In this document: positions 1 through 32,940 of the stretch, piece by piece
Layout of the letters: each line of letters starts with the position of its first letter
Numbering within the stretch: position 1 is the first letter of the stretch
Source of the DNA: a virus
Lineage: Duplodnaviria; Heunggongvirae; Uroviricota; Caudoviricetes
Direction: 5' to 3' (one strand)
IMG/VR virus record: IMGVR_UViG_2778261313_000015
DNA: 32,940 nt
The notes under the pieces: model-generated
Databases searched by the model: none
The model's input: the letters and a program-made list of their open reading frames with translations, nothing else
Told to the model about the DNA's origin: nothing
Program-made: the position numbers and the translations under genes

Positions 1-981
1 TTATAACGTCACTCCGCCTTTTAGTGGATTCAGAGCGACGGCGTTCTGCAGGTAGTCAGGCGCAAGGTGCGCATAGGTCATTGTCTGCTGAATGCTCGCA
101 TGCCCCAGAATCTGTTGCAGTGCAATTATGTTGCCCCCATTCATCATGAAATGGCTTGCGAATGTATGCCGCAGAATGTGGGTTGCCTGATTGGGAGGTA
201 TATCAGGTTTCACTCTGCGTAAAATCCCGCAAAACTTCTCATAATCTACCTTGAACAATTTGGCGCTGGCCTCCTCTTTAACTTTTTTCTCCAGTTCCTC
301 AGAAATCGGCACTGTTCGCTTTTTACCGTTTTTGGTTTTCAGGAAGGTAACCCTGCAACTTGTAATCTGTGCTGGTTTTAGCGTGGCAACTTCCGTCCAT
401 CTTCCTCCAGTGCTCAGACATAAAAGCGCGACAAGTAAGTCATCACCAGTCAAAACATTTAGCAGTTTTTCGATTTCTGCTTTTTCCAGGAACGTCATTT
501 CAGGGTTAGCCTCCGTCAGTGGCGGCAGTCCGTGAATTGGGTGTTGCCCGGAAAATTCATCCAATTGAATTAATTTTGTGAACATGCCGGATAATCGGTA
601 CATGTCGCGGTTTATCGTTGCAGCACTGATGCCATCACGTAGTCGCATGGAGCGATAATCCATCAAAGCCCTTTTGTTCATCCGACTCACTGGTATATCA
701 CCTATGCCGCTGATGGTTTTGAGCAGATGATTAAACTCTTTTGTCCCATGCTCGTGGTTTTGCCCGTGGTATTTCCACCAGATGTCGAGCAATTCTGTCA
801 AAGTTCGGCGGTCTGCTCGCTGGCCTCCCCATTCTTTCTGACTGGCATTGACGATTGTGTATCGCTCAAATGCTACCGCTTCAGCTTTTCTTTCAAATTT
901 CCTGCGGATGCGTTTTCCATCGCGACCGCGAGGCCTGATATCCACTTCATAACGTCCATCATCGAGCTTTCTGATACTCAT
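1..981 (-). CDS. int: tyrosine integrase, P2 Int family
   Basis: Minus-strand ORF; N-terminus MSIRKLDDGRYEVDIRPRGRDGKRIRRKF resembles P2 Int as recalled; C-terminal HxxR...Y catalytic region (ILRHTFASHF...TMTYAHL); GGAGGG RBS before ATG at 981. The track ORF extends to 1191, but that extension would overlap C. Confidence 0.9.
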   Translation of the reverse strand: MSIRKLDDGRYEVDIRPRGRDGKRIRRKFERKAEAVAFERYTIVNASQKEWGGQRADRRTLTELLDIWWKYHGQNHEHGTKEFNHLLKTISGIGDIPVSRMNKRALMDYRSMRLRDGISAATINRDMYRLSGMFTKLIQLDEFSGQHPIHGLPPLTEANPEMTFLEKAEIEKLLNVLTGDDLLVALLCLSTGGRWTEVATLKPAQITSCRVTFLKTKNGKKRTVPISEELEKKVKEEASAKLFKVDYEKFCGILRRVKPDIPPNQATHILRHTFASHFMMNGGNIIALQQILGHASIQQTMTYAHLAPDYLQNAVALNPLKGGVTL

Positions 982-1093
982 AAAGCCCTCCGATGAACAC
1001 GAGTTTTCTTGTTGTTTAGCCCTTTGTGGTTGTGTGATGAATATTTTTTTACCAGTAACATGCATTTTATGTGCATGTAATGTCGGTAAATAG

Positions 1094-1387
1094 TTAGCCA
1101 GTTTTGCGGCCTGAGTGTGACGATGTTGTTTCTTCTGGCCCAGAGTGTGCGACGACCGGGGAAATCTGCCCGGATTCTGGCGCAATCTCATCTGTCATAA
1201 TCCATAATGTATATTTTTTAAACAGCGGTGTGTTGACTACTTGCTTTACGATTTGTAGTCCTGGCTCTTTATGTCCACCTTCATAATTTTTCAACGAACT
1301 AAGTGCTAATCCACTAAGCTCGCAAAATTTTTTTTGTGTTAATCCCTCGGCCTTGCGAATAGCGCGAAGTTTCTCCGATATTTTCAT
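1094..1387 (-). CDS. C: immunity repressor, P2 C family
   Basis: 97 aa; HTH near N-terminus; C-terminal ...YTLWIMTDEIAPESGQISP...HSGRKTG resembles P2 C as recalled. Confidence 0.85.
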   Translation of the reverse strand: MKISEKLRAIRKAEGLTQKKFCELSGLALSSLKNYEGGHKEPGLQIVKQVVNTPLFKKYTLWIMTDEIAPESGQISPVVAHSGPEETTSSHSGRKTG

Positions 1388-1534
1388 TTGACATGGTTCC
1401 CCTATGGAGACTATATTTCCCTCAAAAGGTACTTGTTCGGAAACCTTTTGGGGCGTGAGTCCAGCCAGTCAGGAACGCTCCTGAGCGGTTTTAAGAGGGC
1501 TGGATGGATAAGATTAGCACGAGAGGTGTGTTTT
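1388..1534. promoter_or_regulatory. divergent C/cox switch region (expected Pc/Pe promoters and operators of the lysis-lysogeny switch)
   Basis: Intergenic region between divergently oriented C and cox, as in P2; individual operator sites not resolved by eye. Confidence 0.5.
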
Positions 1535-1807
1535 ATGGACGCAAACAACTATGTGGTTAAGTATCCGATTGATGCGGTACACCCTGACAAGTTTGCAGAA
1601 TTGCTCGGAAAACCGCGTACTGCGGTCGTTGAAATGATCAAAGCTAACAAGTTGCCGGTAGTTGAATTTCGCGATCCAACTAAGCCGAATGCTCGTGCAG
1701 GAGACAAACTGGTTTTCATTCCTGAGTTCAATCGTGGTGTGCGTGAGGCATTCTACAACCGACCGATAGAACAGCGGGACGCGTGGTTGCTGTGGATGGG
1801 GCTTTAA
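1535..1807 (+). CDS. cox: Cox-like excisionase / early-operon repressor
   Basis: 90 aa from the internal ATG at 1535, preceded by GAGAGG; position and size match P2 Cox (91 aa). Confidence 0.7.
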   Translation: MDANNYVVKYPIDAVHPDKFAELLGKPRTAVVEMIKANKLPVVEFRDPTKPNARAGDKLVFIPEFNRGVREAFYNRPIEQRDAWLLWMGL

Positions 1808-1861
1808 ATCATTGCTAAATCAGGCTGTCAGCAACAGGGCGGACGGCATAAGGGGAACATC

Positions 1862-2050
1862 ATGGCGAACAAAAATAGTACGAACCAGTGCGGCACAGAT
1901 AAGGCACTGACGCAGAGAGAAATTTTAGAACTGGCGGTAAAAATCGGGGATTTCATCAAAGAAGAGGCCGGACGCTTAGATAAACAGGTGTCCGGCAAAG
2001 ATATCAGCGTTATCGCTGGCGTACTGGACTTTATTCACCAGTGTGAGTAA
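1862..2050 (+). CDS. hypothetical small early protein (62 aa)
   Basis: ORF with AAGGGG RBS; occupies the P2 orf78 position. Confidence 0.45.
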   Translation: MANKNSTNQCGTDKALTQREILELAVKIGDFIKEEAGRLDKQVSGKDISVIAGVLDFIHQCE

Positions 2051-2053
2051 TGC

Positions 2054-2230
2054 CTATTTTTTCGCGAGTTTTTCTTCGAGTTTTTTCTCAAGAACTGGAT
2101 AGATAGCATCAAATAAGCGTGAAGCTCGGGTTTCTACAGGAACAGGCATTACTGATTGTTCAGTAAGTGCTCCACCAATGACTGAACAGGTCTGCTCAAA
2201 AAGAAACTTGGTTTTTTCTAAATCATTCAT
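2054..2230 (-). CDS. hypothetical small protein (58 aa), antisense to the early operon
   Basis: Minus-strand ORF from MNDLEK with AAGGA RBS; AT-rich; no sense-strand ORF across 2051-2347. Confidence 0.35.
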   Translation of the reverse strand: MNDLEKTKFLFEQTCSVIGGALTEQSVMPVPVETRASRLFDAIYPVLEKKLEEKLAKK

Positions 2231-2347
2231 GTCGTTATTCCTTGTGTTACGAACTACTTGCTTACATTTGGAGTGAAAGCAATTGGATAGTACCACAAGA
2301 CCATGCGCCGGACATGGCTAAAAACCGGCTCTGTTTCAGGAGGAGTT

Positions 2348-2518
2348 ATGCAGGAACCTCGTTGTATTGCTCAGTTATTGCGTAACGAAAGCCCCAGGGC
2401 GATTGACTTCACCATCACCCACGGGAAGGGACGCAAGGGAATCATTATCCGCACCAAAAAACAGAGTCCGTTAAAAAAGGCTCTGACCTTTCTGAAAAGC
2501 CGGAGGGTATGGAAATGA
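2348..2518 (+). CDS. hypothetical small basic protein (56 aa)
   Basis: AGGAGG RBS 5 nt before ATG at 2348; ends overlapping the B start. Confidence 0.5.
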   Translation: MQEPRCIAQLLRNESPRAIDFTITHGKGRKGIIIRTKKQSPLKKALTFLKSRRVWK

Positions 2519-3015
2519 CAGTGATGACGCTCAATCTCGTCGAAAAACAGCCAGCAGCTATGCGCCGGATAATTGGTAAGCATCTTGCCGTCCCTCGCTG
2601 GCAGGATACATGTGATTATTATAATCAGATGATGGAGCGCGAACGGCTAACGGTTTGCTTCCATGCGCAGTTAAAACAGCGTCACGCAACGATGCGTTTT
2701 GAAGAAATGAACGACGTCGAACGTGAACGACTGGTATGTGCAATTGATGAATTGCGTGGGGCATTCTCAAAACGCCGTCAGGTTGGCGCAAGTGAATATG
2801 CATATATTAGTTTTTTAACAGTCAGTCAGCGTCGCACTTTATTTATGCACGCACGACTGACAGAAAAAGAATTTAACCAGCCATATTGGCGAATTAATGA
2901 AGAATCATGTTACTGGCGTGATGCTTTATTCCGTGCATTACGTGAATTATTCAGTCTGTTTGAGTATGCACCGACAATTCTGACGTCGGTAAAACCAGAG
3001 CAATATCTGCATTAA
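2509..3015 (+). CDS. B: replication protein B (helicase-loading function in P2)
   Basis: 168 aa; size and position match P2 B (166 aa); sequence MTVMTLNLVEKQPAAMRRIIGKHLAVPRWQ... resembles P2 B as recalled. Confidence 0.85.
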   Translation: MEMTVMTLNLVEKQPAAMRRIIGKHLAVPRWQDTCDYYNQMMERERLTVCFHAQLKQRHATMRFEEMNDVERERLVCAIDELRGAFSKRRQVGASEYAYISFLTVSQRRTLFMHARLTEKEFNQPYWRINEESCYWRDALFRALRELFSLFEYAPTILTSVKPEQYLH

Positions 3016-3078
3016 GTAATTAACAAGAGTTTTTAACGCACTTAATTGTGCGGGGCTTCTTTTTGCCTGGAGAAAGTC

Positions 3079-3303
3079 ATGCATACAGTTTCTGAAAATC
3101 AGTGCGGTAAATACGCATTACTGCTGCAACAGGCCAGAACCGAAGCACAGGCCGACGCAGCGACGCGCTTTTCTTCTCATCTTGACGCCATGATTCGCCA
3201 CATCACAAAGGCGGAGTTATCCCGCGTGGAGATAGTCGAGATGCTCAGTCAGGAGTCGGAAAAATTTCACAATATCGGATTGTCTCGCGGGGAGGTGCTT
3301 TGA
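3079..3303 (+). CDS. hypothetical protein, P2 orf80 position
   Basis: ORF in the early operon; start chosen at the internal ATG with a GGAGA RBS. Confidence 0.6.
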
Positions 3304-3602
3304 TGTCCTGTTCTCATTCAGTTGTATTACTGAATAACGCCTTAAAAATCGCCGTTATGGAAAATGGTGATTTGTCTCTTATTCAACTTTGTCTTGATAA
3401 AGAAAAACGCGACATAACTGAATCTGTTATCGCGATTTATCAGAGTGAATTAAACCTCCTGTCTGATGTGGTCAATTTACTTGTTAAACGCGCTGTATTC
3501 CACAAGCAAGTTTCCTCCGTGGATGAACTGACAAAATTAACGACAGAACTTGCCAGTTATTGCGCTGATATATCCAGGAAACTTAACGATAAAAGGTGCT
3601 GA
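3300..3602 (+). CDS. hypothetical protein, P2 orf81 position
   Basis: 100-aa ORF, translationally coupled to neighbours. Confidence 0.6.
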
Positions 3603-3604
3603 TA

Positions 3605-3829
3605 ATGCCGGACAACGTAGATTTTATTCAGGAACAACAGGCTGAATTACTGGAGCGCCAGATTAACGCGGCAAGGGTAAAACATTGCGGTGCTTCTGCG
3701 CTGGTTTGCGAAGAGTGTGACGCGCCAATACCTGCTGCCCGTCGTGCGGCTTATCCGTCAGCCACGCGTTGTGTTTCCTGTCAGTCAGTCTTTGAAGCAA
3801 AAAACAAACATTACCGGAGAACGGCATGA
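3605..3829 (+). CDS. TraR/DksA-family C4 zinc-finger protein, P2 orf82 position
   Basis: CxxC...CxxC motif (CEECDAPIP...CVSCQ); 74 aa. Confidence 0.75.
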   Translation: MPDNVDFIQEQQAELLERQINAARVKHCGASALVCEECDAPIPAARRAAYPSATRCVSCQSVFEAKNKHYRRTA

Positions 3830-4101
3830 GTATTCGTATCGAAATTGGCGAACGTTATGTTGTTACCAGTGACAGCTTTCAGTTTATTCTCCACGAGAAA
3901 AAGAGAGCGGAAAGCGGTAAAAACGCCGGTCAGGAATGGCTGGCGGTGGTTGGTTATTACCCGAAATTAAGCCAGCTCGTTTCCGGCCTGATGCATCACG
4001 ATATTCTGACCGGAAGCGCAAAATCTTTTGCCGATTTAAACGTGCAGGTTGAGCAACTCAGCAGGCGTTGTTCAGAGGCTTTTGGCTCATATGGCCGTTA
4101 A
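3826..4101 (+). CDS. hypothetical protein, P2 orf83 position
   Basis: 91-aa ORF overlapping the start of A. Confidence 0.6.
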   Translation: MSIRIEIGERYVVTSDSFQFILHEKKRAESGKNAGQEWLAVVGYYPKLSQLVSGLMHHDILTGSAKSFADLNVQVEQLSRRCSEAFGSYGR

Positions 4102-6385
4102 AGCCTCCGGGCGTTTTGTCCCTCCGTCAGCATTTGCCGCAGGCACCGGTAAGGCGTTTACCGGTGCTTATGCATGGAACGCGCCACGCGAGGCTGTCGG
4201 GCGCGAAAGACCCCTTACACGTGACGAGATGCGTCAGGTGCAAGGTGTTTTATCCACGATTAACCGCCTGCCTTACTTTTTGCGCTCGCTGTTTACTTCA
4301 CGCTATGACTACATCCGGCGCAATAAAAGCCCGGTGCACGGGTTTTATTTTCTCACATCCACTTTTCAGCGTCGTTTATGGCCGCGCATTGAGCGTGTGA
4401 ATCAGCGCCATGAAATGAACACCGACGCGTCGTTGCTGTTTCTGGCAGAGCGTGACCATTATGCGCGCCTGCCGGGAATGAATGACAAGGAGCTGAAAAA
4501 GTTTGCCGCCCGTATCTCATCGCAGCTTTTCATGATGTATGAGGAACTCTGCGATGCCTGGGTGGATGCGCATGGCGAAAAAGAATCGCTGTTTACGGAT
4601 GAGGCGCAGGCGCATCTGTATGGTCATGTTGCTGGCGCTGCACGTGCTTTCAATATTTCCCCGCTTTACTGGAAAAAATACCGTAAAGGACAGATGACCA
4701 CGAGGCAGGCATATTCTGCCATTGCTCGTCTGTTTAACGATGAGTGGTGGACTCATCAGCTTAAAGGCCAGCGTATGCGCTGGCATGAGGCGTTACTGAT
4801 TGCTGTCGGGGAGGTCAATAAAGACCGTTCTCCTTATGCCAGTAAACATGCCATTCGTGATGTGCGTGCACGCCGCCAGGCAAATCTGGAATTTCTTAAA
4901 TCGTGTGACCTCGAAAACAGGGAAACCGGCGAGCGCATCGACCTTATCAGTAAGGTGATGGGCAGTATTTCTAATCCTGAAATTCGCCGGATGGAGCTGA
5001 TGAACACCATCGCCGGTATTGAGCGTTACGCCGCCGCAGAGGGTGATGTGGGGATGTTTATCACGCTGACCACGCCGTCAAAGTATCACCCGACACGTCA
5101 GGTCGGAAAAGGCGAAAGTAAAACCGTCCAGCTTAATCACGGCTGGAATGATGAGGCATTTAATCCAAAGGATGCGCAGCGTTATCTCTGCCGTATCTGG
5201 AGCCTGATGCGCACGGCATTCAAGGATAATGATTTACAGGTCTACGGTTTGCGAGTCGTCGAGCCACACCACGACGGAACGCCGCACTGGCATATGATGC
5301 TTTTTTGTAATCCACGCCAGCGTAACCAGATTATTGAAATCATGCGTCGCTATGCGCTCAAAGAGGATGGCGACGAAAGAGGAGCCGCGCGAAACCGTTT
5401 TCAGGCAAAACACCTTAACCGGGGCGGTGCTGCGGGGTATATCGCGAAATACATCTCAAAAAACATCGATGGCTATGCACTGGATGGTCAGCTCGATAAC
5501 GATACCGGCAGACCGCTGAAAGACACTGCTGCGGCTGTTACCGCATGGGCGTCAACGTGGCGCATCCCACAATTTAAAACGGTTGGTCTGCCGACAATGG
5601 GGGCTTACCGTGAACTACGCAAATTGCCTCGCGGCGTCAGCATTGCTGATGAGTTTGACGAGCGCGTCGAGGCTGCACGCGCCGCCGCAGACAGTGGTGA
5701 TTTTGCGTTGTATATCAGCGCGCAGGGTGGGGCAAATGTCCCGCGCGATTGTCAGACTGTCAGGGTCGCCCGTAGTCCGTCGGATGAAGTTAACGAGTAC
5801 GAGGAAGAAGTCGAGAGAGTGGTCGGCATTTACGCGCCGCATCTCGGCGCGCGTCATATTCATATCACCAGAACGACGGACTGGCGCATTGTGCCGAAAG
5901 TTCCGGTCGTTGAGCCTTTGACTTTAAAAAGCGGCATCGCCGCGCCTCGGAGTCCTGTCAATAACTGTGGAAAGCCTGCCAGCAGTGATGCTTCGTTACC
6001 GGCTCCCACACCTTCTGAACACGCCGCAGCAGTGCTTAATCTGGTAGATGACGGTGTTATCGAATGGAATGACCCGGAGGTTGTGAGGGCGCTCAGGGGC
6101 GCACTAAAATACGACCTGAGAACGCCAAACCGTCAGCAAAGAAACGGAAGCCCGTTAAAACCACATGAAATTGCACCATCGGCCAGACTGACCCGGTCGG
6201 AAAGAATGCAAATCACCCGTATCCGCGTTGACCTTGCTCAGAACGGTATCAGGCCGCAGCGATGGGAGCTTGAGGCGCTGGCGCGTGGGGCAACCGTAAA
6301 TTATGACGGGAAACATTTCACTTATCAGGTCGCTGATGAGTGGCTTGGATTTCCTTCTGTTGATTTTTTTGATTGTGGTGCTTGA
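4091..6385 (+). CDS. A: rolling-circle replication initiator A (HUH endonuclease)
   Basis: 764 aa from MAVKASGRF; P2 A is 761 aa; contains a HWHMML-type HUH motif and the YIAKYISK active-site tyrosine motif. Confidence 0.9.
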   Translation: MAVKASGRFVPPSAFAAGTGKAFTGAYAWNAPREAVGRERPLTRDEMRQVQGVLSTINRLPYFLRSLFTSRYDYIRRNKSPVHGFYFLTSTFQRRLWPRIERVNQRHEMNTDASLLFLAERDHYARLPGMNDKELKKFAARISSQLFMMYEELCDAWVDAHGEKESLFTDEAQAHLYGHVAGAARAFNISPLYWKKYRKGQMTTRQAYSAIARLFNDEWWTHQLKGQRMRWHEALLIAVGEVNKDRSPYASKHAIRDVRARRQANLEFLKSCDLENRETGERIDLISKVMGSISNPEIRRMELMNTIAGIERYAAAEGDVGMFITLTTPSKYHPTRQVGKGESKTVQLNHGWNDEAFNPKDAQRYLCRIWSLMRTAFKDNDLQVYGLRVVEPHHDGTPHWHMMLFCNPRQRNQIIEIMRRYALKEDGDERGAARNRFQAKHLNRGGAAGYIAKYISKNIDGYALDGQLDNDTGRPLKDTAAAVTAWASTWRIPQFKTVGLPTMGAYRELRKLPRGVSIADEFDERVEAARAAADSGDFALYISAQGGANVPRDCQTVRVARSPSDEVNEYEEEVERVVGIYAPHLGARHIHITRTTDWRIVPKVPVVEPLTLKSGIAAPRSPVNNCGKPASSDASLPAPTPSEHAAAVLNLVDDGVIEWNDPEVVRALRGALKYDLRTPNRQQRNGSPLKPHEIAPSARLTRSERMQITRIRVDLAQNGIRPQRWELEALARGATVNYDGKHFTYQVADEWLGFPSVDFFDCGA

Positions 6386-6581
6386 GTTTACAATCAGTTA
6401 ATAAACGGTAGGATTGTATGAAGTTAAAACAGAATAGTATAAGACCGCTGTAGGCTTTGGCTTGTCTAGCATCGACAGCAAAAGCTATCATGGAAAAACT
6501 AGCTGTTGTATGTTAGGTGTGCAGAAACGAGAGTAGGGTTGAGCACTGTTGCATTCCAGAATTTAGGGGAGGGGTAAACAT
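6386..6581 (+). promoter_or_regulatory. AT-rich leader and putative promoter of the cargo operon
   Basis: 196-bp non-coding AT-rich stretch ending in GGGGAGGGG RBS before ATG 6582. Confidence 0.4.
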
Positions 6582-7757
6582 ATGAAAAAAAACTCGGTAG
6601 GTGTGGAGGATAAATTAAAACATAAAGCAGTTCAATATATTAATATTGAAGATCTGGAGCTTGATGTTGAAAACCCCCGCTTTGGTGAAGACTCTTCTTC
6701 ATCTGATACACAAGTTGATGTGCTAAATAATATTGTTAAAAATTATGGCGTTACTGATGTAATAAGTTCTATTGCAGTGAATGGTTATTTTTCTGCTGAG
6801 CCAATGGTGGTGAGGAAAAATAATAATAAGAAATTCACTGTAATGGAAGGTAATAGAAGGCTGGCTGCCTGTCTTATACTTAAAAATGATGACAGAGCAA
6901 GAGATCAAGTTAATCTGCATCAACAGTATATTGATAAATACAATTCTCATGGGTGCCCTAAAATAGACCCAGTTCCAGCAATAGTTTTTGAAGACGATGA
7001 TGGTGTAGATAAAAAATCACTTATATCATATTTAGGTGTGAGGCATATCGTATCTACAAAGGATTGGGATTCATACGCTAAGGCTGCATGGATATCTCGA
7101 ACCATCAAGGAAGGAGATATGAGCGTATCTGATATTTCCACTATGATTGGTGACCGTAATAGCACTATAAAAAGACTTTTGTCTGGATATAATTTCATTA
7201 AACAAATGGAGTCTGCTGGGAAGTATAATAAAGATGATAGTGTGAAGAAAGGGAGAGGGAGCAATACTAGTTATCCATTCTCGTGGGTTTATACATTGCT
7301 GAGTTATAAGAGTATTCAGGATTTTGTGGGCTTATCAGATAATCCTACAGACCCTAATCCAATAGATGAAAAGAAATTGGATAATGCGAAGCTTCTAATG
7401 ACAGCTATGTTTGGTAATAAAAATAAAGGACAAAACTCACAAGTTAAAGACTCTCGTAATCTTGGTGTCTTGGCTGAGATAGTTGCTTCTCCAGAAAAAG
7501 TTATACTGCTCAAGCAAGGCAAGGATGTTGAAGACATTAATGACCTAACTCAGCCAATCGGCGATAGGTTGACTAGTTTAATGTTAGAAATTAGAAGTAA
7601 ATTGGACGAATGTCTTACGAGGGTAGGGCGTGAAGATTTACCAATGCAGGATGCTATTCAACTTAATATATATCTTGAGCAAATAAGTAAACAATTTAGA
7701 TCTTTTAGAGTATCAATTAATGAGGCTATTACTGGAAGTGATAGTGAGGGTTTTTAA
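6582..7757 (+). CDS. ParB/Srx-like N-terminal domain protein (391 aa), candidate defence/cargo gene
   Basis: Motif PMVVRKNNNKKFTVMEGNRRLAACL matches the ParB GxRRxxA-type signature; strongly AT-rich; sits at the P2 tin/old hotspot. Confidence 0.6.
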   Translation: MKKNSVGVEDKLKHKAVQYINIEDLELDVENPRFGEDSSSSDTQVDVLNNIVKNYGVTDVISSIAVNGYFSAEPMVVRKNNNKKFTVMEGNRRLAACLILKNDDRARDQVNLHQQYIDKYNSHGCPKIDPVPAIVFEDDDGVDKKSLISYLGVRHIVSTKDWDSYAKAAWISRTIKEGDMSVSDISTMIGDRNSTIKRLLSGYNFIKQMESAGKYNKDDSVKKGRGSNTSYPFSWVYTLLSYKSIQDFVGLSDNPTDPNPIDEKKLDNAKLLMTAMFGNKNKGQNSQVKDSRNLGVLAEIVASPEKVILLKQGKDVEDINDLTQPIGDRLTSLMLEIRSKLDECLTRVGREDLPMQDAIQLNIYLEQISKQFRSFRVSINEAITGSDSEGF

Positions 7758-7759
7758 TT

Positions 7760-8716
7760 GTGAATTATGGTTTACGCTCTAAAATGCAGGGATTCGCAAC
7801 AGATGCGGATCAAGCAGAATTTAATGCATTACTTGATGTTAGCGCGACAATAGACTCAGGAATTGAGGATGATAAAATTGCTGGAACTATCTATGATGAG
7901 TTAGAAAATTTAGATGGTCATTTGGAAGAAGAATGGATGATGGAAGATCAGGGAAAGGAGCTTTTAGTTGGTCAGATAGCCGAGCATATACAATGGAGAG
8001 CAAAGGTTTTGGATGATATGTATCCATTTGAATATAAAGAAAATCATCTAACATTAAAGGAGTCTCCTTCCCTTGTTTATCTGTTTTGCTTATGTGTCTC
8101 TGTAATTAATAATTTAACAAAAGGAGATAATGTTAAGTTGCCTAGATTTTTTGAAGTTATGGCTGGGCGATTATTCACAAAATTTTTTAGTTCACACGCA
8201 AAACACATGCATACTGGTTGGCCTCGTTCAAATGGAAATCCTAGTAGTTATAAGGAACTAGCTTATAAATTGAACTCTTCGATCTCACCAAATACAAGAG
8301 AATGGTCTTGGCGCGTAGAGAATGGCTTAAGAGATGAGGATGCATTGAGAATTAAAGATTGTGGTGTGGATTTTGTTACATGGGTTGATTTTTTGGATGG
8401 TAGAGATGGACGTTTATTTGCTTTAGGGCAATGCGCTTGTGGTAATGATTGGCCAACAAAGTTTCAGGATATTAAAATTGAAAGGTTAACACCATGGTTT
8501 CATCCATTAACTTACATTAAGTGTGTTAAAGTTTTCTCAACACCTTATGTGTTAGTTGATGAAATGATAAGAGAAGCAAGCGCAGAAGCTGGAATTATAT
8601 TTGATCGAGTCCGTTTAACTATTGCATATGAGCGTTTTAAGGATGAATTTGGTGATATGCAGGATGAGTTAGATGCGTTAATTACCTTTTGTAAAGAATT
8701 AAAAAAGGCCCAGTGA
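7760..8716 (+). CDS. hypothetical protein (318 aa), operon partner of the ParB-like protein
   Basis: GTG start 2 nt after the upstream stop, with GAGGG RBS (translational coupling); AT-rich; no motif I can assign. Confidence 0.55.
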   Translation: MNYGLRSKMQGFATDADQAEFNALLDVSATIDSGIEDDKIAGTIYDELENLDGHLEEEWMMEDQGKELLVGQIAEHIQWRAKVLDDMYPFEYKENHLTLKESPSLVYLFCLCVSVINNLTKGDNVKLPRFFEVMAGRLFTKFFSSHAKHMHTGWPRSNGNPSSYKELAYKLNSSISPNTREWSWRVENGLRDEDALRIKDCGVDFVTWVDFLDGRDGRLFALGQCACGNDWPTKFQDIKIERLTPWFHPLTYIKCVKVFSTPYVLVDEMIREASAEAGIIFDRVRLTIAYERFKDEFGDMQDELDALITFCKELKKAQ

Positions 8717-8730
8717 TGGGCCATTACCAT
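8701..8730. terminator. bidirectional stem-loop between convergent genes (GGCCCA-gtga-TGGGCC flanked by an A6 run)
   Basis: Hairpin overlaps the stop codons of the 318-aa gene and the methyltransferase; a U-run follows it for the minus-strand transcript. Confidence 0.5.
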
Positions 8731-9707
8731 ATATCAGGGATGTTTCTCACAACCGCTTCAAACAAAGGTGGTGGAACTGCATTACCTACGACCTTATATC
8801 TCTCTTTTAACATCCGTGCGGCCCCAAAACTATCCATGTCAGGAAAAGTTAGATAACCACCATGATTGGTATATTCTTTACTAAACCCTTGCAGAATCGC
8901 CGCTTCTTTATAGGAGAAGCGTCTGGCTGGCGAGTTTGTTATAAACTCCCACTTGTCCATACCCACTTTTTTTAATTCGGGGCTGATGGGATGCAAGGGA
9001 ATATGACGAAGATTACTTACGATAGTTTTACTAACTTCGTCCCAGTTGCGGCGTCTATTCCTAGATAAATAGTACCAGTGAAATGGGTCATCACAAAACT
9101 CACCGATTGGCCATTCAGGTAATCCCTTTAGTGCTTCACCGATTGTTACATAAGGTAATGATTTTTCCTCACCATGTGTGGCTTCAGGGAATTTATATTC
9201 TAGGTCGAAGTCGTTACGAATACCTACAATTATTAATCTCTTACGCTCTTGCGGTACACCGTAGTGGTGAGCTTTGAGTATATTCCAAACAACTTTATAG
9301 CCTATATTACCAGCATTGGAGAAGCGTTTTATTTGATCATCGAGTAGATGCTTAAATGTACTATTTCTCATACCTGAAACATTTTCGACAATAAATGCTT
9401 TAGGTTGAATATTGGTTAATGCACGTGCAAACTCTTTATATAAAAAATTTATACTCCTGTCCGCAAGACGTGCGCCACCTTGGCTAAATCCTTGGCATGG
9501 ATAGCATCCAACAAGAAGGTCTGCACTCGGAAATTTTTCAACTTCTCGGATATCTTGGATTAGGTAATCTGTTTCTGGTAGGTTTGCGAGATAAACCTTT
9601 CTCGCATATGGCAAAATATCGTTTGCCATAACGATGTCGAAACCAGCTTTGCTTAATCCAGCATCGGAACCACCACAACCCGAGAACAATGATACAGCTT
9701 TTGGCAT
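8724..9707 (-). CDS. DNA (cytosine-5)-methyltransferase
   Basis: Motifs FSGCGG (I), PCQGFS (IV), ENV (VI), QERKR (VIII), GNAV (X); GGGGGAG RBS before ATG at 9707; 327 aa. Confidence 0.85.
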   Translation of the reverse strand: MPKAVSLFSGCGGSDAGLSKAGFDIVMANDILPYARKVYLANLPETDYLIQDIREVEKFPSADLLVGCYPCQGFSQGGARLADRSINFLYKEFARALTNIQPKAFIVENVSGMRNSTFKHLLDDQIKRFSNAGNIGYKVVWNILKAHHYGVPQERKRLIIVGIRNDFDLEYKFPEATHGEEKSLPYVTIGEALKGLPEWPIGEFCDDPFHWYYLSRNRRRNWDEVSKTIVSNLRHIPLHPISPELKKVGMDKWEFITNSPARRFSYKEAAILQGFSKEYTNHGGYLTFPDMDSFGAARMLKERYKVVGNAVPPPLFEAVVRNIPDIW

Positions 9708-9914
9708 TTTCTCCCCCTGATAAACCGGCAAGAGTATAGCTTTTTATATGGCTACTGCATACATCATCCTTATAAATGGCAGTTTCTGGTGTATGCATGG
9801 ACGTGAATTTTTTTGCATGCATTAGCTTTACTTATTTGAAGTATTGTCCGTGACGTCTGGCGCGCTTCCAACGTATTCATGAAACTGCATTAAAAGCGCC
9901 CCATGAAGCGGGCG

Positions 9915-9933
9915 GGCGAGGCGGGGAAAGCAC
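9915..9933. other. cos: cos cohesive-end sequence GGCGAGGCGGGGAAAGCAC (P2/186-type 19-nt cos)
   Basis: Matches the P2/186 cohesive-end sequence as recalled; located between the right-end cargo and Q, as in P2. Confidence 0.7.
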
Positions 9934-10074
9934 TGCGCGCTGGCGGTGGTGCTGATTTTATTTTTTCAGCGTCTCAGCGCGTCGTAATGGCGTTTAGATT
10001 GTGCGCCGGGGCGTTGGTGTGTCTGCGGGCTGTTTTGTGCGGTGGTGAGCGTGTGAGGGCGTGATGACGGGGTG

Positions 10075-10098
10075 TAAAAAAGCCGCCCGCAGGCGGCG
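10075..10098 (-). terminator. rho-independent terminator downstream of Q
   Basis: GCCGCC-nnnn-GGCGGC stem followed by a U-run on the minus strand, 5 nt after the Q stop. Confidence 0.6.
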
Positions 10099-10102
10099 AT
10101 GT

Positions 10103-11137
10103 TCAGCCGTTGTCAGTGTCCAGTGAGTAGTTTTTAAAGCGGATGACCTCCTGACCGAGCCAGCCGTTTATCTCGCGGATCCTGTCCTGTAACGGGATAA
10201 GCTCATTGCGGACAAAGACCTTTGCCACTTTCTCAATATCGCCCAGTGACCCGACGTTCTCCGGCTTGCCGCCCATCAACTGAAAGGGGATGCGGTGCGC
10301 GTCCAGCAGGTCAGCGGCGCTGGCTTTTTTGATATTAAAAAAATCGTCCTTCGTTGCGACTTCACTGAGCGGGATAATTTTAATGCCGTCGGCTTTCCCC
10401 TGTGGTGCATAGAGAAACAGATTTTTAAAGTTGTTGCGGCCTTTCGACTTCACCATGTTTTCGCGAAGCATTTCGATATCGTTGCGATCCTGCACGGCAT
10501 CGGTGACGTACATGATGTATCCGGCATGTGCGCCGTTTTCGTAGTACTTGCGGCGGAACAGCGTGGCTGATTCATTCAGCCAGGCAGAGTTAAGGGCGCT
10601 GAGATATTCCGGCAGGCCGTACAGCTCCTGATTAATATCCGGCTCCAGCAGGTGAAACACGGAACCGGGCGCGAAGGCTGTCGGCTCGTTGAAGGACGGC
10701 ACCCACCAGTAAACATCCTCTTCCACGCCACGGCGGGTATATTTTGCCGGTGAGGTTTCCAGTCTGATGACCTTACCGGTGGTGCTGTAACGCTTTTCCA
10801 GAAACGCATTACCGAACACCAGAAAATCCAGCACAAAGCGGCTGAAATCCTGTTGCGAAAGCCACGGATGCGGGATAAATGTTGAGGCCAGAATATTGCG
10901 TTTGACGTAAATCGGTGAGCTGTGATGCACGGCAGCACGCAGGCTTTTTGCCAGACCGGTAAAGCTGACCGGTGGCTCATACCATCTGCCGTTACTGATG
11001 CACTCAACGTAATCCAGAATGTCACGGCGGTCGAGTACCGGCACCGGCTCACCAAAGGTGAATGCCTCCATTTTCGGGGCGCTGGCGGTCATTGTTTTTG
11101 CCGCAGGTTGCGGTGTTTTCTCTTTTTTCTTGCTCAT
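10103..11137 (-). CDS. Q: portal protein
   Basis: 344 aa, same length as P2 Q; stop overlaps P start. Confidence 0.9.
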   Translation of the reverse strand: MSKKKEKTPQPAAKTMTASAPKMEAFTFGEPVPVLDRRDILDYVECISNGRWYEPPVSFTGLAKSLRAAVHHSSPIYVKRNILASTFIPHPWLSQQDFSRFVLDFLVFGNAFLEKRYSTTGKVIRLETSPAKYTRRGVEEDVYWWVPSFNEPTAFAPGSVFHLLEPDINQELYGLPEYLSALNSAWLNESATLFRRKYYENGAHAGYIMYVTDAVQDRNDIEMLRENMVKSKGRNNFKNLFLYAPQGKADGIKIIPLSEVATKDDFFNIKKASAADLLDAHRIPFQLMGGKPENVGSLGDIEKVAKVFVRNELIPLQDRIREINGWLGQEVIRFKNYSLDTDNG

Positions 11138-12909
11138 CAGTAAAACTCCAGAATGGTGGATGTCAGCGGGGTGCTGATACCGGCGGTGAGTGGCTCATTT
11201 AACAGGGCGTGCATGGTTGCCCAGGCGAGGTCGGCGTGGCTGGCTTCCTCGCTGCGGCTGGCCTCATAGGTGGCGCTGCGTCCGCTGCTGGTCATGGTTT
11301 TGCGGATAGCCATAAACGAGCTGGTGATGTCGGTGGCGCTGACGTCATATTCCAGACAGCCACGGCGGATAACGTCTTTGGCCTTGAGCACCATTGCGGT
11401 TTTCATTTCCGGCGTGTAGCGGATGTCGCGCGCGGCGGGATAGAACGAGCGCACGAGCTGGAACACGCCGACACCGAGGCCGGTGGCATCAATACCGATG
11501 TATTCGACGTTGTATTTTTCGGTGAGTTTGCGGATGGATTCCGCCTGAGTGGCAAAGTCCATGCCTTTCCACTGGTGACGCTCAAGTATTCTGAATTTGC
11601 CACCGGCCACCACCGGCGGTGCCAGTACCACGCATCCGGCGCTGTCGCCACGGTGTGACGGGTCGTAACCAATCCATACCGGGCGGGAGCCGAACGGATT
11701 GGCGGCAAACGGCGCATAGTCTTCCCATTCTTCCAGCGTGTCGACCATGCAGCGTTGCAGCTCCTCGAACGGGAACACCGACGCCTTGTCGTCAACAAAT
11801 TCACACATGAACAGGTTTTTAAAATCGTCGGCGCTGTTTTCGCGTTTAAGCTGATCAATGTCGAACAATGTGCAGCCGCCTTTCAGGGCGTCCTCAATGG
11901 TGACAATCTGCCGCCACTGGCCGTCCGCACAGAGAAGCCCACCGGCAAGGGCGTTATGACTGACGTCGATTTCCACGCGTTCGGCGGCGCTGGCGCGTCC
12001 CCGGTTAAACAGTTCACCGGACCAGAACGGGTAGGCGTCGTGCGCCAGCGTGGACGGGGTGGAGAAATAGGTCGAGCGCAGGTGACTCTGTGAGGCCATA
12101 CCTGATGCCACCTTACGGAGCACCTGAAAATTCGGGATCCAGAAAATCTCGTCGACGTACAGGTCGCCGTTATGGCTCTGCGCGGTGTTGGAGTTGGTGC
12201 CGAGAAAAATCAGTTTTGCGCCGTTATTGCCCAGGACAATCGGGTCACCGGTCAGGTCAACGTCAACCAGACGGGCAAAGGCGATGATGTATTCGCGGAA
12301 CACATACGCCTGCGTTTTACTGGCCGACAGAAAAATCTGGTTATGGCCGGTTTTCAGGGCGCGCAGCAGCGCCTCGCGGGAAAAATAAAACGTTGCGCCA
12401 ATCTGGCGGGATTTCAGGATATCGCGGATGCGGTGCTCAAGCCCGGCACGATACCAGTGCAACTGATAGTCGAAAGACTGCTCAAAGAAAATCTGCTCCA
12501 GCTTTTCGATGGCCTCGTCACTGAAAAAATTCTTTTTCGGTTTGCGACGCCCGCCTTTGTTGCGGTTAGCGACGTTCGGATTAAGGTCTGCCTCGTTGCT
12601 GGTCTGACTGTAGCGGTTGACCCGCGCCAGTCGTTCAATCTGGCGTCCCAGCAGGTCAATTTCCTTGAAGTCACCGCCGGTTTTCTGCGGTTTGATGATG
12701 AGCTGGGTCAGCCGCGCTTCCAGACTCATTTCGACACGGCTGATGGGGGCAACGCTGTCCCAGCCGTCGCGCTGTTTCCAGCTCTGCACCGTCGGGCGTT
12801 TCATCTGCAACATGGCGGCAATCTGCGGCACGGAAAATCCCTGCCAGTACAGCAGCGCCGCCTGACGACGCGGATCGTGTAAAAGAGTGGTGTCTGTGGT
12901 GATGGTCAT
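11137..12909 (-). CDS. P: terminase large subunit (ATPase/nuclease)
   Basis: 590 aa from MTITTDTT, same length as P2 P. Confidence 0.9.
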   Translation of the reverse strand: MTITTDTTLLHDPRRQAALLYWQGFSVPQIAAMLQMKRPTVQSWKQRDGWDSVAPISRVEMSLEARLTQLIIKPQKTGGDFKEIDLLGRQIERLARVNRYSQTSNEADLNPNVANRNKGGRRKPKKNFFSDEAIEKLEQIFFEQSFDYQLHWYRAGLEHRIRDILKSRQIGATFYFSREALLRALKTGHNQIFLSASKTQAYVFREYIIAFARLVDVDLTGDPIVLGNNGAKLIFLGTNSNTAQSHNGDLYVDEIFWIPNFQVLRKVASGMASQSHLRSTYFSTPSTLAHDAYPFWSGELFNRGRASAAERVEIDVSHNALAGGLLCADGQWRQIVTIEDALKGGCTLFDIDQLKRENSADDFKNLFMCEFVDDKASVFPFEELQRCMVDTLEEWEDYAPFAANPFGSRPVWIGYDPSHRGDSAGCVVLAPPVVAGGKFRILERHQWKGMDFATQAESIRKLTEKYNVEYIGIDATGLGVGVFQLVRSFYPAARDIRYTPEMKTAMVLKAKDVIRRGCLEYDVSATDITSSFMAIRKTMTSSGRSATYEASRSEEASHADLAWATMHALLNEPLTAGISTPLTSTILEFY

Positions 12910-13082
12910 GAATACCTCGCCGTGATGAATACACGGCAAGGCTACTGAGTCGCGCCCCGCGATTCGCTAAGGTGCTGTTGTGTCAGTGATAAGCCATCCG
13001 GGACTGATGGCGGAGGATGCGCATCGTCGGGAAACTGATGCCGACATGTGACTCCTCTAATCACTATTCAGGACTCCTGACA

Positions 13083-13937
13083 ATGGCAAAAAAAGTCTCA
13101 AAATTCTTTCGTATCGGCGTTGAGGGTGACACCTGTGACGGGCGTGTCATCAGTGCGCAGGATATTCAGGAAATGGCCGAAACCTTTGACCCGCGTGTCT
13201 ATGGTTGCCGCATTAACCTGGAACATCTGCGCGGCATCCTGCCTGACGGTATTTTTAAGCGTTATGGCGATGTGGCCGAACTGAAGGCCGAAAAGATTGA
13301 CGATGATTCGGCGCTGAAAGGCAAATGGGCGCTGTTTGCGAAAATCACCCCGACCGATGACCTTATCGCGATGAACAAGGCCGCGCAGAAGGTCTATACC
13401 TCAATGGAAATTCAGCCGAACTTTGCCAATACAGGCAAATGTTATCTGGTGGGTCTGGCCGTCACCGATGACCCGGCAAGCCTCGGCACGGAATACCTGG
13501 AATTCTGCCGCACGGCAAAACACAACCCTCTGAACCGCTTCAAATTAAGCCCTGAAAACCTGATTTCAGTGGCAACGCCTGTTGAGCTGGAATTTGAAGA
13601 CCTGCCTGAAACCGTGTTCACCGCCCTGACCGAAAAGGTGAAATCCATTTTTGGCCGCAAACAGGCCAGCGATGACGCCCGTCTGAATGACGTGCATGAA
13701 GCGGTGACCGCTGTCGCTGAGCATGTGCAGGAAAAACTGAGCGCCACTGAGCAGCGCCTTGCTGAGATGGAAACCGCCTTTTCCGCACTTAAGCAGGATG
13801 TGACTGACAGGGCGGATGAAACCAGTCAGGCATTCACCCGCCTGAAAAACAGTCTCGACCACACCGAAAGTCTGACCCAGCAGCGCCGCAGCAAAGCCAC
13901 CGGCGGTGGCGGTGACGCCCTGATGACGAACTGCTGA
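13083..13937 (+). CDS. O: capsid scaffolding protein
   Basis: 284 aa from MAKKVSKFF with AGGA RBS, same length as P2 O. Confidence 0.85.
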   Translation: MAKKVSKFFRIGVEGDTCDGRVISAQDIQEMAETFDPRVYGCRINLEHLRGILPDGIFKRYGDVAELKAEKIDDDSALKGKWALFAKITPTDDLIAMNKAAQKVYTSMEIQPNFANTGKCYLVGLAVTDDPASLGTEYLEFCRTAKHNPLNRFKLSPENLISVATPVELEFEDLPETVFTALTEKVKSIFGRKQASDDARLNDVHEAVTAVAEHVQEKLSATEQRLAEMETAFSALKQDVTDRADETSQAFTRLKNSLDHTESLTQQRRSKATGGGGDALMTNC

Positions 13938-13995
13938 CCGGCGTCAGTCAGTCCGGGAAAACCTTCACGATTAACCCTTAATTTCAGGAAAAACT

Positions 13996-15069
13996 ATGCG
14001 CCAGGAAACCCGCTTTAAATTTAATGCCTACCTGTCCCGTGTTGCCGAACTGAACGGCATCGACGCCGGTGATGTGTCGAAAAAATTCACCGTTGAACCG
14101 TCGGTCACCCAGACCCTGATGAACACCATGCAGGAGTCCTCTGACTTTCTGACCCGCATCAACATTGTGCCGGTCAGCGAAATGAAAGGGGAAAAAATTG
14201 GTCTTGGTGTCACCGGCTCCATCGCCAGCACCACCGACACCGCCGGTGGCACCGAGCGTCAGCCGAAGGACTTCTCGAAGCTGGCGTCAAACAAGTACGA
14301 ATGCGACCAGATTAACTTCGATTTTTATATCCGCTACAAAACGCTTGACCTGTGGGCGCGTTATCAGGATTTCCAGCTTCGTATCCGTAACGCCATTATC
14401 AAACGCCAGTCCCTTGATTTCATCATGGCCGGTTTTAACGGTGTGAAGCGTGCCGAAACCTCTGACCGCCGCAGTAATCCGATGTTGCAGGATGTGGCGG
14501 TCGGCTGGCTGCAGAAATACCGCAATGAAGCCCCGGCGCGCGTGATGAGCAAGGTCACTGACGAGGAAGGCCGCACCACCTCTGAGGTCATCCGCGTGGG
14601 TAAGGGCGGTGATTATGTAAGCCTCGATGCACTGGTGATGGATGCGACCAACAACCTGATTGAGCCGTGGTATCAGGAAGACCCTGACCTTGTGGTGATT
14701 GTGGGGCGTCAGCTACTGGCGGACAAGTATTTCCCCATCGTCAACAAGGAGCAGGACAACAGCGAAATGCTGGCCGCTGACGTCATCATCAGCCAGAAAC
14801 GCATCGGTAACCTGCCGGCGGTACGCGTCCCGTACTTCCCGGCGGATGCGATGCTCATCACGAAGCTGGAAAACCTGTCCATCTACTACATGGATGACAG
14901 CCATCGCCGCGTGATTGAGGAAAACCCGAAACTCGACCGCGTGGAGAACTACGAGTCAATGAACATTGATTACGTGGTGGAAGACTACGCCGCCGGTTGT
15001 CTGGTGGAAAAAATTAAGGTCGGTGATTTCTCCACACTGGCTAAAGCGACCGCAGAGCCGGGAGCGTAA
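13996..15069 (+). CDS. N: major capsid protein
   Basis: 357 aa, same length as P2 N. Confidence 0.9.
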   Translation: MRQETRFKFNAYLSRVAELNGIDAGDVSKKFTVEPSVTQTLMNTMQESSDFLTRINIVPVSEMKGEKIGLGVTGSIASTTDTAGGTERQPKDFSKLASNKYECDQINFDFYIRYKTLDLWARYQDFQLRIRNAIIKRQSLDFIMAGFNGVKRAETSDRRSNPMLQDVAVGWLQKYRNEAPARVMSKVTDEEGRTTSEVIRVGKGGDYVSLDALVMDATNNLIEPWYQEDPDLVVIVGRQLLADKYFPIVNKEQDNSEMLAADVIISQKRIGNLPAVRVPYFPADAMLITKLENLSIYYMDDSHRRVIEENPKLDRVENYESMNIDYVVEDYAAGCLVEKIKVGDFSTLAKATAEPGA

Positions 15070-15072
15070 CCG

Positions 15073-15810
15073 ATGACGAGTCCCGCACAGCGCCACATGA
15101 TGCGGGTTTCGGCAGCGATGACCGCGCAGCGGGAAGCCGCCCCGCTGCGACATGCAACTGTCTATGAGCAGATGCTGGTTAAGCTCGCCGCAGACCAGCG
15201 CACACTGAAAGCGATTTATTCAAAAGAGCTGAAGGCCGCGAAAAAACGCGAACTGCTGCCGTTCTGGTTGCCGTGGGTGAACGGCGTGCTGGAGCAGGGC
15301 AAAGGTGCACAGGATGACATTCTGATGACGGTCATGCTGTGGCGTCTGGATACCGGCGATATTGCCGGTGCGCTGGAGATTGCCCGTTATGCCCTGAAGT
15401 ACGGTCTGACCATGCCGGGTAAACACCGCCGCACCCCGCCGTACATGTTCACCGAGGAGGTGGCGCTTGCGGCCATGCGCGCTCACGCTGCCGGTGAGTC
15501 TGTGGATCCCCGCCTGCTGACGGAGACCCTTGAACTGACCGCCACGGCTGACATGCCTGATGAAGTGCGCGCAAAGCTGCACAAAATCACCGGTCTGTTT
15601 CTGCGTGACGGTGGTGATGCCGCAGGGGCGCTGGCACACCTGCAACGTGCGACACAGCTCGACTGTCAGGCAGGCGTCAAAAAAGAGATTGAACGACTGG
15701 AGCGGGAGCTGAAACCGAAGCCGGAGCCAAAAGCGGTCACCCGCGCCCCGCGTAAGACCCGGAGTGCGACACCGGCAAAACGTGGACGCCCGAAAAAGAA
15801 AGCCAGTTAA
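15073..15810 (+). CDS. M: terminase small subunit / endonuclease subunit
   Basis: 245 aa; P2 M is 247 aa. Confidence 0.85.
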   Translation: MTSPAQRHMMRVSAAMTAQREAAPLRHATVYEQMLVKLAADQRTLKAIYSKELKAAKKRELLPFWLPWVNGVLEQGKGAQDDILMTVMLWRLDTGDIAGALEIARYALKYGLTMPGKHRRTPPYMFTEEVALAAMRAHAAGESVDPRLLTETLELTATADMPDEVRAKLHKITGLFLRDGGDAAGALAHLQRATQLDCQAGVKKEIERLERELKPKPEPKAVTRAPRKTRSATPAKRGRPKKKAS

Positions 15811-15909
15811 CAACCGAATGCGCCCCGCGCCAGGGCGGCACGCCGGTCAGTGAGGGTGAATCACCTGACACTGCACCGGCGTCCACCGCCCGACTTTTCA
15901 GAGGTAGTC

Positions 15910-16419
15910 ATGATGACGCTGATTATTCCGCGAAAGGAGGCTCCCGTGTCCGGTGAGGGTACGGTGGTCATCCCGCAACCGGCAGGCGACGAGCCGGTGA
16001 TTAAAAACACGTTCTTTTTTCCCGATATCGACCCGAAGCGCGTCCGGGAACGTATGCGCCTTGAGCAGACCGTCGCCCCCGCCCGTCTGCGTGAGGCCAT
16101 CAAGTCAGGCATGGCGGAGACGAATGCGGAGCTGTACGAGTACCGCGAACAGAAAATTGCCGCCGGTTTTACGCGTCTGGCGGACGTTCCGGCGGACGAC
16201 ATCGACGGTGAAAGCATCAAAGTTTTTTACTACGAGCGCGCCGTGTGTGCGATGGCGACCGCGTCGCTTTATGAGCGTTATCGCGGCGTGGATGCCAGTG
16301 CCAAAGGCGACAAGAAGGCCGACAGCATTGACAGCACCATTGATGAGCTGTGGCGGGATATGCGCTGGGCAGTGGCGCGAATCCAGGACAAGCCGCGCTG
16401 CATCGTGAGTCAAATCTGA
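15910..16419 (+). CDS. L: head completion/stabilisation protein
   Basis: 169 aa from the internal ATG with GAGG RBS, same length as P2 L. Confidence 0.85.
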   Translation: MMTLIIPRKEAPVSGEGTVVIPQPAGDEPVIKNTFFFPDIDPKRVRERMRLEQTVAPARLREAIKSGMAETNAELYEYREQKIAAGFTRLADVPADDIDGESIKVFYYERAVCAMATASLYERYRGVDASAKGDKKADSIDSTIDELWRDMRWAVARIQDKPRCIVSQI

Positions 16420-16622
16420 TGAAGACCTTTGCGCTACAGGGCGACACGCTCGACGCCATTTGTGTCCGGTATTACGGGCGCACTGAGGGCGTGGTTGAGA
16501 CCGTGCTCGCCGCAAATCCGGGACTGGCTGAACTGGGTGCGGTGCTGCCACACGGCACCGCCGTCGAACTGCCCGACGTTCAGACCGCGCCCGTGGCTGA
16601 AACTGTCAATCTGTGGGAGTAA
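16419..16622 (+). CDS. X: tail protein X (LysM-like)
   Basis: 67 aa starting MKTFALQGDTLDAICVRYYGRTEG; ATGA overlap with the L stop. Confidence 0.85.
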   Translation: MKTFALQGDTLDAICVRYYGRTEGVVETVLAANPGLAELGAVLPHGTAVELPDVQTAPVAETVNLWE

Positions 16623-16625
16623 CGC

Positions 16626-16907
16626 ATGACAGCAGAAGAAAAAAGCGTCCTGTCGCTTTTCATGATTGGGGTGCTGATTGTTGTCGGCAAGGTGCTTGCC
16701 GGTGGTGAACCCATCACCCCGCGTCTGTTTATCGGGCGCATGTTGCTCGGTGGTTTTGTCTCGATGGTTGCCGGTGTTGTTCTGGTGCAGTTTCCTGACC
16801 TGTCACTGCCTGCAGTGTGCGGTATCGGCTCCATGCTGGGTATCGCCGGTTATCAGGTGATTGAGATTGCCATTCAGCGCCGCTTTAAGGGCAGGGGGAA
16901 ACCGTAA
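16626..16907 (+). CDS. Y: holin
   Basis: 93 aa with hydrophobic transmembrane segments, same length as P2 Y. Confidence 0.85.
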   Translation: MTAEEKSVLSLFMIGVLIVVGKVLAGGEPITPRLFIGRMLLGGFVSMVAGVVLVQFPDLSLPAVCGIGSMLGIAGYQVIEIAIQRRFKGRGKP

Positions 16908-17404
16908 TGCCGGTAATTAACACGCATCAGAATATCGCCGCCTTTCTCGACATGCTGGCCGTGTCCGAAGGGACGGCGAATCATCCGCTGACGAAAAACC
17001 GGGGCTATGACGTGATAGTCACCGGACTGGACGGAAAGCCGGAAATTTTCACCGACTACAGTGACCACCCGTTCGCGCATGGCCGACCGGCGAAGGTGTT
17101 TAACCGTCGCGGTGAAAAATCAACGGCCTCCGGTCGCTATCAGCAGCTTTACCTGTTCTGGCCGCATTACCGCAAACAGCTTGCCCTGCCGGATTTCAGT
17201 CCGTTGTCACAGGACAGGCTCGCCATTCAGTTGATCCGCGAACGCGGTGCACTGGATGACATCCGGGCGGGACGCATTGAGCGCGCCATTTCACGCTGTC
17301 GCAATATCTGGGCGTCCCTGCCGGGTGCCGGTTACGGTCAGCGTGAGCATTCACTGGAAAAACTGGTCACCGTCTGGCGTACCGCTGGCGGCGTACCGGC
17401 TTAA
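16907..17404 (+). CDS. K: endolysin (lysozyme)
   Basis: 165 aa, same length as P2 K. Confidence 0.85.
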   Translation: MPVINTHQNIAAFLDMLAVSEGTANHPLTKNRGYDVIVTGLDGKPEIFTDYSDHPFAHGRPAKVFNRRGEKSTASGRYQQLYLFWPHYRKQLALPDFSPLSQDRLAIQLIRERGALDDIRAGRIERAISRCRNIWASLPGAGYGQREHSLEKLVTVWRTAGGVPA

Positions 17405-17418
17405 ACGGAGTCAACACC

Positions 17419-17844
17419 ATGAAGAAATTATCCCTTTCACTGATGCTGAACGTGTCGCTGGCGCTGATGCTGGCACTGTCCCTGATTTACCCGCAGAGCG
17501 TGGCCGTCAGTTTTGTTGCCACCTGGGCGATTCTGGCGACGGTTATCTGTGTGGTTGCCGGTGGTGTCGGTGTGTATGCCACTGAGTATGTACTGGAACG
17601 CTACGGACGGGAGCTGCAGCCGGAATCGCTGGCCGTGAAGATTGTCACGTCGCTGTTTTTGCAGCCGGTGCCGTGGTGCAGACGGGTGGCGGCTCTGGTG
17701 GTGATGGTGGTGACGTTTATCTCGCTGGTCGCTGCCGGGTGGATTTTTACTGCGCTGATTTATCTTGTGGCGTCGCTGTTTTTCCGGCTGATACGTACGG
17801 CCTGCCGTCAGCGTTTTGAGGGGCGGGAACCATGTCAAAGCTGA
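17419..17844 (+). CDS. lysA: lysis regulatory membrane protein LysA
   Basis: 141 aa, strongly hydrophobic, P2 LysA size. Confidence 0.8.
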   Translation: MKKLSLSLMLNVSLALMLALSLIYPQSVAVSFVATWAILATVICVVAGGVGVYATEYVLERYGRELQPESLAVKIVTSLFLQPVPWCRRVAALVVMVVTFISLVAAGWIFTALIYLVASLFFRLIRTACRQRFEGREPCQS

Positions 17845-18257
17845 TGACTGTGCTGGTTGTGTTGTTATCACTGGCGGTGGCCGGTCTGTTTCTGGTGAAA
17901 CATAAAAATGCCAGCCTGCGCGCCTCGCTGGACAGGGCGAACAACGTCGCCAGTGAACAGCAGACGACTATCACCATGCTGAAAAATCAGCTTCATGTTG
18001 CGCTCACCAGGGCAGACAAAAACGAGCTGGCGCAGGTGGCTCTGCGTCAGGAACTGGAGAACGCCGCGAAGCGTGAAGCACAGCGCGAGAAAACCATCAC
18101 GAGATTACTCAATGAAAACGAAGATTTTCGCCGCTGGTACGGTGCTGACCTGCCTGATGCTGTGCGCCGGTTGCACCAGCGCCCCGCCTGCACTGACGCC
18201 AGTGATTGTCGCCAACGCCTGCCCGAAAGTGAGTCTTTGCCCGATGCCGGGCAGTGA
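17832..18257 (+). CDS. lysB: i-spanin (Rz-like) LysB
   Basis: 141 aa; N-terminal transmembrane segment followed by a coiled-coil-like region. Confidence 0.8.
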   Translation: MSKLMTVLVVLLSLAVAGLFLVKHKNASLRASLDRANNVASEQQTTITMLKNQLHVALTRADKNELAQVALRQELENAAKREAQREKTITRLLNENEDFRRWYGADLPDAVRRLHQRPACTDASDCRQRLPESESLPDAGQ

Positions 18258-18402
18258 CCCGGAGACGAACGGCGATTTAAGTGCCGATATCCGGCAGCTT
18301 GAGAACGCGCTGGCACGCTGTGCCAGCCAGGTAAAAATGATTAAACACTGTCAGGACGAAAACGATGCTCAAACCCGACAGCCTGCGCAGGGCACTGACT
18401 GA
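18112..18402 (+). CDS. lysC: o-spanin lipoprotein (Rz1-like) LysC, embedded out of frame in lysB
   Basis: MKTKIFAAGTVLTCLMLCAGC lipobox signal; 96 aa; overlaps the lysB 3' end and the R 5' end. Confidence 0.75.
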   Translation: MKTKIFAAGTVLTCLMLCAGCTSAPPALTPVIVANACPKVSLCPMPGSDPETNGDLSADIRQLENALARCASQVKMIKHCQDENDAQTRQPAQGTD

Positions 18403-18832
18403 TGCCGTCACGGTGCTGAAAACCAGCCCCGAGATGCTGCGGATATTCGTGGATAACGGGAGTATTGCCTCCACACTGGCGACGTCGCTGTCATTCGAAA
18501 AGCGTTACACGCTCAATGTCATTGTGACCGACTTTACCGGTGATTTTGACCTGCTCATCGTGCCGGTGCTGGCGTGGCTGCGGGAAAATCAGCCCGACAT
18601 CATGACCACCGACGCAGGCCAGAAAAAGGGCTTCACGTTTTATGCAGACATCAACAATGACAGCAGCTTTGATATCAGTATCAGCCTGATGCTGACCGAG
18701 CGCACGCTGGTCAGTGAGGTGGACGGCGCACTGCATGTGAAGAATATCCCGGAACCCACGCCGCCGGAGCCGGTCACCCGCCCGGTGGAGCTTTATATCA
18801 ATGGCGAACTGGTGAGCAAGTGGGATGAATGA
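18365..18832 (+). CDS. R: tail completion protein R
   Basis: 155 aa, same length as P2 R. Confidence 0.85.
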   Translation: MLKPDSLRRALTDAVTVLKTSPEMLRIFVDNGSIASTLATSLSFEKRYTLNVIVTDFTGDFDLLIVPVLAWLRENQPDIMTTDAGQKKGFTFYADINNDSSFDISISLMLTERTLVSEVDGALHVKNIPEPTPPEPVTRPVELYINGELVSKWDE

Positions 18833-19277
18833 GTTTAAGCGTTTTGAAGACCGGCTGAGCGGACTGATTGAATCGCTGTCACCGTCAGGGCGTCGGCGAC
18901 TGAGCGCCGAACTGGCGAAACGTCTGCGGCAGAGTCAGCAGCGTCGGGTGATGGCTCAGAAAGCCCCGGACGGCACACCCTACGCGCCACGCCAGCAGCA
19001 GAGCGCCAGAAAAAAGACTGGTCGTGTTAAGCGAAAAATGTTTGCGAAACTTATCACCAGTCGTTTTTTGCATATCCGCGCCAGCCCGGAACAGGCATCA
19101 ATGGAGTTTTACGGCGGGAAGTCACCGAAAATCGCCAGTGTGCATCAGTTCGGTCTGTCGGAAGAAAACCGGAAAGACGGTAAGAAAATTGATTATCCGG
19201 CGCGTCCCCTGCTCGGCTTTACCGGTGAGGATGTGCAGATGATTGAAGAGATTATTCTGGCGCACCTCGACCGTTAG
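18825..19277 (+). CDS. S: tail completion protein S
   Basis: 150 aa, same length as P2 S. Confidence 0.85.
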   Translation: MNEFKRFEDRLSGLIESLSPSGRRRLSAELAKRLRQSQQRRVMAQKAPDGTPYAPRQQQSARKKTGRVKRKMFAKLITSRFLHIRASPEQASMEFYGGKSPKIASVHQFGLSEENRKDGKKIDYPARPLLGFTGEDVQMIEEIILAHLDR

Positions 19278-19343
19278 TTGTGCCATTCCCGACACCTCAT
19301 CGTCACATTGCCGCCGGTATGACCCGGCGGCATCCTTCCCGTT

Positions 19344-19979
19344 ATGAACACTCTCGCAAATATTCAGGAACTCGCGCGCGCACTGCGCAACATGATTCGT
19401 ACCGGCCTTGTCGTCGAAACCAACCTTAAAGCCGGTCGCTGCCGTGTGCAGACCGGTGGCATGTGCACCGACTGGCTTCAGTGGCTGACCCATCGTGCCG
19501 GACGTTCGCGCACATGGTGGGCACCTTCCGTGGGGGAACAGGTGCTGATTCTGGCTGTGGGTGGTGAACTCGACACGGCGTTCGTTCTGCCGGGGATTTA
19601 TTCCGGCGATAACCCCGCGCCGTCTGCGTCGGCGGATGCCCTGCATATCCGTTTCCCTGACGGGGCGGTGATTGAGTATGAACCCGAAACCAGTTCACTG
19701 ACGGTAAGCGGAATTAAAACGGCCAGCGTGACGGCTTCTGATTTTGTTACTGCCACGGTGCCGGTGGTCACGGTGAAAGCATCAACCCGCGTCACCCTGG
19801 ACACACCAGAGGTGGTCTGCACCAACAGGCTGATTACCGGCACGCTGGAAGTGCAGAAGGGCGGGACGATGCGCGGCAACATTGAACACACCGGCGGTGA
19901 ACTCTCATCAAACGGTAAGGTACTGCATACCCATAAACACCCCGGCGACAGTGGCGGCACAACAGGGGGACCTCTATGA
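19344..19979 (+). CDS. V: baseplate central spike protein V
   Basis: 211 aa, same length as P2 V. Confidence 0.85.
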   Translation: MNTLANIQELARALRNMIRTGLVVETNLKAGRCRVQTGGMCTDWLQWLTHRAGRSRTWWAPSVGEQVLILAVGGELDTAFVLPGIYSGDNPAPSASADALHIRFPDGAVIEYEPETSSLTVSGIKTASVTASDFVTATVPVVTVKASTRVTLDTPEVVCTNRLITGTLEVQKGGTMRGNIEHTGGELSSNGKVLHTHKHPGDSGGTTGGPL

Positions 19980-20323
19980 CAGCGCGTTATCTCGGAATGA
20001 ATCGCAGTGATGGCCTGACTGTCACTGACCTTGAGCATATCAGCCAGAGTATCGGCGATATCCTGCGCACACCGGTCGGCTCACGGGTGATGCGTCGTGA
20101 TTACGGCTCGTTGCTGGCGTCAATGATTGACCAGCCGCAGACCCCGGCGCTTGAGTTGCAGATTAAAGTCGCCTGTTACATGGCAGTGCTGAAATGGGAA
20201 CCCCGCGTCACCCTGTCATCCGTCACCACGGCGCGCAGTTTTGACGGGCGAATGACGGTCACGTTAACCGGCCAGCACAACGACACCGGCCAGCCACTTT
20301 CGTTAACCATCCCTGTGAGTTGA
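19976..20323 (+). CDS. W: baseplate wedge protein W
   Basis: 115 aa, same length as P2 W. Confidence 0.85.
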   Translation: MTARYLGMNRSDGLTVTDLEHISQSIGDILRTPVGSRVMRRDYGSLLASMIDQPQTPALELQIKVACYMAVLKWEPRVTLSSVTTARSFDGRMTVTLTGQHNDTGQPLSLTIPVS

Positions 20324-20327
20324 AACC

Positions 20328-21236
20328 ATGCCGATTATCGACCTGAACCAGCTACCCGCACCGGATGTGGTCGAGGAGCTGGACTTTGAAACCATTCTTG
20401 CCGAACGCAAGGCGACACTGATTTCCCTTTACCCGGAAGACCAGCAGGAGGCGGTCGCCCGTACCCTGACACTGGAATCTGAGCCTCTCGTCAAACTGCT
20501 GGAGGAAAATGCTTATCGTGAGCTTATCTGGCGTCAGCGTGTGAATGAGGCTGCACGGGCGGTGATGCTGGCCTGTGCAGCCGGTAATGACCTTGATGTG
20601 ATTGGTGCCAATTACAACACCACGCGCCTGATTATCACCCCGGCAGATGATTCGACCATCCCGCCGACACCGGCAGTGATGGAATCTGACACGGATTATC
20701 GTCTGCGTATTCAGCAGGCGTTTGAAGGTTTAAGCGTCGCCGGGTCGGTGGGTGCCTATCAGTATCATGGTCGCAGTGCTGACGGGCGTGTCGCGGATAT
20801 CTCTGTCACCAGTCCGTCTCCGGCCTGCGTCACCATCTCTGTGCTGTCACGTGAGAATAACGGTGTCGCATCCGAAGACCTGCTGGCGGTGGTGCGTAAC
20901 GCCCTGAATGGCGAGGACGTCAGGCCGGTGGCCGACCGCGTGACCGTGCAGTCTGCCGCCATCGTTGAATACCAGATAAATGCCACGCTTTACCTTTACC
21001 CTGGCCCCGAAAGCGAACCCATCCGCGCTGCCGCCGTGAAAAAACTGGAAGCGTATATCACGGCACAGCACCGGCTGGGGCGCGACATCCGACTGTCTGC
21101 CATTTATGCCGCTTTGCATGTGGAAGGCGTGCAGCGTGTCGAACTGGCTGCACCGCTGGCCGACATCGTGCTCAACAATACGCAGGCGTCTTTCTGTACC
21201 GAATACAGCGTCGTGACCGGAGGCTCGGATGAGTGA
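20328..21236 (+). CDS. J: baseplate wedge protein J
   Basis: 302 aa, same length as P2 J. Confidence 0.85.
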   Translation: MPIIDLNQLPAPDVVEELDFETILAERKATLISLYPEDQQEAVARTLTLESEPLVKLLEENAYRELIWRQRVNEAARAVMLACAAGNDLDVIGANYNTTRLIITPADDSTIPPTPAVMESDTDYRLRIQQAFEGLSVAGSVGAYQYHGRSADGRVADISVTSPSPACVTISVLSRENNGVASEDLLAVVRNALNGEDVRPVADRVTVQSAAIVEYQINATLYLYPGPESEPIRAAAVKKLEAYITAQHRLGRDIRLSAIYAALHVEGVQRVELAAPLADIVLNNTQASFCTEYSVVTGGSDE

Positions 21237-21840
21237 TTCGCGACTGCTGCCGACCGGCTCATCACCGCTTGAAGTCGCTGCCGCAAAAGCCTGTGCGGAA
21301 ATTGAAAAAACGCCGGTCAGTATTCGTGAGCTGTGGAACCCGGACACCTGCCCGGCAAATCTGCTGCCGTGGCTGGCGTGGTCATTTTCGGTTGACCGCT
21401 GGGATGATAAGTGGCCGGAAGCGACAAAACGCGCTGTTATCCGCGATGCGTATTTCATTCACTGCCATAAGGGCACTATTGGTGCGATTCGCCGTGTGGT
21501 GGAGCCGCTCGGCTATCTGATTGAGGTGAGGGAGTGGTGGCAGCTCAACGAGGAGCCGGGGACGTTCCGCATCGTTGTTGGCGTGCTTGAGCAGGGTATT
21601 ACCGAGGAAATGTATCAGGAGCTGGAGCGTCTCGTTGCTGATGCAAAACCTGCAAGCCGCCATCTGACGGGACTGGCTATCAGTTTAAGTACAACCGGCA
21701 ACATTTTTGCCGGTGCGGGATGCTATCACGGCGACGCCCTGACGGTTTATCCCTACACCCCGGAGGCCATTATTGTCGGAGGGGATTATTTCCCGGCCTC
21801 GGCCATTCATTTAATTGATAACCTGAGAGTAAACGCATGA
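21229..21840 (+). CDS. I: baseplate protein I
   Basis: 203 aa; position between J and H. Confidence 0.8.
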   Translation: MSDSRLLPTGSSPLEVAAAKACAEIEKTPVSIRELWNPDTCPANLLPWLAWSFSVDRWDDKWPEATKRAVIRDAYFIHCHKGTIGAIRRVVEPLGYLIEVREWWQLNEEPGTFRIVVGVLEQGITEEMYQELERLVADAKPASRHLTGLAISLSTTGNIFAGAGCYHGDALTVYPYTPEAIIVGGDYFPASAIHLIDNLRVNA

Positions 21841-23129
21841 CAGTGAAATACTACGCCATTCTGACTAATCAGGGCGCAGCACGGCTGGCTAACGCGACGA
21901 TGCTCGGCAGTAAGCTGAATCTGACGCAAATGGCCGTTGGTGATGCGAATGGTGTCTTGCCGACACCAGACCCGGCACAGACAAAACTGATTAACCAGAA
22001 ACGTATCGCGCCGCTGAATCTTCTGAGTGTTGACCCGAACAACCAGAGCCAGATTATTGCGGAGCAAATCATCCCTGAGAACGAGGGCGGATTCTGGATC
22101 CGTGAGATTGGGCTTTATGATGATGAAGGCGTACTCATTGCGGTGGCGAACTGCCCGGAAACGTACAAACCGCAGTTGCAGGAAGGCAGCGGTCGTACCC
22201 AGACTATCCGCATGATTCTGGTTGTCACGAATACCGAAGCTATTACGCTGAAAATCGACCCGTCGGTGGTACTGGCGACCCGTAAATACGTGGATGATGA
22301 AGTCCTGGAATTAAGGCTGTATGTGGATGACCAGATGAGAAACCACATTGCCGCACAGGACCCTCATACCCAGTATGCACAGAAACATAATCCGACATTT
22401 ACCGGAGAACCAAAAGCGCCGACGCCTGCCGCAGGAAATAACACCACGCGGATTGCGACCACTGCGTTTGTACAGGCCGCTATTACCGCTCTGATTAACG
22501 GTGCCCCTGACACGCTGGACACACTGAAAGAAATTGCCGCAGCTATCAACAATGACCCGAAATTCAGCGCCACCATTAACAATGCGCTGTCAGGTAAGCA
22601 GCCACTGGATGAGACGCTGACTCATTTGAGTGGAAAGGATGTAGCTGGTCTTCTCGCATACCTTGGTTTGGGAGAAGGTTCGGCATTACCCGTTGGTGTG
22701 CCTGTTCCGTGGCCTTCAGCCACACCGCCTACTGGCTGGCTGAAATGCAACGGTGCGGCTTTTTCTGCTGAAGAATACCCGGAACTGGCAAAGGTTTATC
22801 CGACAAATAAATTGCCTGATTTACGCGGTGAATTTATTCGTGGCTGGGATGACGGACGTGGAGTGGATGCCGGGCGACAATTATTATCTTCACAGGGGGA
22901 TGCAATAAGAAATATTGAGGGATTCGCAGATGGCGGGATCGGTATGTCTTTTGATGCAATCAGAGGGGCTTTTTACGATGCAGGAACACGATCAGCGAGA
23001 ATGCCGAATAACACAACTACTATAGACAAAACCGATGACCTTGGATTCGACGCCTCTCGTGTCGTGCCAACAGCTAATGAAAACCGTCCACGTAACATCG
23101 CCTTTAATTATATTGTGAGGGCTGCATAA
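21837..23129 (+). CDS. H: tail fibre protein H (constant N-terminal part plus the currently expressed variable C-terminus)
   Basis: 430 aa; conserved tail-fibre N-terminus MTVKYYAILTNQGAARLANA; a recombination site lies inside the ORF at about 22651-22677. Confidence 0.85.
   Translation: MTVKYYAILTNQGAARLANATMLGSKLNLTQMAVGDANGVLPTPDPAQTKLINQKRIAPLNLLSVDPNNQSQIIAEQIIPENEGGFWIREIGLYDDEGVLIAVANCPETYKPQLQEGSGRTQTIRMILVVTNTEAITLKIDPSVVLATRKYVDDEVLELRLYVDDQMRNHIAAQDPHTQYAQKHNPTFTGEPKAPTPAAGNNTTRIATTAFVQAAITALINGAPDTLDTLKEIAAAINNDPKFSATINNALSGKQPLDETLTHLSGKDVAGLLAYLGLGEGSALPVGVPVPWPSATPPTGWLKCNGAAFSAEEYPELAKVYPTNKLPDLRGEFIRGWDDGRGVDAGRQLLSSQGDAIRNIEGFADGGIGMSFDAIRGAFYDAGTRSARMPNNTTTIDKTDDLGFDASRVVPTANENRPRNIAFNYIVRAA
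22651..22677. repeat. left crossover site of the invertible segment (gix/hix-like), inside H
   Basis: TTCTCGCATACCTTGGTTTGGGAGAAG; the 15-bp TTGGTTTGGGAGAAG is repeated in inverse orientation at 24464-24478. Confidence 0.65.
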
Positions 23130-23722
23130 TGAAACCTGTTTTTGATGAAAATGGGCTGGCTACAGTGCCGGGTGATATGCGTTGTTTTTATTATGATGCA
23201 GTAACGTATGAATATACGGGCTGGTCTGATGAATATATTAATACTGGTGTAAGTATGCCCGCCTGTTCCACTGGTATTGACCCGGGCGAAAACATTCCGG
23301 GAAAAGTGGCAGTATTTACGGGTAAGGGATGGAGCCATGAAGAAGACCATCGCAATGAGACTGTTTACTCAACAGAAAATGGTGCAGCTGTTACAGTGGA
23401 TTATATCGGTGCCATCAAAGACGGTTATGTCACGCTTTCACCGTTAACGCCATATGATAAATGGGATGGTGAGAAATGGGTGACCGATACTGAGGCACAG
23501 CATAGCGCCGCAGTAGACGCGGCAGAAGCACAGCGTCAGTCACTGATTGATGCTGCAATGGCTTCCATCAGTCTGATTCAGCTGAAATTGCAGGCCGCAC
23601 GTAAACTGACGCAGGCAGAAACAACCAGACTTAACGCCGTGCTGGATTACATTGACGCGGTGACGGCAACAGATACCAGCACCGCGCCGGATGTCATCTG
23701 GCCTGAACTGCCGGAGGCGTAG
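23129..23722 (+). CDS. G: tail fibre assembly chaperone G
   Basis: 197 aa; C-terminal Tfa signature ...DYIDAVTATDTSTAPDVIWPELPEA. Confidence 0.8.
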   Translation: MKPVFDENGLATVPGDMRCFYYDAVTYEYTGWSDEYINTGVSMPACSTGIDPGENIPGKVAVFTGKGWSHEEDHRNETVYSTENGAAVTVDYIGAIKDGYVTLSPLTPYDKWDGEKWVTDTEAQHSAAVDAAEAQRQSLIDAAMASISLIQLKLQAARKLTQAETTRLNAVLDYIDAVTATDTSTAPDVIWPELPEA

Positions 23723-24113
23723 GCCATTCAATATCTGGAGCACTGGAGGTATCAACCAGTTCCAGTGCGTCCAGATAATCCAGCCACAAATTATATTGCG
23801 CCAGTTCCTCACCTTTCAGACGACCAATAGCCGCTTTACCAGGCCATTGCCTGCTGTTCATGTGCTCGTTGGCTTCATTAATAAGTTTTCCTTTTTTCAA
23901 CTCTGCCAATGCAATAAGGTTTTCTTTTGATAAAGGTGGTTGCTCTGTCAAAACCGGATATCCCTCCTGATTGCTGACTATTTTCATGCCATTATCCTGA
24001 CCATCCAGTAGTGACAGCCATTCATCCGTGGTTATCTCAACAGCATCTGAAGGTGCTTTATTTAAATCGGTAAAAAAACCATTTTCTTTTTGTGAATAGA
24101 AGTATCTGTCCAT
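23694..24113 (-). CDS. alternative tail fibre assembly chaperone (inverted copy, G')
   Basis: 139 aa; C-terminus ...DYLDALELVDTSSAPDIEWPTPPA parallels G; convergent with G and overlapping it. Confidence 0.75.
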   Translation of the reverse strand: MDRYFYSQKENGFFTDLNKAPSDAVEITTDEWLSLLDGQDNGMKIVSNQEGYPVLTEQPPLSKENLIALAELKKGKLINEANEHMNSRQWPGKAAIGRLKGEELAQYNLWLDYLDALELVDTSSAPDIEWPTPPAVQAR

Positions 24114-24116
24114 TTA

Positions 24117-24477
24117 TCAATCTCCAAAAGCAATCCAGTAAGCAAAAGGATTTATTCCTTGCTCAGTCACAGATGACATCAGGGAAAATTGCGATGATGA
24201 AACAGGTAATGCTGCAAAACTAACCATTGTTGACACACCTGACCGTGCATTATCGTACGATGCAACAACACAATAATTGGTATTGCTGAAAGATATCGGC
24301 AGGGTGATATTTACAGGTGAGCCTAATGGCCCTGATGCTGATATTCCCATTTGAATGATGGTTCCATCAGGCAATTTTCTCCAGCGATTAGAACTCGGAT
24401 TTCTTTTCCAGGCTGACATATCCGGTATCTGATTTTCTCCTGTACCCACATCCCTTTTCGCCGCTTCTCCCAAACCA
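24117..24477 (-). CDS. alternative tail-fibre C-terminal cassette (Hv'); has no independent 5' end in this orientation and would be fused to H after inversion
   Basis: Minus-strand reading frame continues through the right crossover site; ...GLGEAAKRDVGTGENQ... parallels the H junction ...GLGEGSALPVGVP... Confidence 0.65.
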
Positions 24478-24490
24478 ACGTTTATGAAAA
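24464..24490. repeat. right crossover site of the invertible segment (gix/hix-like)
   Basis: CTTCTCCCAAACCAACGTTTATGAAAA; inverted copy of the site inside H; about 55 bp upstream of the invertase gene. Confidence 0.65.
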
Positions 24491-24545
24491 TGCAGAGATA
24501 ACGGGCAAGTGGCATCATCTCCGGTTTTTATTCAGGGGGATGCTC

Positions 24546-25139
24546 ATGCTTATTGGCTATGTACGCGTGTCAACAAATGACCAGAACACGGAATTGCAGC
24601 GTAACGCGCTGGAGTGCGCAGGATGCGAGCGGATTTTTGAGGATAAAATCAGCGGCACGAAGTCCGACAGACCGGGACTGAAAAAACTGCTCAGAACATT
24701 ATCAGCAGGTGACACTCTGGTAGTCTGGAAGCTGGACAGGCTGGGGCGTAGTATGCGGCATCTGGTCATTCTGGTTGAGGAACTGCGCGAACGCGGCGTT
24801 AATTTTCGCAGTCTGACGGATGCTATTGATACCAGCACGCCGATGGGGCGTTTTTTCTTTCATGTGATGGGTGCCCTGGCTGAAATGGAGCGAGAACTCA
24901 TTGTCGAGCGGACACGCGCCGGACTGGAAGCGGCCAGAGCTAAAGGTCGTATTGGTGGCAGACGTCCGAAGCTCACCGCGAGTGAGTGGGAACAGGCAGG
25001 ACGGTTGCTGGCTGCGGGTGAATCACGTCAACGCGTGGCGCTGATTTTTGATATTGGCCTGTCCACGCTCTATAAAAAATTCCCCTCATCAGCGACAAAG
25101 AATAAATTGTGTCATCACTTAGCCAACCGGGACAAATAG
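24546..25139 (+). CDS. serine recombinase, DNA invertase (Hin/Gin/Cin/Pin family)
   Basis: N-terminal catalytic motif MLIGYVRVSTNDQ (serine nucleophile); resolvase-type catalytic domain; C-terminal HTH; AGGGGGA RBS. Confidence 0.9.
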   Translation: MLIGYVRVSTNDQNTELQRNALECAGCERIFEDKISGTKSDRPGLKKLLRTLSAGDTLVVWKLDRLGRSMRHLVILVEELRERGVNFRSLTDAIDTSTPMGRFFFHVMGALAEMERELIVERTRAGLEAARAKGRIGGRRPKLTASEWEQAGRLLAAGESRQRVALIFDIGLSTLYKKFPSSATKNKLCHHLANRDK

Positions 25140-25198
25140 CCTGACATCTCCGGCACAACTGAAAATACCACTCACCCATTAACCACGGAGTTAAACGG

Positions 25199-26389
25199 AT
25201 GAGTGACTATCATCACGGCGTGCAGGTGCTGGAGATTAACGACGGCACCCGCGTCATTTCCACCGTATCCACCGCCATTGTCGGCATGGTCTGCACGGCC
25301 AGCGATGCGGATGCGGAAATCTTCCCCCTCAATAAACCGGTGCTGATTACCAATGTGCAGAGCGCAATTGCAAAGGCCGGTAAAAAAGGCACGCTGGCGG
25401 CGTCGTTGCAGGCCATCGCTGACCAGTCAAAACCGGTCACCGTAGTCGTGCGTGTGGAAGACGGCACCGGCGACGACGAAGAAACGAAACTCGCGCAGAC
25501 TGTTTCCAATATCATCGGTACCACCGACGAAAACGGTCAGTACACCGGACTGAAAGCCCTGCTGGCGGCGGAGTCGGTAACCGGTGTTAAACCGCGTATT
25601 CTCGGTGTGCCGGGACTGGACACCAAAGAGGTGGCTGTTGCACTGGCATCAGTCTGTCAGAAGCTGCGCGCTTTCGGGTATATCAGCGCATGGGGCTGTA
25701 AAACCATTTCCGAGGTGAAAGCCTACCGCCAGAATTTCAGCCAGCGTGAGCTGATGGTCATCTGGCCGGATTTCCTCGCATGGGATACGGTCACCAGTAC
25801 CACCTCCACCGCGTATGCCACCGCCCGTGCGCTGGGTCTGCGCGCTAAAATCGACCAGGAGCAGGGCTGGCATAAAACGCTGTCCAACGTCGGGGTGAAC
25901 GGTGTTACCGGCATCAGCGCATCTGTATTCTGGGATTTGCAGGAGTCCGGCACCGATGCTGACCTGCTGAACGAGGCAGGTGTCACTACGCTGATTCGCC
26001 GCGACGGTTTCCGATTCTGGGGTAACCGTACCTGCTCTGATGACCCGCTGTTCCTTTTTGAAAACTACACCCGCACCGCGCAGGTGCTGGCCGACACGAT
26101 GGCTGAGGCGCACATGTGGGCGGTGGACAAGCCCATCACCACAACGCTGATTCGCGACATCGTTGACGGCATTAATGCCAAATTCCGTGAGCTGAAAACA
26201 AACGGCTATATCGTGGATGCGACCTGCTGGTTCAGCGAAGAATCCAACGATGCGGAAACCCTCAAGGCCGGAAAACTGTATATCGACTATGACTATACCC
26301 CGGTGCCTCCTCTCGAAAACCTGACCCTGCGCCAGCGTATTACCGATAAATACCTGGCAAATCTGGTCACTTCGGTTAACAGCAATTAA
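25199..26389 (+). CDS. FI: tail sheath protein
   Basis: 396 aa, same length as P2 FI. Confidence 0.9.
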   Translation: MSDYHHGVQVLEINDGTRVISTVSTAIVGMVCTASDADAEIFPLNKPVLITNVQSAIAKAGKKGTLAASLQAIADQSKPVTVVVRVEDGTGDDEETKLAQTVSNIIGTTDENGQYTGLKALLAAESVTGVKPRILGVPGLDTKEVAVALASVCQKLRAFGYISAWGCKTISEVKAYRQNFSQRELMVIWPDFLAWDTVTSTTSTAYATARALGLRAKIDQEQGWHKTLSNVGVNGVTGISASVFWDLQESGTDADLLNEAGVTTLIRRDGFRFWGNRTCSDDPLFLFENYTRTAQVLADTMAEAHMWAVDKPITTTLIRDIVDGINAKFRELKTNGYIVDATCWFSEESNDAETLKAGKLYIDYDYTPVPPLENLTLRQRITDKYLANLVTSVNSN

Positions 26390-26401
26390 GGAGCCTGACC
26401 G

Positions 26402-26920
26402 ATGGCAATGCCGCGCAAACTCAAGTTAATGAACGTCTTTCTGAACGGCTACAGCTATCAGGGCGTCGCGAAGTCCGTCACGCTACCAAAACTGACCCGT
26501 AAGCTCGAAAACTATCGCGGTGCGGGAATGAACGGCAGCGCACCGGTAGACCTCGGCCTTGATGACGATGCGCTGTCAATGGAGTGGTCGCTCGGTGGCT
26601 TCCCGGATTCGGTTATCTGGGAGCTTTACGCCGCAACCGGTGTGGATGCCGTGCCGATTCGTTTTGCAGGCTCTTACCAGCGCGACGATACCGGCGAAAC
26701 GGTGGCCGTCGAAGTGGTCATGCGTGGACGTCAGAAAGAAATCGACACCGGCGAGGGTAAACAGGGAGAAGACACCGAGTCGAAAATCTCCGTGGTCTGC
26801 ACCTATTTCCGGCTGACGATGGACGGCAAGGAGCTGGTCGAAATCGACACCATCAACATGATTGAGAAGGTGAACGGCGTCGACCGGCTGGAGCAACACC
26901 GCCGAAATATCGGCCTGTGA
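26402..26920 (+). CDS. FII: tail tube protein
   Basis: 172 aa, same length as P2 FII. Confidence 0.9.
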   Translation: MAMPRKLKLMNVFLNGYSYQGVAKSVTLPKLTRKLENYRGAGMNGSAPVDLGLDDDALSMEWSLGGFPDSVIWELYAATGVDAVPIRFAGSYQRDDTGETVAVEVVMRGRQKEIDTGEGKQGEDTESKISVVCTYFRLTMDGKELVEIDTINMIEKVNGVDRLEQHRRNIGL

Positions 26921-26930
26921 TTTTCATCCG

Positions 26931-26951
26931 GTCAGCCTGGCTGACCGGTTA
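26931..26951 (+). terminator. perfect palindrome CCGGTCAGCC/GGCTGACCGG after FII (possible attenuator; weak U tract)
   Basis: 10-bp stem directly downstream of the FII stop; no strong T-run follows. Confidence 0.3.
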
Positions 26952-26976
26952 ACCCTGATTCAGAAGTGAGAAAACC

Positions 26977-27252
26977 ATGAACAAAGAAAATGTGATTACC
27001 CTGGACAATCCGGTCAAGCGTGGTGAGCAGGTTATCGAACAGGTCACGCTGATGAAACCCAATGCCGGGACGCTGCGCGGTGTCAGTCTGGCTGCGGTCG
27101 CGAACTCTGAAGTCGATGCACTGATTAAGGTGCTGCCGCGCATGACGGCACCGATGCTGACCGAGCAGGAAGTCGCCGCGCTGGAACTGCCTGACCTTGT
27201 GGCGCTGGCCGGTAAGGTGGTCGGTTTTTTGTCGCCGAACTCGGTGCAGTGA
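26977..27252 (+). CDS. E: tail assembly chaperone E
   Basis: 91 aa, same length as P2 E; ends just after a GGTTTTTTG slippery run. Confidence 0.85.
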   Translation: MNKENVITLDNPVKRGEQVIEQVTLMKPNAGTLRGVSLAAVANSEVDALIKVLPRMTAPMLTEQEVAALELPDLVALAGKVVGFLSPNSVQ

Positions 27253-27404
27253 CGTTTCCGAAAAATCTCTCGGTCGATGACCTGATGGCAGATGTGGCTG
27301 TGATATTTCACTGGCCGCCATCAGAACTGTATCCCATGAGCCTGACCGAACTCATCACATGGCGCGAAAAGGCGCTCCGGCGAAGCGGAAACACGAATGA
27401 GTAA
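26977..27404 (+). CDS. tail assembly chaperone E+E' (predicted -1 programmed frameshift product)
   Basis: Slippery heptamer T6-G at about 27226-27232; the -1 frame stays open for 57 codons (VAELGAVTFPKNLSVDDLMADVAVIFHWPPSELYPMSLTELITWREKALRRSGNTNE) and stops at 27402-27404, overlapping the T start. Confidence 0.7.
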
Positions 27405-29844
27405 CAATGTAAAATTACAGGTATTGCTCAGGGCTGTTGACCAGGCATCCCGCCCGTTTAAATCCATCCGTACAGCGAGCGAGTCGCTGTCGGGGGATAT
27501 CCGGGAAACACAAAAATCACTGCGCGAGCTGAACGGTCAGGCGTCCCGTATTGAGGGATTTCGCAAGACCAGTGCGCAGCTCGCCGTGACTGGTCATGCA
27601 CTTGAAAAGGCTCGGCAGGAAGCCGAAGCACTTGCCACACAGTTTAAAAACACCGAACGTCCGACCCGTGCTCAGGCGAAAGTGCTGGAATCCGCAAAGC
27701 GTGCGGCGGAGGACTTACAGGCGAAATATAACCGCCTGACGGATTCCGTTAAGCGCCAGCAGCGGGAACTGGCCGCTGTGGGAATTAATACCCGCAATCT
27801 TGCACATGATGAGCAGGGGCTGAAAAACCGTATCAGTGAAACCACCGCACAGCTTAACCGTCAGCGCGACGCACTGGCGCGTGTCAGTGCACAACAGGCA
27901 AAACTTAACGCAGTAAAACAGCGTTATCAGGCCGGAAAGGAACTGGCAGGAAATATGGCCTCAGTGGGCGCTGCCGGTGTGGGGATTGCTGCTGCGGGAA
28001 CGATGGCCGGTGTTAAGCTGCTGATGCCCGGTTATGAGTTTGCGCAGAAAAACTCAGAATTGCAGGCTGTGCTCGGTGTGGCAAAAGACTCCGCCGAAAT
28101 GGCCGCATTACGCAAACAGGCGCGCCAGCTCGGCGACAATACCGCCGCCTCGGCAGATGATGCAGCCGGTGCGCAGATTATTATTGCGAAAGCCGGTGGG
28201 GATGTTGATGCCATTCAGGCGGCAACGCCGGTCACGCTGAACATGGCGCTGGCGAACCGCCGCACGATGGAAGAAAACGCCGCCCTGCTGATGGGGATGA
28301 AATCCGCCTTTCAGCTTTCAAACGATAAGGTCGCTCATATCGGGGATGTTCTCTCCATGACGATGAACAAAACCGCCGCCGATTTTGACGGCATGAGCGA
28401 TGCGCTGACCTATGCCGCACCTGTGGCAAAAAATGCCGGTGTCAGCATTGAAGAAACCGCCGCAATGGTCGGGGCGCTGCATGATGCAAAAATTACAGGC
28501 TCAATGGCGGGGACGGGAAGCCGTGCCGTGTTAAGTCGCCTGCAGGCACCGACGGGAAAAGCATGGGATGCACTCAAAGAGCTTGGCGTGAAAACCTCAG
28601 ACAGCAAGGGAAACACCCGGCCAATATTTACCATTCTGAAAGAAATGCAGGCCAGTTTTGAGAAAAACCGGCTCGGTACTGCCCAGCAGGCTGAATACAT
28701 GAAAACTATTTTCGGGGAGGAGGCCAGCTCAGCCGCCGCCGTGCTGATGACTGCCGCCTCAACCGGAAAGCTGGACAAACTGACCGCTGCGTTTAAAGCC
28801 TCAGACGGGAAGACTGCCGAGCTGGTAAATATCATGCAGGACAACCTCGGCGGTGACTTTAAGGAGTTTCAGTCCGCTTATGAGGCGGTGGGGACAGACC
28901 TGTTTGACCAGCAGGAAGGCGCACTGCGTAAGCTCACACAGACGGCCACAAAGTATGTGTTAAAACTCGACGGCTGGATCCAGAAAAACAAATCACTGGC
29001 GTCAACCATTGGCATCATTGCCGGTGGCGCGCTGGCGCTTACTGGCATCATCGGTGCAATTGGTCTTGTAGCCTGGCCGGTTATCACTGGCATCAATGCC
29101 ATCATCGCGGCAGCAGGCGCAATGGGGGCAGTCTTCACGACGGTTGGCAGTGCTGTTATGACGGCCATCGGGGCGATTAGCTGGCCGGTTGTGGCCGTGG
29201 TGGCCGCCATTGTCGCCGGGGCGTTGCTTATCCGTAAATACTGGGAGCCTGTCAGCGCATTCTTTGGCGGTGTGGTGGAAGGGCTGAAAGCGGCATTTGC
29301 GCCGGTGGGGGAACTGTTCACGCCACTTAAGCCGGTGTTTGACTGGCTGGGCGAAAAGTTACAGGCCGCGTGGCAGTGGTTTAAAAACCTGATTGCCCCG
29401 GTCAAAGCCACCCAGGACACCCTGAACCGTTGCCGTGACACGGGCGTCATGTTCGGGCAGGCACTGGCTGACGCGCTGATGCTGCCGCTTAATGCGTTCA
29501 ACAAACTGCGCGGCGGTATTGACTGGGTACTGGAAAAACTCGGCGTCATCAACAAAGAGTCAGGCACGCTTGACCAGACTGCCGCCAGAACTCATGCCGC
29601 CACGTATGGCACCGGTGGTTATATTCCGGCGACCAGCTCTTATGCTGGCTATCAGGCTTATCAGCCAGTTACGGCACCGGCTGGCCGCTCTTATGTGGAC
29701 CAGAGTAAAAACGAATATCACATCAACCTGACGGGCGGTACTGCGCAGGGGACACAGCTCGACCGCCAGTTACAGGATGCGCTCGAAAAATACGAGCGGG
29801 ATAAACGTGCGCGCACCCGTGCCAGCATGATGCATGACGGTTAA
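27397..29844 (+). CDS. T: tail tape measure protein
   Basis: 815 aa, same length as P2 T; Ala/Gly-rich hydrophobic central segment. Confidence 0.9.
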   Translation: MSNNVKLQVLLRAVDQASRPFKSIRTASESLSGDIRETQKSLRELNGQASRIEGFRKTSAQLAVTGHALEKARQEAEALATQFKNTERPTRAQAKVLESAKRAAEDLQAKYNRLTDSVKRQQRELAAVGINTRNLAHDEQGLKNRISETTAQLNRQRDALARVSAQQAKLNAVKQRYQAGKELAGNMASVGAAGVGIAAAGTMAGVKLLMPGYEFAQKNSELQAVLGVAKDSAEMAALRKQARQLGDNTAASADDAAGAQIIIAKAGGDVDAIQAATPVTLNMALANRRTMEENAALLMGMKSAFQLSNDKVAHIGDVLSMTMNKTAADFDGMSDALTYAAPVAKNAGVSIEETAAMVGALHDAKITGSMAGTGSRAVLSRLQAPTGKAWDALKELGVKTSDSKGNTRPIFTILKEMQASFEKNRLGTAQQAEYMKTIFGEEASSAAAVLMTAASTGKLDKLTAAFKASDGKTAELVNIMQDNLGGDFKEFQSAYEAVGTDLFDQQEGALRKLTQTATKYVLKLDGWIQKNKSLASTIGIIAGGALALTGIIGAIGLVAWPVITGINAIIAAAGAMGAVFTTVGSAVMTAIGAISWPVVAVVAAIVAGALLIRKYWEPVSAFFGGVVEGLKAAFAPVGELFTPLKPVFDWLGEKLQAAWQWFKNLIAPVKATQDTLNRCRDTGVMFGQALADALMLPLNAFNKLRGGIDWVLEKLGVINKESGTLDQTAARTHAATYGTGGYIPATSSYAGYQAYQPVTAPAGRSYVDQSKNEYHINLTGGTAQGTQLDRQLQDALEKYERDKRARTRASMMHDG

Positions 29845-29858
29845 GGAGGTGACGAAAA

Positions 29859-30338
29859 ATGATGCTCGCGTTAGGTATGTTTGTTTTTATGCGCCAGACG
29901 CTGCCACACCAGACCATGCAGCGTGAATCAGATTATCGCTGGCCGTCAAATTCCTGTATCGGTAAACGGGATGCCTTTCAGTTTCTCGGTGTGGGTGAGG
30001 AAAACATTACGCTTGCAGGCGTGCTTTATCCCGAACTGACCGGCGGGAAGCTGACGATGACCACGCTCAGGCTGATGGCAGAGGAAGGCCGGGCGTGGCC
30101 GTTGCTGGATGGCACCGGCATGATTTACGGCATGTATGTCATCAGCAGGGTGAGTGAAACAGGGAGTATTTTCTTTGCAGACGGCACACCCAGAAAAATT
30201 GATTTTACGCTGTCGCTCACCCGCGTTGATGAATCACTGGCCGCGCTTTATGGCGATATCGGTAAACAGGCGGAATCGCTCATCGGTAAGGCTGGCAGTA
30301 TGGCGACCAGATTCACGGGTATGATGGGGGCGGGATAA
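29859..30338 (+). CDS. U: tail protein U
   Basis: 159 aa, same length as P2 U. Confidence 0.85.
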   Translation: MMLALGMFVFMRQTLPHQTMQRESDYRWPSNSCIGKRDAFQFLGVGEENITLAGVLYPELTGGKLTMTTLRLMAEEGRAWPLLDGTGMIYGMYVISRVSETGSIFFADGTPRKIDFTLSLTRVDESLAALYGDIGKQAESLIGKAGSMATRFTGMMGAG

Positions 30339-31501
30339 TGCTGGATGCGCTGACATTTGATGCAGGCAGTACGCTGACGCCGGATTACATGCTGATGCTC
30401 GACAGCAGGGATATTACCGGCAATATCAGCGACCGTCTGATGAGCATGACCCTGACAGATAACCGGGGCTTTGAGGCTGACCAGCTTGATATTGAACTGA
30501 ACGATGCCGACGGGCAGGTCGGGCTGCCGGTTCGTGGCGCTGTCCTGACGGTGTATATCGGCTGGAAAGGTTTTGCCCTGGTATGCAAAGGGAAATTTAC
30601 CGTTGATGAGGTTGAACACCGGGGCGCACCGGATGTGGTCACCATCCGCGCCCGGAGTGCAGATTTTCGCGGGACGCTCAATTCCCGCCGGGAAGGCTCC
30701 TGGCATGACACCACGCTCGGTGCGATTGTTGAGGCGATAGCCACCCGTAACAGGCTGGAAGCCAGTGTCGCTCCGTCACTGGCCGGAATTAAAATCCCGC
30801 ACATCGACCAGTCGCAGGAGTCCGATGTGAAATTCCTGACCCGTCTTGCTGAACGCAACGGCGGCGAGGTGTCGGTAAAAATGGGAAAACTGTTGTTTCT
30901 CAAAGCGGGGCAGGGGGTGACGGCCAGCGGTAAAAAAATCCCGCAGGTCACCATAACCCGCAGCGACGGCGACCGCCATCATTTTGCGATTGCTGACCGT
31001 GGAGCCTATACCGGCGTAACGGCAAAGTGGTTACACACCAAAGACCCGAAACCACAAAAGCAGAAGGTAAAACTGAAACGCAAAAAGAAAGAAAAACACC
31101 TGCGCGCACTGGAGCACCCGAAAGCAAAACCGGTCACGCAGAAGAAAGCGCCAAAAGTACCGGAAGCGCGCGAAGGTGAATACATGGCCGGTGAGGCTGA
31201 CAACGTTTTTGCCCTGACTACGGTATATGCCACGAAAGCGCAGGCCATGCGCGCCGCTCAGGCGAAGTGGGATAAACTGCAACGGGGTGTGGCGGAGTTC
31301 TCCATCAGTCTGGCTACCGGTCGGGCAGATATTTACACGGAAACGCCGGTCAGAGTGTCAGGCTTTAAGCGCGTCATAGACGAGCAGGACTGGACAATCA
31401 CTAAGGTGACACATTTTCTGAATAATAGCGGCTTCACGACGTCCCTGGAGCTTGAGGTAAGGCTTTCTGATGTGGAGTACGAAACAGAAGATGATGAGTG
31501 A
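30338..31501 (+). CDS. D: tail protein D (late control gene D)
   Basis: 387 aa, same length as P2 D. Confidence 0.85.
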   Translation: MLDALTFDAGSTLTPDYMLMLDSRDITGNISDRLMSMTLTDNRGFEADQLDIELNDADGQVGLPVRGAVLTVYIGWKGFALVCKGKFTVDEVEHRGAPDVVTIRARSADFRGTLNSRREGSWHDTTLGAIVEAIATRNRLEASVAPSLAGIKIPHIDQSQESDVKFLTRLAERNGGEVSVKMGKLLFLKAGQGVTASGKKIPQVTITRSDGDRHHFAIADRGAYTGVTAKWLHTKDPKPQKQKVKLKRKKKEKHLRALEHPKAKPVTQKKAPKVPEAREGEYMAGEADNVFALTTVYATKAQAMRAAQAKWDKLQRGVAEFSISLATGRADIYTETPVRVSGFKRVIDEQDWTITKVTHFLNNSGFTTSLELEVRLSDVEYETEDDE

Positions 31502-31582
31502 TGTTTTTATTTTATCTGTTTGTTTTATAAGGATAAATTAACTAAAATGGCACCATCAACAAAACCGGAAAAGGTGCTCGCG

Positions 31583-31801
31583 ATGTTTCATTGTCCTTTA
31601 TGCCAGCATGCCGCACATGCGCGTACAAGTCGCTATATCACTGACACGACAAAAGAGCGTTATCACCAGTGCCAGAACGTGAATTGCAGCGCCACGTTCA
31701 TCACTTATGAGTCGGTACAGCGATACATCGTGAAGCCGGGAGAAGTCCACGCCGTAAGGCCGCACCCGTTGCCGTCAGGGCAGCAAATTATGTGGATGTG
31801 A
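31583..31801 (+). CDS. ogr: late transcription activator Ogr (zinc-finger)
   Basis: 72 aa from MFHCPLCQHAAHARTSRYI...; four Cys (CxxC...CxxxxC); same length as P2 Ogr. Confidence 0.9.
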   Translation: MFHCPLCQHAAHARTSRYITDTTKERYHQCQNVNCSATFITYESVQRYIVKPGEVHAVRPHPLPSGQQIMWM

Positions 31802-31811
31802 TCACAAAAAT

Positions 31812-31838
31812 AGCCCCTCAGTTGAGGGGCTTTATTTA
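31812..31838 (+). terminator. rho-independent terminator after ogr
   Basis: AGCCCCTC-agtt-GAGGGGCT stem-loop followed by TTTATTT. Confidence 0.7.
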
Positions 31839-31929
31839 TGGTCGATGTGGACGCTATGTGGACAGCGGTTGACATAAATCCATTTATATCATCAGGTTAG
31901 GTGCTTTTTTGTGACACCATCCCTGTCTT

Positions 31930-31957
31930 CCCCCACATGATGTGGGGGTTTTTTTTA
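31930..31957 (+). terminator. rho-independent terminator (host or junction-associated) upstream of fieF
   Basis: CCCCCACAT-ga-TGTGGGGG stem followed by T8. Confidence 0.7.
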
Positions 31958-32037
31958 TCCTCAATTTGCCTGCTGCTTAATGCATTGCAGATGATTTGCT
32001 TCCGTTATACTAGCGTCAGTTGATAGCGGGAGTATTT

Positions 32038-32940
32038 ATGAATCAATCTTATGGACGGCTGGTCAGTCGGGCGGCGATTGCTGCGACGGCGATGGCTTCG
32101 TTGCTATTGCTGATTAAAATTTTTGCATGGTGGTATACCGGGTCGGTGAGTATTCTCGCCGCGCTGGTGGATTCGCTGGTGGATATCGGCGCGTCGTTGA
32201 CGAATTTACTGGTGGTGCGATATTCCCTGCAACCTGCCGACGATAATCACTCGTTTGGTCACGGTAAAGCAGAGTCCCTCGCGGCGCTGGCGCAAAGTAT
32301 GTTTATCTCCGGTTCGGCACTATTCCTGTTTTTGACGGGTATTCAACATCTGATATCTCCAACACCGATGACAGATCCAGGCGTCGGGGTTATCGTGACA
32401 ATTGTGGCGCTAATTTGTACGATTATCCTTGTCTCGTTTCAGCGTTGGGTGGTGCGGCGGACGCAAAGCCAGGCGGTGCGGGCTGATATGCTACATTACC
32501 AGTCTGATGTTATGATGAACGGCGCAATTCTGCTGGCGCTGGGGTTGTCCTGGTACGGCTGGCATCGCGCCGATGCTCTGTTTGCATTGGGAATCGGCAT
32601 CTATATTTTATATAGCGCGTTACGCATGGGATATGAGGCGGTACAGTCATTACTGGATCGCGCATTGCCTGATGAGGAACGGCAAGAAATTATTGATATC
32701 GTGACTTCCTGGCCGGGTGTTAGCGGCGCTCACGATCTTCGCACGCGGCAGTCAGGGCCGACCCGCTTTATTCAGATTCATTTGGAAATGGAAGACTCTC
32801 TGCCTTTGGTTCAGGCACATATGGTGGCGGATCAGGTAGAGCAGGCTATTTTACGGCGTTTTCCGGGATCGGATGTAATTATCCATCAGGACCCCTGTTC
32901 CGTCGTACCCAGGGAGGGTAAACGGTCTATGCTTTCATAA
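32038..32940 (+). CDS. fieF: cation-diffusion-facilitator ferrous-iron/zinc efflux pump FieF (YiiP), host gene
   Basis: 300 aa starting [47 protein letters not shown]...; matches E. coli FieF as recalled. Confidence 0.9.

Follow-up and report, generated by a model that had tools for sequence, protein, structure and literature searches.

Gene content of the cox–orf78 junction

The sequence under study, hereafter the window, is the whole stretch of 32,940 nucleotides that was analysed; the features discussed in the text are collected in Table 1. The interval 1808-2347 (~540 bp) is an optional insertion at the cox–orf78 junction of a P2-like (Peduovirus) prophage, P2 being a textbook temperate phage. 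A promoter-like site, named Pe by its likeness to P2, is located between the C repressor gene and cox and should drive cox, ORF62, orf78, B and the genes onwards.

Table 1. Position of the genes and sequence elements of the early region, in window coordinates.
Feature	Position	Strand	Description
C repressor gene	1094-1387	-	HTH_3; PHROG 147
Pe-like early promoter	1388-1417	+	TTGACA-18-TATATT; promoter scan, 11/12 positions matched
cox	1535-1807	+	Left boundary of the slot; Pfam Phage_Cox, E 1e-22; PHROG 272, E 2.5e-44
ORF62	1862-2050	+	62 aa; PHROG 12968 full length, E 1.4e-47; dN/dS 0.17-0.31 (dS saturated in distant pairs)
Intrinsic-terminator-like element for the ORF58 RNA	1958-1996	-	Stem GCCGGAC/GTCCGGC (1996-1990/1973-1967), then T tract CTCTTCTTT (1966-1958)
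ORF58	2054-2230	-	58 aa; PHROG 14615 full length, E 8e-45; dN/dS 0.07-0.26 (dS saturated in distant pairs)
ORF58 Shine-Dalgarno	2238-2243	-	AAGGAA, read from the sequence; AACACAAGG block kept upstream of the ATG in related loci
ORF58 extended -10 promoter (predicted)	2287-2295	-	TG 2295-2294, hexamer TACTAT 2292-2287
Overlapping, mutually exclusive inverted repeats IR-A and IR-B	2301-2329		Upstream of the ORF58 -10 (-49 to -19)
IR-B	2301-2305/2313-2317		CCATG/CATGG; position and covariation
IR-A	2307-2311/2325-2329		GCCGG/CCGGC; position and covariation
orf78 AGGAGG site	2338-2343	+	Upstream of the orf78 start
orf78 homologue	2348-2518	+	Right boundary of the slot; PHROG 273, E 1.5e-40

The convergent pair of small ORFs reported in the first-pass annotation was recovered as described, both ORFs starting with ATG and their stop codons being separated by 3 nt (2051-2053). 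Its statement that no sense ORF covers 2051-2347 also stands: no conserved plus-strand ORF was found spanning this interval, and ~300 nt of the early transcript are without a translated ORF. An upstream in-frame start of orf78 at ATG 2303 was discarded, since relatives (L023) do not preserve the frame. The same annotation had placed the antisense gene where P2 has orf78. This proved to be wrong, since the orf78 homologue is intact, with 96-97% DNA identity to the annotated orf78 of P2, L-413C and other P2-like phages, and the pair has been inserted between cox and orf78 without any replacement; moreover, the PHROGs of ORF58 and ORF62 differ from that of orf78. The comparison of the cox-B interval with P2 and its relatives, which had been proposed as a check, identifies the pair as an insertion: the P2-type phage L-413C has no cassette, and its cox adjoins orf78 with only 2 nt between them.

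Direct abutment of cox and orf78 was observed in most of the 31 species-representative loci. While orf78-B was found at 1906 places in 1669 of 5426 E. coli genomes, the ORF62/ORF58 pair is present in ~48 E. coli genomes and in ~2.5% of the E. coli P2-like early regions. Two isolated Yersinia phages also harbor the pair, indicating that the cassette is compatible with lytic growth.

Since ORFs of ~60 codons are common by chance, support for ORF58 and ORF62 was taken from conservation. The full-length PHROG matches and dN/dS values (Table 1), the annotation of both ORFs in RefSeq and the synteny kept in many prophages show that they are conserved protein-coding genes under purifying selection.

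When the ORF58 profile was searched against 1.84 billion representatives, 19 matches at E<=0.001 were retrieved, four of them to long proteins and apparently due to chance low complexity. The family consists of ~15 representative clusters of proteins of 56-72 aa with invariant motifs (M..EEK.LFLFxQTC ... FDxxYxxLExKLxEKL). It was seen in P2-like prophages only. In all cases in which the context was examined, the member is an antisense gene of the early operon and converges on a small gene, the two stop codons being -18 to +21 nt apart. The AF2 model of ORF58 (pLDDT 86) is a helical hairpin, with helices at residues 3-24 and 32-57. An 80-aa form starting at a GTG was rejected because the homologues and the PHROG profile begin at ATG 2230. 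The ribosome-binding site attributed to the gene in the first-pass annotation was confirmed, the ATG following the AAGGAA motif 7 nt on, and so was its AT-richness, to a modest extent: the GC content is 37.9% vs. 51.9% in the window, 46-49% in cox, ORF62 and orf78, and 43-46% in other early genes. A GC content as low as this, or lower, occurs in 7.4% of 177-nt windows.

ORF62 is an accessory early-operon gene, whose ATG is preceded by an AAGGGG ribosome-binding site and whose AF2 model (pLDDT 74) comprises a disordered N-terminus and two helices (18-39 and 45-60). A gene of the ORF62 family lies opposite, and convergent to, a gene of the ORF58 family in 14-15 of 17 non-redundant lineages, with identities going down to ~35-45%.

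The search for a function gave negative results at all levels. No match was found in Pfam, NCBIfam or PADLOC for ORF58, ORF62, the 18 ORF58-family members or the alternative cassette proteins described below, and PADLOC 2.0 gave no match at E<=1 for ORF62, ORF58 and orf78; in PHROGs, the cassette proteins fall into unnamed families only. Foldseek searches (ORF58 model vs. PDB and BFVD, ORF62 model vs. PDB) returned chance-level helical matches only (E > 1), and the profile search of PDB sequences returned nothing. The sole Rfam 15 match over positions 1300-2700 was an S15 leader at chance level (E 4.9; 13 bits vs. a gathering score of 39.5). A literature search on the RefSeq protein accessions and PHROG numbers found no papers on these proteins, the neaT paper being concerned with a different P2 moron site. 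Neither ORF58 nor ORF62 contains a hydrophobic stretch of transmembrane length, and both are charged; together with the lack of matches to toxin-antitoxin or defence families and with the soluble helical hairpin predicted for ORF58, this speaks against the toxin-like peptide suggested in the first-pass annotation.

Promoter, terminator and inverted repeats of the leftward gene

The 117-nt spacer at 2231-2347, upstream of ORF58, contains conserved non-coding elements. The non-coding regulatory region considered for the interval in the first-pass annotation is, however, incompatible with the purifying selection acting on the two ORFs. In an alignment of ten loci, the TG, the TA and the final T of the putative extended -10 element are invariant; the pattern TGnTAnnnT is found 38-68 nt ahead of the ATG in 19 of 20 non-redundant loci, the exception being L062 (TGGTATTTA). 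These 19 loci include some with an unrelated leftward gene, and the surrounding sequence diverges. A simple sigma-70 scan made no call at this site because it requires a -35 match. Transcription from this element is predicted to start near 2280 and to yield an RNA of ~320 nt.

On the opposite side of ORF58, 58 nt past its stop codon, a hairpin followed by a T tract is embedded in codons 33-45 of ORF62. Folded as leftward RNA, this terminator-like hairpin has an energy of -12.9 kcal/mol (z = -2.95). It was found at homologous codons (ORF62 36-45) in eight of nine ORF62-family loci, three of its base pairs showing compensatory changes, and in seven of these eight it is followed by a T-rich tract; in the window, the tract is moderately U-rich. 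The simple scan missed this element as well, whose loop is 16 nt long. In the unrelated cassettes of L005, L013 and L023, a canonical hairpin-plus-T-tract is located right after the leftward gene. On the plus-strand RNA, the same hairpin is more stable (-19.8 kcal/mol) but no U tract follows it; because of this greater stability, it could serve the early transcript instead of, or besides, the termination of ORF58.

The best-conserved non-coding block (87-90% identity vs. 43-77% in the flanks) consists of the two inverted repeats, each of which is unique in the window. Their position relative to the -10 is fixed (IR-A in 17 and IR-B in 19 of 20 loci), and the sequence of the arms varies among loci while complementarity is kept. 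The stems were tabulated by script, as MAFFT mis-registers the arms. The fold energies identified no strand and, in the window, did not stand out against shuffled sequence (z = -0.3 to -0.7); the case for the repeats is built on position and covariation. By eye, they match none of the LexA, CRP, sigma-54, MerR-type and P2 cox-box patterns. The hairpins lie 10-30 nt ahead of the orf78 ribosome-binding site; a role as a rightward terminator was rejected because most loci have no U tract after the repeats.

Alternative occupants of the slot

In other prophages (L005, L016, L020 and L023), the same slot is occupied by unrelated convergent gene pairs, which sit behind the same promoter module. The cassettes are 0.5-0.8 kb long and carry one rightward and one leftward small gene each; every occupied cox–orf78 slot that was seen has both genes, and a leftward gene alone was never seen. 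The module is always in roughly the first kilobase of the early operon; in L048 it is upstream of cox. Profile-profile searches revealed no relation between the ORF58 family and the alternative leftward family (L005, L016, L023), the ORF62 profile gave chance-level scores with the alternative rightward genes, and no match to ORF62 or ORF58 was obtained when the 198-aa and 68-aa proteins were compared with them by BLASTP.

The two genes of a pair are also exchanged independently. Genes of the ORF58 family are paired with an unrelated 132-aa gene in L013 and with an unrelated 103-aa gene in L060, and the 132-aa family has, in L023 and L028, a leftward partner that is likewise unrelated. Both genes contain recombination breakpoints; between the window and L003, ORF58 is 88% and ORF62 51% identical.

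A slot between conserved genes with alternative, unrelated contents recalls the variable hotspots at which P2-like phages and P4 satellites carry accessory or defence genes (Rousset et al. 2022, PMC9122126; NAR 2026, PMC13586616). The cassettes described here differ from those hotspots in their small size and in their layout of one rightward and one leftward small gene, as well as in that none of them matches a known defence system and that the leftward promoter and inverted-repeat module is common to them.

Possible roles of the cassette

Morons are autonomous promoter-gene-terminator units in prophages, a concept that emerged from the HK97/HK022 comparisons; among the lysogenic-conversion genes of P2, old and tin are located at the A–Q locus and fun(Z) at the G–FI locus. 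These are named as the two P2 moron sites (PMC3573123, PMC9122126), and the cassette points to a third small accessory slot in P2-like phages, at cox–orf78, within the early operon and adjoining the lysis-lysogeny switch. This slot holds a narrow, uncharacterised protein family.

We consider it probable, from the layout of genes and signals, that ORF58 is a moron-type gene expressed in the lysogen, lying antisense in the early operon beside the accessory early gene ORF62. Like a moron, it is an extra gene absent at the same junction in close relatives, it has promoter-like and terminator-like signals of its own and a GC content below that of its neighbours, its orientation is opposite to the flanking lytic operon, and it would be expressed from the repressed prophage. 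Unlike known morons, its terminator appears to be encoded within the reading frame of a neighbour gene, and it is nearly always accompanied by a convergent early-operon partner. The small moron proposed in the first-pass annotation fits the absence of the gene from L-413C, the promoter-like -10, the ribosome-binding site, the terminator-like hairpin and the lower GC content. Its toxin-like variant found no support, and the superinfection-exclusion variant was neither backed nor contradicted.

According to this model, ORF58 would form an autonomous leftward unit made up of an extended -10 sigma-70 promoter, a leader of ~50 nt, the Shine-Dalgarno sequence, the coding sequence and an intrinsic terminator in the codons of ORF62. 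Such a unit would oppose the C-repressed early operon and stop before cox, without feeding C or int, and for this reason would be produced in the lysogen, as other prophage morons are. ORF62, in turn, would be expressed from Pe once the phage infects or is induced. The convergent units would overlap by ~90 nt, and, given this convergence and overlap, strong transcription from Pe should shut ORF58 down, by promoter occlusion, polymerase collision and sense/antisense pairing. The outcome would be a reciprocal expression, with ORF58 made by the lysogen and ORF62 during lytic growth. Should the leftward genes prove to be lysogenic-conversion or exclusion factors, they would enlarge the set of very small prophage effectors overlooked by domain-based searches. 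The covarying inverted repeats are left unexplained by the moron-type model. It can also be observed that a simple moron does not call for a rightward partner beside each leftward gene, as is seen here.

A possible, though rather doubtful, alternative is that the two genes are functionally coupled and antagonistic, ORF58 being a lysogen-phase effector (exclusion, abortive-infection or host-modulating) and ORF62 its lytic-phase antidote or replacement. On this reading, ORF62 would be made first from Pe, sparing the prophage's own lytic cycle. The convergent co-occurrence of the two families in most lineages, the presence of both a rightward and a leftward gene in every occupied slot, the reciprocal expression implied by the layout and the modelled structure of both products as small, binding-type helical proteins are consistent with such a coupling. 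However, partners assort independently (as in L013 and L060, or L023 and L028), recombination breakpoints fall within both genes, no toxin, antitoxin or PADLOC match was obtained, and the co-occurrence could be purely physical because the putative ORF58 terminator lies inside ORF62. A comparable logic, with a lysogen-expressed function and a lytic-phase element sparing the phage's own replication, might link the pair to prophage defence with cognate self-immunity as in BstA/aba, where BstA is a large protein and aba a DNA element (PMC8585504); nevertheless, the cassette has no sequence or architectural similarity to that system, and the coupling of ORF58 with ORF62, which would be needed for the parallel, is weakened by partner swapping.

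A broader and somewhat less likely proposal is that P2-like phages have a hot-swappable slot at the cox–orf78 junction, or more widely in the first kilobase of their early operon, which would always hold a convergent two-gene toggle with antagonistic products; the covarying alternative hairpins would control the hand-over between the two states. A lysogen-phase small protein would be expressed from the common extended -10/inverted-repeat module, and the frame of its lytic-phase partner would carry the terminator of the other gene; the products might be an effector and its antidote, or a stabiliser and a releaser of the switch. If true, such a toggle would represent a simple natural case of state-specific expression enforced by convergent transcription.

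It appears unlikely that the cassette is primarily a regulatory device of the lysis-lysogeny switch, in which leftward transcription or antisense RNA would damp leaky read-through from Pe into orf78, B and A, or ORF58 would act on Cox or C. In that case, the inverted repeats ahead of orf78 might be part of the control. The module is always near the switch, the leftward promoter points towards Pe from ~860 bp away, covarying alternative hairpins before the orf78 ribosome-binding site are found in the best-conserved non-coding block, and the early transcript has a long untranslated portion (2051-2347), all of which would fit a regulatory role. Nonetheless, the proteins are under purifying selection, which a device working purely at the RNA or transcription level would not need; the promoter module persists where unrelated genes have replaced the leftward and rightward ones; and ~97% of the E. 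coli P2-like early regions, as well as P2 itself, work without the cassette. Furthermore, the conserved terminator-like element before cox should prevent the feeding of C and int, unlike what occurs with pE of phage 186. In the 186 cII/pE system, too, a leftward promoter follows cox/apl, a few hundred bp beyond the early rightward promoter, which it faces. However, ORF62 is a 62-aa two-helix protein with no match to HTH or CII families, and for this reason no CII-like activator is recognised in the cassette; the ORF58 promoter, having an extended -10, may not depend on an activator; and the ORF58 transcript, which encodes its own conserved protein, appears to end before cox, not reaching C or int. 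A 186 pE-like establishment promoter was rejected on account of this conserved terminator-like element.

Although the units converge, their 3' ends are predicted to overlap, and the genes are small and carried by a prophage, it is highly improbable that the pair is a type I-like toxin-antitoxin locus or encodes a small toxic peptide, with overlapping transcripts that converge as in txpA/ratA-type loci: both proteins are charged and modelled as soluble helical hairpins, neither has a hydrophobic or transmembrane segment, conserved proteins are encoded on both strands instead of a protein and an RNA, and no toxin-antitoxin family was matched in Pfam, NCBIfam or PADLOC. The type I assignment was rejected for want of a hydrophobic peptide and in view of the coding capacity of both strands; a type II system does not fit either, as the genes converge rather than being co-directional and no toxin-antitoxin domains were found in the same three resources. 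The least probable reading of all, which takes the ORFs for artefacts of chance or annotation and the interval for a non-coding regulatory spacer replacing orf78, can appeal to the frequency of ORFs of this length and to the absence of both from curated, named families, but is contradicted by dN/dS values far under 1 with saturated dS, by full-length PHROG matches, by the RefSeq annotation of both genes, by the invariant motifs across the ORF58 clusters and by the presence of orf78 in its place.

As to the mode of action of a moron-type ORF58 and of its partner, both products are modelled as small soluble helical hairpins without an enzymatic domain, and most likely they act by binding another macromolecule. 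ORF58 recalls Rop/Rom of ColE1, a 63-aa helical-hairpin dimer acting on sense/antisense RNA pairs: its size is similar, its model is a helix-loop-helix hairpin, and its locus is predicted to produce overlapping sense and antisense transcripts. Rop was recovered neither by Foldseek vs. PDB nor by the profile search of PDB sequences. The architecture is a compact one, with the putative terminator of an antisense gene placed in the codons of the opposing gene and a promoter module common to unrelated cassettes.

The gene pair between cox and orf78

The window is a P2-like (Peduovirus) prophage; it begins exactly at the stop codon of the integrase gene and ends in a host cation-efflux gene (Cation_efflux + ZT_dimer, 32020-32940), which represents the right flank of the prophage. 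In a megablast search against phage genomes, the window from base 2346 onward aligned with P2, L-413C and some 70 relatives (identity 96-97%), in which orf78 and B are the annotated features. The comparison of the cox-B interval with P2-type phages, proposed in the first-pass annotation, revealed that in L-413C the end of cox and orf78 are just 2 nt apart, whereas 540 bp (1808-2347) separate them in the window. Since orf78 is intact (Table), the antisense gene does not lie where P2 has orf78, as had been stated; the pair is an insertion, and orf78 has not been substituted.

The two small ORFs, i.e., ORF62 (rightward, along the early operon) and ORF58 (leftward, against it), are located where they had been placed, with their stop codons 3 nt apart. 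ORF58 does possess its own ribosome binding site (AAGGAA, 7 nt 5' of the ATG), and no conserved plus-strand ORF was found across 2051-2347, in agreement with the sense-strand gap previously described. The description of ORF58 as distinctly AT-rich holds in part: its GC content (37.9%) is below that of the window (51.9%) and within the lowest 7.4% of equal-sized windows, but the bias is only moderate because the other early genes have 43-46% GC.

Both ORF62 and ORF58 are genes. Over their full length they match PHROG 12968 (E 1.4e-47) and PHROG 14615 (E 8e-45), respectively, families whose function is unnamed, and in RefSeq both are annotated as hypothetical proteins. The dN/dS values, for which dS was often saturated, are 0.17-0.31 for ORF62 (five diverged loci) and 0.07-0.26 for ORF58 (six diverged loci), and the reading of the two ORFs as something other than genes is effectively excluded. 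The conserved form of ORF58 is the 58-aa one starting with ATG; an 80-aa GTG form was rejected. AlphaFold2 models both proteins as helical hairpins, with helices 3-24 and 32-57 in ORF58 (pLDDT 86) and helices 18-39 and 45-60, preceded by a disordered N-terminus, in ORF62 (pLDDT 74). Neither sequence contains a hydrophobic segment of transmembrane length, and family, defence, solved-structure and fold searches with the two gave no meaningful match.

Features of the window and pairs found in other P2-like prophage loci (the latter in coordinates of the respective locus)
Feature	Position	Strand	Remarks
Integrase gene	1-981	-	Ends at left window edge
C-type repressor	1094-1387	-	HTH_3, PHROG 147
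Pe-like promoter	1388-1417		Promoter scan
cox	1535-1807		Pfam Phage_Cox, E 1e-22
ORF62	1862-2050	+	62 aa
Leftward hairpin and T tract	1996-1958	-	Inside ORF62
ORF58	2054-2230	-	58 aa
Extended -10	TG 2295-2294; TACTAT 2292-2287	-	Predicted start ~2280
IR-B	2301-2317		CCATG-N7-CATGG
IR-A	2307-2329		GCCGG-N13-CCGGC
orf78 homologue	2348-2518		PHROG 273, E 1.5e-40; intact
B	2509-3015		Early operon, after orf78
Four small ORFs			Early operon, between B and A
A replication endonuclease	4049-6385		Early operon
L005	1653-2458	+/-	E. coli 90-3040; +198 aa / -68 aa
L016	2264-2900	+/-	E. albertii; +154 aa / -64 aa
L020	2461-2899	+/-	Scandinavium; +66 aa / -91 aa
L023, L028	2473-2951 (L023)	+/-	Huaxiibacter, Enterobacter; about +80 aa / -64 aa
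L048	3582-4626		ORF62/ORF58-type pair, upstream of cox

Distribution of the pair and alternative cassettes

The full-length insert, at no less than 99% identity, is harbored by 43 of the 5426 complete E. coli genomes, and diverged copies by a few others of the same set. Given that orf78-B occurs in 1906 places in 1669 E. coli genomes, the pair is present in about 2.5% of the E. coli P2-like early regions. The only isolated phages with the pair are two, the Yersinia phages vB_YpM_115 and vB_YpM_117, and a phage carrying it can thus be viable.

Among 5.8 billion proteins, word-seeded searches disclosed nine ORF58 clusters and 3-4 ORF62 clusters, while an exhaustive ORF58 profile search of 1.84 billion representatives gave 19 hits at E<=0.001. 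Four long proteins among these look like chance low-complexity matches; the 12 new hits that were retrieved are 56-72 aa long and share the family motif M..EEK.LFLFxQTC, followed by a variable loop and then by FDxxYxxLExKLxEKL. The context of family members from Enterobacter, other hosts and IMG/VR contigs was the same in all the cases surveyed: a P2-like prophage, with integrase, HTH repressor, Cox and GPA replication protein alongside, where the gene is antisense to the early operon and converges on a small gene, with an overlap of up to 18 nt or a gap of up to 21 nt between the stops. In 14 of the 17 non-redundant lineages, the small gene is a member of the ORF62 family, with the motif LTPxEI..A..I..VKxEA..GKxISGxDI..I (profile E-values from 1e-34 to 7e-3, database of 1582 ORFs), one further lineage being borderline; unrelated partners are present in L013 (132 aa) and L060 (103 aa). 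In L048, a distant P2-like prophage in which a homologue of 186 Fil is also encoded, the pair is located upstream of cox rather than downstream, so it is the beginning of the early operon, and not the cox|orf78 junction itself, to which the module is linked.

As for this junction (the slot), cox abuts orf78 in most of the 31 species-representative loci with an orf78 homologue, and in all the occupied slots a rightward gene and a small leftward one converge. The proteins of the alternative cassettes L005, L016, L020 and L023 have no family matches, and sequence comparison did not detect a relation of the alternative leftward genes to ORF58, nor of the rightward ones to ORF62. In L013, the 132-aa partner of the ORF58 homologue shows a relation to the rightward gene (80 aa) of L023 and L028, and its N-terminus a relation to the L005 protein of 198 aa; therefore left and right genes assort independently. 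The 198-aa, 132-aa and 80-aa proteins share a weak common region. Identity profiles place recombination breakpoints inside both ORF62 and ORF58, the best-kept segments being the promoter block and the core of ORF62, where the putative terminator is located; the 60-bp promoter-bearing segment adjoining orf78 is near base-for-base identical between cassettes with unrelated genes. In L004 (E. coli 2012C-4227), the alternative leftward gene is separated from the orf78 junction by an inserted IS2 element (1251-2479); this prophage also has a frameshifted cox and a truncated A gene, and is thus decaying.

Predicted leftward promoter and terminator, and inverted repeats

The alignment of the sequences upstream of the leftward gene in 10 loci revealed the invariant positions T58, G59, T61, A62 and T66 (TGnTAnnnT), an extended -10 which is the predicted promoter of this gene. 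The element is located 38-68 nt 5' of the ATG in 19 of the 20 non-redundant loci, and the remaining one (L062) has TGGTATTTA in its place. Extended -10 promoters can function without a good -35, which explains why a generic scan missed it.

About 58 nt past the ORF58 stop codon, the stem GCCGGAC/GTCCGGC followed by CTCTTCTTT forms a hairpin (-12.9 kcal/mol, z = -2.95) embedded in ORF62, its arms being codons A36-G37-R38 and V43-S44-G45 and its T tract being complementary to K33-E34-E35. Base pairing is preserved in 8/9 ORF62-family loci, with double-sided changes at three pairs (G-C to A-U; A-U to U-A; C-G to A-U or G-C). The unrelated cassettes L005, L013 and L023 have a canonical hairpin-plus-T-tract directly 3' of the leftward gene, within the rightward one. 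If the putative terminator within ORF62 works, the leftward RNA would be about 320 nt long, overlapping the last ~90 nt of ORF62 and stopping before cox. On the plus-strand (early) RNA the same hairpin (1955-2003) is an 11-bp stem of -19.8 kcal/mol (z = -5.6) with no U tract downstream, and an additional role in the early transcript, such as in its processing or in the pausing of ribosomes, is possible.

Upstream of the leftward -10 there are two overlapping, mutually exclusive inverted repeats (IR-A and IR-B), each unique within the window. The 3' arm of IR-B ends at about -19 in 19/20 loci and that of IR-A at about -26 in 17/20, and across the 20 loci the sequence of the arms differs while complementarity is kept; this covariation suggests a nucleic-acid structure and not a fixed protein operator. 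Fold energies singled out no strand, and the repeats of the window, taken by themselves, do not fold better than shuffled sequence. Cassettes whose genes are unrelated have this module in common, so an operator function for the proteins of the cassette itself is unlikely. It is possible that the repeats represent an insulating terminator versus antisense read-through, a 5' hairpin that protects the orf78-B mRNA once the sense/antisense duplex has been cleaved, or a recombination linker for cassette exchange.

Possible nature of the cassette

The best-supported interpretation of these sequence features is that of a moron-type unit. The observation made in the first-pass annotation is confirmed, and its interpretation is right in part. 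ORF58 would be a small protein made in the lysogen from its own promoter and terminator, in a unit nested antisense within the early operon, and ORF62 a neighbouring accessory early gene; the convergent, overlapping layout predicts that the two are reciprocally expressed. The expression proposed here for the two genes is inferred, and so is any function of the cassette.

It is rather doubtful that ORF58 and ORF62 are an antagonistic pair, as the presence of a rightward and a leftward gene in every occupied slot might suggest, for partners are swapped between cassettes and the terminator physically overlaps ORF62, which by itself can account for their co-inheritance. A mainly regulatory role at the switch, in keeping with the location of the cassette and the conserved hairpins 5' of orf78, appears quite improbable, leaving unexplained both the purifying selection on the two proteins and the terminator before cox. 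A type I TA locus is effectively excluded.

The moron-type unit is filed with the known prophage morons and accessory cassettes. The P2 moron sites named in the literature are A|Q, with old and tin, and G|FI, with Z/fun (PMC3573123, PMC9122126), whereas this unit occupies cox|orf78; it is also unusual in the terminator embedded in the opposing reading frame, in the promoter module common to unrelated cassettes of the slot and in the constant rightward-plus-leftward pairing of the occupied slots.

The A|Q hotspot of the window (6582-9822) contains three genes, encoding a 391-aa protein that matches PD-Lambda-5_A models at its N-terminus (PADLOC E 3e-19), a 318-aa protein without family match (7760-8716) and a leftward C5 cytosine DNA methylase (8724-9731; Pfam PF00145 E 2e-59, DruM-like), which may be defence or methylase cargo. 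A serine invertase (Resolvase + HTH_7, 24540-25139) adjoins leftward genes for tail-fibre assembly and for a tail-fibre C-terminus, and the whole (23694-25139) looks like an invertible host-range segment in the G|FI region.

Follow-up and report, generated by a model that had tools for sequence, protein, structure and literature searches.

Introduction

Hin, Gin, Cin and Pin are serine DNA invertases of about 190 amino acids (aa), with a catalytic serine near residue 9-10. In the Mu G/Gin and P1 C/Cin systems, Sc and Sv are fused at a 26-bp crossover site, a chaperone gene follows each Sv, and the invertase gene, which contains an enhancer in its 5' end, is located just outside the invertible segment. 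The Hin/hix system of Salmonella also consists of a recombinase of the DNA-invertase subclass and 26-bp sites. The P segment of E. coli K-12 element e14, which is served by PinE (Plasterk and van de Putte 1985, as cited in PMC4272514), has the order constant fibre part, Sv, tfa, tfa', Sv', invertase, with the four genes from Sv to Sv' forming the segment (stfP-tfaP / tfaE-stfE / pinE). Invertible fibre segments with Pin-like invertases have been shown experimentally in P2-like prophages (PMC4272514), and surveys of the Z/fun hotspot also mention this arrangement (bioRxiv 10.1101/2024.10.15.618418). Switches of this kind are therefore already known, and are common in E. coli prophages.

The window analysed here is the whole stretch of 32,940 nucleotides of phage DNA, and it contains a P2-type prophage with a locus of the Hin/Gin/Cin/Pin family that is very likely a functional tail-fibre switch with two states. 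Its layout agrees with the Mu G / P1 C / e14 P architecture that was claimed in a sequence-only reading of this DNA. As judged from the sequences, the closest type is Pin of e14, because the invertases are 86% identical and the right crossover site is identical at 26/26 positions. The gene order of e14 is the same as that of the window, and tfaP and tfaE of e14 also overlap by 29 nt. However, the element e14, which is lambdoid, is defective and has a short remnant of a fibre, whereas the switch of the window is located within an apparently complete P2-type tail operon, and the silent gp53-like tip of the window is only 30% identical to the StfP tip. The switch differs from those of Mu and P1 in the size of the segment (1.8 kb, as compared to 3.0 kb for Mu and 4.2 kb for P1), from that of Mu in the central dinucleotide (TT/AA instead of GA/TC), and from that of P1 in the location of cin, which adjoins the opposite end of the segment. 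The variable cassettes of Mu and P1 do not match those of the window in BLASTP searches with E-value limits of 1e-3 and 1e-2. The likeness to Hin, which is drawn from its description, does not extend to the outcome of inversion, because Hin flips a promoter, whereas the element of the window swaps coding cassettes by in-frame fusion.

The P2-like loci of EPEC E2348/69 and of invertase-bearing P2-like phages in GenBank (such as KC618326, pro483 and S164) are located, like the switch of the window, between the fibre genes and FI, with the same order of Hv, tfa, tfa', gp53-like cassette, invertase and sheath. Between EPEC and the window, the invertases share 81% identity and the 26-bp sites are homologous. 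However, the EPEC copy is a prophage remnant without the constant part of H, and its cassettes differ in sequence from those of the window, with patches of 75-93% DNA identity. Three repeats and four variants are present in another P2-like prophage of EPEC, as compared to only two sites in the window.

Crossover sites

The window contains two exact copies of the sequence TTGGTTTGGGAGAAG, one on the plus strand at 22663-22677 and one on the minus strand at 24464-24478, and the repeat can be extended to 27 nt with 81% complementarity. An exact repeat as short as this might be a chance match, with the minus-strand open reading frames between the copies not being genes. However, two matches to TTGGTTTGGGAGAAG are found in none of 100 dinucleotide-preserving shuffles, even when two mismatches are tolerated, both minus-strand frames give strong Pfam matches as described below, and the arrangement recurs in many genomes. 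An origin by chance is thus rejected.

The 15-nt repeat represents the inner part of two 26-bp crossover sites of the Hin family, which are imperfectly palindromic, inverted relative to each other and provided with matching central dinucleotides, as in other members of this family. The left site, which is pix-like, is located at 22651-22676 and reads TTCTCGCATACC-TT-GGTTTGGGAGAA, with the central TT at 22663-22664. The right site is located at 24465-24490 and reads TTCTCCCAAACC AA CGTTTATGAAAA, with the central AA at 24477-24478; when read in reverse, it is TTTTCATAAACG-TT-GGTTTGGGAGAA. The left site matches the left e14 site at 23/26 positions and P1 cixR at 21/26 positions. The e14 site to which the right site is fully identical is the one that adjoins pinE.

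When additional half-sites (AAACCNNGGTTT with up to two mismatches) were loosely searched for, 20 were found as compared to 15.3 expected, and none was above chance. This result argues against a multi-site shufflon and indicates that the switch has two states.

Genes and cassettes of the invertible segment

The tail-fibre gene H (21837-23129, plus strand) encodes a 430-aa protein with an N-terminal Phage_tail_fib domain and a Collar domain, and is divided by the left crossover site. The constant part, Hc, consists of codons 1-276 (21837-22664, plus strand) and lies outside the segment. Its residues 1-150 match PF12571 Phage_tail_fib (1.5e-62), and its identity amounts to 41-44% with P2 H and to 61-73% with part of P1 S. 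The variable C-terminus that is expressed at present, Hv(on), consists of 154 aa of Collar type (22665-23129, plus strand; PF07484 Collar, 1.6e-14). It is 60% identical to the product of the e14 stfE pseudogene, and its DNA is about 91% identical to HK97 stf, with the similarity starting at the crossover site. Hv(on) is followed by G (23129-23722, plus strand), a TfaE-like assembly chaperone for Hv(on) that matches PF02413 Caudo_TAP (1.1e-26) and is 64% identical to e14 TfaE.

The other half of the segment is encoded by the minus strand. The alternative chaperone gene tfa' (23694-24113, minus strand; PF02413 Caudo_TAP, 2.3e-26), the 3' end of which overlaps that of G by 29 nt and which is silent in the present orientation, encodes a TfaP-like protein with 55% identity to e14 TfaP. 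The alternative C-terminus of H, Hv'(off), consists of 119 aa (24117-24476, minus strand; PF21882 Gp53-like_C, 7.5e-14) and lacks a separate start codon within the segment. A scan with the sigma-70 consensus detects no promoter upstream of this silent cassette. The 133-aa 'gp53-like' gene that is reported by automatic pipelines is this cassette with a spurious N-terminus. NCBIfam assigns none of the five proteins of the locus to a specific family.

When the segment is inverted in silico, Hv' joins Hc in frame to give an H' protein of 395 aa. This predicted protein is identical at 387 of its 395 residues to the annotated H of strain B7A, in which the segment is in the flipped orientation. Thus, a constant fibre N-terminus can be joined in frame to either of two C-termini, each with its own chaperone, as is characteristic of this family. 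The sequence-only reading had placed an exact 15-bp inverted repeat at the positions given above, Hv and G on the plus strand and a chaperone with an alternative H C-terminus on the minus strand between its copies, a fusion of H at a GLGE junction after inversion, and a Hin-family invertase just downstream of the segment. These structural claims are all confirmed: the repeat is exact and non-random, the genes are as claimed and have fitting Pfam domains, H is divided at the GLGE junction, the fusion is in frame, and the invertase is described below.

Serine invertase and putative enhancer

The invertase gene (24546-25139, plus strand) encodes a protein of 197 aa that matches Resolvase (8e-53) and HTH_7 (1e-12). 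An alternative in-frame ATG start is present at 24540, and the stop codon is at 25137-25139. The protein shares 86.4% identity with PinE, 78.0% with Cin and 77.0% with Gin, and its residues 1-182 match the Gin structures 3UJ3 and 4M6F (1e-94). The catalytic serine, Ser9, is located within the motif YVRVSTNDQ. The protein is thus a small serine recombinase with an N-terminal catalytic domain and a C-terminal helix-turn-helix, as are the other invertases of this family. Searches of NCBIfam with the invertase give below-cutoff matches only, to other serine recombinases. The gene is on the same strand as H and G, directly downstream of them, and abuts the promoter pF.

A putative recombinational enhancer is located at 24568-24630, within the 5'-terminal part of the invertase coding sequence. 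Matches to a strict Fis motif, GNNYRWWWWWYRNNC with at least 12 of 15 positions matching, are inconsistent across the four invertase genes, and this motif was replaced by the classic degenerate Fis consensus, KNNYRNNWNNYRNNM, in combination with a spacing test. Two 15-mers, at 24568-24582 and 24616-24630 (+23 and +71 of the gene), fit this consensus. The two are spaced by 48 bp from centre to centre, and the distance between the right site and the nearer of them, again measured between centres, is 97.5 bp. A pair of 15-mers with such spacing is present in only 15 of 5000 shuffles, and pinE, cin and gin contain matching 15-mers at equivalent positions, within the enhancer annotated in the P1 record (+19..+90). 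The hin enhancer as published is similarly 65 bp long, with a Fis site at each end, and about 100 bp from the nearest site. At the sequence level, the two Fis-type sites thus correspond to the cis-acting enhancer of this family, which has two Fis sites spaced by about 48 bp and usually lies near the start of the invertase gene.

The identity at third codon positions shows no consistent excess in the enhancer stretch over the rest of the invertase gene (16/24 vs 73/130 for pinE, 11/24 vs 42/130 for cin, and 9/24 vs 62/130 for gin). Third-codon conservation does not single out the enhancer, and its assignment therefore relies on position, motif and homology.

P2 context and the replaced block

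In BLASTN comparison with P2 (NC_001895), the window shows 95-98% identity over 2347-6351, 9915-19279, 19344-21665 and 25119-31891, in P2 order, and thus across the early, head, lysis and tail modules. Apart from the switch region, the prophage is of P2 type and apparently complete. The homology ends inside gene I (21665) and resumes inside the activator site of pF (25119), indicating that the whole block from the C-terminus of I through H and G to fun(Z) has been replaced. The P2-type late promoter pF of the FI operon, as mapped from P2, is located at 25102-25173 (plus strand), with the activator site at 25102-25130 and the transcription start at 25173; it delimits the replaced block on the right. 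Downstream of the invertase gene, the gene for the tail sheath, FI, starts at 25199.

Classical P2 has H, G and fun(Z) between I and FI, where the switch is located. However, it has an H of 669 aa, lacks an invertase and a second cassette, and contains only a relic gix-like sequence inside H, which is 23/26 identical to Mu gixL. The sequence-only reading had described the switch as cargo that replaces Z/fun at the second hotspot of P2. The part of this claim that the reference P2 is without the switch stands, but cargo added at the Z/fun hotspot does not agree with the homology breaks: the sequence comparison indicates that the whole tail-fibre module of P2 is replaced together with fun(Z), and not only Z/fun.

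Inversion in related prophages

The sequence-only reading proposed that both orientations be looked for. Among complete E. coli genomes with this locus, 30 have the segment in the orientation of the window and 17 have it flipped. In two pairs of loci, L003/L004 and L005/L006, the flanks of 4.7-4.8 kb are identical, without a single SNP, and the segments are exact reverse complements of each other with no mismatches, while Hc is unchanged in place. The natural breakpoints are confined to 7 nt (TTGGTTT at the left site), which include the central TT. Thus, both orientations are present in near-identical relatives of this prophage, with breakpoints at the centres of the sites. Published data agree with these results. 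Inversion in a P2-like prophage of EPEC E2348/69 has been verified by PCR (Goldberg et al. 2014, PMC4272514), the endpoints published for EPEC coincide with the central dinucleotides of the sites that are homologous to those of the window, and sequencing-based quantification of the EPEC locus compared here, NC_011601.1 2977580-2979467, gives 93 +/- 4% forward orientation (PMC4272514).

Inverted repeats can in principle permit homologous inversion, and assemblies choose one orientation from a mixed population, so that the differences in orientation might be due to RecA-type recombination between the repeats or to assembly artefacts. However, the repeats share only 15 nt of identity, the independent pairs break in the same 7-nt interval that holds the central dinucleotide, and a dedicated invertase with canonical sites adjoins the segment. 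In addition, PCR on single colonies has confirmed coexisting orientations both for e14 and for the EPEC P2-like locus with three repeats (PMC4272514), and the EPEC quantification mentioned above likewise argues against this explanation, which is extremely improbable.

It might also be that this prophage carries a switch with an intact sequence that is nevertheless frozen, with the invertase either unexpressed or inactivated by two private substitutions. Upstream of the invertase gene, a scan with the sigma-70 consensus detects no promoter, two residues (151 and 191, or 184 and 191) distinguish the protein from the invertases of the naturally flipped pairs, and the two closest relatives in the database, H1 and H2, which are 99% identical, are in the same orientation as the window. 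However, the substitutions are in the C-terminal part, which is itself variable among Gin, Cin and Pin, and the invertase frame, the catalytic serine, the two crossover sites and the pair of Fis-type sites have remained intact. The left site is the same as those of L002, L004, L006 and B7A, the right site is the same as those of L001, L003 and L005, and the rest of the prophage looks complete, with its 95-98% identity to P2. A frozen switch is therefore very unlikely, and this particular copy presumably inverts as well.

Discussion

The working switch proposed here would operate as follows. Invertase dimers would bind both 26-bp sites and, assisted by host Fis bound to the enhancer within the invertase gene, would cut both sites at the central TT/AA by means of Ser9. 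One pair of subunits would then rotate by 180 degrees, and religation would leave the 1812-bp segment inverted. The Fis dependence and the cleavage chemistry are assigned by analogy with the family, in which inversion depends on Fis and on DNA supercoiling, and may apply here. With the segment as it is now, the late transcript of the V operon would encode Hc-Hv (430 aa, with a Collar-type tip), followed by the chaperone G. In the flipped orientation, it would encode Hc-Hv' (395 aa, with a gp53-like tip), followed by the chaperone encoded by tfa'. A population of lysogens would thereby release two kinds of virions with different receptor-binding tips. The membership in this family and the difference between the Collar-type and gp53-like tip domains suggest a change in host range between the orientations, and the tip swap probably changes which bacteria the phage attaches to.

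The homology of the HK97 side tail fibre starts exactly at a 22/26 relic site. This relic site and that of P2 raise the possibility that the crossover site also serves as a portable junction, at which new fibre-tip-plus-chaperone cassettes are captured from unrelated phages, either through invertases or through recombination at relic sites. The position of the invertase gene, on the H-G strand, directly downstream and abutting pF, is such that late-operon read-through could couple flipping to lytic growth. This extended role is speculative, and we consider it rather doubtful.

The finding adds little to general biology. Its useful by-product is a natural demonstration of inversion, in which isogenic pairs with SNP-free flanks confine the crossover to 7 nt. 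For the annotation of this prophage, it means that the tail fibre has two alternative tips, and that the induced phage is probably of mixed host range.

Gene organization and crossover sites

The 32,940-bp window contains exactly two copies of the 15-mer TTGGTTTGGGAGAAG, at 22663-22677 (+) and 24464-24478 (−), as the sequence-only reading had claimed for an inverted 15-bp repeat, and two matches to it are found in 0 of 100 dinucleotide-preserving shuffles, even when two mismatches are tolerated. The inverted pair is lengthened by a repeat finder to 27 nt with 81% complementarity. When it is read at the base level, it consists of two 26-bp sites like those of the Hin family, each with 12-nt half-sites around a 2-nt centre. 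The left site (22651-22676) is TTCTCGCATACC-TT-GGTTTGGGAGAA and the right site (24465-24490), in reverse reading, is TTTTCATAAACG-TT-GGTTTGGGAGAA; the two sites share their inner half-site, whereas their outer half-sites have diverged. On the plus strand the central dinucleotides are TT (left) and AA (right), which corresponds to an inverted orientation. A loose search for extra half-sites gives 20 matches versus 15.3 expected, which is the chance level, and the element is therefore one of two sites and two states.

According to the ORF list and a Pfam scan, the tail-fibre gene H (21837-23129, +; 430 aa; Phage_tail_fib N-terminal domain, 1.5e-62; Collar, 1.6e-14) is followed by the chaperone gene G (23129-23722, +; Caudo_TAP, 1.1e-26). 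The minus strand encodes a second chaperone, tfa' (23694-24113; Caudo_TAP, 2.3e-26), and an alternative fibre C-terminus, Hv' (24117-24476; Gp53-like_C, 7.5e-14). A serine recombinase gene (24546-25139, +; Resolvase, 8e-53; HTH_7, 1e-12) and the tail sheath gene FI (from 25199, +) lie further downstream. The left site is contained in H codons 272-280 (…LLAYLGLGE…). When the 1812-bp segment bounded by the central dinucleotides is flipped in silico, the reading frame is kept, and H becomes a 395-aa protein, …LLAYLGLGE joined to AAKRDVGTGENQIPDMSAW…, with the gp53-like domain at its end, followed by the second chaperone. The fusion at the GLGE junction that had been expected from sequence is thereby reproduced, and it is in frame.

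The silent cassette is automatically annotated as a 133-aa ORF, the first 14 codons of which come from outside the invertible segment (N-terminus MMPLARYLCIFINV…, encoded at 24477-24518, −), and no promoter-like site is found for this ORF. The RefSeq pipelines present the cassette as a free-standing 'gp53-like domain-containing protein' or 'phage tail protein' in two fetched E. coli relatives (L001, 6335-6736; L002, OkiPb01691, 6185-6736). This free-standing gene is an annotation artefact that varies with orientation.

Recombinase and cassettes

The window recombinase is 86.4% identical to PinE of e14 (E. coli K-12), 78.0% identical to Cin of P1 and 77.0% identical to Gin of Mu, and is aligned with them without gaps up to the last few C-terminal residues. 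The catalytic serine is kept (Ser9, YVRVSTNDQ), and residues 1-182 match the Gin crystal structures 3UJ3 and 4M6F (E = 1e-94). The e14 site adjoining pinE is identical (26/26) to the right site, while the left site is matched at 23/26 by the other e14 site and at 21/26 by P1 cixR. The cassettes too are e14-like, with identities of 64% between G and TfaE, 55% between the second chaperone and TfaP, and 60% between the expressed tip and the stfE product; for the silent gp53-like tip and the StfP tip the value is just 30%. In both elements the chaperone genes overlap by 29 nt, tail to tail. The interpretation of this region as a fibre switch is supported, but is refined to the e14/Pin type by the identity to PinE and the fully matching right site.

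Inversion in relatives

When 21837-25139 is compared by megablast with 5,426 complete E. coli genomes, 30 genomes carry the window orientation at a query coverage of at least 80%, and 17 carry the flipped orientation when the query is flipped in silico. Three pairs of relatives were fetched and compared. In two of them (APEC E19025 versus APEC E14033, and 12089 versus 12867), the left flank of ~4.8 kb and the right flank of 4.7 kb contain 0 SNP, and the internal block is an exact reverse complement with 0 mismatch. OkiPb01707 and OkiPb01691 differ in the same manner, save one base. The sixth base of the inner half-site (position 20 in the left site, with its mirror in the right) is polymorphic, A or G, and in two pairs the allele is carried along by the segment, whereas the diverged outer half-sites remain with the flanks. 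The exchange is thereby bounded to the 7 nt TTGGTTT, central TT included. OkiPb01691 has G at both sites, and the A allele is therefore lost there; over 11.4 kb, a single A/G base is its sole difference from another fetched relative (L006). The window sites are identical to those of the flipped pairs, and the window invertase differs from theirs at just two residues. In B7A, which has the flipped orientation, an annotated 395-aa protein is identical at 387/395 positions to the predicted fusion H'.

Coexisting orientations in single-colony cultures have been detected by paired-end sequencing at e14 and two P2-like prophages of EPEC E2348/69, with PCR confirmation for e14 and a three-repeat P2-like locus (Goldberg et al., Genome Med 2014, PMC4272514). 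Table S1 of that paper lists a P2 locus at NC_011601.1 2977580-2979467, with the repeat printed as 'TTGTTTGGGAGAAG' and 93 ± 4% forward (PMC4272514). This locus, when fetched, has the architecture of the window (tip, chaperone, chaperone', gp53-like cassette, invertase and sheath gene), with an invertase 81% identical to that of the window. Its homologous 26-bp sites are located at 2977568-2977593 and 2979454-2979479, which puts the published endpoints right on the central dinucleotides. An invertase is also annotated in several GenBank P2-like phages, including KC618326, pro483 and S164.

Relation to P2 and HK97

BLASTN against P2 (NC_001895) gives 95-98% identity in P2 order at 2347-6351, 9915-19279, 19344-21665 and 25119-31891. 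The homology ends within gene I (P2 12629) and restarts at P2 17572, in the part of the late promoter pF where the activator binds. A 3.45-kb block (21665-25119) therefore replaces 4.9 kb of P2, namely the last part of I together with H (669 aa), G and fun(Z). The sequence-only reading, in which the switch replaces Z/fun, is correct as to position, but not in regarding it as cargo merely added, since the whole fibre module is exchanged. It rightly held that classical P2 lacks the switch: the reference P2 has neither an invertase nor a second cassette.

P2 H nevertheless contains a relic crossover-like sequence, TTATCGAATATCTCGGTTTACAGGAA (13857-13882; 23/26 to Mu gixL), at ~codon 379 (…EYLGLQETV…), though P2 has no invertase. 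The pF activator-binding site maps to 25102-25130, with an inferred transcription start downstream at 25173. It is overlapped by the last dozen codons and stop (25137-25139) of the invertase gene, and the invertase extends further at its C-terminus than Pin and Cin, this extension being partly coded by promoter DNA that P2 shares. At 19279-19344, the non-essential P2 gene orf30 (P2 9439-10224) is absent, leaving ~65 bp between the S and V homology blocks.

In HK97 (NC_002167), which has no invertase, the side-tail-fibre gene retains at 595-620 a sequence, CTCGCACAAACCTTGGTTTGGGAGAA, that matches the crossover site at 22/26 positions and is a relic of it. The DNA homology of HK97 to the window (~91%) starts exactly at this relic (window 22651-22676), indicating that the site is a boundary of horizontal module exchange.

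The other P2 hotspot (old/tin in P2; 6385-9886) holds different cargo: a 391-aa ORF (6582-7757, +), the N-terminus of which matches PADLOC PD-Lambda-5_A (3e-19) and which has no Pfam match, a 318-aa ORF (7760-8716, +) that matches nothing, and a gene for a C5 cytosine DNA methyltransferase (8724-9731, −; PF00145, 2e-59). These genes may form a module for defence or one resembling restriction-modification. The integrase gene occupies 1-1191 (−), the first base of the window being at its stop codon. P2 homology ends at 31891, and the host-type cation-efflux gene in which the window ends (Cation_efflux and ZT_dimer, FieF-like; 32020-32940, +) lies just beyond, which places the right prophage-host junction within the window.

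Putative enhancer and probable mechanism of inversion

In the P1 record, the Cin enhancer is annotated at +19 to +90 of cin. The four invertase genes are gap-free relative to each other across this stretch, and all four contain 15-mers at +23 and +71 that fit KNNYRNNWNNYRNNM, which we take from the classical literature to be a degenerate Fis consensus. In the window these are TGTCAACAAATGACC (24568-24582) and GCGCAGGATGCGAGC (24616-24630), with centres 48 bp apart and the nearer one 97.5 bp from the right-site centre. Such a pair is found within the first 120 nt in 15 of 5000 shuffles of the invertase gene, and the whole window contains three such pairs, this one included. The geometry of the window pair matches that of the hin enhancer described by the Johnson laboratory, which is 65 bp long and ~100 bp from hixL, with terminal Fis sites whose centres are separated by 47 bp (PMC3798978). 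Third-codon-position identity over this stretch is not consistently higher than in the remainder of the invertase gene. By position, motif and homology, this region is a putative enhancer.

The window switch most likely follows the mechanism of the very well-studied family to which it belongs. Invertase dimers would bind each of the two sites, and enhancer-bound Fis would assemble an invertasome on supercoiled DNA; Ser9 would then make double-strand cuts at the TT/AA centres with a 2-nt stagger, one subunit pair would rotate by 180 degrees and the ends would be religated (PMC3798978). The late V-operon transcript would encode either the constant part of H with the expressed tip (Hc-Hv) and G, or Hc-Hv' and tfa'. 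Elements of this kind have already been described and are common in E. coli; the window copy is probably active and Fis-dependent, and its inversion would probably change the host range.
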